DNA of 64,000 bases, taken from assembly GCA_937893495.1 (NCBI GenBank), contig CALBIE010000391.1, positions 1,363 through 65,362 on the forward strand, given 5' to 3'. Position 1 is the stretch's first letter, and every line of letters starts with the position of its first letter. Of this stretch, positions 1 to 64,000 are shown one piece after another. The position numbers were made by a program, and so were the translations under genes. The notes under the pieces are model-generated. The model ran no database searches. It had not been told where the DNA came from and was given only the letters and a program-made list of their open reading frames with translations. Source of the stretch: an uncultured Verrucomicrobiales bacterium (GTDB lineage: Bacteria; Verrucomicrobiota; Verrucomicrobiia; Limisphaerales; JAYPXF01).

Positions 1-1218
1 GTCAAAATCCAACGCCCAGAAATTGCCGGTGATGTAGTCGCCAAACAAATAGCTGCCGTTGATCTGGGGCAGTCTGGTTCCGCGATACACGATACCGCCA
101 ACGATGGCTTTTCCAACGAACGGACCGGTCGTGCCCCACGGATGTTCGTGTATGGGTTCAATCGGATTGAATCCGGCGGGGGGATTACCGGCCAGCGGAT
201 GCGCAATCGTTCCTTCGCGGAACGACCAACCGTAATTGCCGCCCCGGATGATGAAATTGATCTCCTCGCGGGAAGTGTCCCCGGTGTCGCTGGCAAAGAT
301 CCAACCTGTCGGAGCGTCAATGTGAAACCGCCACGGATTGCGCAGACCGACTGCCCAGAACTCGGTTCGCACATTGGTGGCGTTGACCGGAAGGCCGTTG
401 AAACTCGTCGCGCCGACGAACGGATTGTCCGGCGGAATAGCGTAGTTCGTTGAAGAAGCCGGATGCGGATTCGGGGAAAGACTTCCCGGCCGTTTGTCCA
501 CATCGATTCGAAGAATGCCAGAAAAGAAATCGCGATCGATTCGTTGACTGTTCCCGAGCGCATCGGCCTGACCGCCTTCGTCACCGAGCGAGACATACAA
601 ATAACCATCGGGGCCGAATTGCAGATCCCCGCCATTATGATTGCCGGCGTCATCAAGCTGATTGATAAAAATGACCTCGGAGTTTGCGTCGGCAAGATTT
701 GGATCGGTGGACGAAATCTTGAATCTTGATAAACGATCGTGGCGAGAAATCGAGGGAGCGCTTGGGTTGGTGTAGGTCGTGTAGAAGACGAAGAAATATC
801 CATTGGTCGCGAACCCCGGATGAAACTCCAATCCGAGCAAACCTTCTTCGCCGTTGATGGTGGAACTGACTATGCCGGACAAATCGAGAAAAGTCGTTTT
901 CGTCGCGGCAGTCAGGTTGGTGAGGACGATGATGCGTCCCTTTTGTTCGACCACGAAGAGACGATTGGTCTCCGAAGGAGGCGATTCCACTCCGATGGGC
1001 AGGGAAAACGAGAGCGAAGGAAAAGCGTTGGTGCTCGTGAGTCCGAGAATCTGCGGATAGGCTGGCAGATTAAGCGTCGTATTATTCGTCCGAACGACCG
1101 GTCCAGCCAGGCACGGACTCCCCGGGGCACAGGACAGAAGCAGAAAAAGTGCGGCCGCAATTGATTGGCCGACACGACGCGGATCACCTGACCGCGAAAG
1201 AATGGCGGTTGTTGCAAT
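1..1218 (-). CDS. PQQ-dependent sugar dehydrogenase (soluble glucose/sorbosone dehydrogenase family), partial: C-terminus lies beyond window start; start codon unresolved
   Basis: Own translation of the minus-strand frame open from nt 1248 down to nt 1. It is absent from the ORF track because it has no stop inside the window. It reads RRVGQSIAAALFLLLSCAPG (lipoprotein-like signal) ... LFVVEQKGRIIVLTN ... GEEGLLGLEFHPGFATNGYFFVFYT ... NHNGGDLQFGPDGYLYVSLGDEGG ... FWAVGLRNPWRFHID ... INFIIRGGNYGWSFREG ... GGIVYRGTRLP..GSYLFGDY. No ATG/GTG/TTG lies in frame between the upstream stop (1249-1251) and the signal peptide; 1218 is an in-frame ATT. Confidence 0.75.
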   Translation of the reverse strand, partial: MATTAILSRSGDPRRVGQSIAAALFLLLSCAPGSPCLAGPVVRTNNTTLNLPAYPQILGLTSTNAFPSLSFSLPIGVESPPSETNRLFVVEQKGRIIVLTNLTAATKTTFLDLSGIVSSTINGEEGLLGLEFHPGFATNGYFFVFYTTYTNPSAPSISRHDRLSRFKISSTDPNLADANSEVIFINQLDDAGNHNGGDLQFGPDGYLYVSLGDEGGQADALGNSQRIDRDFFSGILRIDVDKRPGSLSPNPHPASSTNYAIPPDNPFVGATSFNGLPVNATNVRTEFWAVGLRNPWRFHIDAPTGWIFASDTGDTSREEINFIIRGGNYGWSFREGTIAHPLAGNPPAGFNPIEPIHEHPWGTTGPFVGKAIVGGIVYRGTRLPQINGSYLFGDYITGNFWALDFD

Positions 1219-1316
1219 CGACGGAAAATTCCTGAATGGACCGATGACTCAATGTGCGGAGTGAAAGGTGTTTTGTCAAAAAGCCAGTGACGGGAACTAC
1301 AGGGTCTCTCGCGGTT

Positions 1317-2618
1317 TCACCTGCTTCGTCGATAGGCTTCAGCCAGCAAAGTGACCGGATGGACGACGCGCAAGTGGATGCCTTCGTTCTTCGCCCCGTT
1401 GACAATCTGCAGCAGGCATCCCGGATTTCCCGTAGCAACAACGTTGGCGCCCGTGGATTTGATATGGCCCATCTTGCGCTCAAGTAACTCGTTGGCCATC
1501 TCCGGTTGAGTAATGTTGTAAACCCCCGCGCTGCCGCAGCACCAATTGCTCTCCGGCAGTTCGGTCAGGCTGAGGTTGGGAATCAACGTGAGAAGTTCGC
1601 GTGGTTGGCTGGTGACCTTCTGGCCGTGAGTAAGGTGGCAGGACTCGTGATAGGTGACGTTCAGGTCAGGTTGGTTGCTCTCGGGAATCTGCACTCCGAT
1701 GTCCGTCAGCCATTCGTGAATGTCCTTCACCTTGTGGTCCCATTCGTGAGCGAGCGACTCATAGTGAGGATCGTCTTTGAGTAGTGCCGCGTAGTGCTTA
1801 AGATGCGAGCCGCATCCCCCGGCGTTGGTGATGATGGCGTCGTAATTGGAGGGAGGAAACTGGTCGATGTTGCGCCGGGCAAGTTGCTGGGCGAGTTCCC
1901 ATTCTCCGTTGTGCCCGTGGAGCGAACCGCAGCAATGCTGCTCGGGTGGCGTGTGAACTTCGCAGCCGTTGTGAGCCAGTACATCGACCGTGTCCTTGTT
2001 GACGTCGCTGAAAATAAGATCCTGCGCGCAACCGACCAGCATGGCGACCCGATATCGTTTTGTTCCGGCAGCGGGCGTAATTTCGGAAATGAGTTCCGCA
2101 GAAAATTCGGGTTGAATATCCGGCGTCATGGCCTCCATTTCGCGCAGACGCCTGGGCATGAGATTCATGATGCCGCTATTGCGAATAAGCGCCTGGATAC
2201 CGAGCGCCTGATAGAGTCGCATGGCAACCCCCAGAACATGCAAGCGGCGCAAATCCATAAACAGCCAGCCGATGGTAAACTTGCGAATGACACTGCGTTG
2301 GGGATTATTCAGAACACCCTTCTGCTCTACTTCAGCGCGGGCATGCTCAAAAAGCTCAGCGTAATTCACGCCGGCCGGACAGGCGGTCATGCACGCGAGG
2401 CAACCGAGACAGAAATACATTTCCTCACCAAAAGTACGGGTGGCCTCAAGATCATCATCGGCGATTGCGCGCATCAGGGCGATTCGTCCGCGCGGACTCG
2501 AACGTTCGAGTTTGGTGGCGTCATAAGTCGGGCAAGTGGGCAGGCACAGGCCGCAGTGCATGCATTGCTGCACCACCGAATAATCCAAATCCTTCAAGTG
2601 CGAGACCGCTTGGCTCAT
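1317..2618 (-). CDS. (Fe-S)-binding oxidoreductase subunit, GlcF-like (glycolate oxidase iron-sulfur subunit family)
   Basis: 433-aa ORF with two CxxCxxCxxxCP ferredoxin motifs (CMHCGLCLPTCP, CLGCLACMTACP) followed by two CCG-type cysteine-rich segments (HCCGSLHG, WCCGSAGVY). No glcD/glcE partner is visible in the window. Confidence 0.85.
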   Translation of the reverse strand: MSQAVSHLKDLDYSVVQQCMHCGLCLPTCPTYDATKLERSSPRGRIALMRAIADDDLEATRTFGEEMYFCLGCLACMTACPAGVNYAELFEHARAEVEQKGVLNNPQRSVIRKFTIGWLFMDLRRLHVLGVAMRLYQALGIQALIRNSGIMNLMPRRLREMEAMTPDIQPEFSAELISEITPAAGTKRYRVAMLVGCAQDLIFSDVNKDTVDVLAHNGCEVHTPPEQHCCGSLHGHNGEWELAQQLARRNIDQFPPSNYDAIITNAGGCGSHLKHYAALLKDDPHYESLAHEWDHKVKDIHEWLTDIGVQIPESNQPDLNVTYHESCHLTHGQKVTSQPRELLTLIPNLSLTELPESNWCCGSAGVYNITQPEMANELLERKMGHIKSTGANVVATGNPGCLLQIVNGAKNEGIHLRVVHPVTLLAEAYRRSR

Positions 2619-2741
2619 GTGGCGAGGGTTCTACCCGCGCAGACGGCGATTGGCACGAAAAGAATCTCGCAGGCGATCGATGCCAATTCGATGGAAAGCG
2701 AAAAGCCGTCAAATTTTCTGGTTGTCCATCGCACCACCCGC

Positions 2742-3287
2742 TTACCCAGCCGCCGGCCAGAGCCAACCGAACACGGCTCCGACGATGGCCGCATAAGCAA
2801 TGGACTCGATGACATGCCCCACGATACGGCTGTGAAACCAAATCGCATGCTGGACGATGGCCGACAGAAACGCGATTAATCCGGCCGTCGAGAAGAAGCG
2901 GAACACCGCGCGGAATTCGGCACCCCGTTCCAGCGCCAGCGTGGACAGATAGGCGAGGAGAAAACTGACCACGAGAAAATAGACAAACGTCAATCCAAGA
3001 TTGCGCCCCATGTTGACTTTTGGATAGACGGTCATGACGCCACACGGTCCGGCTTCCCATTTCTTCTTGTAATCCTCGCTCTGCATTTCCTTCGGGTCGT
3101 TGCAGCCCGGGAACATGTAACTGCCGGTGGGAATATTCAGTTCGGCCGTGGACTTCAGGAAGTCGTCCTCCTGCGCAAGTTTTTTCCAATCATCACGGTG
3201 CAATTGCAGCACCATCCACGAAAGGAAGCTGGCGAAAAAGAGAGCGATGGCCGATACAACGACGGGAAGAATCAGGCTTGATAACAT
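2742..3287 (-). CDS. hypothetical integral membrane protein
   Basis: 181-aa ORF with several hydrophobic helices (LILPVVVSAIALFFASFLSWMVL, LGLTFVYFLVVSFLLAYLSTLAL, FRFFSTAGLIAFLSAIV, IESIAYAAIVGAVFGWLW). No recognisable catalytic motif. Confidence 0.7.
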   Translation of the reverse strand: MLSSLILPVVVSAIALFFASFLSWMVLQLHRDDWKKLAQEDDFLKSTAELNIPTGSYMFPGCNDPKEMQSEDYKKKWEAGPCGVMTVYPKVNMGRNLGLTFVYFLVVSFLLAYLSTLALERGAEFRAVFRFFSTAGLIAFLSAIVQHAIWFHSRIVGHVIESIAYAAIVGAVFGWLWPAAG

Positions 3288-3551
3288 AGGTTAGCAGGGG
3301 TTGAGGGTCGCGAGTCAATTGGGATTGATTCTTGAAGTAATCGACTCGATTGCCAGCAAAAATTTATGCTGATCAGATTGTAGTTTCGCAATCGACCCAC
3401 CTCGGTTACTTACCAATAAAGGCTGTTGTTGGCAGCATCGCAGAGTTGCCGGATTAGTCTCGCTGGCGTGACCGGCAAGATGGACCGGCGGACTTTAATC
3501 TTCGCGATCTGGATTTTCTGCGAGGATTCTGCTTATAGTTACTTTCGGAAT

Positions 3552-6500
3552 ATGAGAACCCGAATCGCAATGCTCCTTTTTGCCCTGTTGGGCGGGTTCT
3601 CCTTTCATGCTGTCGCAGCGGAGTTCGCCGATACCCCGCGTTACGGTCGCGATATTCGACCCATTCTGGCGGACAAATGTTTTCGCTGCCACGGACCGGA
3701 CGCGGCTTCACGAAAGGCGGAACTACGGCTCGACCGTCGGGAAGATGCCATCGCTCTGCGGGACGGACTTCGTGCCGTTTCGCCAGGCGACTCCGGCAGC
3801 AGCGAGTTACTCCATCGAATCACTCACAAGGACGAAGACGATCGCATGCCGCCACCGGACTCGGGTCTGGTTTTGAATTCGACGGAGATAGCGACGTTAC
3901 GCCAGTGGATCATTCAGGGAGCCCGTTATGAAAAGCACTGGTCACTGACGGTGCCGATTCGTCCGCCGTTACCGCTGGTCAAAAACGCAACCTGGCTGAG
4001 GAACGGCATCGACACTTTCATCCTGTCGCGATTGGAGAGGGAAAAAATCGGCGGACCTTCTCCCGTGGCAACGAAGGAAACGCTCATTCGTCGTCTCTCC
4101 CTCGATCTGACGGGATTGCCGCCGACCATTGAAGAGATTGACGCGTATCTCGGTGACCATTCATCCGGAGCCTACGAACGCGTGGTGGATCGCCTCCTGA
4201 ACTCGCCGCGCTTCGGGGAAAAGATGGCTGGACCCTGGCTGGATGCGGCCCGGTTTGCTGACTCCAACGGATACTTTACCGACATGGAGCGTACGATGTG
4301 GCCCTGGCGCGAATGGGTCATTCGAGCGTTCAACGACAACATGCCGTTCGACCAGTTCACCATTGAGCAACTCGCGGGAGATTTGCTTCCGGGCGCAACG
4401 TTGCAGCAGAAGATCGCCACTGGTTTCAATCGCAATCACATGGTAAACAATGAAACGGGAATCATTGCGGACGAGTTTCGAGTGGAGTATGTCGCTGATC
4501 GCGTAAAAACCACATCGACCGTCTGGATGGGATTGACCCTGGAATGCGCCCGTTGTCACGATCACAAATACGATCCGATTTCACAGGAGGATTACTACCG
4601 GTTCTTCGCGTTCTTCAACAATGTGCCGGAGAAAGGGCTGGATGGCGGACGAGGGAACGCGGCCCCCGTTCTCAACGTTGCTACCGCCGCGCAGACTGCA
4701 AGGTTGAAATCACTGGAGAAAAAGATCCAACTGGCCGAGCAGGAATTCAAATCGACGGAGGAACAGTTGCGCATTGCCCAGACGAAGTGGGAAGAGACCT
4801 GCCTGTCGAATTTGCCAAAGGCGACTGACGACGGACTCATCGCCCACTATGCGTTTGAAGGTGATCTCGTCGATTCGACCGGTGGTGGACGTGACGGCGC
4901 GAAGCAAGGGGAGGTCGGATTCAAGCCAGGCTATCTGGGAAACGCTGTGGAGCTGAGTGGCGGTTCAGCGATCGAGGTGGATGCCAATCTGCCGATTGGC
5001 AATGGGGAAGCCTTCTCGGCGGGTGCCTGGATTTATTCGACGGGTGGTGGCACGGCTTGCGTGATTTCGAAGATTGATGACGCCCATGGCCTGCGCGGAT
5101 TCGATCTGGTTCTGCGGAAAGGGAAGGCCGTGGTTCACCTGATTCACCAATGGAACGGGAACGCGATCGAAGTGGCGACTGTCGAATCGGTTTCGGGAAG
5201 ACAATGGCAACACCTCATGTTCACCTATGATGGATCGGGGCACGCCGCCGGCGTCTCAATTTATTTGAATGGGGACCGCCAGGCGCTGGAAATTCGACGC
5301 GATGCGTTGACGGGTTCGTTTGCCACAGCCGAACCTCTTCGAATCGGCCGTCGGCAAGCCAGCGCGTCGTTTCAAGGGCGGATCGATGACGCTCGAATTT
5401 ACCATCGCGCCTTGGGGGAAACGGAAGTGCGAAATCTCGCAAGTGGTCAGTTCCTGCGGGGCGCAATGGCGGTGTCGTCAGACAAGCGTGACAAGTTCTT
5501 GCAGCAGAAATTGCGAGACTACTTTGTCTCACAGCACGCGGAGAACATACAGCGACAAGCAGTCGCGGAACTGGCGCGACTTAAAGGAGAGGCAGCGGAT
5601 TATAAGGCCTCGTTGCCGATAATGATGGTCATGGCGGAAGAGCAAAAACCGCGGTCCTCATTCGTGCTCGAACGTGGCGAATACAATCGCCGGGGCAAGC
5701 TGGTTGAACCGGGTGTTCCCGCGAGTCTGTCGCCCCTGCCGGCCAACGAGCCGCCGAATCGCCTTGGTCTGGCCAGGTGGTTGATGGCTCCGGAGAATCC
5801 GCTGACCGCCCGGGTCATTGTTAATCGATACTGGAGCGAGATTTTCGGGCGCGGCATCGTCGCCACTTCGGAAGACTTCGGCAGTCAGGGTGACTGGCCG
5901 GAACATCCCGAGTTGCTGGACTGGCTGGCTTGCGAGTTTCGGGAGAACGGATGGAACGTCAAAGGATTGCTTCGACTCATCGTCACGTCGGCGATTTACC
6001 GGCAGACTTCGCGGTCCAATTCCGAACGCATCGCACTGGATCCGGACAACCGATTTCTGGCGCGCGGTCCGCGATTTCGGATGACCGCCGAAACCCTCCG
6101 GGACAACGCCCTTCGTCTCAGTGGTCTGTTGGCGGAAGTGATGGGAGGGCCGAGTGTGAAGCCGTATCAACCGGATGGCCTCTGGCGGGAGATGACCTAT
6201 GACAGCGGTCTCTCCTATCAACCCGATCTGGGAGCGTCACTCTACCGGCGCAGCCTTTACACCTATTGGAAACGTCAGTCGCCGCCACCGAACATGTTGC
6301 TCTTTGATGCACCCACCCGGGAAACGTGCACCGTGGCGCGCACCCGCACGAACACGCCACTACAGGCCCTCGCGCTGATGAACGATCCGACCTTTGTGGA
6401 AGCCGCTCGAAATCTGGCGGGACGAATGATGCGAGAGGCAGGTTCACAGGCTGCGGCCCGCATCCGGCATGGTTTTCGTATTGCCACGGGGCGACATCCT

Positions 6501-6701
6501 TCGGCTGACGAACTTGGTATTCTTGAGCGAATCCACGAGAAGCAATTACCTGCGTATCGAGCCAACCCGCAAGCCGCGCACGATTTGTTGAACGTGGGAA
6601 GTACCTCGTGCGATCCGAGTCTGGATACGGTTGAACTGGCTGCCTTGACGGCAGTCGCAAACCTGATTCTCAGTCTCGACGAAACGATCACGAAATTATG
6701 A
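3552..6701 (+). CDS. PSCyt/DUF1549/DUF1553 family protein with central LamG (concanavalin-like) insert
   Basis: Signal peptide after the Met at 3552 (MRTRIAMLLFALLGGFSFHAVAA). CxxCH motif CFRCHGPD (planctomycete cytochrome c-type domain). DUF1549-like segment (RRLSLDLTGLPPTIEEID). LamG-like insert (LIAHYAFEGDL...GRIDDARIYHRALGETEV). DUF1553-like C-terminus (ARVIVNRYWSEIFGRGIVATSEDFGSQGDWPEHPELLDWLA). The ORF-track TTG start at 3426 is judged an upstream extension. Confidence 0.9.
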   Translation: MRTRIAMLLFALLGGFSFHAVAAEFADTPRYGRDIRPILADKCFRCHGPDAASRKAELRLDRREDAIALRDGLRAVSPGDSGSSELLHRITHKDEDDRMPPPDSGLVLNSTEIATLRQWIIQGARYEKHWSLTVPIRPPLPLVKNATWLRNGIDTFILSRLEREKIGGPSPVATKETLIRRLSLDLTGLPPTIEEIDAYLGDHSSGAYERVVDRLLNSPRFGEKMAGPWLDAARFADSNGYFTDMERTMWPWREWVIRAFNDNMPFDQFTIEQLAGDLLPGATLQQKIATGFNRNHMVNNETGIIADEFRVEYVADRVKTTSTVWMGLTLECARCHDHKYDPISQEDYYRFFAFFNNVPEKGLDGGRGNAAPVLNVATAAQTARLKSLEKKIQLAEQEFKSTEEQLRIAQTKWEETCLSNLPKATDDGLIAHYAFEGDLVDSTGGGRDGAKQGEVGFKPGYLGNAVELSGGSAIEVDANLPIGNGEAFSAGAWIYSTGGGTACVISKIDDAHGLRGFDLVLRKGKAVVHLIHQWNGNAIEVATVESVSGRQWQHLMFTYDGSGHAAGVSIYLNGDRQALEIRRDALTGSFATAEPLRIGRRQASASFQGRIDDARIYHRALGETEVRNLASGQFLRGAMAVSSDKRDKFLQQKLRDYFVSQHAENIQRQAVAELARLKGEAADYKASLPIMMVMAEEQKPRSSFVLERGEYNRRGKLVEPGVPASLSPLPANEPPNRLGLARWLMAPENPLTARVIVNRYWSEIFGRGIVATSEDFGSQGDWPEHPELLDWLACEFRENGWNVKGLLRLIVTSAIYRQTSRSNSERIALDPDNRFLARGPRFRMTAETLRDNALRLSGLLAEVMGGPSVKPYQPDGLWREMTYDSGLSYQPDLGASLYRRSLYTYWKRQSPPPNMLLFDAPTRETCTVARTRTNTPLQALALMNDPTFVEAARNLAGRMMREAGSQAAARIRHGFRIATGRHPSADELGILERIHEKQLPAYRANPQAAHDLLNVGSTSCDPSLDTVELAALTAVANLILSLDETITKL

Positions 6702-8134
6702 ACATGCTGTCGCGACATGAATGGCGGGGAACCCGGAGGCAATTTCTCGGCCAGGGCGCCGGACTGGGCGTGGCGGCGCTCGCTTCGCTCATCAATCCGG
6801 GAGTCTTCGCCAATAGCGCGGCGGGCAGTGGTTCGGTCGTTCTGCCGCGCGCAAAAAGGATCATCTACCTGTTCATGCATGGTGGTCCGCCGCAGATGGA
6901 GTTGTTCGATCACAAACCGGGCCTGGATCAGAAGCGCGGAAGCGAATTGCCCGCCTCCGTGCGTGGCCGTCAACGCTTGACGGGGATGACGTCCGGTCAA
7001 AAAAACTTTCCCGTGGTTCCATCCAGCTTTCGCTTCGAACGGCATGGCCAATCCGGTGCCAGTATCAGTGAACTGATGCCCGGCCTGGCGGGCGTCGCTG
7101 ATGATCTCTGCTTCATCAAGTCCATGCACACCGAGGCGATCAATCACGATCCCGCCGTGACCTATTTGCAGACTGGCCATCAACAACCCGGCCGACCGAG
7201 CTTCGGTGCCTGGGCAAGCTATGGCTTGGGCAGCGAGAATCAGGATCTACCCGCGTTTGTGGTTCTTCTTTCCAATGGCAGCGCTTCGCGGCCGACCGAT
7301 CCGCTTCATGCGCGCCTATGGGGTTCCGGGTTTCTGCCTTCCAATCATCAGGGCGTTAAATTTCGATCCGGGAACGAGCCGGTACTCTACTTGTCGAATC
7401 CGCCCGGGATCGATGCCGCCAGCCGCCGCCGAATGATTGAAGGGCTGTCTGCTTTGAACCGAAAACATTTTCAGTCGTTCGGCGATCCGGAGATCATCAC
7501 GCGAACGTCACAGTTCGAATTGGCTTCGCGAATGCAGATGTCCGTGCCCGAGTTGACTGATTTATCGAAAGAATCTGACGACGTCTTCAATCTTTACGGG
7601 CCGGACGCAAAGAAGCCCGGTTCCTTTGCCCGGAACTGCATCCTCGCGCGCCGTCTCGCCGAACGCGGCGTGCGGTTCATCCAGCTTTACCATCGCGGTT
7701 GGGATCAGCACTACAATCTCCCCACCGACCTGCGACTCCAATGCCGCGATGTCGATCAACCCTGCGCCGCCCTCGTGCGCGATTTGAAACGACGTGGTCT
7801 GTTGGAAGACACGCTGATCGTCTGGGCGGGAGAGTTCGGACGAACGATTTACAGCCAGGGCAATCTGGAATCCAACAACTACGGTCGCGATCATCACGGC
7901 GGTTGTTTCACCATCTGGCTCGCCGGTGGCGGCATCAAACCGGGGATATCCTACGGCCTGACCGATGAATACTCGTTCAACGTCGCCGAGAATGGCGTGC
8001 ATGTGCATGACCTGAACGCGACGCTTCTCAACCGCCTGGGAATCGACCACGAAAAATTGACATTCAAGTACCAGGGCCGCAACTATCGCCTGACCGATGT
8101 GCACGGTAGTGTTGTGGACGGCTTGCTCGTGTGA
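6698..8134 (+). CDS. DUF1501 family (sulfatase-fold) protein with Tat-type signal
   Basis: 478-aa ORF with a twin-arginine leader (RRQFLGQGAGLGVAALA) and DUF1501 hallmarks (HGGPPQMELFDHKP, GEFGRT, GRDHH). ATG 6698 overlaps the TGA (6699-6701) of the upstream gene as ATGA, the classic DUF1553/DUF1501 pairing. Confidence 0.9.
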   Translation: MNMLSRHEWRGTRRQFLGQGAGLGVAALASLINPGVFANSAAGSGSVVLPRAKRIIYLFMHGGPPQMELFDHKPGLDQKRGSELPASVRGRQRLTGMTSGQKNFPVVPSSFRFERHGQSGASISELMPGLAGVADDLCFIKSMHTEAINHDPAVTYLQTGHQQPGRPSFGAWASYGLGSENQDLPAFVVLLSNGSASRPTDPLHARLWGSGFLPSNHQGVKFRSGNEPVLYLSNPPGIDAASRRRMIEGLSALNRKHFQSFGDPEIITRTSQFELASRMQMSVPELTDLSKESDDVFNLYGPDAKKPGSFARNCILARRLAERGVRFIQLYHRGWDQHYNLPTDLRLQCRDVDQPCAALVRDLKRRGLLEDTLIVWAGEFGRTIYSQGNLESNNYGRDHHGGCFTIWLAGGGIKPGISYGLTDEYSFNVAENGVHVHDLNATLLNRLGIDHEKLTFKYQGRNYRLTDVHGSVVDGLLV

Positions 8135-8286
8135 GGCGAGGCGCGTCAGGTTGCTTTCGAATGGCGTTGCCCCGCGCGGCGGTTGGAGTTGGAATAAAAT
8201 CTCCTTTCGATGGATTGGGGATTTGCTGTAAAAGGATGACGTTCGTTCACGGAAACAGAGCTTGAGTCACTCGGACGCTTTTTATC

Positions 8287-11200
8287 ATGGCCTGCATCTA
8301 TCTCGTTGTCATCGAGCCGCCGTCGGGCGGAAGGTTCGAGCATCACCTGAAGGTCGGTGATTACGTACTGGGTCGCGCGGAGGAGTCCGCCGATATCGTC
8401 GTGCATTCGCCTGAGGTGTCGCGCCGGCACGTGCGGTTTGGCCTGCGCGACTGGCATTGCACCGTCGAGGATTTGGGCAGCACATCGGGAACGATTCACA
8501 AGGGAGAACGGCTCACCAGTCAGCAGGTATTCTCCTGTCCGGTCGAGATTCAACTTGGAACGGTGCGGGTGCGTGTCGAGGCGTGCGATGTCAGCGGCAG
8601 CGCTACTCCGGGTGCCGATGCGGCCGGGCATTATTACAAGGGCCGCGCAATCGCCAAAGGCGGGATGGGTGAGGTGTTGGAAGCGAATGATCAGTTGCTG
8701 GGCCGCACTGTGGCGATGAAGATCATCCGGCAGGATATCGGCGATCCGGAAAGCGCGCGCATGCGTTTCGTCCGCGAGGCCACCGTGCTCGCCCGGTTGG
8801 AGCATCCAAGTATCGTGCCTATTTATGAAATGGGGAGGGACGGCATTGGGCAACTTTTCTACGCCATGAAGCTCGTTCACGGCGTGAACCTGAGTCACAT
8901 TCTCAAACAGATCAGGGCAGGAGACACCGATACAATTTCGGAATACCCGCTGGCCCGGTTGCTGAATATTTTCCGCAAGGTTTGCGACGCCGTTGCCTTC
9001 GCGCACACGCATCAGGTGATTCACCGGGATCTCAAGCCGGAGAACATCATGGTGGGGGCGTATGGTGAAGTGCTGGTGATGGATTGGGGTCTGGCGAAGA
9101 TTCTCGATGACGCGGCACAGCAGGCGGCTGAGCGAAACACCGTTGCGTTCAATCCGGAGGCGATGACAATGCCCGAAGGATTCCAGGAACTCAGCGAGAG
9201 TGAGATGGCCGGAATGACCGCGAACCTGACGGTCGATGGCGCGGTGATGGGCACGCCAAATTTCATGGCGCCGGAGCAGGCCGAGGGGCGCATTGCCGAT
9301 CTCGATGCGCGCACGGACATCTACGCGTTGGGCGGCATCCTCTACAACCTCCTCACGCTACGTACGCCGGTGCAGGGGAAGTCGTTGAAAAAGGTGTTGT
9401 CAGATGTGCGCAGCGGCAACATCACGCCGCCCACCATTTACAATTCGCGGACCGGAGAGGCCGCGAAGTCCTTGCCCGACTGGGACGGCACCGCGGCGGC
9501 AGGGGAAAGCACACCGATAAAGCTCGCACATCTGCCGGGCGGACGGGTGCCATCCGCACTTTCAGCCGTGGCGATGCACGCGCTGGCGACTCAACCGGAA
9601 AACCGTTATCCGTCCGTGATTGACCTCGCCGAAGACATCGACGCTTACACGGGTGGTTACGCCACTTCCGCCGAGGCCGTCGGCACCCTCGGCCTGATCC
9701 GGCTGTTCATTGCGCGAAATCGGGTTCTGTCGGCGGCAGCCGCGATTGTTGTGCTGGTGACTTTGGGATTCATGGGGAAGGTCGTGGAGAGCGAACGTCG
9801 GGCGCAGACCAGTGCCACGGAAGCCGCCGCCGAAGCCAAGACAGCCCGCGCGGCGGAGACGACGGCACGGGCGGCGGAGGCCGTGGCCAGGGCGGAAAAG
9901 GAAAACAGTCGCAGGGCATTGGGTCAGGCGCAGATTGCCTTGGCGGAAGCCGCTTCGCGCGATGGCGATATCATCGGTTTGTTTCGGCATCTGGAAGCCT
10001 GTCCGGCCGATCTGCGCGAGACCAACTGGCAGTATCTCAACGGCAAGCGAAACACCTGCCTGGGGCAGTTGTCGGCGCAGGGCAGAGTGACCGGCCGGGG
10101 TTTTGCCTTTCGTCCGCGCACGTCGGGGAGCCGCCCCGAATTCGCGTTCATCAATGGTCCGCGTGGAATTGGCAGGGAAGTCGTGTTTCACGAGTTCGCC
10201 ACGATGCGGTGGGTTCGAACCATAAACATCGGCAGGAAAACGGGGCTCATCGCGATATCGCCAGATGGCAGGACACTGGCAACAGGTGGCGACGGAGATC
10301 CCGTGAATCTTTTTGACATCGCCACGCAGGAACGGGCCAGAACCCTCAATCTGGAGTTCAATGGTTTCGACGAGATGAAGTTTTCGGCAGATGGCACCCG
10401 GCTGTTCTACAGGCGGCGGAGACCGGGAACTCTCTACTGCGCCGATGCAACCGATGGCCGGACCATCTGGAAGTACGACGCACCACTGGCTCAGTCTGCG
10501 GTGGACCCGCTGGGCCGCTACGTCGCCGTCCATCACATGGACGCTCTTCAGACGGTCAATTTGATCGACGTCAAGACAGGTAAACCGGTTCGCACGTTGG
10601 AGCCAGGGAACGACTTCCTCTGGCAACTGGCATTTTCCGATGACGGCTCGTTTCTGGCCGGTGGAGATTTTCAGGGGTATGCCTCGATCTGGGACCTGCA
10701 ATCGGGTCAGCTTCGCAGCCGTGTTCGAGCCGGTGGCGGCCGCCTCACGAGTCTCGCTTTCACCCGGCAGAATCACTTGATCACCCTGTGCAACGAGACA
10801 CAGAACAAGACGGATGAAACGCAGAAGCGATTGCGCCTCTGGATCGTGGCCGAAGGCACTGAAATCGATTCCCGGCTGGGTGTGCCGACGGACGCCGGAC
10901 TATTCCTTCTCGAACCGACGACGGGCCGTCTGGTTTGCGATGGTGCTCGCATGACGCTGTGGCAGTTTCCGCTGCAGCCTGCGGATATTACGATCTCGCA
11001 TTCGGGCGCCAGTGGTTACGTGGCCGCTTTTCTGGGTGATTATCATCTGCTCTGCCCCGGTGATCAACTGAGCGAATGGATGACGATGCGGGAACTGCCG
11101 GTCCACGGTGACCCACCCGTAGTGTGGCGTTCGCGAACCTTCCGGGACTCAAGGTCCTTTGCCGTCACACCCGATCAATCCGTTGCCGTGTTGGCAAGGG

Positions 11201-11946
11201 GAACCTCCATCGCCATGCTACGTCGAACCGGTACAAATCAACCGGTCATGGTTGAAGCACGCATCAAGCAGGCAGCGGTGGCGATCGGCGTTTCCCGCAG
11301 CGGCCGGCGGATTCTCATGGTCGATGGAAACCGGGTGCATCTCGCGGATCCGGAGCAGGTGGCACCCCTGAAAACGTACAAGACTCCAGGCAATGGGACG
11401 AGAATCGCCGGTAAATTTGCCGCTTTCATGAAGGATGATACACGGGTCGTGGCCGTGTTCAACGGCGCCATCAATACTGGACAATCGGAAAGCCTGACGT
11501 ACTGCTGGGATGTGAAATCCGGAGAGTTGGTTATCGGCATCACCAACTATTCCAGGATCACTGCCTTCGCGGTTTCGCCGGACGGAAAAGAATTCGCAAT
11601 CGGGACACAGGACAAACGGATCACCATCATGAATGCCGACTTGAAACCGGTCCGAAGTTTTCGCGCTCATGACCGGGCGGTTTCGGCGCTCATCTATCAT
11701 CCCACTCTGCCATTGATCGCCTCGGGTTCCTACGACCTCTCGATCAAATTCTGGAATGCCCGGACGGGTTTGTTGCTGGGCACCCTTCTCGGCCCGGAGA
11801 AACGACTGGATGCGCTCAGCTTCAGTGTGTCGGGCAATCGCCTGGCCTGCGCCGCGCCGGATGGAAAAACGCGAGTGTGGGATTTCGACTCCCCGCACTT
11901 TGGAAAAATGATCGCCGAGGAACGAGGCGAATTATCGAAACCGTAG
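8287..11946 (+). CDS. FHA domain - Ser/Thr protein kinase - TM - Ala-rich coiled segment - WD40 beta-propeller protein
   Basis: 1219-aa ORF. N-terminal FHA-like segment (VLGRAEESADIVVHSPEVSRRHVRF...EDLGSTSGT). Hanks kinase motifs (AMKII, HRDLKPENIMV, DWGLAK, GTPNFMAPE). Hydrophobic helix (VLSAAAAIVVLVTLGFMGKVV). Repetitive TARAAE-type Ala-rich stretch. Multiple WD-like repeats to the C-terminus (e.g. SGSYDLSIKFWN, DGKTRVWD). Confidence 0.9.
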   Translation: MACIYLVVIEPPSGGRFEHHLKVGDYVLGRAEESADIVVHSPEVSRRHVRFGLRDWHCTVEDLGSTSGTIHKGERLTSQQVFSCPVEIQLGTVRVRVEACDVSGSATPGADAAGHYYKGRAIAKGGMGEVLEANDQLLGRTVAMKIIRQDIGDPESARMRFVREATVLARLEHPSIVPIYEMGRDGIGQLFYAMKLVHGVNLSHILKQIRAGDTDTISEYPLARLLNIFRKVCDAVAFAHTHQVIHRDLKPENIMVGAYGEVLVMDWGLAKILDDAAQQAAERNTVAFNPEAMTMPEGFQELSESEMAGMTANLTVDGAVMGTPNFMAPEQAEGRIADLDARTDIYALGGILYNLLTLRTPVQGKSLKKVLSDVRSGNITPPTIYNSRTGEAAKSLPDWDGTAAAGESTPIKLAHLPGGRVPSALSAVAMHALATQPENRYPSVIDLAEDIDAYTGGYATSAEAVGTLGLIRLFIARNRVLSAAAAIVVLVTLGFMGKVVESERRAQTSATEAAAEAKTARAAETTARAAEAVARAEKENSRRALGQAQIALAEAASRDGDIIGLFRHLEACPADLRETNWQYLNGKRNTCLGQLSAQGRVTGRGFAFRPRTSGSRPEFAFINGPRGIGREVVFHEFATMRWVRTINIGRKTGLIAISPDGRTLATGGDGDPVNLFDIATQERARTLNLEFNGFDEMKFSADGTRLFYRRRRPGTLYCADATDGRTIWKYDAPLAQSAVDPLGRYVAVHHMDALQTVNLIDVKTGKPVRTLEPGNDFLWQLAFSDDGSFLAGGDFQGYASIWDLQSGQLRSRVRAGGGRLTSLAFTRQNHLITLCNETQNKTDETQKRLRLWIVAEGTEIDSRLGVPTDAGLFLLEPTTGRLVCDGARMTLWQFPLQPADITISHSGASGYVAAFLGDYHLLCPGDQLSEWMTMRELPVHGDPPVVWRSRTFRDSRSFAVTPDQSVAVLARGTSIAMLRRTGTNQPVMVEARIKQAAVAIGVSRSGRRILMVDGNRVHLADPEQVAPLKTYKTPGNGTRIAGKFAAFMKDDTRVVAVFNGAINTGQSESLTYCWDVKSGELVIGITNYSRITAFAVSPDGKEFAIGTQDKRITIMNADLKPVRSFRAHDRAVSALIYHPTLPLIASGSYDLSIKFWNARTGLLLGTLLGPEKRLDALSFSVSGNRLACAAPDGKTRVWDFDSPHFGKMIAEERGELSKP

Positions 11947-12415
11947 GCTGGAATGCGCATCCGCTTGGAGTCGATGAAGCGGGGCATTCATGCCGCAGAA
12001 CCAGCCGTCTTCGACCAGGGACAACGACCTTCCTCGGCATCCGATCGTCGCAGAGTCCCAGTGTCTTTAATTTTGAGTCAACAGGCAGTCAAAAAAGCGA
12101 TCAAAACCAATTCAACGTGGGCATCGTTGTTGATGCTGCGAATGAGATGATTCCTGTTTGGCCCAGTTTCCCGTTCGTGAATCTTTTCCCCCAGATTCCG
12201 GCTGACGAAGAGTGATGGTTCCATTGGCACGCAAATCACGATTTCACAAGGGGGACATCACCTGAATCATCGCGGACCAGTTGGCAATGCGGACGGCCTC
12301 TCTCACCCCGGTCTACGCTCAGTGATCTCCGTTGCCCGGGGCGGTGAAAGGCCCTATTTTAGGAACCGCCGTCGGCGTTGGTCCGATGTGGTTCGCAACG
12401 ACTTTGTGAAATCTG

Positions 12416-13165
12416 ATGTCGAAACCCTTCACACACATCTGTTTCGAATGCGCGAACGGCATTCCCTATGACAACGAAACCGCCGGGCGTGAAATAGGGT
12501 GTCCGTATTGCGGCAACCACATAAGGTTGGGCGAGTCGTCCGGTGCCGTCGCTGAAGAGGCCGAGGCCAGTCCATGGTCGCATTCGGACGAAGAGGACAT
12601 GAGCGATGATTCGCAGAGAAGGGGCGTGCGTGCGTTCGCAATTATTATAGCGATACTGTTGGTTGCAGGCGGTGGCTGGGCGAGCTGGTGGTTTGGGTTC
12701 CGCCAGGTGCCGGTCGAGCCCGGAATCAAGTTGGTTGAATCCACGGTTGAGTCGGGATCGGAGCAAAACAAATCTCCGCAGCCTGAATCTAAACCGCCGT
12801 CGGTTGCCACGGAGACGAACGCGCCGGCGACTACGAATGCACCGCCCCCGGTTGACTGGCGAACCTTCATCGGAACCTATCGCCGTAATCCTTCCGAGAA
12901 CAGTTCGCATACGGGAATAATCAGCTGGGTGGGACTGAGTGACAGCGGGAAGCCGATCCTGAAGTGGCGCAATCTCGCCGGAGCGGAATGGCCACTCTAC
13001 CCGACCCCCAAATCTTGGAAGGTTCGTACAGGAAAAGGAAACCCTCACCTGAATACGGCTCAAGGCAATCACTTCGTATTTCGCCCGGGCGAAGGAACGA
13101 ATCGAATCCCCGCCGGGTTTGAATTCAATCAGGGTTTCTTCATGCGCATCATCCTGGCGCGGTGA
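12416..13165 (+). CDS. mosaic-family protein: N-terminal zinc ribbon - acidic PW motif - single TM - C-terminal 'YRRNP' domain (module B)
   Basis: 249-aa ORF. CFEC...CPYC zinc ribbon, SPWSHSDEED, TM (VRAFAIIIAILLVAGGGWASWWFGF), C-terminal DWRTFIGTYRRNPSENSSHTG...KWRNLAGAEWPLYPTP...GFEFNQGFFMRI. The last segment is shared with the genes at 19156 and 22456. Confidence 0.85.
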   Translation: MSKPFTHICFECANGIPYDNETAGREIGCPYCGNHIRLGESSGAVAEEAEASPWSHSDEEDMSDDSQRRGVRAFAIIIAILLVAGGGWASWWFGFRQVPVEPGIKLVESTVESGSEQNKSPQPESKPPSVATETNAPATTNAPPPVDWRTFIGTYRRNPSENSSHTGIISWVGLSDSGKPILKWRNLAGAEWPLYPTPKSWKVRTGKGNPHLNTAQGNHFVFRPGEGTNRIPAGFEFNQGFFMRIILAR

Positions 13166-13476
13166 ACGGACGCTCGATGATGCGTGATTCTCACGGTGTG
13201 CCGACCCGGTACTCGTCGTCGGCCAGAATGGGCGACTGGAAATCCAGACTCATCGGTTGCGGCGATACTTGCCCAACGAATATCGATTCAGGCCAGTAGC
13301 GGATTTCGAGTCAGGCTCTGGGCATCAATGGGACACCCTTCAATTAATTGCACCACAGACACCCGGGCGAGCCACATTCCGGCGGACGGGCGCGGGAATC
13401 CGAACCGAGAATACCGGGCGCAGGTCTTCCGACATTCCGGACAACCGACCATTCTGGACGGAGCTGCGTTTTTTCA

Positions 13477-13503
13477 GAACGTGCTTCCAAAAATATTGTC
13501 TCA
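13477..13503 (+). promoter_or_regulatory. possible ECF-type promoter (GAACGT -35-like, 17-nt spacer, GTCTCA -10-like) upstream of the ECF sigma gene
   Basis: caGAACGTgcttccaaaaatattGTCTCAg lies about 40 nt upstream of ATG 13541. It resembles the generic ECF AAC...GTC/CGT layout. A second GAACGT (16504-16509) sits 33 nt upstream of the kinase gene at 16542. This is a pattern match only. Confidence 0.2.
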
Positions 13504-13540
13504 GAACGATACTCGCCGCTCAGGGAACTCTTCGATTGGA

Positions 13541-14281
13541 ATGAACGAACGAGACACCATCTCGCCGGGCCAACAAGCCTATTTTCAAACCACGCACTGG
13601 AGTGCTGTGCTGACGGCCGCTCGACCTTCCGAACCACGGGCATCGGCGGCGCTGGAGACGCTTTGTCGTAACTATTGGCTGCCGTTGTATCTCTACGTGC
13701 GCCGCAAGGGATTCAGCACCGAGGATGCTCAGGATTTGACCCAGGGATTTTTCGCCCATTTGCTCGGGACTGCCTGGTTGACCAAGGCTGATCGCGCCAA
13801 CGGCAAATTTCGATCATTCCTGTTGGTATCCCTGAACAATTTCCTGGCCAACGATTGGGATCATCGCAACGCAAAGAAGCGCGGCGGAGGCGCCAGCCAT
13901 CTGTCCATCGACGAGGAACTTGCTGAAAAACGCTTTCACAATGAACCCGCCTCCGGTGAAACGCCGGAGCATTTTTTTGATCGGCAATGGGCGGCGACCG
14001 TTCTGGAGCGCGCCATGACTCGACTTGCCGACGAAATGGCAGCATCCGGAAAGAAGCAGTACTTCGACAGACTTCGGGAGTTTATGGCCATCCGTGCGGC
14101 TCCTTCCGCCTACCACGAAATCGCCGGTGAACTCGACACAACACCAGCAGCGTTGGCGATGGCGGTCAGCCGGATGCGGAAGCGATATCGCGAGATAATC
14201 CGGTCGGAAGTGACCGATACCCTGGCTGAACCGGGCGACGCCGATCTTGAAATCAGGCATCTCCTGGAGGCGATTGCCTGA
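13541..14281 (+). CDS. ECF-type RNA polymerase sigma-70 factor (PVC-type, Ser/Thr-kinase-associated class)
   Basis: Met at 13541 chosen inside the 365-aa ORF. It reads MNERDTISPGQQAYFQTTHWSAVL...LCRNYWLPLYLYVRRKGFSTEDAQDLTQGFFAHLL (sigma region 2) and ...ELDTTPAALAMAVSRMRKRYREI (region 4 HTH). No adjacent classical anti-sigma gene; it is followed directly by an STK. Confidence 0.85.
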   Translation: MNERDTISPGQQAYFQTTHWSAVLTAARPSEPRASAALETLCRNYWLPLYLYVRRKGFSTEDAQDLTQGFFAHLLGTAWLTKADRANGKFRSFLLVSLNNFLANDWDHRNAKKRGGGASHLSIDEELAEKRFHNEPASGETPEHFFDRQWAATVLERAMTRLADEMAASGKKQYFDRLREFMAIRAAPSAYHEIAGELDTTPAALAMAVSRMRKRYREIIRSEVTDTLAEPGDADLEIRHLLEAIA

Positions 14282-14351
14282 CAGCAAGGTTTGGCTGTCG
14301 CTGAAACTTTGTTTTGTTCGTTAGAATGGGCCGGGAATTCTTTAGGAATGG

Positions 14352-15980
14352 GTGGAAGAAAACGTGTATCAACAATTCGTTTCGACGAACAGCCAATCAT
14401 TTTTCATGGGAACCGGGAACGTACCTGCAAAGCTTTGTCGAGAGTGTGGAGGGCCGATTCCCTCTCAGTCTGCTCTCGGCGATGTTTGCCCGGCCTGCCT
14501 GGCCGGCTCGTTGATGGGCGATCCAACCGAGTTGCCAGGTGGCGGTTCAGCGTGCAAATCCGCTCCGATATTCAGGCCTGGAATGGAGCAGGAAAGACTG
14601 ATCGGAAAGCGGTTCGGCAAGTACGAGATCATTGAGGAAATCGGACGCGGTGGAATGGGGGTCGTTTATCGCGCCCGGGAGGAGGAATTGAATCGCGACG
14701 TGGCGCTCAAGGTTTTCCCTTTGTCGGCCATGGACAATGCGGAAAGGCTGAATCGGTTTCAGAACGAGGCGCGTGCATTGGCGCGCGTTCGCCATCCGAA
14801 TATCGTGGGCATTCACGAAACGGGAGTGCTGGACAGTCACCGTTTCATCGCCATGGATTTCATCGCGGGCCACGATCTCGCGCGGCGTATTCGTGGGGGC
14901 CTTCCCTCCATCGAACAAAGCGCGCGCTGGATGAAGAGCATCGCCTCGGCGACGGCGACTCTGCATGAACACGGCATTATTCATCGCGATCTGAAACCCT
15001 CCAACGTCCTGATGGATATCGATGGGAAACCTGTGCTGACCGACTTCGGCATCGCCAAGATTGTCAGCGACGACTCCAGCCTGACGATGACGGGAAGCGT
15101 CTTCGGCACTCCCGCCTACATGTCGCCCGAACAGGCGATGGAAAGCCGCGACGTCGATGAGGCCTCCGATGTGTACAGCCTTGGCGCCATTCTATACGAA
15201 CTCCTGACCGGTCGGCCGCCGTTCAAGGCCGACAGCACGGTGGATCTCCTGCTCCTGGTCACCGACGCGGAACCGATTCCTCCCCGGAAACTCAACCCGG
15301 ATGTCCCGATGGCGCTGCAGCAGATCTGCCTGCGTTGTCTGGAGAAGAAACCCGCCCGGCGATATCCATCGGCCGCAGCGCTTGCATCCGATCTCGAGGC
15401 CTACCTGTTGGGAGATGCCCCCGATACGCTCACCACGCACTGGATCGACGGATTCCAACGCCGAACCCGCCGACAGCCCGGTCTCATCATCCGCTGCGTT
15501 GTGTTGACCGTCGTCGCCGGTGTTCTCCAACTGAAACAGGTTGCGGCTCCAGATCTCGCGACTCCGGCAATTCACTATTCGGTGTTGAGTATCATCGCCA
15601 TCTGGATCGCGTCCGCTTTTTTCTTCCAGCGACTGGCCACGGAAAAGCGATTTGCAGCCCAGGCCCGCCGCTGGTGGGGTGCCGCGGACGCCATCCTGTT
15701 CACCAACATTCTCGTTGTCGGCGAGCAGGCTTCCGGACCGGAGCTGATTGGATATCCGCTGCTGATTGCGGCCATTGGGCTCACCTTTGATACGGAAGCC
15801 GTAATCATCACGGGTGCGTCGAGCGTTCTTGCCTACCTGTATTACCTGTCATTCCAGGACTTGGAGCGTTCCACCGTCCACCTCCATCTTGTCTTTTTGA
15901 TTGGACTGATGGCACTGACCTTTTGCATCCATTTTCAAATCCGTCGTGTTCGAGCATTGAGCCGATACTACGAGAATTAA
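14352..15980 (+). CDS. Ser/Thr protein kinase with N-terminal Cys4 zinc-ribbon-like motif and C-terminal polytopic membrane domain
   Basis: 542-aa ORF (GTG start; alternative ATG at 14406). CRECGGPI...CPAC motif. Kinase motifs GRGGMGVVYRA, ALKV, HRDLKPSNVLM, DFGIAK, GTPAYMSPE. About 5-6 hydrophobic helices after residue 370. Confidence 0.9.
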   Translation: MEENVYQQFVSTNSQSFFMGTGNVPAKLCRECGGPIPSQSALGDVCPACLAGSLMGDPTELPGGGSACKSAPIFRPGMEQERLIGKRFGKYEIIEEIGRGGMGVVYRAREEELNRDVALKVFPLSAMDNAERLNRFQNEARALARVRHPNIVGIHETGVLDSHRFIAMDFIAGHDLARRIRGGLPSIEQSARWMKSIASATATLHEHGIIHRDLKPSNVLMDIDGKPVLTDFGIAKIVSDDSSLTMTGSVFGTPAYMSPEQAMESRDVDEASDVYSLGAILYELLTGRPPFKADSTVDLLLLVTDAEPIPPRKLNPDVPMALQQICLRCLEKKPARRYPSAAALASDLEAYLLGDAPDTLTTHWIDGFQRRTRRQPGLIIRCVVLTVVAGVLQLKQVAAPDLATPAIHYSVLSIIAIWIASAFFFQRLATEKRFAAQARRWWGAADAILFTNILVVGEQASGPELIGYPLLIAAIGLTFDTEAVIITGASSVLAYLYYLSFQDLERSTVHLHLVFLIGLMALTFCIHFQIRRVRALSRYYEN

Positions 15981-16035
15981 CGCCCGGACTGACCCGGCGC
16001 GTTGGAATCGTCGCCGGCTACTTTTGGTAGCGTGT

Positions 16036-16479
16036 ATGGACACTTTGTTGAACTTCCTTTCCCTGGTTTGGCCCTACCTGTTGGTGGGGGCGATACTCGC
16101 CCTTGTTGTGTCCGCCCGCCGCTCGATGGCGAGGCGCGGGCAGGATTTCCGGACGTTTGCCCGACGGGTTGTCACCTTCGATAATATCGGTGTGGCGCTT
16201 TTCGTCTGGGCGGCGGCAAGCGTGGTTCTCTGTGCGTCCTTGCAGAGCGTTTTGTCGAGCCAATCTGAGGCCCTGTTATTTATCTATGCTGACTTGATCC
16301 CAAGCCCCTTGTTTTTGATCCTGAATGGGATCGCATTGAAGCGAAACCTTTCCGGCCCAAAGGCGACCGGAAGCCATTGGAGCGTGAGGGTGATGCTGAT
16401 TCTTGGTTTTTTGTTTTGGGGCCTCGTGTTTTTGTTCTTCCTCGCAACGGGGTTTAGGCCAGGCATGCTTTTGATGTGA
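16036..16479 (+). CDS. small polytopic membrane protein
   Basis: ORF 16024..16479 (TTG); ATG at 16036 preferred. Four hydrophobic segments (LLNFLSLVWPYLLVGAILALVV, IGVALFVWAAASVVLCASL, LIPSPLFLILNGIAL, VMLILGFLFWGLVFLFFLA). Confidence 0.65.
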   Translation: MDTLLNFLSLVWPYLLVGAILALVVSARRSMARRGQDFRTFARRVVTFDNIGVALFVWAAASVVLCASLQSVLSSQSEALLFIYADLIPSPLFLILNGIALKRNLSGPKATGSHWSVRVMLILGFLFWGLVFLFFLATGFRPGMLLM

Positions 16480-16541
16480 TGGTGAGGATCTCGCTGCTGA
16501 TTTGAACGTACGCAATTCAAATTAACCCGTTAAACGAACGA

Positions 16542-19112
16542 ATGTCTGACGCAAAAGCATGCCCCCAGTGCGGGAGTGAAATGAGTCCGTCCGAACTCGA
16601 CGGGCTTTGTATGGCCTGCGTGGCGAAGATGGGCTTCAGCGAGGCGGAGATTGGAATCGATCCCCGGCCCGATGATGGTCCGGTGAAATCCGAGGTGCCC
16701 CGGAAAATCCGCTACTTTGGTGATTACGAAATTCGCAGTGAGGTTGCCAGGGGAGGGATGGGAGTTGTCTATCGTGCGCGGCAGATGACGCTGAACCGGG
16801 ATGTCGCGCTCAAAATGGTAATGGGTGGCGTTCTGGCATCTGAAACGGAGGTCCAACGTTTCCGCACCGAGGCGGAAGCGGCTGCCCGGCTCGATCATCC
16901 CAATATCGTGGCCATCTACGAATTCGGTGAGCATGAGGGTTGCCAATACTTCACGATGAAGTTCATCGAAGGCGGCAGCCTGGCTCAACGGATCGGGGAA
17001 TACACCGGCCATCAGCGCGCCGCTGCCGTGCTGATGGCCAAGGTTGCGAGGGCGATTCACTATGCTCACCAACACGGCGTGCTCCATCGTGATGTCAAGC
17101 CGGCCAACATCCTGCTCGACGAATACGGGGACCCGCACGTGACCGATTTCGGGCTGGCAAAGATCGTCGAGGACGAACGCAATCTGACCCTGAGCGGCGC
17201 CGTGATGGGGTCGCCGGCCTACATGGCGCCGGAACAGGCGGAAGGCAGCAGCAAACGGATCAGTGCCGGCACCGATGTCTATGGCCTCGGGGCAGTTCTT
17301 TACCACCTGCTGACTGGTTCCCCACCTTTCAAAGGGAAATCAGCGATGCAGGTGGTTGCCAAAGTGATTGATTCCGCACCGGCCTTGCCGTCCTCATTGA
17401 TGCCGAAATTGGATGAACAGCTCGAATCCATCTGTCTTCGCTGTCTGGAGAAGAATCCTGCGAGCCGGTATTCATCCGCGGCGGGACTGGCCGATGATCT
17501 GGAGCGATGGCTGCAAGGTGAACATCGGGAATCCTCGCGCGCGCCGTTCGCAGCTCGGTTGCGGAACAGGATTCGCCGAAATCCCGTCGTGGCCGGTTGC
17601 CTGGCTGTCGCGGTATTGGCTCTTGGGATGGTTGGATGGAAGTATCTTCCAACCGGCGGCTGGCTTGGGAAACGCGGGGAAATCTTAAAAGCCGGGGGCA
17701 TGGCTCCATCGAAACAAGTGAGTCCGTTTGTGGGAACGAACGCTCAACTTCGAGCCAGATGGACCAACAGCCTCGGAATGGTCTTTGTGCCTGTGCCGGG
17801 AACGGAAGTGCAGTTCTGCATCTGGGAGACCCGGTTTCAGGATCACGGAACGTTTGCGAAGCAGACGAGCCGGGCGGTGAAATTGCCTTCGCTCGAAGGC
17901 CCGACGTACCCGGCAGTGAATGTGTCGTGGGGCGAAGCAAAGGAATTTTGTCAATGGCTGACCGAGAAGGAACAAAAGGCCGGATTGCTCGCGAGCGATC
18001 AATTGTATCGGCTACCTACGGATGAAGAATGGAGCCGGGCGGTGGGCTTGACGAGTGAAAGCGGGTCAACGCCGGTGATGCGAATGGCCGCAGGAATCAA
18101 AGGTGTCTATCCCTGGGGAACGGGGTGGCCGCCGCCTCGGGGCGCAGGGAATTACGCGGAGAGTCTGAACATGGATGATTTCGAGCGCACCGCTCCCGTG
18201 GGCTCCTTTGATGGGAACGCTTACGGAATTCATGACCTGAGCGGCAATGTATGGGAGTGGTGCGAAGACAGTCCCGGCGACAGCGGTCGCAACCGCCGTG
18301 TGCTGCGCGGTGGATCCTGGAACTGCGACCGTCCCGCCGATCTGTTGTCCTCCGGCCGCTTCATCAAGGAGGTGCCGTCGACGCCCTACGATCACATTGG
18401 GTTTCGAGTTGTGCTGGCAATCTTTGATTCGGAACTCGAAAGAAACCTCCGTCGGACGTCTCAGTCGGCCGTGGAGGACGGAAGCGTCCGGGCAATCGTC
18501 CCCGGCGGTCTGGCATCGTGCCGGCAGTTGCTGAAGAAACAGGGCGGTGACGAAAACAAGTTGTACGTCCACGGCGGAATACTTTGTTACGACGAAATCG
18601 ACGGACTTAATCTCGATCCGTTGAAGGGGGTTCCCTTGAATTCGCTCCACTTTGTCGGATCCCCGACAGCTGATCTGAAACCAGTGGTGGGGATGCCGTT
18701 GTATAATCTCAATCTGCATTCCAGTCCGAATCTCACCGATTTGTCCCCAATCCGCGCGTTGCAATTGCGAAAGCTCACGCTTGATGGGTGTACGAGTATT
18801 CGTGATTTTTCCGTGCTGTCAGAATTGAATCTTGAGTCGCTTGACCTGAAGGGGACCGCCATTGCTGATATTTCAATCGTCATAGGAAAGAACCTGAAGT
18901 ACCTCCGGCTTGAGGAATGTCGCCAGATCAAAAGTCTGCTGCCGCTGAAAGGACACAACTCGATCGAGACATTGATCGTTCCGATGAACGCGCCCGACAT
19001 GGAAGCATTACGAGGTCTGCCAAAGCTCAAGATGATTGGTTTCACTGAAGAAGGCTTGAAGGCGCCCAAGGATTTCTGGGCGGAATACGATTCGAAGAAA
19101 AAAGACCGTTAG
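16542..19112 (+). CDS. Ser/Thr protein kinase - TM - FGE/SUMF1-type (formylglycine-generating-enzyme-like) domain - LRR-like module 1
   Basis: 856-aa ORF. CPQCG...CMAC N-terminus. Kinase motifs (ARGGMGVVYRA, ALKMV, HRDVKPANILL, DFGLAK, GSPAYMAPE). TM (VVAGCLAVAVLALGMVGW). SUMF1 motifs (NSLGMVFVPVPG, VSWGEAKEFCQWLT, YRLPTDEEW, GNVWEWCED, RVLRGGSW, GFRVVL). C-terminal LRR-like repeats ending FWAEYDSKKKDR, paralogous to the tail of the 23754 gene. Confidence 0.9.
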   Translation: MSDAKACPQCGSEMSPSELDGLCMACVAKMGFSEAEIGIDPRPDDGPVKSEVPRKIRYFGDYEIRSEVARGGMGVVYRARQMTLNRDVALKMVMGGVLASETEVQRFRTEAEAAARLDHPNIVAIYEFGEHEGCQYFTMKFIEGGSLAQRIGEYTGHQRAAAVLMAKVARAIHYAHQHGVLHRDVKPANILLDEYGDPHVTDFGLAKIVEDERNLTLSGAVMGSPAYMAPEQAEGSSKRISAGTDVYGLGAVLYHLLTGSPPFKGKSAMQVVAKVIDSAPALPSSLMPKLDEQLESICLRCLEKNPASRYSSAAGLADDLERWLQGEHRESSRAPFAARLRNRIRRNPVVAGCLAVAVLALGMVGWKYLPTGGWLGKRGEILKAGGMAPSKQVSPFVGTNAQLRARWTNSLGMVFVPVPGTEVQFCIWETRFQDHGTFAKQTSRAVKLPSLEGPTYPAVNVSWGEAKEFCQWLTEKEQKAGLLASDQLYRLPTDEEWSRAVGLTSESGSTPVMRMAAGIKGVYPWGTGWPPPRGAGNYAESLNMDDFERTAPVGSFDGNAYGIHDLSGNVWEWCEDSPGDSGRNRRVLRGGSWNCDRPADLLSSGRFIKEVPSTPYDHIGFRVVLAIFDSELERNLRRTSQSAVEDGSVRAIVPGGLASCRQLLKKQGGDENKLYVHGGILCYDEIDGLNLDPLKGVPLNSLHFVGSPTADLKPVVGMPLYNLNLHSSPNLTDLSPIRALQLRKLTLDGCTSIRDFSVLSELNLESLDLKGTAIADISIVIGKNLKYLRLEECRQIKSLLPLKGHNSIETLIVPMNAPDMEALRGLPKLKMIGFTEEGLKAPKDFWAEYDSKKKDR

Positions 19113-19120
19113 AATACCGG

Positions 19121-19155
19121 CTGAATGCTTTTGTAGTAGGGGAACAACGAAGAAC
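19121..19155 (+). promoter_or_regulatory. conserved leader module (CTGAATGCTTTTG + purine-rich RBS region) preceding an ATGGCCAAAC start
   Basis: ctgaatgcttttgtagtaggggaacaacgaagaacATGGCCAAACC. Nearly the same string precedes ATG 22456, a shorter version precedes ATG 26560, and TGAATGC alone precedes ATG 23754. Confidence 0.35.
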
Positions 19156-22100
19156 ATGGCCAAACCACAGTCCAAAAACTTTTTCACCATGAGGCAAACA
19201 TATTGCGCCACCGAGCGGGTCGATAACCACCGCAATGCTCCAATCGTTCGAATCACGCTCGCAGTGACTGTGTTCATGACCGCCTGCACTGCGGAACCAC
19301 TTCCGCCCGCCAGGAGCAAGCAACTCTGTTACTCGATCGTACAGGATATTGATCGCGCCATGCGCGAATGGGCCCGGCGCTCGAAACCGAAGATTGGTCA
19401 GAAAATTGATTTGGAAGTACTGGCGCCCTTTCGCAGGCGAGGTCTGCCGGTAGTCTGTCCGATTGGAGGGGAAATCACCGTGAGTGAATATGGCGATCTT
19501 CCGGTCTGTAGCCTGCCGGAACATCAGCACAGACCATGGCGCAGCCTGCCGCCACAAATCGCCATCAAGCATCGTATCGGTGAATTGGAATCGAAAGACA
19601 GCAAACAGATTCTCCGGGCATTCAACCAGATCGAGCGCTCCGCCTATGCGAACACCAACGGGGCGGTCTTGTTACCGCACATGCTTGATGCGCTCGACGC
19701 AATGGCGCCAACCATCGAGGACGTGGAACGATACATCGTCAAATACCCGCGGGAAATCATGGGTTCGATGAATCCGGTTAACACAATGACGAAGTTTTCA
19801 AGTAACTCTGTTCCCATTCTGCTCTCTGCTGTGACGACTCGTACTCGTTCCAATCTGACGCGCCGTGTTTGCTTCGAGGCGTTGACCAGAATGAAGTTCC
19901 CCGGCCACAAGGATGTCATAATTGCCGGCTTAACCAACGACGTGCCGCTGGTCAACGTATTGGCGATGCAAACCTTGAGGCGTCACCCGGATTACGTTGA
20001 AGCGGCCGGGGATTTGGTTTCGAACAGCATGAAGCAGGTTTTACACAAACTGCATCCGGATGATGTGCAATGGGCGATCATCCCATTCGGCTATTTGAAG
20101 CTCGAAGTCGGGCAATTCGTTCCGGATTTGGGCAGGATTATTTTTGCCGAACCGGATCCGTCCGTTGAAACCAAGAATCAGACGCGCATTTCCTCCGGCG
20201 CGAGTCTTTTCGCCCGGGCCAAGCCGGACGCCAAACGTGCAATTGGTGCGATGGCAGCACAGTATTTTCGATCGAACTCAGCTCATCAACGCAGGGCTGC
20301 CGCAAGCGTCTTAAGGATTATCGGCGGCGAGGCAAAGGAATGGCGCAACCTTCTCGTTTCGGGCGTCGACGACGACGACGAGCAGGTGCGTCTCAATTCC
20401 TTTCAGGCGCTCAGGAACCTCGACGAGGAACCGGACACTTGGCTGGCATTGAATCAACGGAAGCTGGCCGACAACAGTCATTCGATCCGAAGACTCGCTT
20501 CGCAACATCTTGCGCAGATCGTCGTCACGGATTCCCAGCGGATACTGCCAATTGTTCTGAAACTCCTCTCGGACACCAACCACCTGGTGCGCATTGGAGC
20601 CTTGGAAACCCTTGGAATGATGCGTCCGCCCGCTGGCAGTGCCCTCCCGTCAGTGGCAAGTGCGTTGAACGACAAGCACCCGCTCGTCCGGTCCTCAGCA
20701 GTTGCAACCTTGGGGAAGTACGGTGATGCCGCCCGCACCAGTATTCCGGAACTTCTGTCCCGGTTCAAAGCCCCGGATGAAACGGCCAAGGCAACCTTCC
20801 TGACAGCGCTCGGTCAAATAGACCCTGAGAATGCTTCTGTCATCGAAGCCGGCATGGCTGGTCTGGAATCTGACAGCAAAGCCACTGTGATCGCAGCGGC
20901 AGGCGTTCTGAGCCGCACGAAGGCCTATCTTGCCCCTCACGTTGATCGACTTTTGCACCTGATGAAGGACCGGCAGAAGCGCACTGACGGCAAGATTCCA
21001 TACCTGCTCCAAAAAGTGGGGCCGGAGGCACTGCCGAAACTGATCTCGGCGCATCAGCAAGGCCCGGAGAACCTGAGTTGGGTTGTCATCAATGTCGTTG
21101 GTTCGCTTCGTGGGCATGATGTGGAAGTCCCACCAGAAGTGGCAAATCAACTCGCGCCGTTGTTCACAGAATGGTTTGAGTTCAATACCAAAGTGGCTGT
21201 TTTTCCTCCGGATGCAGTCAGACCGCGCATTGCTGCGGCTTTTCCGGCATTGGGTAGGATTGCGGCGTCTGAGATGGCGTATCTTCTGAGCATTCAAAAA
21301 TCCAAATCGGGAGCCAGTGCCTTCTCTAATCGATACGACCAGGATCTCCTCCGGAGAGCATTCAAGAAACTGACCGAAAAGTATCCTGATGTTAAGCTGG
21401 TGGATCTTGCGGCGAAAACAAGAGTTCCGGTTGAATGGAAAAAGTTTCTCGGCACGTATCGGCGCAATCCGTATGAGAACACCTGGCACGAAGGTGTTCT
21501 CAGTTGGGTCGGGATGAATGCAAAAGGATTGCCCGTGCTGAAATGGCGCAATATGGCCGGCATAGAATGGGAGCTTCTGCCTGAGCCGAATTCATGGAGA
21601 ATGAAAACCGGCACGGGAAATCCGTACCAGTCGAAAGGCTATCCCGCTGCCCTGGAATTCCGGTTCCGACCACAAACCGATCAAAATCGGCCACCGCACG
21701 GATTCCAGTTCAACCAGGATTATTTTGTACGAATTGATCCTATGGTCATGCGTTTCTTGGGGCTGTTGGGGAAGACTGCAGGGCGACCAACCAACACGCA
21801 ACCGCAACCGAAGAAAGCTCCCCCGTCTCCCAGTCCATCAAAGGAGCAGTTGGAACGAATCTGTTTTCAGAGTCTCAATTCCATCGACCGTGCAATCGTG
21901 AAATGGGCGACAAGCAACAAGATCAAACCTGAATCGCCGATCGACCGGCGTGCGCTGCTCTCCCACCTCTCTCGCTCCCTCATGCCCAAGTGCCCGTCGG
22001 GTGGCGCCTATGAAACCACCGTGGCAGGCGAAGTGCCGACCTGTTCTGTTCACGGCAGTTCCACACCGAACCGAAAGCGTTCGCCCATCAAATTATTGGA

Positions 22101-22350
22101 CATGTGTATCGCCAACATGAAACAGATTGACGGTGCCACGCAGCAGTGGGCTTTGGAAAACAAGAAACTTTCGGGCTCTGCGGTTGATCGGAAGCAAATG
22201 CTATTCTATCTCAAGAACGGACAAATGCCGGTTTGTCCCTCTTCCGGTACGTATGTCCTTGCAAACATCAATGCCAGTCCATCGTGTTCGGTTCATGGGA
22301 GCCTGGGCACGGCAATGAAGGTCTCCAAACAACAGGGGAATCTTCCATAG
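19156..22350 (+). CDS. mosaic-family protein: MAKP start - pilin-like Cys module - HEAT repeats - module B - two more Cys modules
   Basis: 1064-aa ORF. It starts MAKPQSKNFF and has a hydrophobic/lipoprotein-like segment (ITLAVTVFMTAC). HEAT-like repeats (EQVRLNSFQALRNL, HLVRIGALETLGMM, HPLVRSSAVATLGKYGD). Module B (EWKKFLGTYRRNPYENTWHEG...GFQFNQDYFVRI). Three copies of the C..(N)..(Q)ID.A...WA...K...CP.GG.Y......P.CS.(H)G module. Confidence 0.9.
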   Translation: MAKPQSKNFFTMRQTYCATERVDNHRNAPIVRITLAVTVFMTACTAEPLPPARSKQLCYSIVQDIDRAMREWARRSKPKIGQKIDLEVLAPFRRRGLPVVCPIGGEITVSEYGDLPVCSLPEHQHRPWRSLPPQIAIKHRIGELESKDSKQILRAFNQIERSAYANTNGAVLLPHMLDALDAMAPTIEDVERYIVKYPREIMGSMNPVNTMTKFSSNSVPILLSAVTTRTRSNLTRRVCFEALTRMKFPGHKDVIIAGLTNDVPLVNVLAMQTLRRHPDYVEAAGDLVSNSMKQVLHKLHPDDVQWAIIPFGYLKLEVGQFVPDLGRIIFAEPDPSVETKNQTRISSGASLFARAKPDAKRAIGAMAAQYFRSNSAHQRRAAASVLRIIGGEAKEWRNLLVSGVDDDDEQVRLNSFQALRNLDEEPDTWLALNQRKLADNSHSIRRLASQHLAQIVVTDSQRILPIVLKLLSDTNHLVRIGALETLGMMRPPAGSALPSVASALNDKHPLVRSSAVATLGKYGDAARTSIPELLSRFKAPDETAKATFLTALGQIDPENASVIEAGMAGLESDSKATVIAAAGVLSRTKAYLAPHVDRLLHLMKDRQKRTDGKIPYLLQKVGPEALPKLISAHQQGPENLSWVVINVVGSLRGHDVEVPPEVANQLAPLFTEWFEFNTKVAVFPPDAVRPRIAAAFPALGRIAASEMAYLLSIQKSKSGASAFSNRYDQDLLRRAFKKLTEKYPDVKLVDLAAKTRVPVEWKKFLGTYRRNPYENTWHEGVLSWVGMNAKGLPVLKWRNMAGIEWELLPEPNSWRMKTGTGNPYQSKGYPAALEFRFRPQTDQNRPPHGFQFNQDYFVRIDPMVMRFLGLLGKTAGRPTNTQPQPKKAPPSPSPSKEQLERICFQSLNSIDRAIVKWATSNKIKPESPIDRRALLSHLSRSLMPKCPSGGAYETTVAGEVPTCSVHGSSTPNRKRSPIKLLDMCIANMKQIDGATQQWALENKKLSGSAVDRKQMLFYLKNGQMPVCPSSGTYVLANINASPSCSVHGSLGTAMKVSKQQGNLP

Positions 22351-22421
22351 TTCGTGGAGTGTGTCGGGAAATGTTGTGCCGGTTACGAATTCATGAAAAA
22401 TAAGATCTGTTGGAACTTCGC

Positions 22422-22455
22422 CTGAATGCTTTTGTTGAAAAGGAACAGCAAAGCC
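22422..22455 (+). promoter_or_regulatory. conserved leader module (second copy)
   Basis: ctgaatgcttttgttgaaaaggaacagcaaagccATGGCCAAACA aligns along its whole length with 19121-19165. Confidence 0.35.
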
Positions 22456-23592
22456 ATGGCCAAACAGTTGAAACATTCCTGCCACCATTGTGGGAACGTC
22501 ATTCCCCACGACGATGACGTGGTGGGGAACGAAGTGACTTGTCCCCACTGTGCGAACACCACCGTTCTGGGAAATGACTATTCGGGCCATATGGGGAACG
22601 CAAATTCCAATCCATGGGATGAAGATCCGTGGGAAAAGCAGATGGAAGAAGTCGCGAAAGAAGAAACCCAAGATCGCGAGCAACTGGTGGTCAGGAAGTG
22701 GAGCGACAGCGTGGTTGGCACGGTGTGGGGCGGGGTTTGTTTCCTGCCGATCATTGTTCTTCTGCTTTGGGGATTCGCGAGTGAGGAATATGGCCACACG
22801 CTCAAGGAATTCAGCGAGAAAGTCGTTCCCCCGGGCACCAATGGCCTTCCGGGCATCATCGGGTTCCTGTTTATTCTGCTCCCCACGGTGGTGGTGGGGA
22901 CTGTGCGTATCGTTCTGGCCCTCTGCTACAATCCATTTACCTATCTGATTTTTTGCAGTTGCCTGGGATTCGGCGCGTTGGCCGGTTGGTTCGTTGCAAC
23001 CGTTTGGAATCCTCGGGTTGAGCTTCTGCGTGGGTTCGCCACGGTATTGCTCGGCTTCACGCTTTCGTTCGGGTTCGTCCAAATGGTACTGGCCGAAAAG
23101 TGGAGGAACTTCAGCGCGAGCAAGATATCCGGACAGAGGAACCTCAAGGTACCTCAAAAGCCGGCTCCGAACGAATTGCCAAAGTCGACTCCCGGCGCGC
23201 CACCCGGTGTGCCCACCAAGGTCGCCCCGCAGAAGAAGCAGGCTGCAAAACCAGCGACCGCCATCGATTGGCGTGTCTTTATCGGAACGTACCGTCGCAA
23301 TCCCTACGAAAACACGTGGCATGTGGGAACCATCACCTATGTCGGCATGAGCGGCAGTGGAAAACCGATGCTGAAATGGCGAAATCAGGCAGGCATGGAA
23401 TGGCCACTCTATCCCACACCGGATACATGGAATGTTCGCACCGGCAAGGGAAATCCTTATCTGAACACGGACCAGGGCAATCATTTCGAATTCCGCCCGG
23501 GCCAGCATTCCAACAGCCCACCGGTTGGGTTTCAGTTCAACCAGGATTTTTTTCAACGACTCGTCGTGCCCGCCCAGGGGGGAGCGAGATAG
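22456..23592 (+). CDS. mosaic-family protein: zinc ribbon - NPWDED motif - about 4 TM - module B
   Basis: Met at 22456 (MAKQLKHSCHHCGNVIPHDDDVVGNEVTCPHC) preferred over the ORF-track start at 22426. NPWDEDPW motif, four hydrophobic helices, C-terminal DWRVFIGTYRRNPYENTWHVG...KWRNQAGMEWPLYPTP...GFQFNQDFFQRL. Confidence 0.9.
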   Translation: MAKQLKHSCHHCGNVIPHDDDVVGNEVTCPHCANTTVLGNDYSGHMGNANSNPWDEDPWEKQMEEVAKEETQDREQLVVRKWSDSVVGTVWGGVCFLPIIVLLLWGFASEEYGHTLKEFSEKVVPPGTNGLPGIIGFLFILLPTVVVGTVRIVLALCYNPFTYLIFCSCLGFGALAGWFVATVWNPRVELLRGFATVLLGFTLSFGFVQMVLAEKWRNFSASKISGQRNLKVPQKPAPNELPKSTPGAPPGVPTKVAPQKKQAAKPATAIDWRVFIGTYRRNPYENTWHVGTITYVGMSGSGKPMLKWRNQAGMEWPLYPTPDTWNVRTGKGNPYLNTDQGNHFEFRPGQHSNSPPVGFQFNQDFFQRLVVPAQGGAR

Positions 23593-23753
23593 TTGGGCAA
23601 CTCGATCCTGTGTATAGTCTCAATCAAGGCGGGAGACATCGGGGACCATGATGATGCAGAAACCAGAATCGATTGTGAAAAGCACGCCTATGCGAATAGT
23701 CTTCTGGTCACCACCGAGCGCTTGAATGCCCAACCATCACCAAAAGAAAGCTG

Positions 23754-26519
23754 ATGCCTGATTCAATACCCCAAACCTGTCCAAAATGCGGCCGGCCGCT
23801 TTCGGTTATCGGTGCCGGCACGGCAAAGTTTTTCGTTTGTGCTCCCTGCAATGTCACGCTTTCGCCCGATGACCAGGATTCGGAGCCCTCGACTGCACCG
23901 ATTGTGCTGGGCACCGATACGTCGCCGACCATTCCGCCAAACGGAGCATTCTGCTTCCCGTCTCTTACGCGCTGGGCGGCACTGGCAGTTGCGATGATCC
24001 TCGGACTCGCATGGATCTTATGGATTGGCATGCAGTTGAGCAGATTCTCTTCTCAAGGCGCCGGAATCGGGATTTTCGGTCCACCTTTTACCTTGTTGAT
24101 TTTGTCGGGAAAGGCAGCGCAATGGAGTATCGCCGGCTTTTTGATGGTGTTCGTCGCTCAACGCGTAAAACAACCAAAGGATTTGCTGCACCGAGTCCAT
24201 CTGGCGGCGTTATTGAGTGTCGCCGCGTTGGTGGCCAATCAGTCAGGCCTTTCGCTTCCGCTTGGGTTTCCTAGCCAAACCCTTCGTTATGCCGAGTCGG
24301 CAGGTTTCATCGCCTTTCTCCTGACGTTCGGGCTGCAGAAGGTCGATCCGGTCGCCAAGCGGCGGCCCCGCGTGCAACATCTGGCGATCTGGACGGCCGC
24401 GTTCATAGCCTTGGCATCTGTCGTTGGTTTCGCTGGATTGCCGGGATTTGTGTTGAGCGGTGCGTTCCTGTTGGCCCAAGGGCTGCAGGTCGTTTTCTTC
24501 TTCAGTTGCTTTAGGGAGCGACTCTCGATTCCCACCGCCATTCCTGAAGTGGGAGGTGATGCAGCGGCTGCACCGAAACCATCCTGGGGCCGGCAGGCAC
24601 TCGTCACCTCCATTTTTACCGGTGGAAGTATCCTTTGCTATGTTACCGCCTTGGCCAGCCCCGCCCTTGAAGGAGATGGCAGTCGAAGCGTGACGGGCCT
24701 CACCTGCCTTCTCTTTGGATGGATGAGTCTGGGCGACAACCAGGCATGGTTTGCGAATTTTTGCCTGTTCCCCGCTCTTTTCCTCTTAATGGCGCGAGGC
24801 TTGAGTGAACCACCCGCGAAGCGGCAAACCTGTCCCTCGTATTTTTTGGTCGTCATCCTCGCGGGATTGGCACTCGCCCTGTCGCTTGGAGCATTGGACA
24901 TGAAGGGTTTCGCCGTGCCCGTCGGTTGGGGGGGGCAGAGCAGCAATAAATGGCCGATAACGTCCATCGGACCCGGTTGTTATCTGTGGATCGCAAGCAT
25001 CCTTTTCATCGGAATGGGGGCTGTTGTTCTGATTCTAAGGGACCTATTGAATCTCAAGTCGACGGGCAGGCGAAGTTTGCTGGTGCTCGGCGGCGTCTCT
25101 GCAGTGGCGCTGTCTGTGGCGAGCCTCGCCAAATATGAAAAATCCTTACTGACAAAAAACCGCTATCGCAATGTTCCGTCGCAGCCCCAGGGTCGATCAG
25201 CCGCCCAAGGCGGAGTGAGTCGCCGACCGAGCCCGACTGCTTCTTTCACCGGCAAAATCCCAACACTCTCTGTTGCTCAATTCACCAATGCGTTTCTGCC
25301 CACGAACGGACTCGTGGCGTGGTTTCCTTTCAACAGTACCGTTCTGGACGAGAGTGGAAACGATCTTCATGCGACCAATCATGGCGCCCGATTCGTGGCC
25401 GATCGCTTTGGCATCGCGGAGCGGGCATTGAGGTTTGATGGAAAACAATATGTCGATTGTGGCACGAACCGCATTTTCGAACTGGGTGAACAGGGCACGC
25501 TGGCCTGTTGGATGCTTTCGTTCCAACCAACCGGCCCGCTCATTGGCAAAGATCCATTCCGGTATCACGACGACGTCCAGCTCGGCATCGATCCCCACGA
25601 TCGCGCCCGGGGCAAAATTGCCTTGGCAATGAGTCCGAAGCGCGAGGAAAAGATACACGTCGCCACCGGGCCAACTGCCACGCCCGGTCGCTGGTATCAC
25701 GTGCTTGGCCAATGGGACAAAAACGGTTATCGCCTGTTCATCAATGGGAAGCAGGTCGCCTCGGGTTCTGGAGCCCACAGTGTTCATGCTGCCGGCCATC
25801 CGTTGTTAATCGGCCGCTTTCAGACCAACCGATTCTTTCGCGGAATCATTGACGATGTCGCCATCTACGATCGTGCGCTGAGCGGCGATGAAGTGGAATC
25901 ACTTCATCGCTATTCTGAATTGGCCCTATGGCGGCACTCGCTAATGGAACATGGAATTGATTCGACGAAGTTGTCCTTCAACGGATCAAAATTGGAATTC
26001 GGCCTTGTTGATGGCCATGATTTACGCCCATTAACGGGAATCCCGCTCAATAGACTCTATTTCGTCGGGTCGCCGGTCACGAATCTGACCCCACTCGTTG
26101 GCATGCCGCTTGAGCACATCAATCTGCATGCGAGCCCGAAATTGAAGGACTTGTCCCCCCTCAGTGAACTGCCACTCAATTCCCTGATTCTCGATCGATG
26201 CACAGGCATTCTGGATTTGTCCCCTCTCAAGAACTTGAAGTTACGAGAACTTGATTTGAACGACATGCTGATCGCCGATCTTGCCCCTATCGGACAAATG
26301 AAGGTGACCTTCCTTCGGCTCGAAAACTGCCGCCAGATCGCAACCCTCAAACCGTTGCTGGGAAACACATCAATCGAAACCTTGGTCGTCCACACCGATG
26401 TTCCCGACATCGAAGTGATCCGATCTCTCCCCAATCTGAAGAAAGTCGGATTCACCTCAGCCAAACTGAAAACGCCGGAACAATTCTGGGAAGAATACGA
26501 TTTGAAGAAAAAACATTAG
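23754..26519 (+). CDS. mosaic-family protein: zinc ribbon - large polytopic membrane domain - LamG domain - LRR-like module 1
   Basis: 921-aa ORF. CPKCGRPL...CAPC, then roughly 10 or more hydrophobic helices. LamG (LVAWFPFNSTVLDESGNDLHATNHGARFVADRFG...GIIDDVAIYDRALSGDEVESL). C-terminal LRR-like repeats ending FWEEYDLKKKH. Confidence 0.9.
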   Translation: MPDSIPQTCPKCGRPLSVIGAGTAKFFVCAPCNVTLSPDDQDSEPSTAPIVLGTDTSPTIPPNGAFCFPSLTRWAALAVAMILGLAWILWIGMQLSRFSSQGAGIGIFGPPFTLLILSGKAAQWSIAGFLMVFVAQRVKQPKDLLHRVHLAALLSVAALVANQSGLSLPLGFPSQTLRYAESAGFIAFLLTFGLQKVDPVAKRRPRVQHLAIWTAAFIALASVVGFAGLPGFVLSGAFLLAQGLQVVFFFSCFRERLSIPTAIPEVGGDAAAAPKPSWGRQALVTSIFTGGSILCYVTALASPALEGDGSRSVTGLTCLLFGWMSLGDNQAWFANFCLFPALFLLMARGLSEPPAKRQTCPSYFLVVILAGLALALSLGALDMKGFAVPVGWGGQSSNKWPITSIGPGCYLWIASILFIGMGAVVLILRDLLNLKSTGRRSLLVLGGVSAVALSVASLAKYEKSLLTKNRYRNVPSQPQGRSAAQGGVSRRPSPTASFTGKIPTLSVAQFTNAFLPTNGLVAWFPFNSTVLDESGNDLHATNHGARFVADRFGIAERALRFDGKQYVDCGTNRIFELGEQGTLACWMLSFQPTGPLIGKDPFRYHDDVQLGIDPHDRARGKIALAMSPKREEKIHVATGPTATPGRWYHVLGQWDKNGYRLFINGKQVASGSGAHSVHAAGHPLLIGRFQTNRFFRGIIDDVAIYDRALSGDEVESLHRYSELALWRHSLMEHGIDSTKLSFNGSKLEFGLVDGHDLRPLTGIPLNRLYFVGSPVTNLTPLVGMPLEHINLHASPKLKDLSPLSELPLNSLILDRCTGILDLSPLKNLKLRELDLNDMLIADLAPIGQMKVTFLRLENCRQIATLKPLLGNTSIETLVVHTDVPDIEVIRSLPNLKKVGFTSAKLKTPEQFWEEYDLKKKH

Positions 26520-26528
26520 AGCCGACCG

Positions 26529-26559
26529 TCAATGCTTTTGAAGGTTGGAAAGGTGAAAT
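26529..26559 (+). promoter_or_regulatory. conserved leader module (third, diverged copy)
   Basis: tcaatgcttttgaaggttggaaaggtgaaatATGGCAAAGCC starts 9 nt after the stop of the LRR1-ending gene. The layout matches that at 19112/19121. Confidence 0.3.
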
Positions 26560-27993
26560 ATGGCAAAGCCGGTTACACACATTTGTCACGGGTGCGGGAA
26601 TGGCATTCCGCACGATGCTGAAGCAACAGGTAAGACTGTTTCGTGTCCGTATTGTGCAGTAGCGACCGAACTGGGAAAAATCTACCCGACATCTGAAATG
26701 TCCCGTGCGAATCCATGGGACGAGAGCGAGGAAGCCTCCCCGGAACAAACAGCTGAGATAACGGCACAAGGTTACCAATCCCCCCCTCCCCTTCCAAGGA
26801 AAGATGCCGATTCCACCGCTGACGTCGGCGAATCTGAGCAATCAATTCGTGGCCGCTCGGTGCGCAAGCGCGAACAGCCCGTAAAGGCTAACACTGAAGG
26901 AGGATCCTTGTTATTTCTTAGAGGATTCTTGTTAACGCTTTTGGGCATGGCTGCTGGGTTCGCTCTGGGTTTTAACTACCAAGATTCGATAAGCCCTGCT
27001 GTTACTAATCCGAGCACCGGGGAGCTGAACCCCGTCTTAATGGCCTTCAACGTGTTTGTGGGGTGTTGCGGAGCGGCTATCGGAGGAGTCATTGGGATTT
27101 TGTCACACTTGGTTTTGAAAGAATTTACAAAGCAGGATAAGGCGGGAGGCGGTATTGCCATCAGCCTATCCGAGATAATCGTCATTGCCGTCATGATCGC
27201 GGGCGTAATCTTTTCCACGCAGTTCGAATTCAAGGGACGTAGCGGCGCCAATCCGGTCAAGGTGGCAAAACTCGAACACGTCGTTTCAACGAATGAGACC
27301 AAGCCGAACAAGCCGGTGGTATCTCAAACGAATACCGACCCGACCAATCCGGAACTGGTCAGGTGGCAAAACAAAATGACCAAAGAAGGTCTCGAGAAGG
27401 TGAACCAGCTGCCAATTCCAATTCAATTGGCCTTGAAGGGGCGGGCCACCAAGGATGGGCAGGGAAACATTTCGATGAGTTTCCGGGAGTCCAAGATCGA
27501 CGACCTTTCAGGGATCAATGCCCTGCCCGTGACCGAACTCGATTTGGACTTGACCGGCATCCGGAACCTGAAGCCCTTGGAGGGCCTAAAGCTCCGGGTC
27601 CTGAAGCTTTACAATACCAGGGTGACCGACCTTCGCCCACTTTCGGACATGCCCTTGAATGTCCTGTTCATTAACAGCCCCGTCGCCGACCTGGAACCGC
27701 TGCGCGGAATGCCCTTGACAAACATGGCGGTCGTTTCGTCTGCAGTTGTGGATATCAGACCGTTGGCAGGAATGAAATTGAACAAGCTGTGGATTGCGAG
27801 CGATCGACTTGTGAGTCTTGCCTCCTTGAAGGGACAGCCGATCGAGAATCTCGAACTGGGTTGCCCGTCGATTTCGGATCTGTCGCCTCTGCTGGAATGC
27901 AGGCAGCTAAAGCGGTTGACGATTCACCCCAACCTGAACAAACGCGCCGGGATCCTCCTCCGTCATCCGTCATTGACCAACATTGTGAATTAG
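26560..27993 (+). CDS. mosaic-family protein: zinc ribbon - NPWDE - S/T-rich juxtamembrane motif - 3 TM - LRR-like module 2
   Basis: 477-aa ORF. MAKPVTHICHGCGNGIPHDAEATGKTVSCPYC; NPWDESEE; PRKDADSTADVGESEQSIRGRSV; three hydrophobic helices. C-terminal LRR-like repeats ending HPSLTNIVN, paralogous to the tail of the 28074 gene. Confidence 0.9.
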   Translation: MAKPVTHICHGCGNGIPHDAEATGKTVSCPYCAVATELGKIYPTSEMSRANPWDESEEASPEQTAEITAQGYQSPPPLPRKDADSTADVGESEQSIRGRSVRKREQPVKANTEGGSLLFLRGFLLTLLGMAAGFALGFNYQDSISPAVTNPSTGELNPVLMAFNVFVGCCGAAIGGVIGILSHLVLKEFTKQDKAGGGIAISLSEIIVIAVMIAGVIFSTQFEFKGRSGANPVKVAKLEHVVSTNETKPNKPVVSQTNTDPTNPELVRWQNKMTKEGLEKVNQLPIPIQLALKGRATKDGQGNISMSFRESKIDDLSGINALPVTELDLDLTGIRNLKPLEGLKLRVLKLYNTRVTDLRPLSDMPLNVLFINSPVADLEPLRGMPLTNMAVVSSAVVDIRPLAGMKLNKLWIASDRLVSLASLKGQPIENLELGCPSISDLSPLLECRQLKRLTIHPNLNKRAGILLRHPSLTNIVN

Positions 27994-28073
27994 TAAGCAC
28001 ACGGACGATTGGGAAAAGGCCCCATACGTCGAAAAGTTCCAGACAAAGTATCACTCTCAACATCATCGACCGA

Positions 28074-30644
28074 ATGATTAAGTTGCTACCTCTACTTGGC
28101 CTCGTTTTCTATATCGTGGCGGTTTCCCGTGCAGTCCCTTGTGCAAAAGAACGAGGTCTCAAGCCTCTCCACATCTGGCTGGCCGCCATCCCGCTATGGT
28201 TTTTCAATCAGGTAATTGCGGGTCCGCTGATCTTGGTTCCAATCCTAAGACTTCTAGGACCCCTTGCAGGTCTGTTCTATCACTCGCAGTTTTGGCAGGG
28301 GCTATTGGTTTTCTTGCTGATCCGGATCTTTCGCCGCCCTCGGAAAGAGGCCGATTCCAGCACTGACGTCGGCGAATCTGAGCAGTCAGTTCGTGGCCGC
28401 TCGGTATTCGTTCAGATGTCGAGAGGCGTCTTGTTGGGCGGGGCCGCTGGAGTAGTGGTGATATTGATCGCCGTCTCGCAGATGTTCGGTGCTGATGCGG
28501 GCGGGTTTATGATTGTCTTCGGAGGACCCCTGCTCGTGTTGGCAATCATCGGCGCTTCAGCGTACTTGGCAATCGGACGGTTCACGAACGGAAGCAGACG
28601 GTCTCGTCGCCCGGCGACCGGGTTGCGATGGATCGCCGCACTGTTGCTGGTATTTGGAATCGCCTACGCCGCGTCGCTATTCAATCGGCCCAGAGCGAAT
28701 CTGCCCAAACCCGTGGCCAGTGCAAACGCCGAACGAAGCCAGTGCCTGAAACATCTCAAAGAAATCGTGCTTGCCTTCAAGATATTCGCGGAGAAAAACG
28801 ATGGTCGGTTCCCCTTTGAATTCGAAGGCCCACCGGGAACAAAACCGTTTGTCAAACGTGATTCCAACGGCGACGAAATCGATCCCTTCCGCCATTTCTT
28901 GACGCTGAGCAACCAACTCGGTTCAACCAGGCTACTCACCTGTCCCAGTGACAAATCACGGAAAATGGCGGCCGATTGGACCTCGTTCCGTTTGGCTAAC
29001 ATCACCTACAAACTCCGAACCGGTCCGCAGGTCAACGGGATGCAGAATAACCAGAACGTGCTGATGTGGTGCCCGATTCACTTTACCCGCGCCTATTGTG
29101 ACAGTTCGGTCGGGCTGGGAAATCAGAGGCAGTTACTTGAAGCCATCGAGGCCGGAAAGAAGGCAAGTGTCAAACCACGCCCGGTGGATCGATCGCCAAA
29201 CAAATCGAAGGCTCTCGCTTCCAATTCTCCGCCCTTCCAAGAGCGATCCGACAATCCCGCCACGCCGAATCGGGTCACAAAGCGAAAGGCGAGGGCGAAT
29301 CCCCGGCCTACTCCAGAGCCACTCTGGCAGGGGAAAATTCCGACCATTCCAGTCCAACAGTTTACCAACGCTTACGCTCCAACGAACGGTCTCGTCGCGT
29401 GGTATCCCTTCAACGGCAATGTGCAGGATGAGAGCGGGAACGAACGCCATGCAACCAATCGTGGCGCGCGGTTCGTGCCAGATCGTTTTGGCGTGTCCGA
29501 TGGGGCGCTGAGATTTGACGGGAAACAATTTGTTGATTGCGGGACCAACAGCGTTTTCGAGTTGGGTAAACAGGGCAGCCTGGGATGCTGGATGTTACCG
29601 TTTGAAAGAACCGGCCCCTTGGTCGGCAAGGATTCCCTAAAGTTTCACGACGACATCCAGTTGGGAGTCAATCCCCACAACAAGGCCCGCGGGAAAATCG
29701 CGATGGCAATGAGCCCGAAGGAGGGCGAGCAAATCCGCCTTGCAACGGGCCCGGAAATCACGCCGGGCAAGTGGTATCACGTGCTGGGCCAATGGGACAC
29801 CAACGGCTTTCGCCTGTTTGTCAATGGGAAGCAAGTCGCCGAAAATACCGGTGACTATCGGGTTCATGCCGCTGGACACCCGCTGCTCATTGGGCGCTTT
29901 CAGACCAGTGAATACTTCAAAGGAATCATCGACGATGTTGCCATCTATAATCGGGCGCTGAGCGGCAACGAAGTGGAATCGCTTCATCGCTATTCCGAGT
30001 TGGCCCACTGCCAGAGCAGGCTGGAAAAGCAAGGTCTCGATCAGGTGAATCAATTGCCGACAAAGCTGCAATTGGCATTGATGGGCCGGGTATCCAAGGA
30101 CGCAGGCGGGAATCTGTCCATGAGTTTCAAGGATTCGAAAATACGCGACCTCTCCGGCCTCAACGGACTGCCGTTGACACGCCTCAATCTGGATGGAACC
30201 GGTGTTGCCGACTTGACTCCGCTGACGGGGTTGCGACTTCGTGAACTCAAACTCTGGGGAACACAGGTGACCAATCTGCAGGCGCTTTCGAAGATGCCAA
30301 TCAATGTCCTTTTCGTCGCCAGTCCGGTTGTTGACCTGGAACCCCTTCGGCACTGCCCGTTGGAGAATTTGTGGATTCTTTCGAAGAACCTCGCGGACAT
30401 CAGCCCGTTGACGGGAATGGAGTTGAACAATTTGTGGATTGGGAGCGACCGACTGGAGGATATTTCCGCATTGAAGGGACAGCCGATCGAGATACTCCGG
30501 TTGGACGGGTGTCCGTCCATTGCGGACTTTTCGCCTTTACTGGAGTGCAAGCGGCTGAAGCGCCTGAAGATTCATCCGAAACTGACCAACCAAATCGAAT
30601 TCCTCCGCGCGCATCCGCCATTGACCGACATTGTCAACCAATAG
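28074..30644 (+). CDS. mosaic-family protein: polytopic TM with S/T-rich motif - pilin-like segment - LamG domain - LRR-like module 2
   Basis: Met at 28074 (MIKLLPLLGLVFYIVAV) chosen, because the ORF-track start at 27789 overlaps the preceding gene out of frame. PRKEADSSTDVGESEQSVRGRSV; SQCLKHLKEIVLAFKIFAEKNDGRFP (pseudopilin/DUF1559-like); LamG about three-quarters identical by eye to that of the 23754 gene; LRR-like tail ending HPPLTDIVNQ. Confidence 0.9.
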   Translation: MIKLLPLLGLVFYIVAVSRAVPCAKERGLKPLHIWLAAIPLWFFNQVIAGPLILVPILRLLGPLAGLFYHSQFWQGLLVFLLIRIFRRPRKEADSSTDVGESEQSVRGRSVFVQMSRGVLLGGAAGVVVILIAVSQMFGADAGGFMIVFGGPLLVLAIIGASAYLAIGRFTNGSRRSRRPATGLRWIAALLLVFGIAYAASLFNRPRANLPKPVASANAERSQCLKHLKEIVLAFKIFAEKNDGRFPFEFEGPPGTKPFVKRDSNGDEIDPFRHFLTLSNQLGSTRLLTCPSDKSRKMAADWTSFRLANITYKLRTGPQVNGMQNNQNVLMWCPIHFTRAYCDSSVGLGNQRQLLEAIEAGKKASVKPRPVDRSPNKSKALASNSPPFQERSDNPATPNRVTKRKARANPRPTPEPLWQGKIPTIPVQQFTNAYAPTNGLVAWYPFNGNVQDESGNERHATNRGARFVPDRFGVSDGALRFDGKQFVDCGTNSVFELGKQGSLGCWMLPFERTGPLVGKDSLKFHDDIQLGVNPHNKARGKIAMAMSPKEGEQIRLATGPEITPGKWYHVLGQWDTNGFRLFVNGKQVAENTGDYRVHAAGHPLLIGRFQTSEYFKGIIDDVAIYNRALSGNEVESLHRYSELAHCQSRLEKQGLDQVNQLPTKLQLALMGRVSKDAGGNLSMSFKDSKIRDLSGLNGLPLTRLNLDGTGVADLTPLTGLRLRELKLWGTQVTNLQALSKMPINVLFVASPVVDLEPLRHCPLENLWILSKNLADISPLTGMELNNLWIGSDRLEDISALKGQPIEILRLDGCPSIADFSPLLECKRLKRLKIHPKLTNQIEFLRAHPPLTDIVNQ

Positions 30645-30704
30645 CAGAAGAAGGCCAACGCAAGCGGCGATGGCGAACAACTTGGTTTTCTTGAGTAGTT
30701 TCAT
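30645..30704 (-). pseudogene. orphan 5' gene fragment encoding a lipoprotein-type signal peptide
   Basis: Minus-strand ATG at 30704 gives MKLLKKTKLFAIAACVGLLL. After these 20 codons the frame runs antisense into the 3' end of the 28074..30644 gene and terminates after 56 codons. Confidence 0.3.
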
Positions 30705-30714
30705 ATGTATGTTT

Positions 30715-32397
30715 TTAGTTTCGGTTGGTTTTTTTCAGTTTATTGTATACGAGAAAGAAAAAGGAGATCCCAAACAAATTGAACAGGATCATCAACGGCA
30801 TCCCCCATGTTGATTTCTTGCTCAATTCATTTTTGACCAGCGCGTGCTGCTCAATCAATGACTTCAGAATGTTTGGCGCCGTTGCTCGGGTTGGCCAACT
30901 ATTGCTCTCGATGACATAGCTTTGTCCTCCACGAGGCAAATAACGATAATCTCGAACGTGTGTTTGTCCGGTGATTTTTGGCAGAATCAAGGATGCGTCC
31001 GGTAATTCGTGGATAATCTTGTTTGTCACCGTGCCCCAAATACGCATTTCCAGATACGTGGGAACATTGGTCGGCGTTACTGCCCACAAATTCAATCCGT
31101 AGTGACTCGAGGTAAATTTGTCCGGTATCAACGCCCGGCCTTCCTTGGTGATATTCTCGGCAAGGATCTCTGTTGCCACCAAGCCGTGGGCTTCTTCGGC
31201 ATTGGGGATCGGAAAATCAACCAAAGTCTTCTTGTCCGCCGCCCACGTCTTGTGGTCCTTGGGATACAGTAAGCGAATTCTAACTTTATCAGCGACGTTG
31301 GTGGTCTTAACCCAAAACAGCAAACCCACATCGCCTGGCAAAATGCCTCGGACTTGATTGGTTGTTGGGTGCGCCCGAAAGTAGTCAAATCCGGTGAATG
31401 CGTACCAAAGCGCCTGCTCAAACTGCGTCGTTGCAAGTGGATAGTCACGCTCATTGATCCGGCCGAGTTCCGTAAACTTTTCAAGATTGGTTCTCCCGCT
31501 TTCCTTCGCCAGTCTCTCGACGACCTCGAGCGAAAAACTGTAGTACTGAAATGAATCTTGGCCGTCGAATCCGACCGCGGTGTATCGGCTCCCCTTGTCT
31601 CGAAATTTACTCCCAATCGGATCGGTCGTCTTGATCCACCATTGACGATCTTCCGTTGAAACACGGACGGAAAAGAGAATATTTCTCGAGGTTCGCGGTT
31701 TGCCTTGCCTGGTGTAGCTGGTGATTTTCATTACTCCTTGCGATTCAACCAATTTGGCCGAAACGCTGGTTTGCATAAGCCCCCCAAAGCCAAGGAGGTA
31801 AAGAGCGAGCATGAAAAACAACGCTCCGGACTTTTCATGAAGACCTCCAGCGATGGTTCGTTGTCGCGTCGATGATAGTTGTTTCGGTAATTTCGTGGAT
31901 TGGTGAAATCCTCTGGCACCAATGGCACGGCCGGTAGTCCAATCCCCGATTACAGCGATTTCCGAATCTCTATGGGAGAGAATTGATCTCATCGCGTTAC
32001 AAAAGAGACGTTTGATTTCGACGTATTTCTCCAGCTTCCTTGGGATTAGCTCCTTGAGCCATATTGCACTAACATCTCCAATGTAGTTCTCGTTCGTCAA
32101 GTTGAAAGAGTGATCGTAACCGTTCACGGTGTCAGGAATACGGCGTAGAATACCGAGCCCATAAATCCTTTTTGTCGGGTGTGGCATCACATTTTCGTTG
32201 GTTACGCCGGATGGGAACGGCCACGGCTTAGAAGAGACGCTGCACAGCGCAGCTTTTTTTTTTGGCGGCATATCGCGCCCAGAAACATTCCCTGAGGCAG
32301 GGGTTTTGCAGGCGAGATACCACGGGCGTCCGTGCTCGTGTGGTGTCCGATTCGATACAACTTCGCCGGAGCGAAGGCAAAGTTCGGGCGGATACAA
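30715..32397 (-). CDS. hypothetical protein with internal and C-terminal hydrophobic helices, in an AT-richer patch; start codon uncertain
   Basis: 560-aa ORF with no recognisable motif. Alternative starts are at 32271 (MPPKKKAAL, immediately followed by an A10 tract) and further downstream (MLALYLLGFGGLMQTSVSA, signal-like). C-terminal helix WGMPLMILFNLFGISFFFLVY + KLKK. Composition is visibly AT-richer than the flanks. Confidence 0.6.
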   Translation of the reverse strand: MYPPELCLRSGEVVSNRTPHEHGRPWYLACKTPASGNVSGRDMPPKKKAALCSVSSKPWPFPSGVTNENVMPHPTKRIYGLGILRRIPDTVNGYDHSFNLTNENYIGDVSAIWLKELIPRKLEKYVEIKRLFCNAMRSILSHRDSEIAVIGDWTTGRAIGARGFHQSTKLPKQLSSTRQRTIAGGLHEKSGALFFMLALYLLGFGGLMQTSVSAKLVESQGVMKITSYTRQGKPRTSRNILFSVRVSTEDRQWWIKTTDPIGSKFRDKGSRYTAVGFDGQDSFQYYSFSLEVVERLAKESGRTNLEKFTELGRINERDYPLATTQFEQALWYAFTGFDYFRAHPTTNQVRGILPGDVGLLFWVKTTNVADKVRIRLLYPKDHKTWAADKKTLVDFPIPNAEEAHGLVATEILAENITKEGRALIPDKFTSSHYGLNLWAVTPTNVPTYLEMRIWGTVTNKIIHELPDASLILPKITGQTHVRDYRYLPRGGQSYVIESNSWPTRATAPNILKSLIEQHALVKNELSKKSTWGMPLMILFNLFGISFFFLVYNKLKKTNRN

Positions 32398-32716
32398 TTA
32401 ACAGAAAAAGGCCCGTTAGAATCCGCACCGGATTCTTTAGTAGTGGGGTAAAGCAAAGATGGATCAATCACGAGGAATTCACGCTCATCGCATTGCCACG
32501 GTTGATGTTTGGCAAAAGGCAATCGATTCGACCAAGGACGTCCCAACGTGCATAATTGGCAGCGTGCCAAGGAAATCATCACCCGTTACCACCCCCTCAC
32601 CAGGCTCTATCAAATTGAGCCGATCCGCGCGACCACGTGGCTGACAGTATGATTAGAAGGAGTCCCGAGCCGATAAGCGGTTCGGATTTCCCGGATATGG
32701 AAGACGACCGAAACCC

Positions 32717-35329
32717 ATGGAAGGATTGAAACAAACTCTCCCGGTGACTTATCTCCTGTTTACATGGAGAGGCAGGATCTCCCGATCGGAGTATTGGCAT
32801 GCCGTGGTCCTTGTCTCGTGCTCGCTCTACATCCTTTTTCACGGCATCGAGTTTCTCTTTGGCGCGGGCGCAACCTGGATTCTCTACCCGCTGTATTTCT
32901 GGAGTATGGCGGCGACTTCGAGCAAGCGGTTGCATGATTCGGGGCGCTCAGGTTACTGGCTGGCCTGGTCATTGATTCCAGTTTTCGGGCCGCTCTATCT
33001 GGTCTGGCTTTTGTTCTTGAGGGGTGGAATACAGGCCGCGAACGAATACGGTGCCGCGCCTGGATCCGCGGATGATTACCTGAAGAACGATTCGGGCCAA
33101 CCGGTGTCGCGGGCAGATTCCGAACAACGGATCATTAACGATGTCACTCAACTCAATCCGGTGGTGGTAAAAAAAGTCCTGCGACCCGAGTCGGTTGACG
33201 AGATCTGCAGTATCATCCGGGAAAGCGTCGGACCCATCTCGGTGGGTGGTGGCCGCTTCAGCATGGGCGGGCAGACTGCCAGCCCGGAAAGTATCCATCT
33301 GGACCTCCGCGGTCTGAACAAAGTGCTCGATTTTTCCATGGAGGACCGGTGGATCAAGGTCGAGGCCGGGATTCGCTGGTGCGATATCCAGCGGCATATC
33401 GATCCGCATGATCTCAGTGTGAAGATCATGCAATCGTACGCCAACTTCACCGTCGGTGGCTCCCTGAGTGTCAATTCCCATGGCCGTTACATGGGCCTTG
33501 GGCCGCTGATCTTGTCCGTCCGTTCCATCGATGTCGTGCTCCCGGACGGTTCACTGATTCACGCCTCGCAGACGGAAAACTCAGAAATCTTCTTTGGCGC
33601 GATTGGAGGTTACAACGGGATTGGCATCATCGTGGTGGCGGAGCTGGATCTGGAGGTCAATACGCCGGTTCGCCGGGTTCACCGCAAGATGCCCATCGCC
33701 CGTTACGTGGACGATTTCCTCGCGAACGTCAGGCCCAGTCAAACCGCCGTGTTTCATAATGCCGATATCTATCCGCCCGACTATGCCCGCGCCCGGTCGG
33801 TGACCTGGGAAAAGACGACGGAAACACCGACAGTGCCGACCAGGCTGATGCCGCTGAGGCAGTCGTATCCGTTTCATCGGTATTTGCTCTGGGCCTTCAG
33901 TGAGACCCCGCTGGGCCGGTGGCGCCGGGAATTCGTCATTGAGCCGCTTCTTTATCTGGGGAAAAGAATCCACTGGCGAAACTACGAAGCCGGTTACGAC
34001 GTGGCGGAGCTTGAGCCGGGCTCAAGAGCCAACAGCACCTACGTGCTGTTGGAGTACTTCGTGCCAATCGGCAAATTCATGGAGTTTGCAGTCAGGTTGG
34101 CGGAGATCTTCAAGCGCCACCGCGTCATGGTCATGAATATCTCCATTCGTCATGCGAACGCCGATCCTGGAACCCTCCTCGCGTGGGCCCGGGAAGAGGT
34201 CTTCGCCTTCGTCGTTTATTACAAACAAGGAGTGACTGAGGTGGACAGAATCCGGGTCGGTGTGTGGAACCGGGAACTGATCGACGCAGTGATCTCAGTG
34301 GGAGGCACCTACTATCTTCCTTATCAACCGCACGCGACCAGCGAGCAGTTTCATAGGGCCTATCCCGGCGCGAAGAAACTCTTCGACCTGAAAGCCAGAC
34401 TGGATCCGGACAACCGATTCCGTAACGCCATCTGGGACAAGTATTATCAACCAACACGCAACGAAACCATGAGCACAACACCATCCGAATTCAAAACCGT
34501 TTTCAACGACACCTCAATGAAGGACGGCTTCTACCGGTTCCTTCAGGTCGTTTTTCACCTCTATCCCGAGGATCGCTTTCATCACCTGATCGCCGAAACG
34601 TGCAAGAGCGGCAACGGCGACAGCGACATCTACAATTCGGTTCAGGAGCGGTTGCCCGAGATTAAGACTTTCCTCTCCGAATTGACCTACGCTTTACCGG
34701 CATTGAGGAAACAGAAGCGGGAAATGACCAGACAAACCCTAAAGCTTCTGGGGGATCGGAAGCAGATCAACGGTTACCTCGAAATCGGTTCCACCGGACG
34801 CTATATCAGTGACCTGCGAAAGCACGTGCGGGTGTCTGGTGAAATCTTCCTCATCAACGATGTGGCTCCGGACAATTCCATTGGAGAGATATTCGAACGC
34901 GGTCAAATCTCGCGTCTCGGCACTTTTCTGGATCTCGCCGAATACGCGCCCATCGATGCCGGGGGGATTCCCGACGCGAGTATCGATCTGGCCACCTGCT
35001 TCATCGGCTTTCATCATTGCCCGGAGGAGAAACTTGAAGCCTTTGTGAAATCCATCGCCCGCGCGCTCCGGCCCGGCGGTTCACTGATTGTCCGTGACCA
35101 CAATGTCAAGTCAAAGGACATGGCCACGTTTGTCTCGTTGGTTCACACGGTTTTCAACCTGGGTCTGGGGATCCCGTGGGATACCAACTCGAAGGAATAC
35201 CGAAGTTTTCGATCCATCGACGACTGGTGCAAATACATCTGTGGACTCGGATTCACCGATTCCGGGGAGCGGCTTTATCAGGAGAACGATCCCTCGGATA
35301 ACGCACTGGTCATCCTCACAAAAAACTGA
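32717..35329 (+). CDS. three-domain fusion: DUF805 membrane domain - FAD-binding PCMH-type oxidoreductase - class I SAM-methyltransferase-like domain
   Basis: 870-aa ORF. DUF805 signature (WRGRISRSEYWHAVV...SSKRLHDSGRSGYWL...NEYGAAP). FAD_binding_4-like segment (VVKKVLRPESVDEICSIIRESVGPISVGGGRFSMGGQ...GGYNGIGIIV). C-terminal Rossmann-like segment (YLEIGSTGRYISDL...LRPGGSLIVRDHN). Confidence 0.85.
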   Translation: MEGLKQTLPVTYLLFTWRGRISRSEYWHAVVLVSCSLYILFHGIEFLFGAGATWILYPLYFWSMAATSSKRLHDSGRSGYWLAWSLIPVFGPLYLVWLLFLRGGIQAANEYGAAPGSADDYLKNDSGQPVSRADSEQRIINDVTQLNPVVVKKVLRPESVDEICSIIRESVGPISVGGGRFSMGGQTASPESIHLDLRGLNKVLDFSMEDRWIKVEAGIRWCDIQRHIDPHDLSVKIMQSYANFTVGGSLSVNSHGRYMGLGPLILSVRSIDVVLPDGSLIHASQTENSEIFFGAIGGYNGIGIIVVAELDLEVNTPVRRVHRKMPIARYVDDFLANVRPSQTAVFHNADIYPPDYARARSVTWEKTTETPTVPTRLMPLRQSYPFHRYLLWAFSETPLGRWRREFVIEPLLYLGKRIHWRNYEAGYDVAELEPGSRANSTYVLLEYFVPIGKFMEFAVRLAEIFKRHRVMVMNISIRHANADPGTLLAWAREEVFAFVVYYKQGVTEVDRIRVGVWNRELIDAVISVGGTYYLPYQPHATSEQFHRAYPGAKKLFDLKARLDPDNRFRNAIWDKYYQPTRNETMSTTPSEFKTVFNDTSMKDGFYRFLQVVFHLYPEDRFHHLIAETCKSGNGDSDIYNSVQERLPEIKTFLSELTYALPALRKQKREMTRQTLKLLGDRKQINGYLEIGSTGRYISDLRKHVRVSGEIFLINDVAPDNSIGEIFERGQISRLGTFLDLAEYAPIDAGGIPDASIDLATCFIGFHHCPEEKLEAFVKSIARALRPGGSLIVRDHNVKSKDMATFVSLVHTVFNLGLGIPWDTNSKEYRSFRSIDDWCKYICGLGFTDSGERLYQENDPSDNALVILTKN

Positions 35330-35341
35330 AACGCACCATCA

Positions 35342-36460
35342 ATGAGCCGACTCCACAAACTGACCTACTGCTCAGTCGCCATCGCGGCCGCGATGTTTAT
35401 GGGAGTGGGGCGAACTCCTTCAACGCGTATCGTTGCGAACATTGCGAACGTTCCGGCGGACACCGGCAAACATCCGGCACCGGCGACACCGCGAATCCCG
35501 ATCACGCCGCAGGAACATGTGCGCGCCGCAGACCAGACATTTCTGACCTACCCGGAATGGTTTCTCGTTTACGGACCCGCGGAGCAGGCGGAGTTCTTCG
35601 GGAAACAGACCGCAACAAAGTTTCCGTTCATGACCCATGTGGAACAGATTTGGGGCAGCTACGCCGCGGTTTACGATCAGGTGAAAGGCAGGTATCCCTT
35701 CAACAGCGAATACCACACGATGATCATGGTCATCGCGACCAGTTCGACCATCGAATTCTCCCTTAAAGCGGCGTACGAAACGATGATCGGACGCCTGACC
35801 GACACGGCCGATGACGAGCGGATGACGGCGGAGGATGTGTTCAATGCTCGCTTTTCGACCGATTACGTCGAATTTCTGGGTGCGGCACCGTGGTACGAGT
35901 ACAGCTTCACTGCAAAGCTGAAGCAACTATGGACCCAGATTCCACTGATTGGCCGGAACCCGCTCCGAAAACTGGAACGGCGCTATTATCTCACCACGGA
36001 ACTGATCGCGAAAAGCGCCTACGGCTGGTTGATCGGGCTCGGTACCCGTTCGGCGTATGCGGCCCCCATCCTGAAGACCGCCGTCGTCGTCGATCAACTG
36101 CCTGCGGAAATCCTCGCTGCCCTGCCGGACATCGAGATTCTGCGACTGAGTGAGGATGGTTCGCCAGTTGTCCTGTTACCACGTTATGCGGCCTTCAAGC
36201 CGAACCTACAGAAGCTGGCGGCCCGGGGAATTGCGTTCAAGGAGATTGCCGGAAACAACACCGACATTCTGATTACTTTGATCACTCCCCGATCGTGGTC
36301 GTCCTCATCGGAATTGTTCGGAGTCATTTTCACCCAGCCGCTGCCGACGCGAGCGGACCGGCAACGCGTTGCGGTGGTAACCCCGATTGCCAGCCTGGAC
36401 AAGGCATTGCGGCATCTTTCGAACCAACCCATCACGATCGAACATATCTACGATTTTTAA
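35342..36460 (+). CDS. conserved hypothetical protein (signal/anchor at N-terminus)
   Basis: 372-aa ORF, 12 nt after the previous stop and 20 nt before the next ORF, so likely in the same operon. No motif recognised. Confidence 0.75.
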   Translation: MSRLHKLTYCSVAIAAAMFMGVGRTPSTRIVANIANVPADTGKHPAPATPRIPITPQEHVRAADQTFLTYPEWFLVYGPAEQAEFFGKQTATKFPFMTHVEQIWGSYAAVYDQVKGRYPFNSEYHTMIMVIATSSTIEFSLKAAYETMIGRLTDTADDERMTAEDVFNARFSTDYVEFLGAAPWYEYSFTAKLKQLWTQIPLIGRNPLRKLERRYYLTTELIAKSAYGWLIGLGTRSAYAAPILKTAVVVDQLPAEILAALPDIEILRLSEDGSPVVLLPRYAAFKPNLQKLAARGIAFKEIAGNNTDILITLITPRSWSSSSELFGVIFTQPLPTRADRQRVAVVTPIASLDKALRHLSNQPITIEHIYDF

Positions 36461-36486
36461 GGGAGTGAAATACTGAAAATTTGACA

Positions 36487-39400
36487 ATGGTAAAAAGCAA
36501 CGATTCCCACCCACAGGAACGGACGACAGCCGTATTCGACGCCCCTGAACACCCCCACTGGCGGCGGGGATTCTGGAGTCTGTTCGTCACCCAGTTTCAG
36601 GGGGCGTTCAGTGACAACCTGTTCAAGTTCATGGTGGTTTTTTTCATCACCGGAACACTGGCCGAGGCCTCCCGAGATACCTACATCACGATTACGCTGG
36701 CCGTGTTCTCGCTGCCGTTCATCCTGTTTTCCATGGCCGCGGGTTACCTGGCGGATCGGTATCCCAAACGGTCTGTGGTGATTGGCACGAAAGCATTCGA
36801 GGTCGTGGTCATGACTCTTGGCACAATCGGCCTTTGGACACAGAGCATTCCTTTTTTGATCAGCGTCATTTTTCTGATGAGCGTTCAAAGCACGTTTTTC
36901 AGTCCCTCCAAATACGGACTGTTGCCGGAGATGCTGCCGGAATACAAACTGTCCTGGGGTAACGGTATTCTGAGCCTGGGATCATTCTTCGCGATCATCA
37001 GTGGCGGTGTCCTGGCGGGTGTCCTGTCCGCCCGATTGGGGGATGACCGCTGGCAGGCGGGGTTTCTGTTGATCGGTCTGGCGCTGGTCGGTCTAACTTC
37101 GAGTCTGGGGATTCTCAAACTCAAGCCGGCGGATCCGAACAAGCAGTTCCGCATCAATTTCCTCACGGAAATCTGGATCAACATCGGCAAGATCCGCGGT
37201 GATCGTGTTCTGCTGCTGGCAATCGCCGGGTCCACCTATTTCTGGTTCGTGGGCGCGCTGTTCGGCGAGCCCACCATACTGATCTACGGCAAGGACGTGC
37301 TCAATCTTTCGGACGAAGGCGTGAGCCTGCTGCGCGCGTGCCTGGCAATTGGAATTGGTGTCGGCAGTGCCGTGGCGGGAATTCTATCCGGTAAAAAGAT
37401 AGAATACGGGCTCGTTCCGCTGGGCGCATTTGGATTGGCGACGTCCGCCGCCTTGCTGTCGATACCGGGACTGAACTTTCCGATGGTCGGAGCCTTGATG
37501 GGGTTGCTGGGATTCTCCGGCGGATTTTACATCGTTCCTTTGCTTGCCCTGGTTCAACACCGGCCACGGTCCGAGGAGAAGGGTTCCATCATTGCCACCA
37601 ACGGGTGGCTGACCTCGTTGGGCGTGTTGTTCGCATCGGGCGCGTTCTGGTTCCTGCGAACCGTTTTGGATCTGTCGCCCGCGCAAATCTTTCTTGTCGG
37701 CGCCATCGTGACCTTCGCGGCAACCATCTACGCCGTCCGACTCATGCCGGATTCGGTGGTACGGCTGGTCATCTGGATGCTGACCCATACCTTTTATCGG
37801 GTGAAAGTGTTGGGTCGTGAGAATATTCCCCTCAAAGGGGGCGCCTTGTTTGTCTCCAATCACCTCTCGCTTTCCGACGCATTTTTCCTCATCGCCTCCA
37901 CGGATCGTCACATCCGTTTCATCATGTTTCAGGGGTTGTACGAGACGTGGTGGATCAAGCCCTTCGCCCGAATGTTGCGCGTGATTCCCATCTCGTCGGA
38001 ACTTCGGCCAAGGGAGATGATCAAGTCGCTTCAGGCGGCATCCGAATGGATCAAATCCGGAAATGTCGTCTGCATCTTTGCCGAAGGACAGATCACGCGC
38101 ATCGGGCAAATGCTCCCGTTCCGCAAAGGCATGCAGAAGATCATGAAGGGTGTTGATGCGCCGATCGTTCCGGTGAATCTCGACGGTGTTTGGGGCAGCA
38201 TTTTCAGTTTCGAAAAAGAGAAATTCTACTGGAAGCTTCCGCGCGAAATTCCTTATCCGGTGACCGTCAGCTATGGGAAGCCGTTGGCGGGAAATGCCCA
38301 GCCGTTCGAAGTGCGGCAGGCGGTGTTGGAGCTGGGTGCCCTTGCCTGGGAGGAGCGTAAGCCGCGCATGCGCACGATGCATCGTTCGTTCGTCGAGACC
38401 GCCCGCGCCAATCGTTCCCGCTTTGCCATGGTGGATGCCGGATCGTCTCGACTGACGTTTGGCACGGCGCTGACCCGCGCAATCTTTGTCGGGAGCCGGC
38501 TGCGCCCGGTTTGGAAGGGCCAGGAAAAGGTGGGCATCCTGTTGCCGCCATCGGTTCCAGGCGCGTTGGTGAACTTCGCGGCGCTGCTGATGGGGAAGGT
38601 TCCCGTCAATCTGAACTACACGCTTTCGGACGATGCGCTGGCTTCGTGCATCAAGCAGTGCGGAATTCAAAACGTCCTGACGTCCGCGAAGTTTCTCAGC
38701 CAACTAAAGGTGAAGGTGCCGGTGGAAACCTTGACGCTCGAAGAGATTGTCGCCAATCCGCGCCCTGTCGAAAAACTCAGCGCATTGTTGCGTTCCTGGC
38801 TTTATCCCGTGAGTTGGATCGAGAAGTCCATCGGACGTGAACGGGCCGTCAGCCTTGACGATCTGGCCACGATCATTTTCTCGAGTGGAAGCACCGGGGA
38901 ACCGAAGGGCGTCATGCTCACCCATTACAACGTGATGTCAAACGTCCAGCAACTGGGCCAGTTGTTTGCCTTCAACAGCCGCGATTCGTTTCTCGGAATA
39001 CTCCCGTTTTTCCATTCCTTCGGATTCATGGGTACGCTGGGTGTACCCGCGGGACTGGGCGTCGGGGTTGCCTATCACGCCAACCCCGTCGATTCAAAAA
39101 CGATTGGTGAACTGGTCCGTTCGAACGCGGTGACGTTTCTTCTGGCAACTCCGACCTTTCTGCAGCTTTACATGCGCGGCTGTCAGCCCGAACAGTTCGG
39201 CAGCGTGCACTTCGCCATGGTCGGTGCGGAAAAATTGCCCGAACGCCTGGCGACGGCGTTTGAAGACAAGTTCGGCATTCGTCCGATGGAGGCGTACGGT
39301 TGCACCGAGTGTTCACCAGCGGTCGCGGTCAATGGTCGCGATTTCCGGTCCGCTGGATTTCGTCAGGTGGGCGGGAAACGCGGCACCATCGGTCATCCCG

Positions 39401-39942
39401 TACCCGGTATGAGTGTGCGCATTGTTGATCCGGAAACGGGGGAACCACAGCCCACCGGCAGCCCCGGACTGATGCTCGTGCGCGGCCCCAATGTGATGAA
39501 GGGCTATCTCGGCCAACCCGAAAAAACGGCGGAAGTTCTCAAGGACGGTTGGTACACGACGGGAGACATCGCGGCTGTCGATGAAGATGGCTTTATTGTC
39601 ATCACGGATCGGCTCAGTCGCTTCAGCAAGATCGGCGGAGAGATGGTTCCTCATATCAAGGTGGAGGAGAAACTGCATGAGTGCGCAGGCGCGACCGAAC
39701 AAACCTTTGCGGTAACCGGGCTTCCCGATGAAAAGAAGGGCGAGAAACTAATCGTGCTGCACACCCTCGCCGAGGAAGCCCTTGCCGCCACATTGGAGAA
39801 GCTGGGTGGCACCGAGCTTCCGAACCTTTGGAAACCGCGGAAGGACCAGTTCTTCAAAGTGGACAAACTTCCTTATCTTGGAACAGGAAAGCTGGACCTG
39901 CGGGCCATCCGGGAAATGGCGAAAGATCTCGCGCAGGCATGA
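36487..39942 (+). CDS. triple fusion: MFS lysophospholipid transporter (LplT-like) - PlsC-type acyltransferase - AMP-binding acyl-ACP/acyl-CoA synthetase (Aas-like)
   Basis: ATG 36487 (the ORF-track TTG is at 36481). About 12 TM helices in the first ~420 aa. Acyltransferase HX4D motif (VSNHLSLSDAF) and FAEGQITR. AMP-binding motifs (IIFSSGSTGEPKGVMLTHYN, TGD, GGEMV..IKVEE). Confidence 0.9.
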   Translation: MVKSNDSHPQERTTAVFDAPEHPHWRRGFWSLFVTQFQGAFSDNLFKFMVVFFITGTLAEASRDTYITITLAVFSLPFILFSMAAGYLADRYPKRSVVIGTKAFEVVVMTLGTIGLWTQSIPFLISVIFLMSVQSTFFSPSKYGLLPEMLPEYKLSWGNGILSLGSFFAIISGGVLAGVLSARLGDDRWQAGFLLIGLALVGLTSSLGILKLKPADPNKQFRINFLTEIWINIGKIRGDRVLLLAIAGSTYFWFVGALFGEPTILIYGKDVLNLSDEGVSLLRACLAIGIGVGSAVAGILSGKKIEYGLVPLGAFGLATSAALLSIPGLNFPMVGALMGLLGFSGGFYIVPLLALVQHRPRSEEKGSIIATNGWLTSLGVLFASGAFWFLRTVLDLSPAQIFLVGAIVTFAATIYAVRLMPDSVVRLVIWMLTHTFYRVKVLGRENIPLKGGALFVSNHLSLSDAFFLIASTDRHIRFIMFQGLYETWWIKPFARMLRVIPISSELRPREMIKSLQAASEWIKSGNVVCIFAEGQITRIGQMLPFRKGMQKIMKGVDAPIVPVNLDGVWGSIFSFEKEKFYWKLPREIPYPVTVSYGKPLAGNAQPFEVRQAVLELGALAWEERKPRMRTMHRSFVETARANRSRFAMVDAGSSRLTFGTALTRAIFVGSRLRPVWKGQEKVGILLPPSVPGALVNFAALLMGKVPVNLNYTLSDDALASCIKQCGIQNVLTSAKFLSQLKVKVPVETLTLEEIVANPRPVEKLSALLRSWLYPVSWIEKSIGRERAVSLDDLATIIFSSGSTGEPKGVMLTHYNVMSNVQQLGQLFAFNSRDSFLGILPFFHSFGFMGTLGVPAGLGVGVAYHANPVDSKTIGELVRSNAVTFLLATPTFLQLYMRGCQPEQFGSVHFAMVGAEKLPERLATAFEDKFGIRPMEAYGCTECSPAVAVNGRDFRSAGFRQVGGKRGTIGHPVPGMSVRIVDPETGEPQPTGSPGLMLVRGPNVMKGYLGQPEKTAEVLKDGWYTTGDIAAVDEDGFIVITDRLSRFSKIGGEMVPHIKVEEKLHECAGATEQTFAVTGLPDEKKGEKLIVLHTLAEEALAATLEKLGGTELPNLWKPRKDQFFKVDKLPYLGTGKLDLRAIREMAKDLAQA

Positions 39943-40054
39943 CCCAATATCAGGCTGGAAGGTTGCCTGGCAGTCCTGAAAACGTGTCGCTCCAGCGCAG
40001 TATGTCTCGTTAAAGCGGGGCGCTGAATTGATCCGGAATCGGGCCCGGCAAATT

Positions 40055-41215
40055 TCATTTCGACAACTCCCGAGGGAGGCTTCCGTCTTCGGTTTTCTCT
40101 CCAGCCAGCAACCACGACAGGTTGAATCGTGCCACCGTTGAACCGCCCTCCGGTCCTCCCTCGAAGTTTAGATAAATCCAACCTTCACTCGGCGTTCCGG
40201 GCCGGCCGGCGTTCAAAGACGAGTACGCGCCGGGTCCGTCATAAACGAGGCGTTTGATCGGCCAGGTTTCGCCGCAGTCGAAACTGGCCCATACCGTGGC
40301 GCGTTCACGCTTCGGGTTCGGCGTGTCGATGTTGCTGAAAATCAGGATGTCTCTGCCCGCGATTGGCAGGCGCACTAATCCGCCCATACACCCATACGAG
40401 CGATGCTGATGACCGTCCGGAAGAATGTCCACGATGCGGAAGCCCGTCCACGTTTCGCCGCCGTCATGACTTATCGCCGATCGGCGACGCGTGTTCTTCG
40501 GTCGTTCCTGCCAGTGGACGCGCGAGTTGTAATAGACGTCTCCACTGCTCAATTCGGCGACAGCGGCCTCACCTGTTCCATTCTCAGGAAACGGATCGCT
40601 GGTGTGCCACGTCTTGCCGTGATCGTCGCTGTAGATGGAGCTGGTGTAATGATTCGGCCATTCGGAGCGATCGTTTTTCTTTCCGTAATAGCGGGATGGC
40701 CGCAAGAGACGACCCTTGTGTTTGCCATGCAGCAGCGTGATTCCGTGCTCGTTCATGTGCATCGAAGGCAGGTTGCCACGGCTGTCCGGATGAACAACCG
40801 GCTTCTCGGGTTGCCAGGTCCTGCCGTCATCGCTGCTGCGATAAACCGTGAGCGCCGCCGGCGGATGGTGGTCTTCAACAAACGCGAGAATGTCGCCAGT
40901 CGTTTCATCGACCGTCGTTCCCCCACCCTGAAAACCGGGGTCGGCAATGGTGATCTCCTCACTCCATGTCTTCCCGCCATCCTCACTGCGACGGGCGCGA
41001 ACCCGTTTGTTGCCCCATGTCACCAGCACCGTGCCTTTCGTCGTCACGACGATATTGGGGAAGCGTTCGCCCTTGAACACCTGCTGCATCTCCATGCGGG
41101 GTTCTCCAAGAAATGAGGCAACCGGGGCTTCAGAGGAATTGCAATGGGCGCACCCCTGCAGGAACGTCAGCGCCACCAATGGAAGAATTACACGCGAAGC
41201 AATCTTGCGAATCAT
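40055..41215 (-). CDS. BNR-repeat exo-alpha-sialidase-like lipoprotein (GH33-like beta-propeller)
   Basis: 386-aa ORF with a lipobox (LTFLQGC) and five SxDxGxTW-type BNR repeats (SEDGGKTWS, SSDDGRTWQ, SDDHGKTWH, SHDGGETWT, FDCGETWP). Confidence 0.85.
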   Translation of the reverse strand: MIRKIASRVILPLVALTFLQGCAHCNSSEAPVASFLGEPRMEMQQVFKGERFPNIVVTTKGTVLVTWGNKRVRARRSEDGGKTWSEEITIADPGFQGGGTTVDETTGDILAFVEDHHPPAALTVYRSSDDGRTWQPEKPVVHPDSRGNLPSMHMNEHGITLLHGKHKGRLLRPSRYYGKKNDRSEWPNHYTSSIYSDDHGKTWHTSDPFPENGTGEAAVAELSSGDVYYNSRVHWQERPKNTRRRSAISHDGGETWTGFRIVDILPDGHQHRSYGCMGGLVRLPIAGRDILIFSNIDTPNPKRERATVWASFDCGETWPIKRLVYDGPGAYSSLNAGRPGTPSEGWIYLNFEGGPEGGSTVARFNLSWLLAGEKTEDGSLPRELSK

Positions 41216-41270
41216 CAGGCGATTATGTCAGGCGAATCCCGATTCAGGCGACGGAATAATTTCAGGCGAA
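41216..41270. repeat. four direct copies of the octamer TCAGGCGA in 55 bp, immediately upstream of the sialidase start codon
   Basis: Copies at 41216, 41229, 41245 and 41263: caTCAGGCGAtta tgTCAGGCGAatc atTCAGGCGAcgg ttTCAGGCGAaga. Confidence 0.6.
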
Positions 41271-41281
41271 GACCGGCACGA

Positions 41282-44029
41282 TCACTTTTCCAATAACCGA
41301 CGTAGTTCCGCAAGCCTAGTGCCGTTGGCATGAAGGTAATCCTGCTGGGCGCGATAGGCGGCGGCGCGTTCGTTCTGTAGTTTTTTGTATGCCGGATTGT
41401 CGCGCAGTTTCTGGTTCTCGGCTTTCCGCGACTGGTTGATGTCCTCGTCGCTTACGAACGCCTGCGGGTAGGCTGATTCGAGCTTCCTTTGGGCGGCTTC
41501 GCTGGTCGCCACCAGCTTCTGGTAGCCGGCAGAATCCCGATGCTTCCGCCGAAGTCGCTCCAATTCCGCCTTGCGCTGGCTGTCCGGGAGGTCCGCGACC
41601 GCAGGATTCTGTTCGATGAGAAACTGGTCCAGTGCGCGATTGGCGCGATGCGTCGCGTGCAGGAGTTCTTTGTATGCCGGGTTTTCCTGGTTGAGTTTCT
41701 TGCGCAGTTCCAAGGCCGCTTTCTTGAGCTCCTTGTGCGAACTGAAGGCGGCGGGGAAGCGTTGCTTCTTCAGTTCGTCGAGGTCATCGGCCTTCTTGAT
41801 AAGGGCGCGGTATTCCGGATGGCGTTGATAGAGCCACTCATGGGCGTTGACCTTCTGAATGCTGTACTCCTCCTCCAGCGACTTTTTGACCGGGTGTTTG
41901 CCCGCGACGGATTTGATGTGCTCCAGATTGGCGGACTGCCCGCGATGCTTGCGAACCGTGAAAATCTGGATGTTGTCAAAGGCGGCCGGTCGGTCATCCA
42001 CCTGAAACGCGAAGTAGGTCCGTTCCTTGTCGAGAATGGGATGGGTGGCGTAGGCCAGGTGTTCGTGGTCGAGGTGGGCGACCAGTTGGTTGCCGATGAA
42101 CTCGACGGTCATCGTGTACCAGCGATCGGGATCGAAATCGTAGGCGCATTCGCCATGCCGGTAAGAGAAGTAAGGCCCGCTCTCATCCTTGGCGGTCTGG
42201 ACATAAAAGTGATCCGGGCGGATGTGGATGACGGCGTTGTAGTGCCCGTGACTGCCGGTCACGAGCCGGATGTCCTTCGACTTCTGCAGTTGGAAGTCGA
42301 AGCGGATGAGCGCTTCGACGTACTCGGCATCACGGAGATGGATGCGGGTGTTTTCGGATCCGGTTGCAATCCGTTGCAGGTTTCCCTTCGCGGCCGACCA
42401 ATCACCGTTGTACCAAAAGCGCTCACTGGCTTTGCCGGAAAAATGTTCGGCGAAGTAGAGCTGGCGGGGTTCGGTCAAAAGTGGGGCTGATGGAGTTCGG
42501 GCGGAAACATTCCGCCTCCAACCCGCGAGCTTCGCCTTTAGCACACTGACTTTCGCGGGATTTTTGCCGGACAAATCCGATCGTTCGGACGGATCGTCGG
42601 CCAGATGGTAGAGTTCGGTTTTGCCGGTGTCGAATCGCTCGATCAACTTCCAGTCGTCTTTGAGAATGGCTCCACCACTAAAGCCGCCAAGGAAGTGTGG
42701 CGAATCCAAAGGATAGTGCCAATAGAGGGCGTCGCGCTTGATCACTTGAGTCGCTTGTTTCCAGTTTGCGAGCATAGACACACCGTCCACGGGTTGCTCG
42801 CCTGGATAGCCAGATGGAAAACTGGTAGCAGCGGACGTGAGTCCGCTCTGATCGTTCGGGGCCCCGTTGGAAGTTTGAGCCGACTCACGTCGGCTGCTAC
42901 TGGACTGGGTGTTCTGAGCCACTCCCGCCGCGTCAAGCAGTGTGGGGAAAAAATCTGTGTTCACCGTGGGTTCATCACTGACGCCACCAGCACGAATGGT
43001 CTGCGGCCACTGCACGATCAGGGGCACCCGAACGCCGCCCTCATACAGTTCGCTCTTGCCTCCCCGCAACGGGGCGTTGGAGGTCACATTGGTCTCGCCG
43101 CCGTTGTCGCTGGTGAAGATGAAGATCGTGTTCTCCAGCAGTTTCAGATCGGCGAGCTTCGCGCGGATCTTGCCAATGCCGTCGTCGATGCCTTCGAGCA
43201 TGGCCGCAAGATGCGGATTGTGATCGGCGGCCCAGTGATGGCCGGAATCGCCTTTGCCGAGTCCCGCGTCCTCGCAAAGGTAGCAATTCGCCCGACCCGA
43301 TGGTACGGGCGCATGTTTCTTCCGATACTTCGCCACGAGGTCCGGACGGCCGTTGAGAATGGTGTGCGGCGCGTAGTGGGCAAGGTAGAGGAAGAACGGT
43401 TTGTCCTTGTTCCGGTCGATAAACTCAACCGCCTCCAGATTCAGGCGATCAGTCAGGTTCTCGTCTGCGCCAAGCCGGTTGTTGGTGATGTCCAGCCACC
43501 GGATGGGTTGATCGCGAAAGACATACGGCCACGTGTTGGCGCCATTGCCGACGCCTTTCACCTCGCTGCCGAAGTTCCAGTCGAAGCCATGTTCCGTCGG
43601 ACGAGTTTCATCCTCGGCCCCCTGAAACCTGTATCCCGTCAGATGCCACTTGCCGATCATACCGGTGGCATAGCCGTTCTTCTTCAACACCTCTGGAAGC
43701 GTCACCAGATCGGTGGACAATCGATTCGCCGAATTTGGACGGAGATAATCGAGAATGCCCAGTCGCGCCGGATGTTGGCCGGTCAACAACGCCGCACGAT
43801 ACGGCGAGCAGACCGGGGCCGCAGCGTAGGCTTGGGTGAAGAGCGTGCCTTCCTTCGCCATCCGGTCGAGGTTGGGTGTTTCATTGAACCTGTTGCCGTA
43901 GCAACCCAGTTCGGCCCAGCCGAGATCATCGGCGAGGACAAAGACGATGTTGGGTTTTGCGGCCGAACTGGCGTTCAGAGCGAACAGCAGACAGCCGGAG
44001 AACAGTAGCGTTGTCAGATGGTTCGTCAT
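41282..44029 (-). CDS. sulfatase (canonical CSPYR FGly motif) with C-terminal LamG/DUF1080-like domain and helical-repeat tail
   Basis: 915-aa ORF. KPNIVFVLADDLGWAELGCYGN, AAAPVCSPYRAALLTGQ, GKWHL. After about residue 500 there is a jelly-roll-like segment (WYNGDWSAAKGNLQ...AFDNIQIF), then repeated NPAYKELL / PEYRALIKK / SAGYQKLV / NPAYKKLQ helical motifs. Confidence 0.9.
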   Translation of the reverse strand: MTNHLTTLLFSGCLLFALNASSAAKPNIVFVLADDLGWAELGCYGNRFNETPNLDRMAKEGTLFTQAYAAAPVCSPYRAALLTGQHPARLGILDYLRPNSANRLSTDLVTLPEVLKKNGYATGMIGKWHLTGYRFQGAEDETRPTEHGFDWNFGSEVKGVGNGANTWPYVFRDQPIRWLDITNNRLGADENLTDRLNLEAVEFIDRNKDKPFFLYLAHYAPHTILNGRPDLVAKYRKKHAPVPSGRANCYLCEDAGLGKGDSGHHWAADHNPHLAAMLEGIDDGIGKIRAKLADLKLLENTIFIFTSDNGGETNVTSNAPLRGGKSELYEGGVRVPLIVQWPQTIRAGGVSDEPTVNTDFFPTLLDAAGVAQNTQSSSSRRESAQTSNGAPNDQSGLTSAATSFPSGYPGEQPVDGVSMLANWKQATQVIKRDALYWHYPLDSPHFLGGFSGGAILKDDWKLIERFDTGKTELYHLADDPSERSDLSGKNPAKVSVLKAKLAGWRRNVSARTPSAPLLTEPRQLYFAEHFSGKASERFWYNGDWSAAKGNLQRIATGSENTRIHLRDAEYVEALIRFDFQLQKSKDIRLVTGSHGHYNAVIHIRPDHFYVQTAKDESGPYFSYRHGECAYDFDPDRWYTMTVEFIGNQLVAHLDHEHLAYATHPILDKERTYFAFQVDDRPAAFDNIQIFTVRKHRGQSANLEHIKSVAGKHPVKKSLEEEYSIQKVNAHEWLYQRHPEYRALIKKADDLDELKKQRFPAAFSSHKELKKAALELRKKLNQENPAYKELLHATHRANRALDQFLIEQNPAVADLPDSQRKAELERLRRKHRDSAGYQKLVATSEAAQRKLESAYPQAFVSDEDINQSRKAENQKLRDNPAYKKLQNERAAAYRAQQDYLHANGTRLAELRRLLEK

Positions 44030-44065
44030 GCGAAAATGCAGTGGAGGGATTGGGACATGGTTCGA

Positions 44066-44148
44066 GCGTCCCTTCAGGACGCCGTAGCTATTGAAATCCT
44101 TGCCCCGGACTGAAGTCCGGGGCTTTTACGGGTGATGCCTTCAGCATC
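44066..44148 (+). repeat. REP unit 1 (three hairpins, orientation A)
   Basis: GCGTCCcttcaGGACGC ... CCCCGGACtgaaGTCCGGGG ... GATGCcttcaGCATC. Confidence 0.85.
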
Positions 44149-44162
44149 CGATTTACGCGTAG

Positions 44163-44300
44163 AGGTATTGTTATCGCCGGGCAGTTCGGACCTGCCGAGA
44201 TCCTCGGTGAGGACAAAGACGATGTTGGGTTTGCGCTCAGACGTTGCGGTTAATGCGCAGACGATTACGACAACGAAAGCGGCAATGCTTCGTAAAGATG
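44163..44300 (-). pseudogene. 5' remnant of a sulfatase gene trapped between two inverted REP units
   Basis: The minus strand encodes SIAAFVVVIVCALTATSERKPNIVFVLTEDLGRSELPGDNN, then breaks off into REP sequence. A stretch of about 40 nt (ccgagatcctcggtgaggacaaagacgatgttgggtt) is nearly identical to the 5' end of the adjacent sulfatase (43918-43955). Confidence 0.6.
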
Positions 44301-44328
44301 GCCACGAACAACCGAAGCCGATGCTGAA

Positions 44329-44412
44329 AGCATCTCCGATAACAGCCCCGGACTTCAGTCCGGGGTCATCCGCGCCCAAATGAAACGCGTCCTGAAGGGA
44401 CGTCCGATCACG
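44329..44412 (-). repeat. REP unit 2 (orientation B)
   Basis: GATGCtgaaaGCATC ... CCCCGGACttcaGTCCGGGG ... GCGTCCtgaagGGACGt; inverse of units 1 and 3. Confidence 0.85.
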
Positions 44413-44416
44413 CCGT

Positions 44417-44878
44417 TCAATCCCAAACATATCGTTCATCATAATCAACCTGATAGGCTTTCAGAAACTTCCGGAATTCAACTTGAAATGAAACTTTCCG
44501 ATGATGTTCCTGCTGTTTCCGAATGTATTCAACGACCTGGTCCGTGTCTTTCGGGCTGATACTGAACCAACCATAACCGGCCTGCCAATTGAAATGGCCG
44601 TGGATCATATTGTTGTCGTTGATCCATTTGGATGATCCGCCCTTCAATTCCTTCATGAAGTCCACGTCCGTGGTGGTCTTGGAGGATTTGATCAAAAGGT
44701 GTACATGGTCAGGCATGCCGTTGATGGCGATTAACCCAGCGCCGCGTTCTCGCACCATGCCGGTCATGTAGGAATGAATCCGATCTGCGATGTCGGTCCC
44801 GATCATCGGTTTACGGTTCTTCGTGGAGAACACGATGTGGGCGAAATTACAGTGGAGAGATTGAGGCATCGGGGGCAA
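44417..44878 (-). CDS. REP-associated tyrosine transposase (RAYT; IS200/IS605 TnpA-like Y1 HUH transposase)
   Basis: 153-aa ORF. AHIVFSTKNRKP, HUH motif PDHVHLLI, C-terminal catalytic-Tyr region VVEYIRKQQEHH. Flanked by inverted REP units 2 and 3. Confidence 0.85.
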   Translation of the reverse strand: MPPMPQSLHCNFAHIVFSTKNRKPMIGTDIADRIHSYMTGMVRERGAGLIAINGMPDHVHLLIKSSKTTTDVDFMKELKGGSSKWINDNNMIHGHFNWQAGYGWFSISPKDTDQVVEYIRKQQEHHRKVSFQVEFRKFLKAYQVDYDERYVWD

Positions 44879-44882
44879 TCGG

Positions 44883-44965
44883 GCGTCCCTTCAGGACGCC
44901 ATTGTTATCGTTTTCCTTCCCCCAGACTGAAGTCCGGGGCTTTTAGGGATGATGCTTTCAGCATC
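44883..44965 (+). repeat. REP unit 3 (orientation A)
   Basis: GCGTCCcttcaGGACGC ... CCCCaGACtgaaGTCCGGGG ... GATGCtttcaGCATC. Confidence 0.85.
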
Positions 44966-45003
44966 GATTTCGTGCGTCTCTCAGTTGGGCTCAGTTTCGG
45001 ACA

Positions 45004-46743
45004 TCACTTGTCCGCCTTCGGAGCGTTCTTTTTCTTGACCGGTTTCTTGGACTTGGGGGCAACCACGTTTCCCTTTTTGTCGATCCCGAGTTCATCAACG
45101 ACTTCTTGCTTTGAACTTTCGCGCCAAGATGAATTCTTCATCTGACCTTTGCAGATGGCTGTCTTCGCGGTGTGCTCGCGTTTCGCCGCCTTCAAACCCG
45201 TTTCCAGCTTGGCACGCTGCTTCTCGATGTCCGGCGGATTCTTCGCCTTGAGAGCCTCAAGGTCGCGCTGGAATCGTTCCTCCTTTTTCGCTAATCCTTC
45301 GTCCAGCCACTCCAGGTATGCAGCATAGACTTCCGACACGGCACCACCGTCCACTTTGTTGACATACTGCTGCCGGAGATGGTCCATCTCGGAAATTCTT
45401 TCCGGCATCTCGGCAGCGAGGTCATGCTCTTCCTTGTAATCCTTCGCCACGTTGAACAGTTTCATTTCGCCGGAGTTCAAATGTCTCATCAGCTTGTAGT
45501 CCCCGATACGAATTACGCTGATCGGCGGGTGGTAGTGGCAGGGGTAATGAAAGATCAGCCCGGGTGCGCCACGCGCAACGGTGCCCCCGTTTCCCCGTTC
45601 AAACACATCGCGGAGACTCCCTCCGTCCACGCCCGTCGGCAGCGGAGCCCGGCTGCCGGACAGATCGTGCAGTGTTGGCAGCAGATCCCATTGCACGACG
45701 GGAACGTTACACTGCGATCCCGGTTTGATTCCCGGACCGTACACCACGAACGGAACACGAAGCCCGCCCTCGAACATCGAACGCTTGCCTTCCTGCAACG
45801 GGCCGTTGAATCGATTGCCAGTCTCGTCACGGCGGCCGCGACCGCCTCCGTTGTCGGATGTGAAGATGACGTAGGTGTTGTCGAGTTCCTTTGAGTCCTT
45901 GAGCGCGTCGAGGATGGCTCCAAGACTCGCGTCGGTTTCTTCGACCATCGCCGCATACTGCCATTCCGGGAAATGCTTTTTGTATTCCTTGTCCTTCGGG
46001 CCGAGATCCGGATTTCCCGCGGCGACCCAGCGACGTCGACAACGCTCGATCGCTTCCGGAGAGGCCTGATAGGGAATGTGCACGGCGTAATGCGAGACCA
46101 TTAGGTAGAACGGTTGCTTTCCGGCGTGCTTCTTCACGAATTCAACTGACCGCCGCGTCAGATCGACGATCCGCTTGGGATTGTCGTCCGGAATCGAAAC
46201 CTTTCCCTTCACGTCGATGTAAGAGCCATGACCATTCCCATTGGGACCCCTGTCAAATTCGTCCGTGTCGTCGTAGCCGGCGTGGTCCATCCGACGAACT
46301 CCCATCCCCTTGCCGAAATGAGCCGTCACGTAGTTTTTGTCGGCGGCTTTGAGCACGGCGGCCATCGAGACTTCGTCGTCCCAACCGTCCGGTCGCTGCT
46401 TCTTGGAGAGCACGTCGAAGACGTTGCGGTACTGCATCCGCGCCGACGTCTTTCCAAACTGAATGCTGATTCGTGAGCCGGTGCAGGTCGGGGTCGGCGC
46501 GTAGCCAGAGCTGAATCGCACACCCTGCTTCGACAGTCGCTCCAGCGCCGGCGTCTGATAGAAATCGCTCTTCGAAAACGGTTCGTCATCCAACATGCGA
46601 ACCGAACTGTCCGCCCAGCCAAGGTCGTCCACGTAGAAGATGACGAAATTGGGGGGCGAATCGGCGGCCTTGAGGCTTGGCGCGAGACACAAGCAGATCA
46701 GCACCTCAATCGCGGATTGAAGGTAACAACGTAATATGCTCAT
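45004..46743 (-). CDS. sulfatase-family enzyme with non-canonical CTGSR active-site motif and Lys-rich C-terminal tail
   Basis: 579-aa ORF. PPNFVIFYVDDLGWAD, PTPTCTGSRISIQFGK (Cys codon at 46483-46485), HFGKG, FTSDNGG. The tail is KKGNVVAPKSKKPVKKKNAPKADK. Confidence 0.85.
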   Translation of the reverse strand: MSILRCYLQSAIEVLICLCLAPSLKAADSPPNFVIFYVDDLGWADSSVRMLDDEPFSKSDFYQTPALERLSKQGVRFSSGYAPTPTCTGSRISIQFGKTSARMQYRNVFDVLSKKQRPDGWDDEVSMAAVLKAADKNYVTAHFGKGMGVRRMDHAGYDDTDEFDRGPNGNGHGSYIDVKGKVSIPDDNPKRIVDLTRRSVEFVKKHAGKQPFYLMVSHYAVHIPYQASPEAIERCRRRWVAAGNPDLGPKDKEYKKHFPEWQYAAMVEETDASLGAILDALKDSKELDNTYVIFTSDNGGGRGRRDETGNRFNGPLQEGKRSMFEGGLRVPFVVYGPGIKPGSQCNVPVVQWDLLPTLHDLSGSRAPLPTGVDGGSLRDVFERGNGGTVARGAPGLIFHYPCHYHPPISVIRIGDYKLMRHLNSGEMKLFNVAKDYKEEHDLAAEMPERISEMDHLRQQYVNKVDGGAVSEVYAAYLEWLDEGLAKKEERFQRDLEALKAKNPPDIEKQRAKLETGLKAAKREHTAKTAICKGQMKNSSWRESSKQEVVDELGIDKKGNVVAPKSKKPVKKKNAPKADK

Positions 46744-46750
46744 GAATCTG

Positions 46751-46830
46751 GTTTGATGGATTATTATAGTGTGTGACTGACGCCGAAGGAGTTTGATGGA
46801 TTATTATAGTGTGTGACTGACGCCGAAGGA
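46751..46830. repeat. perfect 2 x 40-bp tandem duplication directly upstream of the sulfatase start codon; each unit carries TATAAT on the gene strand
   Basis: gtttgatggattattatagtgtgtgactgacgccgaagga occurs at 46751-46790 and again at 46791-46830. The reverse complement contains cacTATAATaatcc. Confidence 0.9.
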
Positions 46831-47063
46831 TGATGAGCCCGGCAACCACGCTTTTGCAACGGTTCTGGAGGGCAGGAAAACTGGTCGATGAGTTCATGAA
46901 AGGCTAGGGCGATGGATGCAGGATGCTGCTCGGACGTGATGAGGACAAGCCGCATTCGAAGATCAGCCGTTCGATTTCTGGAGGAATTCGGTCAGGCCCA
47001 GGCTTCAACTCAGCCAATTCCGCGGTGTTTCAGTATCGGACAGCGCAATCGGCCACTTGCGAC

Positions 47064-47147
47064 GATGCTGAAAGCATCATCCGAAATAGCCCCGGACTTC
47101 AGTCCGGGGTCACCTGCGCCCGCAGGACACGCGTCCTGAAGGGACGC
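47064..47147 (-). repeat. REP unit 4 (orientation B)
   Basis: GATGCtgaaaGCATC ... CCCCGGACttcaGTCCGGGG ... GCGTCCtgaagGGACGC. Confidence 0.85.
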
Positions 47148-47171
47148 CCGAACACACCGCTCAGTCTCGAA

Positions 47172-47255
47172 ATTGTTGTCGTTAATCCATTTGGATGATT
47201 CGCTCTTCAATTCCTACATGAAGTCCAGGGCTGTTATCGGTGATGCTTTCAGCAT
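47172..47255 (-). pseudogene. 58-bp internal fragment of a second RAYT gene plus a lone REP hairpin (decayed REP/RAYT unit)
   Basis: 47172-47229 (attgttgtcgttaatccatttggatgattcgctcttcaattcctacatgaagtcca) is about 90% identical by eye to 44608-44665 inside the intact RAYT gene (region ...DFMKELKGGSSKWINDNN). GATGCtttcaGCATC lies at 47241-47255. Confidence 0.7.
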
Positions 47256-47280
47256 CCGTTTCATTCGTCCGCGAATCGGG

Positions 47281-48186
47281 TTATCGCAATGAGACGGAGA
47301 TTGAACAAACAGGGGCACCATCGGCGAATCGAAATGCCGCATACCCGGGACTCGATGGCTTGATTTCCACGGGATCAACGCCACCAAATCTCGGTTTGGA
47401 GCCCAGCTTCTTCTCTTCCAACCATGGCTCGAGCGTGACGCGGAGCGGGCAATTCTCCACGGTGACTTGTTTGGTTACCTCGTTCCCGCTTTCCGACCGT
47501 TCGATGCGTACCCGGGTCCAGGCCGTTTCTTTCTGATCAGCCAGCCGAATTGGTATCTCGAGTTCCATCCATTTCCAGCCGGTCGGCATGGCATCGCGAA
47601 CGCGAAAGGTGTTGTCCGGAATCGAATAGGAAATCCCTGCCAATCCCTCCAGGAACAACAAAATCTTCCCGGCGTTGAAGTTGGAATACTGATCCCCGAA
47701 CAAAGTCAGATCCCGTTTGTAGGCTTCGGGCGCGACCGGAATGTCCCACTCCTGATGGTAGTTGTAATGGAACAGATGATTGACCGTGAGCTCCGACGCG
47801 GTCTTCGCCAGGCCTTGACGAAACATCCCACCGAGCGTGAAGTAGGCGGTGTCGGGCGTATAGCCAAAGGAATGATCGACCGGGGTCGCGAAGGCCTTCA
47901 TCGATTGCTTCGCCATCGCCAACGGAAAAAACTCGCCGTAGAAACCGTTTTCCCGATCCAGGGCCCAGATTGCCACCATGCGCTCGGCGTATTCGCGCGG
48001 AAAATACCGCGATTGCATGGCCCAAAAAAGGTTGGTCGTCAGCATGCCATTCTTTGGCCCGGCAAAGTAGTTTTTGTCGCCGTTCACCTCCCAACGTTGA
48101 TCGAACATCAAGCGGATGTGCTTGGGATCACGGCGTATGATTGTCTGCCAAGTCCAAGAATCAGAAACAATTGAATGACCCGCGAA
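47281..48186 (-). pseudogene. 5'-truncated glycoside-hydrolase-like gene (C-terminal part of an (alpha/alpha)6-barrel-type enzyme, tentative)
   Basis: The ORF-track entry is 47281..48111, but the frame stays open upstream to a TAG near 48187 (CFAGHSIVSDSWTWQTIIRRDPKHIRLMFDQRW...) with no plausible start or N-terminal domain. The family call is weak (FYGEFFPLAMAK, NAGKILLFLEGLAGI). Confidence 0.45.
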
Positions 48187-48223
48187 GCACTACGACTCAC
48201 TAGCTTGGAATCTTTGTGGAACC

Positions 48224-48283
48224 ATGCCAACACCCGGAGAACACAAAACCGTCCAAGCCCGGATCCTCGAATACGCCGAGGCC
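48224..48283 (+). pseudogene. 20-codon remnant resembling the N-terminus of a type I restriction enzyme R subunit
   Basis: MPTPGEHKTVQARILEYAEAI then runs straight into direct-repeat copy 1. The xHxTVQxxILxYAxxIGW-type N-terminus is recalled from HsdR-family proteins, from memory only. Confidence 0.3.
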
Positions 48284-48504
48284 ATCCGCCTTCGCCGACA
48301 TCCGTCGCTTTCCAAACTATGGAGGTCAAGAGGCTGCGGTGGGACAAGTCGGCATTTCCTACGGGGTAAGCTGGAAAACGGTGCGGCGAAAGTTCCTTGA
48401 TTGGAAATTGGAGGAACCACGGATTTCACGGATGGGCACGGATAAGAAGGCCGTGGTCAGTCATCCTTGCGAATCCGTGGCATCCGTGGTCGATACTCCG
48501 GGCC
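48281..48504 (+). repeat. 224-bp direct repeat, copy 1 (left flank of fic)
   Basis: Aligns without gaps to 49975-50198, with about 20 mismatches by eye. Contains internal inverted motifs CCACGGATTTCACGGATG / AATCCGTGGCATCCGTGG. Confidence 0.9.
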
Positions 48505-48714
48505 AACGAGGAATTTCACGCCTGGCTCCGCGGCGACAAGACCACCCCCTCCGAAAGCTCTTCGGAAAGTTCTTCACTAGGATGTTCACTTTTGTGAGTA
48601 TTTTCAAACAGATAATCTAATAATATGCTATTTTTAAACAGTTTACAGAATTTAAACATCTCCGTTAAGGTTTTCACTGTGAAACCGAAAGAAGCCTACA
48701 AAGGCATTGCGGCG

Positions 48715-49899
48715 ATGGAGCCGATGCTCCCGGATTTGCAGTCCAGGGAACTGGCGGAGCTGAGCCAAAATGTGACCCTGGCCATCGGTGAACTCAGCGC
48801 TCACCTGCCTTCGGCCGTGGTTCGGCGGCAGGTCAGTCAACTGGTGCAGCGGATGAATTGCTACTACAGCAACCTCATCGAAGGCCACAAAACGCTCCCC
48901 CGTGATATCGAGCAGGCCGAAAGGCAGCAGTTGACCGAGGGTCCGCAGGAGGAACGCGACAAACAACTCCTGGCGGAGGCGCACATCCAAACCGAAGCCG
49001 CGATGATCAAGCGTCTTGAATCGCAGGAAGGGGTGGACGTCTTTTCCTCTGATTTCATTTGCTGGATTCACCGGACATTCTACGAACGGTTGCCCGAGTC
49101 CATGCGCGAGGCGAAGACCCTTGCGGGCGCGAGCTATCAGATCGAACCGGGGCAACTGCGGGAATTCATGGTGGACGTCGGCAGACACACGCCTCCGGAT
49201 CATTCCGTGCTCCCCCAATTTCTCGACCGGTTTCGGAAGGCCTACAGTGAGCCGTCAATCCTCGCCACCCAGCAACTCGTTGCCATTGCGGCGGCGCATC
49301 ACCGCCTTGCCTGGATTCACCCTTTCGGCGATGGCAACGGACGGGTGCTCCGCCTTCATTCCCACGCCCTGCTGCACCGTCAGAATCTGCATGGTCACGG
49401 ACTTTGCACTCTTTCCCGTGGACTCGCCCGCAACCGGCAAAGCTATTTCAACCATCTGCAGGCCGCGGACCGTGGGCGGGAGAACGACTTTGACGGCCGG
49501 GGAAATCTCAGCGCCAAACAGCTATCCGCGTTCTGCCGGTTTTTCCTCAAAACGTTGCTCGATCAGGCGCAGTTCATGAACGGCTTGCTGAACCTGGCCG
49601 ATTTTCGCACCCGGATCGAAAGACACTTTCAGTTCCAAGCCTTGGATCTGAAGCAGGATCAAGAGGCGATCAGCGCCATCGTTACCACGCTGGCCTACGA
49701 GGGTGAGATGCAGCGGGAACGCGTGAAAACCATAACCGGCAAGGGCACCACGACTGCCGCCCGGATTATCAAACTGGGCCTTGCGGAAGGCTATTTCTCC
49801 TCTCCTTCTCCGAAAGGCGTGCTTCAATTCGCCCTGCCGGAGAAAGCGTGGGAGTCCTATTTTCCCCAACTGTTTATCGATCTGGAGATAGACGAGTAA
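48715..49899 (+). CDS. Fic family protein (AMPylase-type Fic motif, N-terminal inhibitory S-x-x-x-E-G helix)
   Basis: Fic motif HPFGDGNGRVLR. Putative auto-inhibitory motif SNLIEG upstream. Met at 48715 preferred over the ORF-track start at 48625, which lies in an AT-rich leader. Confidence 0.85.
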   Translation: MEPMLPDLQSRELAELSQNVTLAIGELSAHLPSAVVRRQVSQLVQRMNCYYSNLIEGHKTLPRDIEQAERQQLTEGPQEERDKQLLAEAHIQTEAAMIKRLESQEGVDVFSSDFICWIHRTFYERLPESMREAKTLAGASYQIEPGQLREFMVDVGRHTPPDHSVLPQFLDRFRKAYSEPSILATQQLVAIAAAHHRLAWIHPFGDGNGRVLRLHSHALLHRQNLHGHGLCTLSRGLARNRQSYFNHLQAADRGRENDFDGRGNLSAKQLSAFCRFFLKTLLDQAQFMNGLLNLADFRTRIERHFQFQALDLKQDQEAISAIVTTLAYEGEMQRERVKTITGKGTTTAARIIKLGLAEGYFSSPSPKGVLQFALPEKAWESYFPQLFIDLEIDE

Positions 49900-49974
49900 T
49901 GCGACTCCTTCCCCTTCAAAGGACACCACAACGCCCGACAAGTTCCACCGCCCATGTCCTTCAACGACATCGCC

Positions 49975-50198
49975 GCCATCCGCCTTCGCCGCCATCCGTC
50001 GCTTTCCAAGCTATGGAGGTCAAGAGACTGCGGCGGGACAAGTCGGCATTTCCTACGGGGTGAGATGGAACACCGTGCGGCGAAGGTTCTTTGATTGGAA
50101 ATTGGAGGAACCACGGATTTCACGGATGGGCACAAATAAGTAGGCCGAGGTCAGTCATCCGTGTGAATCCGTGTCATCCGTGGTCGAAACTCCGGGCC
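49975..50198 (+). repeat. 224-bp direct repeat, copy 2 (right flank of fic)
   Basis: See copy 1. Confidence 0.9.
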
Positions 50199-50205
50199 GC
50201 CTTGG

Positions 50206-50330
50206 TCACTTCAGCAATCCGCGCAGGTCGGCGACGGTCTCCAGCATCAAGTCGGGGCGGACGCCGGATTGGGCGATGTGGTCTTCGCGGTGTCCAACGT
50301 ATCCGTTCGAAACAATTGCCGGATTCAAAC
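50206..50330 (-). pseudogene. possible C-terminal remnant of a HAD-type hydrolase gene
   Basis: Only the last ~40 codons of minus-strand ORF 50206..50505 look protein-like (NPAIVSNGYVGHREDHIAQSGVRPDLMLETVADLRGLLK). Upstream, the frame is Arg/Ala-rich junk overlapping a long hairpin. Confidence 0.25.
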
Positions 50331-50344
50331 ACAGCCCCCGCGCT

Positions 50345-50465
50345 GGAGCGCGACTGTGTCGGAGGCCAGCCGCAGCATGTGCGGTCGTCGAGTTGTGTCG
50401 TGCGTTCCAACGCGCTCGCCCGGAGGAGGCTGCTGCGACTGGCCTTTCAGGCACAGTCGCGCTCC
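50345..50465. other. 121-nt extended hairpin (14-bp perfect outer stem + 14-bp inner stem with one mismatch)
   Basis: GGAGCGCGACTGTG (50345-58) pairs with CACAGTCGCGCTCC (50452-65). GGCCAGCCGCAGCA (50364-77) pairs with the complement inside GCTGCTGCGACTGGCC (50429-44). It lies about 110 nt upstream of the DUF1553 gene start. Confidence 0.6.
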
Positions 50466-50575
50466 AAGGCAGTGCGTGGGTGCGCCCTTGCCCCCGGCCC
50501 GACATCTCGTATAGTTCGCGGATAACTCTGAATCGCCCGGCCTGTTGTCAGGTCTGAATACACCACACCAGTCAC

Positions 50576-53563
50576 GTGAAATCTTTCGCCGCCATCCTGA
50601 TTGTCAGTGCACAACTCGCCGTTGCAGCGCAAGTGCCGGCGGATGCCGGATCGCATTGGGCGTTTCAGCCGGTCGCCAATCCAACGGTTCCCGGGCTGCC
50701 CGATTCAGATTGGGTGCGTTCTCCCATTGATGCCTTTGTCCTGCAAAAACTACGCGGTGCGAAACTCGCTCCTTCACCCGAAGCGGATCGGCGCACTTTG
50801 ATTCGCCGGGTTTATTACACGCTGACCGGGCTGCCGCCGTCGCCCGAGGAGGTCACCCGCTTTGTCGCCGATACCGATCTACACGCCTATGAACGGTTGG
50901 TCAATGCGTTGCTTGAGTCGCCGCATTACGGCGAGCACTGGGGGCGGCATTGGCTGGACGTGGCGCGTTACGCGGACACCAAGGGCTACGTGTATGCCCG
51001 CGAGGAACGATTCTGGACGCATGCCTGGGCGTATCGGGATTGGGTCGTCAATGCACTCAATGATGATTTGCCGTACAATCGCTTCCTGCTGCTGCAACTC
51101 GCGGCGGACCAGGTCAAAGACCGGAAGAACGACGACCTCGCGGCGATGGGGTTCCTCACTTTGGGGCGGCGTTTCCTTGGAGTGCAACGCGAGATCATCG
51201 ACGACCGCATCGACGTGGTCACGCGCGGGACGATGGCCTTGACCGTGAGTTGCGCGCGTTGCCACGACCACAAATACGATCCGATTCCGACAGCCGATTA
51301 CTATTCGCTCTACGGTATCTTTGCCAGCAGCGCGGAGCGCAAGACGGCGTTGGGTGCCAAACCGGCGGGTGACGAAGCCTTTCAGACGGAACTGCGCAAA
51401 CGCCAGGAGAAGCTGACGACCACGGTCGCGACCCGTCGCCGGGAATCATCGGACCGCACCCGTCGGCGTATCGCCGAATATCTGAACGCACAGACCGAAC
51501 TGCAAAAGTATCCAGCGGATGGTTTTGACCAGGTGTTTTCGAAGGACGATTTGCTGCCGGCGTTTGTGCGGCGCTGGGAGACGTATCTGCATGAGTCGAG
51601 GCAGAAGCGTGACCCTGTTTTTGTGCTGTGGCATGCCTATGCTGCATTGCCGGAGAAATCCTTCCGGGAAGACGCGGTTGCGGTTACGCGACGACTGGCC
51701 GAAGCTGCGGAGGGAAGCATCAATCCCATCGTGGCGGCGGCATTCAAGGAATCGCCGGAATCGTTCGAGCAGGTTGTTGAGCGGTATGGAAAGTCGTTTG
51801 GCGAGATCGAAACCCGGTGGCAGTCGCTGATAAAAACAGCGAAGAATGAAAAGCAGTCCCCGCCCGAAACACTTCCCGAATCGAGCGCGGAAGCGTTGCG
51901 GCGCATATTGCACGGGCCGGGTGCGCCGTGCGAGGTTCCGGACCTACCGATTGTTCACAGCGAAACGTTTTTTGATTCGGGATCATTGACAGCACTCTGG
52001 AAACTTCAGGGCGAGGTGGATCGGTGGATCGTGAATTCGAAGATCGCCGCGCCGTTCGCGTTGACGATGGTGGACCGGCCGCAACCCGTCGCCAGCCGCG
52101 TGTTTCTGCGCGGCAATCCGCTGACGCAGGGCGAGGAGACGCCGCGGCATTTCCTGTCCCTTTTCGGCACCGAAAGTCGCAAGCCATTTCAACATGGCAG
52201 CGGGCGGATGGAGCTTGCGCGGGCGATTGTCGATCCCACCAATCCGTTGACCGCCCGCGTCGCGGTCAATCGCGTGTGGATGCATCACTTTGGCGAAGGG
52301 CTGGTGACCACGCCCAGTGATTTCGGTCTGCGCGCCGGCGCGCCTTCTCATCCGGAATTGCTGGATTGGCTCACCACCCGATTCATCGCCGAAGGCTGGA
52401 GCTTCAAGAAACTACATCGACTGATTCTACTCTCCGCAACGTTCCGCCAATCTGCGGCCGGGCCGCGGGATGAATCGGTTCGCGCACAGGCGATACAGTT
52501 CGATCCGGACAACCGCTTGCTGTGGCGGGTGAACCAGCATCGGCTGACGTTCGAGGAATTTCGCGACACGATGTTTGCTTCGGCGGGTGAGCTCGACCGG
52601 GGCGCTGGCGGGAAGCCGGCGGACATGTTCAAGCCGCCGTTTCTCAAGCGGCGCGCGCTCTACGGGCTGGTGGATCGTCAATACCTGCCGGGCACTTTGC
52701 GCGTGTTCGATTTCGCGAATCCCGATCTGCATATCCCGCAACGCAGCGAAACCACCGTGCCGCAACAGGCGTTGTTTTTCATGAACCATCCGCTGGTGCT
52801 CGAACGCGCACGCGCCCTGGCAAAGGCGGGCGGCGAATCCGCGTTGCCAAAGGAAAAAACTCGCGCCCTGTTTCAACGGGCGTTTCAGCGGGATCCGACT
52901 GACGCCGAAGTGGCTGAGTCACTGGATCTGATTCGAGCCGCCGCCGCGACGCCGACCTCCAAGCCACCCGTCACGGCGAAGGATTGGCAATACGGCTATG
53001 GGACGTTCGACGAGATGGCCGAACGTGTGACAGGATTCACCGCGCTTCCGCATTTCACCGGCGCAGCGTGGCAGGGCGGCCCGAGTTGGCCGGACGCCAA
53101 GCTGGGCTGGGTACAACTCACCGCCACAGGCGGGCATCCGGGCAACGATTTGAAACACGCCGCAGTTCGCCGCTGGACTGCACCTCGCAAGATGGCGATC
53201 GAGATTCAATCGCGACTGGTTCACGAACCGAAGGCCGGTGATGGCATCCGGGCGTTCATCGTGAGTTCACGCACCGGAAAACTGAAGGCCGAGACGATTC
53301 ATCAGAAGACGGTCACGATGAACGTATTGTCGCTTGAAGTGGAAAAGGGCGAGACGATCGATTTCGTGGTGGACATCGGCAAGGTGCTGAACAGCGATCA
53401 GTACCTGTGGAGCGCAAAGGTGTTGGAAGCGGCGAAGCGGGAAGGCCGTCTGGCGTGGAATTCGCAGGACGATTTTCCGAAGAACGAGATCAATCGGCTG
53501 ACCGGCTGGGAACAACTCGCCCAGGCGCTGCTGTGCTCGAACGAGTTTTTGTTTGTGGATTGA
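50576..53563 (+). CDS. DUF1549/DUF1553 family protein (no cytochrome-like domain)
   Basis: 995-aa ORF with a GTG start and signal peptide (KSFAAILIVSAQLAVAAQ). RRVYYTLTGLPPSPEEV, CARCHDHKYDPI, ARVAVNRVWMHHFGEGLVTTPSDFG..G..PSHPELLDWL. Confidence 0.9.
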   Translation: MKSFAAILIVSAQLAVAAQVPADAGSHWAFQPVANPTVPGLPDSDWVRSPIDAFVLQKLRGAKLAPSPEADRRTLIRRVYYTLTGLPPSPEEVTRFVADTDLHAYERLVNALLESPHYGEHWGRHWLDVARYADTKGYVYAREERFWTHAWAYRDWVVNALNDDLPYNRFLLLQLAADQVKDRKNDDLAAMGFLTLGRRFLGVQREIIDDRIDVVTRGTMALTVSCARCHDHKYDPIPTADYYSLYGIFASSAERKTALGAKPAGDEAFQTELRKRQEKLTTTVATRRRESSDRTRRRIAEYLNAQTELQKYPADGFDQVFSKDDLLPAFVRRWETYLHESRQKRDPVFVLWHAYAALPEKSFREDAVAVTRRLAEAAEGSINPIVAAAFKESPESFEQVVERYGKSFGEIETRWQSLIKTAKNEKQSPPETLPESSAEALRRILHGPGAPCEVPDLPIVHSETFFDSGSLTALWKLQGEVDRWIVNSKIAAPFALTMVDRPQPVASRVFLRGNPLTQGEETPRHFLSLFGTESRKPFQHGSGRMELARAIVDPTNPLTARVAVNRVWMHHFGEGLVTTPSDFGLRAGAPSHPELLDWLTTRFIAEGWSFKKLHRLILLSATFRQSAAGPRDESVRAQAIQFDPDNRLLWRVNQHRLTFEEFRDTMFASAGELDRGAGGKPADMFKPPFLKRRALYGLVDRQYLPGTLRVFDFANPDLHIPQRSETTVPQQALFFMNHPLVLERARALAKAGGESALPKEKTRALFQRAFQRDPTDAEVAESLDLIRAAAATPTSKPPVTAKDWQYGYGTFDEMAERVTGFTALPHFTGAAWQGGPSWPDAKLGWVQLTATGGHPGNDLKHAAVRRWTAPRKMAIEIQSRLVHEPKAGDGIRAFIVSSRTGKLKAETIHQKTVTMNVLSLEVEKGETIDFVVDIGKVLNSDQYLWSAKVLEAAKREGRLAWNSQDDFPKNEINRLTGWEQLAQALLCSNEFLFVD

Positions 53564-53673
53564 GATGATGATGGCGCAAACGAAATTCCGCCAGGTCTTG
53601 GAGTGCCCCGACACGGGGATGTCGGGGTTTTCGGGTGTGGTTGATGGGTTCAAATCGAAGCCCGAACCAAACA

Positions 53674-53821
53674 GGGGAGCGCGCCCGCCTCGGGCGCTGT
53701 TTTCCGCGCCCTCGCGGAAAACCCGGTCGCACCGAAATGATTTGAAAGTTTTTGTCAGTATCGCGCGCAAGATGCTGGCCGCGAGGCGCGGCCAGCCACA
53801 CCCGAGGCGGGTGTGCTCCCC
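53674..53821 (+). mobile_element. four-hairpin MITE-like element, copy D (diverged stems, same architecture and termini)
   Basis: GGGGAGCGCGCCCGcctCGGGCGC .. TTTTCCGCGccctCGCGGAAAA .. CTGGCCGCGaggCGCGGCCAG .. ACACCCGaggCGGGTGTGCTCCCC. Confidence 0.7.
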
Positions 53822-54031
53822 AGGTCCGAAGTTCGGTCTCAAACGTCTGGAGATGTCGGAGCGTAAGCGCGGGCCACGGACGTCCGTGAGGCGCTGGGTT
53901 TTCCCTTTCGAACGACTTGGACAGTTGGATGCCACAAGGAAAGCGGCGCAGCAGCGCACGCACTCCGAGACGCTCGCGCGTTTTCCGATGCACCCGGTTC
54001 AGATTGAGTGCGCGAAACTGATTGATTAACA

Positions 54032-55468
54032 ATGAAGCCAAATCATCTCAATGAACTCTGGCAACTGCCCCTCACCCGCAGGGATGTCCTTCGCCGCTCC
54101 GCGCTCGGGATTGGTTCGCTCGGGCTGTTCGGTGCGTTGGGAGATGATCAACGACTTTCCGCCGCGAGTACGTCCAAACCGGGACCGTTGACCCCGCATG
54201 GCACGCACTTCCCGGGCCGGGCAAAACGTGTCATTCATTTCTTCCTCAACGGCGGACCGTCACATGTCGATACCTTCGATCCAAAGCCGGCCCTCGCAAA
54301 ACATGCCGGCAAGACGCTGAGCAATACGTTGACCACCGAACGCAAGACCGGCGCGGCGTTTCCGTCGCCGTTTGAATTTCGGCCGTATGGACAGAGCGGA
54401 ATCGAGGTCAGTGATTGTTTTCCACTCACCGCCCAACACATCGACGACATTGCGGTGATTCGTTCGATGTATGCTCAAGTGCCCAATCACGAACCGTCCC
54501 TCATGCTGATGAACTGCGGCGATTCCGTGCAGGCGCGACCGAGCGTCGGCGCGTGGCTGCTGTATGGACTGGGCACGGAGAATCAGAATCTTCCCGGCTT
54601 CATCGCCATGTGTCCCGGTGGCCTGCCGATCAAGGACAACGAAAACTGGCAGTCGGCGTTTCTGCCCGGCGCGTTTCAGGGAACCTACGTCGATTCGAAA
54701 CATCAGGAATTCAGCAAACTGATCGAGAACATCGAGCATCCGCAGATTTCGCGCACGGATCAGCGACGCCAGTTGGATCTGATTGCCCGCTGGAACGCCC
54801 GACATCGCGCCGTCCGGCTGGATGACCGCCTCGACGCCCGCATCCAATCGTATGAACTGGCCTTCCGCATGCAGCACGAGGCGACGGATGCCTTTGATAT
54901 CTCGCGCGAACCGAAGCTGGTCCGCGAGTTGTATGGCAATGGTGTTCATGGCCGGCAGACGCTCATCGCGCGGCGCCTGCTCGAACGCGGCGTGCGTTAT
55001 GTGCAGTTGTGGCATGGCGCGGGTCAGCCATGGGACAACCACGACAAGATTGCGGAGAACCATGGCCGTTTGGCGAAGGAACTCGATCAACCCATCGCCG
55101 CATTATTGGCTGACTTGAAGCAACGCGGAATGTTGGACGACACATTGGTGATTTGGGGCGGCGAGTTTGGCCGGACACCGACGGTCGAATTATCCGGTGC
55201 AGGCACGTCAAAACTCGGGCGGGATCACAATCATTACGGTTTCACTGTGTGGATGGCCGGCGGCGGCATCAAGGGCGGCACGGTTCACGGCGCGACGGAC
55301 GAATTCGGCTTCAAGGCCGCGGTGGATCCCACGAGTGTGCATGACCTGCACGCGACGATTCTCCACACGCTTGGACTGAATCACGAGCGACTCACTTACC
55401 GATACGCCGGCCGCGACTTCCGCCTGACGGATGTCCACGGGCATGTGCTGCACGACATTCTGGCGTAG
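54032..55468 (+). CDS. DUF1501 family (sulfatase-fold) protein with Tat-type signal
   Basis: 478-aa ORF. TRRDVLRRSALGIGSLGLFGAL, NGGPSHVDTFDPKP, GEFGRTP, GRDHN. Paralogue of 6698..8134. Confidence 0.9.
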   Translation: MKPNHLNELWQLPLTRRDVLRRSALGIGSLGLFGALGDDQRLSAASTSKPGPLTPHGTHFPGRAKRVIHFFLNGGPSHVDTFDPKPALAKHAGKTLSNTLTTERKTGAAFPSPFEFRPYGQSGIEVSDCFPLTAQHIDDIAVIRSMYAQVPNHEPSLMLMNCGDSVQARPSVGAWLLYGLGTENQNLPGFIAMCPGGLPIKDNENWQSAFLPGAFQGTYVDSKHQEFSKLIENIEHPQISRTDQRRQLDLIARWNARHRAVRLDDRLDARIQSYELAFRMQHEATDAFDISREPKLVRELYGNGVHGRQTLIARRLLERGVRYVQLWHGAGQPWDNHDKIAENHGRLAKELDQPIAALLADLKQRGMLDDTLVIWGGEFGRTPTVELSGAGTSKLGRDHNHYGFTVWMAGGGIKGGTVHGATDEFGFKAAVDPTSVHDLHATILHTLGLNHERLTYRYAGRDFRLTDVHGHVLHDILA

Positions 55469-55493
55469 GCAAGCGGTTCCCGTTCTTCAAATT

Positions 55494-55649
55494 GGGGAGC
55501 ACAGCCGGCCCGGCTGTCCATTCCGGCGGCTCGCCGGAATGATTGGTGCGCAAAATTCTCACGTTATCACTCGAAAGGGTTCCGCCGCACAAACGTGCGA
55601 CGTTTTCGGCGCGACGTCGAAAACAACCCACGAGACGCGGGCGCTCCCC
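55494..55649 (+). mobile_element. four-hairpin MITE-like element, copy C
   Basis: GGGGAGCACAGCCGGccCGGCTGT cc ATTCCGGCGgctCGCCGGAAT ... GTTTTCGgcgcgacgtCGAAAAC ... GCGCTCCCC. The right half is more degenerate than in copies A and B. Confidence 0.7.
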
Positions 55650-55727
55650 CGACTTGATGAACACCGCTCGTCTTTGGAACTCGAAGATCGGGATTGGCAC
55701 GTCGCAGAATCGCTGCATCATTCGGAC

Positions 55728-58265
55728 ATGCGACGACGAATGATTCTTTCCGCTTTGATTGCCTCGGTGCTTGGCCTGCTGTGCCTTGATTCTGCCGCGC
55801 AAACCACCAGGGCGAAGAAAAACAAAAGAAAGAAGGACAAGTCCGGGATCATCAATCCCGGGCGAATCGCGCCCGGCGGAGTCATCGCGCCAGTAGCGTC
55901 GCTGAATGGCTCCGGGCACGAGGATTTCTCCGCCATGTGCCTGGGTGCCGATGGCCAGCCGGTCGTTGCATACGTTCATTTCGACGGCAAGGCCGACTCG
56001 TTGAAGGTGGCTCATCTGATGAACGGCGCATTTGCCGAACTTGAAACGCTTTCCGAGGCCGGCAACATCTATCAACCAAACCTTGCCCGCGACGGGAAAA
56101 ACCAAATCTGGTGCGTCTGGTCTGAACTCGTTGCCGGGCGTTGGAATCTCATCGCGCAACGAATCAAGTCCGGCAAACGCGTCGTCGTTGCGGCCGGCTC
56201 CGGCAACAACGTCTTCGCGGATGCGAAGACGGATCGCAAAGGCCGCGTGTGGGTGGCCTGGCAGCGGTTTCACAACGGCTTCAGCGACATCGTCGCCCGC
56301 CATTACGATCCGAAGAACGATCGGTGGTCGAAGGAAATCGCAGTCGCAAACGACAAGGCCGGTGAATGGGAACCGCGGCTTGCGTTCGGCGCGCGCGATG
56401 AGGCGCTCATCGTTTTCGACAGTTATCGCCGCAGCGACTACGACGTGTATCTCGCGCGCGTGCCGCCGGCCGGCAAGGTGAGTGTTTCGCCCATTGCCGC
56501 GACTTCGCGTTATGAGGCTCGCGCCGATGCGGAGACCTCACCCGATGGAAAAACTCTGTGGGTCGCTTACGAGGATGGCACCGAACGGTGGGGCAAAGAC
56601 CTTGGTTCCGAATGGCGCAAGAGCGGCGGTGGATTGAACTACGATCGGCGAATCAAGGTGGTGCGCGTTAATCTGGATACTGATGCCATCGAAAAGGTTT
56701 CCGACATTACTCCGCTGATTCCCGACGTGGTGAGCCAGCGGCAGGGTCCGGGTTCCGGGGCCGTTAATCTGCCGGAGATTGCCGTGGATGGTGAAGGCCG
56801 TCCGTGGGTGTTTTTCCGCTATTGCCAGGAACGCGGCAGCGGCTTCTGGCAGATTGCTGCGACGCGATTCGACGGAAAGGAATGGGCGAAGGCGCGCACA
56901 CTGGCTGACAGCGAGTTTTGTCAGGACCGACGGACGTCGGTGGCGCTCAACAAGGCCGGGCAGCTCTTCGCCGCGTGGCCGAGTGATCAGCGTCGGAACA
57001 AGCAGCAGGGCAACACCGGCGTTTATCTCGCACGCATCGACACCGCGGAGAAGCTCGCATCGGCCGGCGCGGTGCCGTGGGACATCGCGGGCATTCCGGA
57101 ATCACCGTTGAAGGCACCCAACGACACGCCCGAAAGGAATCGCAACGAGCATCACGAATGGAAGATCAACGGCGAGACCTACACACTGTTCTGGGGCGAT
57201 GTGCATCGCCACACGGATTTTTCGAACTGCCGCACCACGGATGACGGCTGTATCGTGGAACATTTCCGTTACGCCATCGACTCCGGCGGGCTCGATTACC
57301 TTGCCACGTCCGATCACACGGAAGTCGGCAAGACGCTTTCGCCCTACGAATGGTGGCAGTCGCAGAAGTTGGCGGACATTTTTCAGAACCCCGGGTTCTT
57401 CCTTTCGCTCTACGCCTACGAGCGGGAGCAGAAGTGGCCTTACGGGCATCGCAACATCGTCTTTCCCGAACGCGGCGGGCCGGTCATCTACATCAAGCGC
57501 GGCAACTACGAGAAATCACCATGGGCCACACCGTTGCCGAATCAAGACGGGGTGCGTGATGGTGAGATCCCGCCGTGGCAGCTTTGGGAACTCCTCCGCA
57601 CGCATGGGAAGCGGGCGGTGACCATCGAACACACTTCGGCCGGCGGCATGGGCACAGACTGGACGGTCTATGACAAGATTGATCACAAGTTCGAAAACAT
57701 CATCGAGCTGTTTCAGGGCTCCCGCGAAAGCTACGAGGGCGTCGGTGCCCCGCAGCCGCGTGTCGTCACAACAACCGGCAAGAGCCAGTTCGGCAAGTTC
57801 AACGCCGGGGTCTGGCAGAACGCACTGCGCCTCGGCCATCGCCTCGGCGCTTACGCCAGCTCGGACCATCGGTCTGTCCACATCTCGTATGGCGGGGTGT
57901 ATGTGAAGAAATTCAGCCGGCACGGCATCCTCGACGCGATGGACAATCGCCTGACCGTCGCCGCGACGGACAAGATTTTCATGGAATTCTCCTGCAACGG
58001 CCAGCCGCTCGGCAGCGTGATGAGCAGCAAGACGAATCCAAAGTTGTCGTGGCTGGTTGAGGGCACGGCACCGATTGAACGCATCACGCTCATCCGCAAC
58101 GAGAAGGACTACAAGGTCTTCGAGCCGAACAGCAAGACCGCCGCGCAGACCTGGGTGGACGAGAATCCGTTGAAGGGCGAGAATCGTTACTACCTCCGCA
58201 TCGAACAGGTGGACGGAAACATGGGCTGGACCTCGCCGGTGTGGGTGGATTTCACGGGCGAGTAA
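55728..58265 (+). CDS. secreted protein with N-terminal repeat (propeller-like) region and PHP/DUF3604-like metal-dependent hydrolase domain (tentative)
   Basis: Met at 55728 (MRRRMILSALIASVLGLLCLDSAAQ) chosen, because the ORF-track start at 55431 reads through MITE copy C. The motif WGDVHRHTDFSNC...DYLATSDHTE resembles the His-rich metal site of PHP/CehA-type hydrolases. Confidence 0.8.
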   Translation: MRRRMILSALIASVLGLLCLDSAAQTTRAKKNKRKKDKSGIINPGRIAPGGVIAPVASLNGSGHEDFSAMCLGADGQPVVAYVHFDGKADSLKVAHLMNGAFAELETLSEAGNIYQPNLARDGKNQIWCVWSELVAGRWNLIAQRIKSGKRVVVAAGSGNNVFADAKTDRKGRVWVAWQRFHNGFSDIVARHYDPKNDRWSKEIAVANDKAGEWEPRLAFGARDEALIVFDSYRRSDYDVYLARVPPAGKVSVSPIAATSRYEARADAETSPDGKTLWVAYEDGTERWGKDLGSEWRKSGGGLNYDRRIKVVRVNLDTDAIEKVSDITPLIPDVVSQRQGPGSGAVNLPEIAVDGEGRPWVFFRYCQERGSGFWQIAATRFDGKEWAKARTLADSEFCQDRRTSVALNKAGQLFAAWPSDQRRNKQQGNTGVYLARIDTAEKLASAGAVPWDIAGIPESPLKAPNDTPERNRNEHHEWKINGETYTLFWGDVHRHTDFSNCRTTDDGCIVEHFRYAIDSGGLDYLATSDHTEVGKTLSPYEWWQSQKLADIFQNPGFFLSLYAYEREQKWPYGHRNIVFPERGGPVIYIKRGNYEKSPWATPLPNQDGVRDGEIPPWQLWELLRTHGKRAVTIEHTSAGGMGTDWTVYDKIDHKFENIIELFQGSRESYEGVGAPQPRVVTTTGKSQFGKFNAGVWQNALRLGHRLGAYASSDHRSVHISYGGVYVKKFSRHGILDAMDNRLTVAATDKIFMEFSCNGQPLGSVMSSKTNPKLSWLVEGTAPIERITLIRNEKDYKVFEPNSKTAAQTWVDENPLKGENRYYLRIEQVDGNMGWTSPVWVDFTGE

Positions 58266-58266
58266 A

Positions 58267-58423
58267 GGGGACCACAGTCGGCCCGACTGTCCATTCCGGC
58301 GGCTCGCCGGAATGATCGTTGCGCGCGGATATCCAGGTGCCAATCGGATTGGAACAGCAACACGATCTCCCAACTTTTTTTGGCGAGCCGCCAAAAACAA
58401 CACGCGGGCCGCGTGTGCTCCCC
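58267..58423 (+). mobile_element. four-hairpin MITE-like element, copy A (fills the whole gap between two convergent stop codons)
   Basis: GGGGACCACAGTCGGccCGACTGT cc ATTCCGGCGgctCGCCGGAAT ... TTTTTGGCGagCCGCCAAAAA ca ACACGCGGgcCGCGTGTGCTCCCC. Stop codons lie at 58263-65 (+) and 58425-27 (-). Confidence 0.8.
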
Positions 58424-58424
58424 A

Positions 58425-59213
58425 TCACCAAAGCGTGTAGCCACCATCAATGACCAACGCCGCGCCGGTCATGTAGCGTGAGGCAGAGCTGGCCAGGTAA
58501 ACGGCCAACGGGCCCAAATCCTCCGGTTCACCGAACTTGCCCATCGGTATTTCCGCCTCGAACTTTTTGATCACGTCCGGGTTCTCCCGCGCCCACCGTT
58601 GGTTCGGTTCAGTCATGAATCCGCCCGGGCAGATGGCGTTGACCGTGATGCCGTGCGGCGCCCAATCGGCCGCGACCGTCCGGGTGAACTGGATGACAGC
58701 GGCCTTCGATGTCTCGTAACTCCTTCCGCCGATTCCGCGATTGGCAATCATGCCGGAGATGGATGCGATGTTGATGATGCGCCCACCGTTGCCTCGTTCA
58801 ATCATGGCCTTGCCGATCAGTTTCGTGCAGAGAAATGTGCTGGTGAGGTTCAGGTCCATGATTCGTTGCCATTCCGCCAACGGCAAATCCTCGGTCGGAA
58901 CGTTGATCAACCGCCCACCGACGTTGTTGATGAGGATGTCGATTGGTCCGTGTTGCTCAAGCGCTGCGCGGCACATGGATTCACACTCGCCGGGGTTACC
59001 CGCGTCGGCCTGAATCGTGACGGCTTGTCGTCCCAGTTTTTCAATATCACCGGCAGTGGCGGCGAGCGATTCGGCATCGCGACCGACGAGGATGGCATCA
59101 GCACCGGCATCCGCGATGGCGAGCGCCATTTCGCGCCCGAGCCCGCGACTGCCGCCGGTGATGAGCATCCGTTTGCCGGCGAGGGAAAAGCGTTTGAAGA
59201 TGGAGTTGGGCAT
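58425..59213 (-). CDS. SDR family oxidoreductase (gluconate 5-dehydrogenase / KduD-like)
   Basis: 262-aa ORF. TGGSRGLG cofactor motif, NNVG, and the catalytic region YETSKAAV. Confidence 0.9.
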   Translation of the reverse strand: MPNSIFKRFSLAGKRMLITGGSRGLGREMALAIADAGADAILVGRDAESLAATAGDIEKLGRQAVTIQADAGNPGECESMCRAALEQHGPIDILINNVGGRLINVPTEDLPLAEWQRIMDLNLTSTFLCTKLIGKAMIERGNGGRIINIASISGMIANRGIGGRSYETSKAAVIQFTRTVAADWAPHGITVNAICPGGFMTEPNQRWARENPDVIKKFEAEIPMGKFGEPEDLGPLAVYLASSASRYMTGAALVIDGGYTLW

Positions 59214-59233
59214 ATTCTAAATGTCATTGGGTT

Positions 59234-59389
59234 GGGGAGCACAGCCGGCCCGGCTGTCCCTTCCGGCGGCCCGCCGGAAGGATCTTGATGCGCGGAAGCT
59301 CAGATGCCAATCGGAACGGAACAGCAGCACGACCGCCCAACTGTTTTTGGCGAGCCGCCAAAAACAACACGCGGGCCGCGTGTGCTCCC
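59234..59389 (+). mobile_element. four-hairpin MITE-like element, copy B
   Basis: GGGGAGCACAGCCGGccCGGCTGT cc CTTCCGGCGgcCCGCCGGAAG ... TTTTTGGCGagCCGCCAAAAA ca ACACGCGGgcCGCGTGTGCTCCC. Lies between the SDR start and the stop of the CN-hydrolase gene. Confidence 0.8.
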
Positions 59390-59395
59390 GTTCCG

Positions 59396-60769
59396 TCATT
59401 TCTCCACCACCCACTCCGGACGTGCGCGGTTGATGCGGGCCTTGAAATCGCCGAGGCCGTGCCAGTGGTTTCGCTGGTTCAGGTCCACTTCCGCCACAAT
59501 GACTTCGCCCCATTCCTTCGCCTGCTGAATCATCTCGCCCTCGTGATTGAAGACGGCGGTCTTGATCCAGTTCTGGTTGTGATCGGTGTAGGTGCTGCTG
59601 ACCAGATAGACGTGATTTTCGCACGCGCGCGCCGCGGCCAGCGCCGGATTGCATCCCCAGACCGGATGGGCAATCACTTCGGCGCCGTTGATGGTCAACT
59701 GCCGGGCGACCTCGGGAAAGAAGGCGTCGTAACATACCATCATGCCGACTTTGCCGAAGCGTGTTTCAAAAACCGGATACTCATTGCCCGGCGTCACGCC
59801 CCCATCCGCTTCGCCACGCGGCAGGCAGGTCTTGCGGTACTTTCCGGCAACGTTGCCATCCGGGCCGATGAGGACGGCGACGTTGTAGATGAGATGGTCC
59901 GCCTTCTCCAGCAGACCGACGACGATGTAGAGATTGTGCTGCTTCGCCAACCTGCCGAAGTACTTCGTCGATGGACCGGGAATGGTTTCCGCACACTCTG
60001 CATAGGATTTTCCCGTGCCATAGACCGTGATGGTTTCGCCCAATACGACGAGGTCGGCCTTCTTCGCGGCGGCTTGCTTGATGAACGGTTCGTACAGCCG
60101 GCAGTTGGCCTCTGGTGTTTTCTCCTTGCTGTTCGGCTTGAAGTGAACCGAGGCCAGTCGGACGATGCGCTTTGGCGGCGGGTCAACCGCTTCGAACTTG
60201 ACATCGTTCCAGCGCACTTCGCCAGTCGGAGGCGCCCAGCGAAAGATGAGTTCGATCACCGCTTTCGTCGCCTTCTTCGGTGCCTTGTACGTATCCAAAA
60301 CCTCTGCCCATCCATCCGCGCCCGCTGGTTGTTCGAGCGGGTAATCGGGACGCGCCGTCGAGACTCCGGAGCGGCCATACTTCGGATTGGTCGGATTGTC
60401 ATTCGGGACCAACCTGCCCTTGTCGTCCTGCCAGGTGATTTTCGCCAGGGCGCTGCGCCGGGCAACCGGGACATTCGTCGTCCGCCGCAGCGCGTGAAAG
60501 CGATAATGTTTCCCACCCTTGATGGAATATGTCTTCGTCCACGCGCCCTGCAATCCTTCGCGGTTGCCCATGCGAATGATGAAACTCGGCCGTCCTTCCG
60601 GGCCGTCCTTGGCGACGTAGTCAAACTTCGGTCGTATTTCCTCGCGCGGCGCGGTGGTCGTCCAACCGTGCGGGGCATTGATAGCCGGTTGGGAAGCAAA
60701 TAGCTGGCCTGCGGCGGACCCGAAAACGACGATGCCCAGAATCATCGTTCGGAATTGAAGGGCTTTCAT
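59396..60769 (-). CDS. carbon-nitrogen hydrolase (nitrilase superfamily) with N-terminal extra domain and signal peptide
   Basis: 457-aa ORF. Signal MKALQFRTMILGIVVFGSAAGQLFA. E-K-C triad contexts (VVLGET, GKYRKTCLP, MMVCYDAFFPE). Confidence 0.85.
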   Translation of the reverse strand: MKALQFRTMILGIVVFGSAAGQLFASQPAINAPHGWTTTAPREEIRPKFDYVAKDGPEGRPSFIIRMGNREGLQGAWTKTYSIKGGKHYRFHALRRTTNVPVARRSALAKITWQDDKGRLVPNDNPTNPKYGRSGVSTARPDYPLEQPAGADGWAEVLDTYKAPKKATKAVIELIFRWAPPTGEVRWNDVKFEAVDPPPKRIVRLASVHFKPNSKEKTPEANCRLYEPFIKQAAAKKADLVVLGETITVYGTGKSYAECAETIPGPSTKYFGRLAKQHNLYIVVGLLEKADHLIYNVAVLIGPDGNVAGKYRKTCLPRGEADGGVTPGNEYPVFETRFGKVGMMVCYDAFFPEVARQLTINGAEVIAHPVWGCNPALAAARACENHVYLVSSTYTDHNQNWIKTAVFNHEGEMIQQAKEWGEVIVAEVDLNQRNHWHGLGDFKARINRARPEWVVEK

Positions 60770-60922
60770 GGTCAGCCCACGTTAGGCGTACGCATCACCG
60801 GTGACAAGCTTGAGCGTTGTCGTCGGCGCAATGACTGTTTTTCAGTGATTCGCGAAAAGATCAGATTCTTGTAAGAAACCACCCGGACATCGCTACCAGT
60901 ATAAGCGAAACAACACGTAAAG

Positions 60923-61435
60923 ATGGACGAACACGAACAAACCCAAATATTCGACGACTGGCTGGAGCGCCATCCGGGCCTGCTGTTCAAGGTGGTCCGG
61001 GCCTATGCGTTCAATCCTCACGATCAGGAGGATCTATTTCAGGAGATCGCCCGCCAGGTGTGGAACTCCATACCGAACTTCCGCAGCGATTCCGCCGAGA
61101 CCACCTGGCTCTATCGGGTCGCGCTCAACTCGGCCATCGCCTGGACCCGCAAGGAGATCCGGCATCGAACGGGTCGTCAGCAGTTCGATGAGATCGCGCA
61201 CACCTTGACCCAGACGGAAATGTTTCGCGATGAACGTCTGACCTGGCTTTACGAGCAGATCGCGCAACTGGACGAAATCGATCGCTCACTGACGCTGCTG
61301 ATGCTCGACGGGTTCAGCTACAAGGACATGGCCGCCATGCTCGGCATCACCGAGAGCAACGTCGGAGTAAAAATCAACCGCATCAAAAAGCACCTCACCA
61401 ATCAACTGAACGAAAGACAACGAAATGAACCTTGA
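60923..61435 (+). CDS. ECF-type RNA polymerase sigma factor
   Basis: 170-aa ORF. Region 2 (DQEDLFQEIARQVWNSIPNF...TWLYRVALNSAIAWTRK) and region 4 (LLMLDGFSYKDMAAMLGITESNVGVKINRIKKHL). Confidence 0.9.
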   Translation: MDEHEQTQIFDDWLERHPGLLFKVVRAYAFNPHDQEDLFQEIARQVWNSIPNFRSDSAETTWLYRVALNSAIAWTRKEIRHRTGRQQFDEIAHTLTQTEMFRDERLTWLYEQIAQLDEIDRSLTLLMLDGFSYKDMAAMLGITESNVGVKINRIKKHLTNQLNERQRNEP

Positions 61436-62036
61436 AGATCTTACCATCATCTGGAACTCGCAGGATCAGGAACCCATCTACCTGATCGATCGCGCCACTC
61501 TCCATGCCAGCGTCAAACGCAAGGGAGAACGGATCGAACGGCTGACCAGCCTCTTCGAAAAAACGATGATTGGCGTCACGTTCGCAATGGGAGTGATTCT
61601 TCCGATCGACGCCTGGCGCGAAGGCGACGGTGCCCATCAATACGTCGCTGGAGCACTTTGCGTCATCGTGGCGGCGCTGGCCACAAAATGGCGACGAGAG
61701 CGCCGGAAGGATGAGCTACGATTCGATGATTCAGTGCTCGGCATCACTGAACGGGCACTCTCGCAGATTGACTACCAGGTGCGCCGGCTGAAAACCTTCC
61801 TGTGGTGCTTTCATCTTCCCATCGCCATTACGGCCGGAATCGGGTTGTCGCTTTACAGCAACACCCGCATCACGTGGATCTGGGCCGGCGTGATCGCGCT
61901 CTGCTGCCTCAGCTACTGGGGAACCCACCGTGACATCCGGACATGCCTGTTGCCCAAGCGGCGAGAACTGGATTCGTTACGGGAAAAACTGACTAACGCG
62001 GAGAGCGGCGACGCGGATCGAGCTGGTGATCGTTGA
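61425..62036 (+). CDS. putative membrane anti-sigma factor / membrane protein coupled to the ECF sigma gene
   Basis: 203-aa ORF overlapping the sigma gene by 11 nt, with about 4 hydrophobic helices. No diagnostic motif; the call rests on position only. Confidence 0.6.
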   Translation: MNLEDLTIIWNSQDQEPIYLIDRATLHASVKRKGERIERLTSLFEKTMIGVTFAMGVILPIDAWREGDGAHQYVAGALCVIVAALATKWRRERRKDELRFDDSVLGITERALSQIDYQVRRLKTFLWCFHLPIAITAGIGLSLYSNTRITWIWAGVIALCCLSYWGTHRDIRTCLLPKRRELDSLREKLTNAESGDADRAGDR

Positions 62037-62195
62037 ACCCAGTTTTCCTCGACACCCATTGCGACAGTATTCAACGATGCTTGAACTACCATGAACCTGA
62101 AATATCGGTAGCTGTTCCCCCAGGCATTCATGATGACTAATCCGGCAATGGGCACCGAACCCAAACAAGAAACACGCAAACCAGAAAAGAAATCC

Positions 62196-62345
62196 ATGAC
62201 CACTCCATCCGTTTCCCTTGGCTATGTCATCCTCTACGTGAAAGACGTTGCCGCCAGCCTCACATTTTACGAGGAAGTGTTCGGTCTCAAGCGCCGCTTC
62301 TTTCACGACAACAACGGCAAGGCGGATGATCACGAAACCCGGTGA
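62196..62345 (+). pseudogene. N-terminal fragment of a VOC/glyoxalase-family gene
   Basis: MTTPSVSLGYVILYVKDVAASLTFYEEVFGLKRRFFHDN... stops after about 49 codons. VOC proteins are normally around 120-130 aa. Confidence 0.45.
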
Positions 62346-62451
62346 GTTCACGTTCTACCGCCGGAGGAGGAATTGAGATGGCAAAATGGTACTGGCAGGA
62401 TTTCGCAACGGTCGGTGTCCCCGACTTGTGCGGTTTCGCAATTCAGCGGAC

Positions 62452-62775
62452 ATGATAGGGTATAGAGTGAAGTCCACCGACGCAGAACTACTGCGGAGCT
62501 ACGCCGAAGATGGCTCCGAAGCCGCTTTTACCGAATTGGTCGAACGCCATGTCGATCTCGTTTATGGCGCGGCGGTGAGGCAGGCATGGGGTGATCTCAC
62601 GCTGGCCGAAGATCTGACCCAGGCGGTCTTCACCGCCATGGCCCGCCAGGCGGGCACGCTGATCCGGCATCCAGTCCTGAGCGGGTGGCTCTACAAGTAT
62701 GTGCGATACCTGGCCGCCAATCATCACCGCGCCGATCAGCGCCGACAACGTCGTGAACAGGCCACGATAAAATGA
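62452..62775 (+). CDS. ECF sigma factor, region-2-only ORF (5' half of a split sigma gene)
   Basis: MIGYRVKSTDAELLRSYAEDGSEAAFTELVERHVDLVYGAAVRQ...AEDLTQAVFTAMARQ...ANHHRADQRRQRREQATIK then stop. The TGA (62773-75) overlaps the ATG (62772-74) of the next ORF. Confidence 0.7.
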   Translation: MIGYRVKSTDAELLRSYAEDGSEAAFTELVERHVDLVYGAAVRQAWGDLTLAEDLTQAVFTAMARQAGTLIRHPVLSGWLYKYVRYLAANHHRADQRRQRREQATIK

Positions 62776-64000
62776 ACACTCCAGATTCTTCCGCCGAGGC
62801 CGATCCACTGTGGGAGGAGGTCAAACCCGTCCTGGACGATGCCATGCACGGGCTCGACGACAAGGACCGCAATGCCGTGGTGCTGCGCTTCTACGAAAGC
62901 CAGAGCCTGCGGGAGGTCGGCGTCGCACTGGGTCTTTCTGAGAACGCGGCGAGGATGCGGGTCGGCCGCGCCCTGACCAAACTTAGAAATCTCCTCGCCC
63001 AACGCGGTGTCAGCTCCTCGACCTCAGGTCTGGCCAAAGCCCTGGGCGTGAGTGCCACTTTCAGCGCACCGGCGGGAATGGCCGCAACCGTGGCCACCAA
63101 GGCCCTGGCAGCCACCGCCTGTGTGACCACCACAACAACAACCCTCGCTACCATCATGAGCATGACAAAAGTAAAAATAGGTCTGGCCGCAACCGTTGTG
63201 ACGGCCGGATTGGGAGTAACCGCGTTGCAGGAATCGCGGGTTCGCGAGTTGAGCAAGGAAAACGCCGAGCTACAAACCAAGGTGACAGAGCTGTCTCCTC
63301 TCCGCGCGGAGATTGAACGGTTAAAGGGCGAGAAAACCGGTTCGGCTCCGGCGGAAGAATTCCAAAAGGAGCGCCTCGAATCCGAGCTTGAAATTGCCAG
63401 CTTGCGGGGACGTCTGACCATGGCGATGACGAAACTGCGGGAGTTGGACACGCCCCCGGCCAAATCGCCAGATCCGAAGTCGAAGGCAGAAGCGGAGGTG
63501 CCCCAAATGACCGCGATCATGCGCGCCAGCGTCCGCACCGCGGTCGAACAGCAGACCCTTGGGAAACTGCCTCGCCTGACCGAGCGGCTCGCGCTTTCGC
63601 CGGAGCAGGAGAAGGCGGCGCAAGTCATCCTGAAACGTCACTTCGATTGGAGCTTGGAAATGGCGACCAACATGCTGGCTGGCAAATTGACGCAGGAAGA
63701 TATCCGCGCGAAGGCAGAGGAAGGGGTCCGCGCGAAGAAGGTGGGAAATCCGATGGCCGAAATCCAGGCCTTGCTGACGCCCGAACAGAAGGTGGCATAT
63801 GAGGAATACCAGCAGGAGGAGAAGGTTTCCATGGCGCGACTGTCCGCCAACGGCGAACTGCTCGAGATGCAAACCCCGCTCGGGCTCACACAGGAGCAGC
63901 AGGATCAGGTTTTCGATGCCCTGTATTATCAGAGAATGACGAATTCAACACCGCCTCGCGGCGTTCAACCAGCCTCAACAATGCAGTGGATGTTGGACCA
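62772..64000 (+). CDS. ECF sigma region 4 fused to TM helix, coiled coil and LTXXQ-like repeats; partial (runs off window end)
   Basis: Own translation; not in the ORF track because there is no stop in the window. MNTPDSSAEADPLWEEVKPVLDDAMHGLDDKDRNAVVLRFYESQSLREVGVALGLSENAARMRVGRALTKLRNLL (region 4), then VKIGLAATVVTAGLGVTAL (TM), a coiled-coil segment (ELSKENAELQTKVTELSPLRAEIERLKGE), and LALSPEQ / LLTPEQ / LGLTQEQ motifs. Confidence 0.75.
   Translation, partial: MNTPDSSAEADPLWEEVKPVLDDAMHGLDDKDRNAVVLRFYESQSLREVGVALGLSENAARMRVGRALTKLRNLLAQRGVSSSTSGLAKALGVSATFSAPAGMAATVATKALAATACVTTTTTTLATIMSMTKVKIGLAATVVTAGLGVTALQESRVRELSKENAELQTKVTELSPLRAEIERLKGEKTGSAPAEEFQKERLESELEIASLRGRLTMAMTKLRELDTPPAKSPDPKSKAEAEVPQMTAIMRASVRTAVEQQTLGKLPRLTERLALSPEQEKAAQVILKRHFDWSLEMATNMLAGKLTQEDIRAKAEEGVRAKKVGNPMAEIQALLTPEQKVAYEEYQQEEKVSMARLSANGELLEMQTPLGLTQEQQDQVFDALYYQRMTNSTPPRGVQPASTMQWMLD

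Follow-up and report, generated by a model that had tools for sequence, protein, structure and literature searches.

A SoFic-type Fic gene between composite direct repeats in a decayed type I restriction locus of an uncultured Verrucomicrobiales bacterium: a candidate scar of insertion with long target duplication

Background

Accessory defence or toxin genes are found in or beside type I restriction-modification operons, as exemplified by PrrC in EcoprrI, and insertion with long target duplication (ILTD) of restriction-modification gene units was reportedly described in 2000 by Nobusato and colleagues. ILTD around restriction-modification genes is associated with repeats of 30 to ~420 bp which are 93-100% identical (Furuta, Abe and Kobayashi 2010, NAR; PMC2853133). 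The published cases are defined by a genome carrying the empty site and are recognised by direct repeats of >30 bp, an insert of <20 kb and the absence of mobility genes from it and its immediate surroundings, and amplification and release of the unit have been proposed (PMC2853133). The long target duplications at these genes were previously ascribed to the cargo's own DNA cutting. SoFic is a single-gene anti-phage defence system (Millman et al. 2022, bioRxiv 10.1101/2022.05.11.491447), and EcSofic is paired with the antitoxin AS1 (PMC12249575). The movement of single defence genes without an integrase or transposase is poorly understood.

The locus described here is located on a 65.6-kb contig of an uncultured Verrucomicrobiales bacterium, of which a stretch of 64,000 nucleotides (the window) was analysed. 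It consists of a Fic gene within an insert of 1470 nt (48505-49974) that is bracketed by two direct repeats of 224 nt (Table 1), both lengths lying inside the ILTD size range. Like ILTD units it is a short gene unit without a mobility gene, flanked by repeats longer than 30 bp which are read as copies of the local target and vary in length and sequence. It differs in that the cargo is a Fic AMP-transferase and not a nuclease/methylase pair, in that the target would be a pseudogene together with a REP-like palindrome, and in that the insertion is proposed here from occupied sites. Because the cargo is not a nuclease, the published idea that the cargo's own DNA breakage drives insertion cannot apply directly. 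With moderate confidence, the arrangement is best explained as the scar of a recombinase-free ILTD into an hsdR gene that was already dead.

Table 1. Features of the Fic locus, in window coordinates
Feature	Position	Strand	Evidence
Glycoside-hydrolase-like gene, 5'-truncated, ~last third of a ~790-aa protein	47281-48165	-	64-66% identity to the C-terminal parts of frames in G001/G005
hsdR stump, codons 1-21, 'G074-type' HsdR family	48224-48286	+	tblastn 20/21 residues; blastn 92%/63 nt vs G074 hsdR
Left repeat copy (putative duplicated target: hsdR-derived part, then REP-like palindrome)	48281-48504	+	206/224 vs right copy
hsdR fragment in left repeat (~codons 195-218; frame differs from that of the stump)	48336-48407	+	tblastn 1e-5 vs G074 HsdR
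REP-like palindrome, 28-nt arms, CACGGAT motifs	48416-48490	.	Inverted repeat
Piece of an hsdR of another family ('h72-type'), codons ~107-124, forming the left end of the insert	48497-48553	+	86%/57 nt vs L072 1384-1440
Leader of Fic, AT-rich, with two paired operator-like sites of degenerate sequence (~48569-48589, ~48656-48677)	48553-48678	+	GC 0.42
Class II Fic gene, 406 aa, SoFic-type	48679-49899	+	Pfam Fic; PADLOC SoFic model; Fic/FICD structures by sequence
Module tail, 75 nt	49900-49974	+	Homology to L071 reaches 49953
Right repeat copy (hsdR-like part 50030-50101, palindrome 50110-50184)	49975-50198	+	blastn 80%/59 nt vs G074 hsdR
Short C-terminal-looking open frame, putative	50206-50330	-	No Pfam match at E<=1; 0/40 relatives

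Repeats made of hsdR and a dispersed palindrome

The two repeat copies are collinear and ungapped, as an earlier note on this DNA had seen by eye, and the identity which it put at about 90% measures 92%. The 18 mismatches comprise nine transitions and nine transversions of all kinds and are evenly spread, without the block pattern of a hybrid copy, leaving longest identical runs of 43 nt and then 27 nt. A difference of 8% implies either that the event is old or that the copies were born different. A DGR template/variable pair was rejected since the mismatches are not adenine-specific and a Pfam scan of the larger flanking ORFs detected no reverse transcriptase. In a search of the whole 7.98-Mb assembly the repeat is present in just two full copies (E 2e-113 and 5e-89). 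The possibility raised beforehand that it is a high-copy dispersed element does not fit this result, as only positions 135-220, which hold the palindrome, recur, at many sites and on both strands in 32 of the 101 genomes of the order, and the full 224 nt is unique to the locus.

An assembly artefact, in which a chimeric join of strain variants has produced a false repeat, deserves mention given that the source is a fragmented metagenome-assembled genome of 900 contigs with 6.7% contamination. It is extremely improbable: an ENA contig of independent origin matches 47000-51000 at 100% identity, the same arrangement is present on 3-4 contigs, and a k=141 assembler would not confuse copies with 18 mismatches and no identical stretch longer than 43 nt.

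The repeat is a composite in which a decayed remnant of type I hsdR (~codons 195-218) is followed by a REP-like palindrome, and is not the end of an element. In the left copy AVGQVGISYGVSWKTVRRKFLDWK aligns to ATDAIGFSYGVTWNTVRRNIFNWK of the HsdR of a relative, labelled G074 (tblastn 1e-5), and at the nucleotide level the fragment matches the hsdR genes of G074 (78% over 59 nt) and G045 (86% over 43 nt). The G074 gene encodes 973 aa (L066 5054-7975) and is part of an hsdM-hsdS-x-hsdR operon. The fragment belongs to the same family and lies on the same strand as the 21-codon stump that adjoins it. The stump had been recognised earlier and is real; the accompanying view that the repeat merely truncates it needs refining, since ~134 nt of the repeat are themselves hsdR-derived, the remainder being the dispersed palindrome. 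The left edge of the repeat lies 0-49 nt from the point where the hsdR remnant is joined across its internal deletion.

The crossed inverted motifs that had been noticed inside the repeat resolve into a single palindrome with arms at 48416-48443 and 48463-48490. The proposal to fold the repeat as RNA led no further than the hairpin of this palindrome, which alone is predicted (whole-repeat z about -2.1), and neither copy has an Rfam match at E<=1, so that a structured RNA is unsupported. A promoter and terminator scan of 48100-50400 yielded nothing that exceeds shuffles. Composed as it is of hsdR-derived sequence and a dispersed palindrome, the repeat is best read as duplicated target, in preference to a repeat carried by an element or a device for capture.

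An insert with a foreign hsdR fragment

Fic is the only gene in the insert. The earlier note saw only an AT-rich leader and Fic between the repeats; both are present, and so is a stretch of 57 nt from an hsdR of a second family, in which LRANEEFHAWLRGDKTTP aligns to VRANEEFYAWLSGDKTMP (tblastn 1e-6) and whose nucleotide match at L072 lies inside an intact hsdR of 999 aa. The G074-type and h72-type HsdR families share a protein identity of only 32%. At the junction between repeat and insert, TCCGGGCC (8 nt) is common to the repeat end and the h72-type fragment. A fragment of the h72-type family also adjoins the equivalent position of the Fic leader at L070, within ~15 nt, and the homology of the leader to L070 and L072 begins at 48553-48555. 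The paired motif ATNTTC-N5-7-ATNTTC is found at -114 and -24 in 32 of 62 leaders of the family (2 matches in 853 kb of control sequence); the two paired sites of the present leader are degenerate.

The Fic module (48555-49953) recurs with 84-86% nucleotide identity in two unrelated metagenome contigs, both of which are without the 224-nt repeat, and no orthologue of it was found in five genomes of the same family. These unrelated contexts, together with the foreign hsdR fragment and the absence from same-family genomes, bear out the proposal that a Fic cassette entered a former restriction locus insofar as the module behaves like inserted DNA that moves horizontally; the part which that proposal gave to the repeat, as a capture device, is disfavoured.

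The closest Fic relatives on long contigs are located directly downstream of an intact hsdR (L072, L073-76 and L081), and Fic genes of the clade are found repeatedly in this position and on the same strand (in addition L086 and L092), which explains the hsdR remnant carried by the insert. In lying directly 3' of hsdR the clade is reminiscent of PrrC-type accessory genes, unlike which the restriction genes in the window are lost. The same habit is what would be expected if Fic had always resided in the restriction locus and the second copy of hsdR fragment plus palindrome had arisen in place, either by tandem duplication of repeat plus Fic followed by partial deletion, by REP-associated recombination or by gene conversion between hsdR remnants. 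L072 likewise contains an hsdR fragment just 3' of Fic, from the same hsdR region as here even though the hsdR families differ, and the locus is situated 3.4 kb from a RAYT/REP system in an area full of gene remnants. Such a local duplication is nevertheless unlikely, as a single resident locus leaves unexplained that the leader-linked fragment is h72-type when the stump and both repeats are G074-type. Tandem duplication and deletion would further take two or three precise events, the palindrome of the repeat belongs to a different family from the REP of the neighbouring RAYT, and the repeats seen across the Fic family derive from unrelated host genes.

A distant member of the SoFic family

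The Fic protein matches Pfam Fic (PF02661) with 51.8 bits against a cut-off of 24 (1.6e-13). Its catalytic motif HxFx(D/E)GNGRxxR is present as HPFGDGNGRVLR (49318-49353, residues 214-225). The SNLIEG inhibitory motif pointed out earlier is found at 48868-48885 (residues 64-69). It precedes the catalytic motif by 150 residues and represents the (S/T)xxxE(G/N) motif, carried here by the Fic chain itself ahead of the Fic core; the position of this motif is the feature by which Engel and colleagues reportedly defined the Fic classes in 2012. Homologues of 406-407 aa indicate that the true start is the GTG at 48679 and not the ATG at 48625. The PADLOC SoFic model (PDLC03963, 3.1e-33) aligns residues 17-365 to profile positions 15-329 of 361. 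The score against the NCBIfam SoFic equivalog NF046030 is 33 bits where the cut-off is 550, which is below equivalog level and makes the protein a distant member of the SoFic family.

Like SoFic, the protein is a stand-alone class II Fic with both motifs and a C-terminal domain, encoded in a defence neighbourhood, and a role in defence is predicted from its sequence. Unlike SoFic, it has this low NCBIfam score and no supported AS1-like antitoxin 3' of Fic. The one candidate for the latter, a 46-aa ORF at 49954-50094, is probably spurious: it lies mostly inside the repeat, is unconserved in relatives and displays no sign of selection, with 6 of the 10 differences between the repeat copies in its frame altering the residue (counted from the alignment). 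In several relatives the flanking repeat begins just 1-8 nt past the Fic stop.

By analogy with its family, Fic would be a self-regulated, auto-inhibited AMP-transferase of the SoFic class of single-gene anti-phage systems. The glutamate of SNLIEG may keep ATP out of the protein until a trigger frees it, and AMPylation of host targets would then abort the infection. The putative sites in the leader are probably bound by the C-terminal winged helix of Fic itself.

Gene remnants and the search for a recombinase

The gene to the left of the stump had been taken for a 5'-truncated hydrolase, and this is confirmed by its homologues, which are frames of 754-844 aa in two same-family genomes (G001 and G005) that are collinear with it in tblastx; the window retains about the last third. 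A homologue of 787 aa matches Pfam GH65_C (2e-5), and the remnant's frame is closed by a stop at 48192. For the stump to the right of the second repeat, which had been called HAD-like, that identity is unsupported: Pfam gave nothing at E<=1, and none of 40 relatives has a homologue. At the locus itself nothing of the restriction genes is left but fragments from two hsdR families, and Fic is the only intact gene. The surroundings are rich in gene remnants and constitute a defence-gene neighbourhood.

Direct repeats of tens to hundreds of bases also flank integrase-borne islands, and in its partly diverged direct repeats around foreign DNA the locus resembles tyrosine-recombinase islands, whose long att repeats measure 50-200 nt. 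On such a reading the repeats would be att sites or would mark the two ends of a non-autonomous element that an integrase, transposase or RAYT mobilises in trans, in keeping with the palindrome inside the repeat and with 12 tyrosine recombinase matches, partial and interrupted ones included, elsewhere in the genome. This explanation is very improbable. No tyrosine recombinase (Phage_integrase) was found anywhere on the 65.6-kb contig, where the nearest mobility gene is the RAYT mentioned above, and the repeat has just two copies in the genome. Across the Fic family the flanking repeats vary in sequence and length by context and are not conserved between insertions, unlike those of site-specific systems; together with the missing integrase this led to the rejection of att sites. 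The two ends of the insert are not paired by terminal inverted repeats and lack a short target duplication, and an IS, transposon or MITE with terminal inverted repeats was likewise discarded. With Fic alone in the insert and no integrase on the contig, the locus agrees with ILTD, in which no mobility gene lies in or next to the insert.

Flanking repeats throughout the Fic family

Tight direct repeats (35-230 nt) surround 8 of 52 Fic loci of the family and 5 of 194 control ORFs (Fisher p=0.0013), an enrichment whose test overstates independence since four of the eight loci are related contexts; one of the control matches is the SDR gene at 58425-59213. By a looser criterion 17 of 50 Fic loci have flanking repeats. 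The repeats are made of local sequence, in which the neighbouring gene can be recognised at L071 (DUF2779), L072 (mcsB-like) and L092/L099 (hsdR C-terminus). The 346-nt repeat of L072 is composed of the hsdR/mcsB intergenic region and the final 25 codons of an mcsB-like gene that is itself intact, and both genes neighbouring Fic are intact there. In the genome studied here, unique two-copy repeats also surround a second Fic gene, an AAA_14-DUF4143 ATPase, an ATPase_2 gene, a DUF3644/REase-like gene and two PIN toxins.

None of the ~15 repeat pairs of the Fic family is identical, nor are any of this genome's own cassette repeats. This, and the 92% identity at the present locus, would be accounted for if a circle containing one repeat and the Fic module had entered a resident copy of the dead hsdR by a single homologous crossover of the Campbell type. 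The circle would have been excised by recombination between the repeats in a sister strain where the structure was already present, so that the repeats were born diverged and the illegitimate joins took place earlier, in another genome. Direct repeats of such length are substrates for excision, and Kobayashi's group proposed a cycle of this kind for restriction-modification units, of which experiments back the amplification step only (PMC2853133). Entry of a circle is unlikely as the explanation, as neither a circle junction nor a repeat-only allele was seen in contigs that carry the flanking proteins, and the even spread of the mismatches lacks the blocks of a hybrid copy. It would still require an original illegitimate insertion and hence explains spread, not origin.

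An empty site, in which stump, repeat and right flank are present without Fic, was found in none of 100 relatives, a set with no other genome of the genus. In look-ups of Fic and both flanking proteins, all 3-4 public contigs with the exact flanking proteins retain Fic. Reconstructions of empty sites at other loci of the Fic family had a mixed outcome and are not counted as evidence.

Proposed origin of the locus

It is proposed that ILTD took place in a type I restriction gene that was already dead and would have consisted of hsdR codons 1-21, an internal deletion and codons ~195-218, cut off by the REP-like palindrome. A segment of 1.47 kb would have been joined in, leaving 224 nt of the target on each side. 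This segment would have comprised the 57-nt remnant of the other hsdR family, the operator-bearing leader, the Fic gene and the tail, the Fic lineage having presumably sat behind an h72-type hsdR as the source of the remnant. The joining was probably illegitimate, as the 8 nt of TCCGGGCC shared at the junction would suggest, and its likeliest route may be that a linear fragment was caught between breaks which were staggered or lay in sister chromatids. Once in place, the repeats, with their identical runs of 43 and 27 nt, might at a low rate allow RecA-mediated recombination to delete or amplify the insert or to form circles.

What the data show directly is the anatomy of the locus, the composite make-up of the repeat, the recurrence of the module in other contexts and the family-wide excess of host-derived flanking repeats; the direction of the event, the manner of joining and the function of Fic are inferred. 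Several observations count against ILTD. The want of an identical pair among the ~15 family repeats is not predicted by simple fill-in duplication, and the closeness of the repeat edge to the hsdR deletion junction is a mild coincidence for a random staggered break. To these are added the missing empty site, the 8% by which the copies differ, and the hsdR piece after Fic at L072, which stems from the same region.

Implications for defence-gene mobility

Taken alone, the locus has the more modest meaning that two type I restriction genes decayed around a surviving defence gene. The presence of the scar around Fic, for which it is enriched in the family, and around PIN, AAA_14-DUF4143 and DUF3644 genes points to a general route, driven by the host, for the assembly and turnover of defence islands. 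As a tentative proposal, SoFic-type Fic and other one-gene toxin or defence genes (the second Fic, AAA_14-DUF4143, PIN and DUF3644/REase-like genes) may form a class of recombinase-free mobile cassettes, which would enter with long, variable target duplications. These would then be the handles by which a cassette is amplified, is excised as a circle and re-enters a sister strain through homology. The repeats, the microhomology at the junction and the operator-bearing leader provide a concrete structure on which this can be tested. If such a class exists, it would imply a mechanism that is driven by the host and not by the cargo, and would extend the 'virus-like life cycle' of restriction-modification genes to defence genes that do not encode nucleases.

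Origin of the direct repeat

The earlier note had described collinear repeats around a Fic gene, and both parts of that description hold. A repeat search and MAFFT alignment recover a single, ungapped 224-nt pair in which 206/224 positions are identical (9 transitions, 9 transversions), the two longest stretches free of mismatches measure 43 and 27 nt, and copy-to-copy similarity ends at both repeat edges. Pfam recognises a Fic domain (1.6e-13) in the enclosed gene, which also encodes the motifs HPFGDGNGRVLR and SNLIEG; its start is placed at the GTG at 48679 because protein-database homologues measure 406-407 aa. It matches the PADLOC SoFic profile at 3e-33. SoFic denotes Fic proteins that defend against phage on their own (bioRxiv 10.1101/2022.05.11.491447); one from E. 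coli is toxic, and a 47-aa protein encoded downstream counteracts it (PMC12249575).

BLAST against the 7.98-Mb, 900-contig assembly of the same genome finds full copies of the repeat at these two sites only, besides a few 28-33-nt matches to repeat positions ~132-168. Among 100 relatives, positions 135-220 alone recur, on both strands and at many sites in 32 genomes of the order; they form a palindrome with 28-nt arms, a REP-like dispersed element. The unique part of the repeat has a single match in these relatives, the hsdR gene of genome G045, where the matching DNA encodes ...GFSYGVTWNTVRRNIFNWK. A full-length relative of this gene (973 aa) lies in genome G074 in an hsdM-hsdS-x-hsdR-DUF45-like operon. 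Three window pieces match the G074 gene, the stump to the left of the repeat and one piece within each copy (78-80% nt identity), and the hsdR part of the repeat agrees with the stump in family and strand. Taken with the dispersal of positions 135-220, these matches show that the repeat is what remains of an hsdR fragment after decay, with a REP-like palindrome interrupting it behind Lys218. The G045 gene (L017 / L067; G045:C5 ~90036-90900) is intact up to Lys219, where the initial ~40 codons of a RAYT-like gene are joined to it head-on, a break only a few bases from the point where the hsdR fragment of the window meets the palindrome. Breakpoints in hsdR are recurrent: those of the window repeat, of the G045 truncation and of a fragment following Fic in the L072 locus all fall at ~codons 174-247.

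One frame is open in both repeat copies, with different N-termini; the 58-aa version begins at the hsdR start codon and the 46-aa version begins MSFND, resembling MSFNE of the HsdR family of L072 (h72-type). These frames show no sign of selection and are probably out-of-frame readings of GC-rich DNA. An Rfam search and folding of the copies gave no indication of structured RNA in the repeat.

Features of the locus, its homologues and repeat-bracketed genes of the same genome (positions are those of the window unless a contig is named)
Feature	Location	Match or content	Context
Repeat, left copy	48281-48504		
Repeat, right copy	49975-50198		
hsdR stump	48224-48286	G074 hsdR codons 1-21; 20/21 residues, 92% nt identity	
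hsdR piece, left copy	48336-48407	G074 hsdR ~codons 195-218	frame differs from stump
hsdR piece, right copy	50030-50101	G074 hsdR region as in left copy	
58-aa frame	48224-48400		
46-aa frame	49954-50094		
Acido-Lenti-1 matches	44103-44148, 44320-44365, 47064-47109	28.6-33.3 bits	
RAYT ORF	44417-44878	IS200-like	
Tandem duplication	46751-46830	40 nt, perfect	
Proposed HAD-like stump	50206-50330 (-)		
Imperfect hairpin	50329-50481	35-nt arms, 74% complementary	
SDR gene	58425-59213 (-)		156-nt direct repeat (87%), 58267-58422 and 59234-59389
L070	48555-49897	84% nt	unrelated, without 224-nt repeat
L071	48655-49953	86% nt	unrelated, without 224-nt repeat
L072 (Verrucomicrobiales MAG)	48553-49883	76% nt	Fic 1.9 kb downstream of intact 999-aa hsdR
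L073-76, L081		Fic 74% protein	Fic 430 nt downstream of intact 1151-aa hsdR
Second Fic, MarR-type winged helix	C865:900-2138		repeat 51 nt, 96%
AAA_14-DUF4143 ATPase	C205:4249-6645		repeat 419 nt of sulfatase gene 3' end, 89%
ATPase_2 protein	C538:3077-4799		repeat 150 nt, 81%
DUF3644 / EC042_2821 nuclease-like protein	C255:1504-2683		repeat 49 nt, 90%
PIN toxin	C170:2233-3221		repeat 141 nt, 94%
PIN toxin	C23:46864-47901		repeat 120 nt, 88%

Of the neighbouring genes, the hydrolase beside the hsdR stump is indeed 5'-truncated by comparison with homologues, and the HAD-like identity proposed for the stump to the right finds no support from Pfam or relatives. The long hairpin between the latter and a DUF1549/DUF1553 gene is probably a further dispersed palindrome. 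Elsewhere in the window, the Acido-Lenti-1 sRNA motif of Rfam is matched at three sites, all below the gathering score of 37, which coincide with REP hairpins around a RAYT gene, and the 'sRNA' motif may simply be this REP family. A tandem duplication lies immediately upstream of a sulfatase gene (45004-46743, -), and an SDR gene, which is among the control ORFs scored as flanked in the family comparison below, is bracketed by a repeat of its own. On another contig of the genome (C215:4363-8968), the CACGGAT palindrome arm is present several times, together with a 247-nt repeat (94%), around a 311-aa ORF that has no Pfam match and, by eye, the appearance of an Rpn/YhgA-type nuclease.

Composition of the insert

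Contigs of the nearest Fic homologues (74-89% identity at the protein level) were examined (Table). Codons 107-124 of the L072 hsdR match window positions 48497-48553 at 86% identity; the h72-type product of that gene shares only 32% identity with the G074-type. In L070, an h72-type fragment (codons 48-130) stops ~10 nt ahead of the equivalent Fic leader. With hsdR remnants of one family adjoining the leader in the window and in L070, the moving unit of this Fic clade consists of h72-type remnant, leader, Fic and short tail, and in the window it sits within the remains of another, G074-type, hsdR. By sequence reading, TCCGGGCC is common to both sides at the junction of left repeat and insert. 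The five genomes of the same family contain no match to the Fic of the window.

The Fic ORF is host-like in GC content, only the leader being AT-rich. A paired motif, ATNTTC-N5-7-ATNTTC, is found at ~-114 and ~-24 from the start in 32/62 Fic-family leaders (L071-L128), against 2 matches in 853 kb of other sequence from those loci, and the window leader has degenerate versions at both equivalent places. These pairs are candidate operators, probably of a self-regulated promoter.

The Fic gene of L070 is split into 299-aa and 107-aa frames. Its 5' end is interrupted by a unit of 1.95 kb that is bounded by 25-nt inverted repeats (5090-5114 / 7012-7036) and contains three small ORFs, none with a Pfam match; two ~455-nt copies spanning hsdR remnant, leader and Fic start flank this unit (region 4637-8098 of L070).

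Flanking repeats in the Fic family and in the same genome

Other members of the family are also flanked by repeats. In L071, one copy of a 52-nt repeat (96%) is located inside the DUF2779 gene upstream, which is intact, while its partner begins 38 nt past the Fic stop; L073-76 have a 63-nt repeat. In L072, the right copy of a 346-nt repeat (93%) extends into an intact mcsB-like gene, of which the left copy, located after the intact hsdR, holds only the last 25 codons. The same locus carries a 124-nt copy (87%) of its own hsdR codons ~207-247 at 7304-7427, 83 nt past the Fic stop, and, immediately upstream of the leader (5265-5811), a ~115-nt unit present five times in tandem. A repeat pair surrounds Fic in 17 of the 50 loci with adequate flanks among 80 further metagenome loci scanned. 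Under a tight geometric criterion, repeats flank 8/52 Fic loci, compared with 5/194 for the remaining ORFs of these loci (odds ratio 6.9, p=0.0013); four of the eight Fic loci have related contexts. The repeats (35-692 nt, 84-96% identical) vary in sequence by context and consist of stretches of local DNA, the neighbouring gene being recognisable in several cases; in several loci the right copy begins 1-42 nt past the Fic stop.

Whole-genome self-comparison yields 57 pairs of unique two-copy repeats, spaced 0.6-5 kb, several of which bracket a single gene; the bracketed genes listed in the Table are of selfish or defence type. In C205, the intact sulfatase copy stops exactly at the repeat edge and its stop codon comes from the insert.

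Proposed mechanism

The structure is real and non-random. For restriction-modification genes, Kobayashi's group defined a category named insertion with long target duplication, the inserts having no mobility genes and the flanking repeats of >30 bp being target copies (PMC2853133). The anatomy of the locus fits this description. The cargo here is a Fic gene, and no tyrosine recombinase is found on the 65.6-kb contig. From this fit, the SoFic-type cargo and the lack of a contig recombinase, the locus is read as a Fic insertion with a duplicated dead-hsdR target, most likely the scar left when a SoFic-type defence module entered a dead restriction gene without a recombinase. It is proposed that the G074-type hsdR would first have decayed to stump, fragment and palindrome, and that a Fic segment of 1.47 kb, originating in a locus of the h72-type hsdR-Fic arrangement, would then have been joined in, leaving 224 nt of target in duplicate. 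No empty site was found in the 100 relatives or on contigs with the flanking proteins. The repeat copies have diverged by 8% and no repeat pair anywhere in the Fic family is identical, which would also be compatible with entry of Fic on a circle, released in a sister strain and integrated through one homologous crossover. On the reading as insertion with target duplication, Fic would be a new class of cargo for a type of gene mobility that is known but has received little study.

Follow-up and report, generated by a model that had tools for sequence, protein, structure and literature searches.

Four repeated elements at one locus

The locus examined here raises the question of what the roughly 150-bp, four-hairpin elements with complementary GGGGAGC and GCTCCCC ends are, and which enzyme may have spread them through the gaps between genes. 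A preliminary description of the window (the whole 64-kb stretch of DNA analysed) had reported four such copies and called them MITE-like. All four are present, as indicated by a sequence check and by a covariance model of the end module, which detected exactly eight modules (four elements) in the window. The order of the four hairpins and the stem sequences quoted for them were also correct. The features are listed below.

53649..53653: TTCAA, left 5-bp direct duplication outside the fam0 composite; matches the right copy at 4/5 bases
53654..53673: left outer arm (20 nt, inverted) of the fam0 composite; the opposite strand has the family consensus TTTCTATTTCGGAATTCGGG
53674..53821: 148-nt core element, fam0; modules 53674-53723 (+) and 53772-53821 (-), 62.8 and 69.5 bits
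53822..53837: right outer arm (16 nt, inverted) of the fam0 composite; the opposite strand has the family consensus CCCGAATTCCGAAGTT
53838..53842: CTCAA, right 5-bp direct duplication outside the fam0 composite
55494..55649: 156-nt element, divergent fam1 member; modules 55494-55543 and 55600-55649, 72.1 and 37.2 bits
58267..58423: 157-nt element, fam1; modules 58267-58316 and 58374-58423, 62.0 and 68.0 bits
59234..59390: 157-nt element, fam1; modules 59234-59283 and 59341-59390, 73.2 and 62.5 bits

Two boundaries required correction. The last copy had been placed at 59234-59389 and ends at 59390 (terminal C to G), and the span 53674-53821 is correct for a core that belongs to a larger unit, 53649-53842. 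The letters given to the copies were inconsistent: the name "copy A" refers to 58267-58423, and "copy D" to 53674-53821.

The 53674 copy splits a gene pair as described, with 468 nt between the DUF1549/DUF1553 gene (50576-53563) and the DUF1501 gene (54032-55468), whereas the paralogous pair (3426-6701 and 6698-8134) overlaps by 4 nt. The next element, whose right module is degraded, lies 25 nt past the DUF1501 stop codon and 87 nt upstream of a likely ATG at 55737. The element at 58267-58423 fills the gap between two convergent stop codons (TAA at 58263-58265 and, on the minus strand, TGA at 58425-58427), in agreement with the earlier reading. The last element shares 87% identity with it and is flanked on the minus strand by a CN-hydrolase stop codon (59396-59398) and an SDR start (59213). 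The ORFs 53553-54029 and 55431-58265 both cross elements; the preliminary description had regarded the first, and the N-terminal extension of the second, as spurious. Spurious ORFs and erroneous N-terminal extensions arise from the family, which also parts otherwise coupled gene pairs, and a model of its end module would clean the annotation of many Verrucomicrobiota metagenome-assembled genomes.

Size and anatomy of the family

In each element, a variable middle part (~12–75 nt) separates two 48-nt end modules that are inverted relative to each other. The module contains, in order, the tag GGGGAGC, a 7-bp/3-nt (stem/loop) hairpin, one base, and a 10-bp/3–4-nt hairpin. The family occupies ~270 loci of the draft genome and comprises at least five subfamilies. 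Further copies were found across the genome by three methods: BLAST gave ~90 full-length matches, nhmmer gave 274 loci in five subfamilies of 148, 157, 170, 109, and 155 nt, and a strict structural pattern gave 377 modules compared with 19 in a reversed-genome control. The same pattern returned 120 strict dimers of 90–220 nt, which are inverted palindrome pairs around a spacer, as in REPINs. Conservation is 0.84–0.98 in the ends and 0.62–0.84 in the middles. The maximum pairwise identity is 93–97% and the subfamily means are 66–85%; near-identical copies are absent, which counts against the explanation preferred below.

The hairpins are maintained by compensatory changes, as the preliminary description had proposed. 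Among 100 distinct modules, 88.9% of the cells are paired, compared with 38–43% when the partners are slid. Changes on both sides were observed at 14 of the 17 pairs, and the number of cells with both-side changes is 395 against 118 in shuffles. An Rfam scan of the region gave two sub-threshold chance matches only.

The elements show inverted two-fold symmetry, and copies lie in either orientation and in every kind of gene context. The distribution over tandem, convergent, and divergent contexts (79/29/21) did not differ significantly from the background (65/17/17%), with gene calls and a background that are both crude. Open frames number 3.1–4.1 of six in fam0, fam1, fam2, and fam4 compared with 1.7–2.4 in shuffles, and no such effect was seen in fam3. 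This apparent depletion of stop codons in the four subfamilies is no more than suggestive, as it was measured against a mononucleotide shuffle. Of 150 elements, 8 have a long open frame on each side. The only one that looks genuine is a 166-nt copy in frame within a DnaE2-like gene, a site that is uninterrupted in relatives; the remaining read-through ORFs look spurious. Just two of the 150 scored copies are intragenic.

A transposase gene bounded by the same modules

A search for a cognate transposase yielded a RAYT-like gene with family modules at both ends. This single cassette of the RAYT/TIRYT type (HUH-Y1 transposase; C103:6539-7155, 617 nt) is bounded by inverted modules that score 69.7 and 65.2 bits on either side of the gene, and is the sole coding unit among the longer GGGGAGC-ended units. 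The genome contains 25 Pfam Y1_Tnp matches, of which GGGGAGC ends bound only this weak one; no such ends were found around the stronger IS200-like genes, which were rejected as partner transposases. The NCBIfam model REP_Tyr_transpos matches the protein over its full length (E 1.2e-20, 73.9 bits, under the curated cut-off of 80), and Pfam Y1_Tnp gives 30.4 bits against a cut-off of 23. A PDB search by sequence gave no match. The AF2 model of the protein is confident (pLDDT 87.8), and its best PDB match by Foldseek was 4ER8 (E 1.3e-7, TM 0.64), the REP-associated tyrosine transposase of E. coli (TnpA-REP) bound to a REP hairpin (PMC3479197).

The RAYT is single-copy in the genome and its nearest paralogue is 41% identical. 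The HUH motif and the catalytic Tyr are invariant in 71 RAYT sequences. The gene is under strong purifying selection (dN/dS about 0.05–0.2).

The association of repeat and enzyme holds lineage by lineage. A 24-mer from the RAYT flank occurs at 43 sites (36 exact) in this genome and at none in seven further genomes of the order that have a RAYT of their own, and other tag variants show the reverse distribution. In 8 of 9 loci of relatives, the RAYT orthologue is flanked by an inverted module with covarying stems. All eight relatives with a RAYT orthologue have the module, while none of 22 module-free genomes has the orthologue (Fisher p = 5.7e-4). Ten relatives carry the module without a close RAYT orthologue, and this also counts against the preferred explanation. 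The hairpin-1 stems of fam0 and fam2 differ from the RAYT's own flanks; this mismatch, together with an assembly that is only about 88% complete, means that a second cognate enzyme could be missing. An origin of the elements as internal deletions of the RAYT cassette was not borne out, as the match is confined to the terminal ~45 nt.

The cassette lies in frame inside alaS

The RAYT cassette, which lacks a stop codon, is read in the frame of the sole alaS gene detected in the genome, and this frame stays open through it. It is a ninth read-through case, separate from the eight elements described above. The alaS site is uninterrupted in five genomes of the same family. An internal ATG is present in this copy of the RAYT and in none of the orthologues of other genomes. 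From the missing stop codon and the in-frame position, the transposase would most likely be made either as a domain internal to AlaRS or as a C-terminal fusion of the form RAYT-AlaRS. The 618-nt insert has the sequence GSTGGPPV...AACAP, and L-C comes next. On this reading of the sequence, it does not look like an intein or other self-splicing insert: the junctions have neither an N-terminal Cys/Ser nor a C-terminal His-Asn before Cys/Ser/Thr, and a Pfam scan of the RAYT part found no intein families.

In all 79 best related Verrucomicrobiota loci, too, the RAYT is embedded in a host ORF (AlaRS, RecG, MetH, and others). We give about even chances to a broader proposal, in which a catalytically competent RAYT, translated as an internal domain of the essential AlaRS, would service the ~270 elements, and a whole clade of Verrucomicrobiota RAYTs would consist solely of in-frame, non-splicing passengers. 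The hosts of the clade would then include AlaRS, ThrRS, RecG, PriA, MetH, glycyl-radical enzymes, and DNA methylases. Our literature search found no description of RAYTs as in-frame passengers of large conserved genes.

Target sites and the composite fam0 unit

At the GGGGAGC ends, no duplication of 3 nt or more was found in fam1, fam2, and fam3, including three of the four window copies. In fam0, exact 5-mers at the offsets of the composite unit were found in 10 of 53 copies, where 0.88 would be expected and 2000 permutations never gave more than 5. A fam0 unit has a fixed size of about 184–190 nt, with inverted ends and an A/T-rich target of about TTNAA. Their outer arms were found solely beside fam0 cores, with no arms-only copies. 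Candidate arm pairs were rejected as a parent IS, as they enclose ordinary genes, and no IS carrying fam0 arms was found.

The earlier interpretation is supported by the further copies, the covariation, and the cognate transposase; its label calls for refinement. "MITE-like" holds strictly for one subfamily. The 53674 copy is strictly MITE-like because fam0 has outer inverted repeats and 5-bp duplications. The other three window copies belong to fam1 and, because of their ends and the lack of target-site duplication, are REPIN/TIR-dimer elements and not DDE-type MITEs. Terminal inverted repeats combined with a fixed-length duplication, the classical mark of a DDE-type MITE, are found for the fam0 outer arms alone and not for fam1–3. 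The 5-bp duplications of fam0 cannot result from the action of an HUH-Y1 enzyme. Given the outer arms and the duplications, fam0 would have acquired the inverted arms and then spread as a composite by means of a second, duplication-making transposase.

Direct traces of movement were also sought. No insertion polymorphism was found for the window copies, and no corresponding empty sites were found in same-family genomes, in which gene order around the window loci is not conserved: SDR orthologues are present there and the adjoining genes differ. The empty-site pattern of 58267-58423 had no match in metagenome contigs.

Origin of the elements

The observations are well explained if the elements are REPIN-like and non-autonomous, with the RAYT embedded in alaS as their cognate transposase and fam0 spread as a composite by a second enzyme, and we consider this explanation probable. 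If it works like IS200/IS605 TnpA and the TnpA-REP of E. coli, the RAYT would recognise the folded hairpins and the 5' tag on single-stranded DNA, and would then cut and rejoin the strand without making a target-site duplication. Such a mechanism would account for the compensatory upkeep of the stems and for ends that are better kept than the middles. The RAYT may move the elements now or may have moved them in the past, and could do so while acting as part of AlaRS. Further points against this explanation are the NCBIfam score under the curated cut-off, the departure of the tag from GTAG, the differing hairpin-1 stems of fam0 and fam2, the 5-bp duplications of fam0, the absence of empty sites for the window copies, and the restriction of the cassette match to the element ends.

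The main competing view is that the elements are fossils which spread in the past and are no longer transposed by the RAYT in alaS. The hairpins would persist because they are of use to the host, perhaps in terminating transcripts or stabilising mRNA, and the RAYT would be kept for another reason or could not be deleted from an essential gene. The copies are indeed old and divergent without identical pairs, they lie in all intergenic contexts at about background frequencies, and ten relatives have modules without a close RAYT. A terminator-like site (hairpin 1 followed by a T-run) is found in all four window elements as consensus matches only, among them candidates at 53681-53706 after the DUF1553 gene and at 58416-58391 after the SDR gene, and some effect on transcription is conceivable; however, such matches are not enriched in the scanned region (10 against 7.7 ± 3.0 expected). 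Strong purifying selection on the RAYT and catalytic residues that are invariant in more than 70 lineages argue against this view. The exact RAYT-flank 24-mer at 36 places in this genome only is also hard to square with a long decay, and we regard the fossil view as unlikely.

Less probable still is an origin as classical MITEs, in which internally deleted copies of a DDE-type IS, with inverted repeats at their termini, move by a cut-and-paste mechanism that duplicates the target site. In a formal sense the GGGGAGC...GCTCCCC ends are inverted repeats, and fam0, including the 53674 copy, has the outer arms and 5-bp duplications that this origin predicts. However, fam1–3 lack a duplication of even 3 nt, no IS with fam0 arms was found, and the longer GGGGAGC-ended units encode no DDE enzyme, the RAYT cassette being the sole coding one. 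The compensatory upkeep of the hairpins is better suited to HUH enzymes that recognise hairpins. Structured non-coding RNA genes or a regulatory RNA motif, instead of mobile DNA, would fit the covariation and the stable consensus folds (about -100 kcal/mol). This reading is very improbable in view of the missing Rfam family match, the two-fold inverted symmetry in both orientations and all gene contexts, the variable middle, the two copies within coding frames, and the transposase gene with the ends of the family.

Comparison with known systems

REPIN-RAYT systems are a leading example of long-lived, vertically inherited bacterial replicators. To our knowledge, nearly all work on them concerns Gammaproteobacteria, in which the RAYT is free-standing. 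The present case is a large and diversified REPIN-like population in Verrucomicrobiota whose sole matching transposase rides in frame within an essential gene. Were this domain active, it would represent a new route by which a transposase becomes undeletable and a natural bifunctional tRNA synthetase-transposase protein. It would also offer a tractable test bed of one protein and one 48-nt DNA substrate.

Classical bacterial MITEs, such as Correia elements and Tn3-derived TIMEs, resemble fam0 in their inverted ends, fixed size, and 5-bp duplications. They differ in that fam0 has a whole REPIN-type dimer as its core, duplications are missing from the other subfamilies, and no parent IS was found. 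In-frame palindromes are tolerated within real genes as intragenic REPs, with DnaE2 and tRNA synthetases as recurrent hosts (PMC3733652). The DnaE2-like copy and the RAYT cassette in alaS, both in frame, resemble these and the Rickettsia palindromic elements (Ogata, 2000). The present family differs in having only 2/150 scored copies within genes and in that the transposase itself is an intragenic passenger. We know of no cognate transposase for Rickettsia palindromic elements.

TIRtrons (TIRYT) are RAYT-like genes located between longer inverted repeats that start with GGGG, some of which are double palindromes (Di Nocera et al., 2013, PMC3733652). They share with the present system dispersed repeat families that often occur as dimers (PMC3733652). 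GGGGAGCA/GGGGAGCG agree with their GGGGWSAS motif at 7 of 8 positions and depart from it at position 7, with C here for A. The family is large here, while the TIR families in that study are only moderately abundant, and a transposase in frame in a host gene is not described there (PMC3733652).

A close likeness in organisation is to REPIN-RAYT systems (Bertels & Rainey, 2011, PMC3116915; Nunvar, 2010). In both, palindromic units that carry a conserved tag at the 5' end are paired as inverted dimers with a short spacer between them, the copies number in the hundreds and are mostly extragenic, and a single-copy HUH-Y1 transposase lies between inverted units, without target-site duplication. The repeat variant is in both matched to its own RAYT lineage by lineage, and the transposase described here has its best structural match in 4ER8. 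The unit here is a 48-nt double hairpin, in contrast to the single hairpin of 20–35 nt in a classical REP, and the tag is GGGGAGC, the canonical GTAG being absent from the copies of this genome. Since GGGTAGC or GGGTGGC takes its place in relatives, GGGGAGC looks like a variant of GTAG. The host belongs to Verrucomicrobiota (Limisphaerales/Pedosphaerales-type) and not to Gammaproteobacteria, and the RAYT is not free-standing but in frame inside alaS. In this last respect, passenger RAYTs would resemble inteins in their strategy of persistence, but without splicing.

Structure and extent of the repeat family

The four repeats in the window were described preliminarily as sharing one layout, GGGGAGC followed by hairpins 1 and 2, a variable middle, hairpins 3 and 4, and GCTCCCC, and this layout was seen when positions 53400–59700 were read and the four stretches aligned. 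The elements and their subfamilies are as follows.

53674-53821, fam0
55494-55649, fam1
58267-58423, fam1
59234-59390, fam1

A repeat finder placed the elements at 55494, 58267, and 59234 in one repeat family, with 87% identity between the latter two. As had been claimed, the copy at 53674 has other stem sequences, yet its ends and layout are common to the rest. All four elements contain a terminator-like match consisting of hairpin 1 and a subsequent T-run; such matches are not enriched over the scanned region as a whole. The 842-residue protein encoded at 55737–58265, 3' of the second element, starts with a sequence resembling a signal peptide (MRRRMILSALIASVLGLLCLDSAAQ) and matched no Pfam family at E ≤ 1e-5.

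Further copies were found throughout the draft source genome (G000; 7.98 Mb, 900 contigs, 56.8% G+C, approximately 88% complete, 6.7% contaminated), whose contig C391 contains the window. BLAST searches with the four copies as queries gave 265 loci (~90 full length), and profile searches gave 274 (173 near full length). Clustering of exact GGGGAGC...GCTCCCC pairs yielded at least five subfamilies of 148, 157, 170, 109, and 155 nt, the largest of which is fam0 with ~60 full copies. All subfamilies have one 48-nt end module in common, whose parts keep a constant register: the 7-nt tag, a stem of 7 bp with a loop of 3 nt, a single base, and a stem of 10 bp with a loop of 3–4 nt. An element carries the module at each end, the two copies being inverted relative to each other. 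A strict structural pattern detected 377 end modules in G000, compared with 19 when the genome was reversed as a control. With a covariance model built on the module (R1), at least ~150 matches were obtained in G000, and exactly eight modules were found within the window. The elements matched no Rfam family.

The proposed hairpins are backed by covariation. The structure was derived from the same sequences and the copies are related; nonetheless the slid control contrasts clearly, since in an alignment of 100 distinct modules drawn from all subfamilies (A2) 88.9% of the cells held a standard pair, compared with 65.5% in shuffles and 38–43% when partners were slid by 1–3 columns. Cells changed on both sides numbered 395 versus 118 in shuffles, while the count of pairs changed on both sides (14 of 17) did not differ from shuffles (13.4; 9–14 with slid partners). 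Conservation is 0.84–0.98 in the end modules and 0.62–0.84 in the middles; the tag's own value of 100% is circular, since exact tags had served as seeds for the subfamily alignments. The copies are old, with a mean pairwise identity of 66–85% and no identical pair. Nearly all copies are intergenic, and their gene context (79 tandem, 29 convergent, and 21 divergent, by crude gene calls) does not depart from background. In many fam1 and fam2 copies, a GCGGCGCAGCCGC-type hairpin lies 5–10 nt beyond one end (e.g., C211:4645-4821, C51:10319-10489, and C300:9754-9922), which might represent a separate repeat, a favoured target, or a longer variant of the element.

Target sites and the composite subfamily

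The suggested check for target-site duplications gave a divided result. No duplication of 3 nt or longer was found at the GGGGAGC ends, directly outside of which the flanks are T-rich when read outward, and 5-bp direct repeats are present beyond conserved outer arms of fam0 (CCCGAATTCCGAAGTT 5' and TTTCTATTTCGGAATTCGGG 3' of the core). These arms occur solely next to fam0 cores. Exact 5-mers were observed in 10 of 53 copies against 0.88 expected with permuted partners (maximum 5 in 2000 permutations), and 16 exact against 2.8 with one base of slack. The target resembles TTNAA, and the window unit has this structure:

53649-53842, fam0 unit: TTCAA, arm, core, arm, CTCAA

HUH-Y1 enzymes do not produce 5-bp target duplications, and for this reason fam0 would have been dispersed as a composite by a transposase other than the HUH-Y1 RAYT. 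No parent IS of the arms was found. Fam4, a small subfamily, is bordered by outer inverted arms of its own, CCGGATATTTCAC ... GTGAAATATCCGG (e.g., C58:7956-8110 and C747:84-238), a hint of a second fam0-like composite, albeit from few copies.

Identification of a probable cognate transposase

The search for a cognate transposase led to a RAYT-type unit. Among 25 Pfam Y1_Tnp matches in G000, family ends bound just one, a weak match on contig C103.

C103:6539-7155, minus-strand frame, RAYT cassette of 617 nt bounded by family ends

Its protein scores above the Y1_Tnp cut-off and matches the full NCBIfam REP_Tyr_transpos profile (E = 1.2e-20) with 73.9 bits, just below the cut-off of 80. The structural model is confident (pLDDT 87.8, alignment of 71 relatives), and its best PDB match is 4ER8, a REP-associated tyrosine transposase in complex with a REP hairpin; the next matches are the TnpA proteins of IS200, IS608, and ISDra2. 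The HUH motif and the catalytic Tyr are invariant, and dN/dS is ~0.05–0.2 for the closest pairs (median 0.22). The cassette resembles the small elements only in their terminal ~45 nt. The RAYT is single-copy in G000, the nearest paralogue being 41% identical; as the draft is incomplete, a second enzyme bearing the same ends is possible.

The pairing of the repeats with the RAYT is specific. The 24-mer at the cassette end (tag and hairpin 1) occurs 43 times in G000, 36 of them exact, and is absent from seven other RAYT-bearing genomes of the order. The GGGTGG-tag type found beside the RAYTs of relatives G017 and G027 is present in six of these seven genomes and absent from G000; a third type has a wider distribution. 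Of 40 relatives, 18 have the module, among them all eight genomes with a close RAYT orthologue; such an orthologue is missing from each of the 22 genomes that lack the module (Fisher p = 5.7e-4). Ten genomes have the module and no close orthologue, which may be due to incomplete assemblies, to a RAYT that is more distant, or to repeats left as orphans. Inverted modules surround the RAYT at 8 of 9 relatives' loci. When aligned, these flanks share one architecture, their stems covary, and their tags read GGGGAGC, GGGTGGC, or GGGTAGC; the tag thus looks like a variant of GTAG.

The window contains a second REP/RAYT-type unit, unrelated to the GGGGAGC family, in which an IS200-like gene lies between repeated hairpin units of its own (CCCCGGACTGAAGTCCGGGG, GATGCTTTCAGCATC).

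~44513-44842, minus, IS200-like Y1 gene (Pfam Y1_Tnp, 88.5 bits)
44062-44978 and 47063-47269, IS200-like unit with hairpin units

Insertion of the RAYT in host genes

The cassette lies within alaS, outside the window.

G000:C103:5094-8435, minus, alaS with RAYT cassette

On the minus strand, an open frame of 1114 codons runs through the cassette, which itself lacks a stop codon and adds 206 codons at approximately residue 414 of the alaS product (...EDEVARLQGK, GSTGGPPV...RAYT...AACAPL, CIDGPFAFKLYDTFGFP... across the junctions). From this open frame, the RAYT is predicted to be translated as part of AlaRS. An ATG after GGTGAGG is located 9 codons ahead of the conserved domain, in the G000 copy only. 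No second alaS was found in G000, and the same site is uninterrupted in five same-family genomes. The residues at the junctions of the insert do not match those of an intein.

In other families of the order, RAYT orthologues are likewise embedded in AlaRS (two sites), ThrRS (L022), and PriA (L025). In public Verrucomicrobiota genomes (MAGs), each of the 79 best loci (L029–L107) has the RAYT within a long open frame, with hundreds of codons on either side where the contig permits, and AlaRS is the host in ~63. Other hosts are listed below.

RecG, between Walker A and the DEQH box
PFL-like glycyl-radical enzyme
N6-DNA methylase, directly before the NPPY motif
MetH (L073), two RAYT inserts in one gene

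The alaS genes of G017, G027, and G039 (L018, L020, and L023) have additional short in-frame inserts matching the end-module model (e.g., L020:3052-3150 and L023:2948-3114), and thus several family members can share one gene. Several weaker Y1_Tnp matches in relatives sit in very long open frames (e.g., G017:C6, 1441 aa; G020:C54, 1414 aa; G035:C33, 1440 aa), which suggests a putative second clade of embedded RAYTs. A small family member with RAYT-type ends is also held in frame by a DnaE2-like error-prone polymerase gene, where a same-family relative lacks the insert and has an 11-residue linker.

G000:C248:5011-5176, 166-nt member in the linker before the OB-fold domain, within a 1080-codon open frame

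Comparison with known systems

The preliminary observation is confirmed, and its interpretation holds up in a refined form, in which the repeats are REPIN/TIR-dimer elements. Together with the RAYT, they show traits that define REPIN-RAYT systems (PMC3116915, PMC3337134). No description of a RAYT in frame within alaS or of Limisphaerales REPINs was found in the literature, and the in-frame location of the transposase is unusual and apparently undescribed. The nearest known class is the TIRtron/TIRYT of Di Nocera et al., in which RAYT-like genes lie within GGGG-tagged inverted repeats, some of them double-palindromic, and intragenic REPs are reported from DnaE2 and tRNA synthetase genes (PMC3733652).
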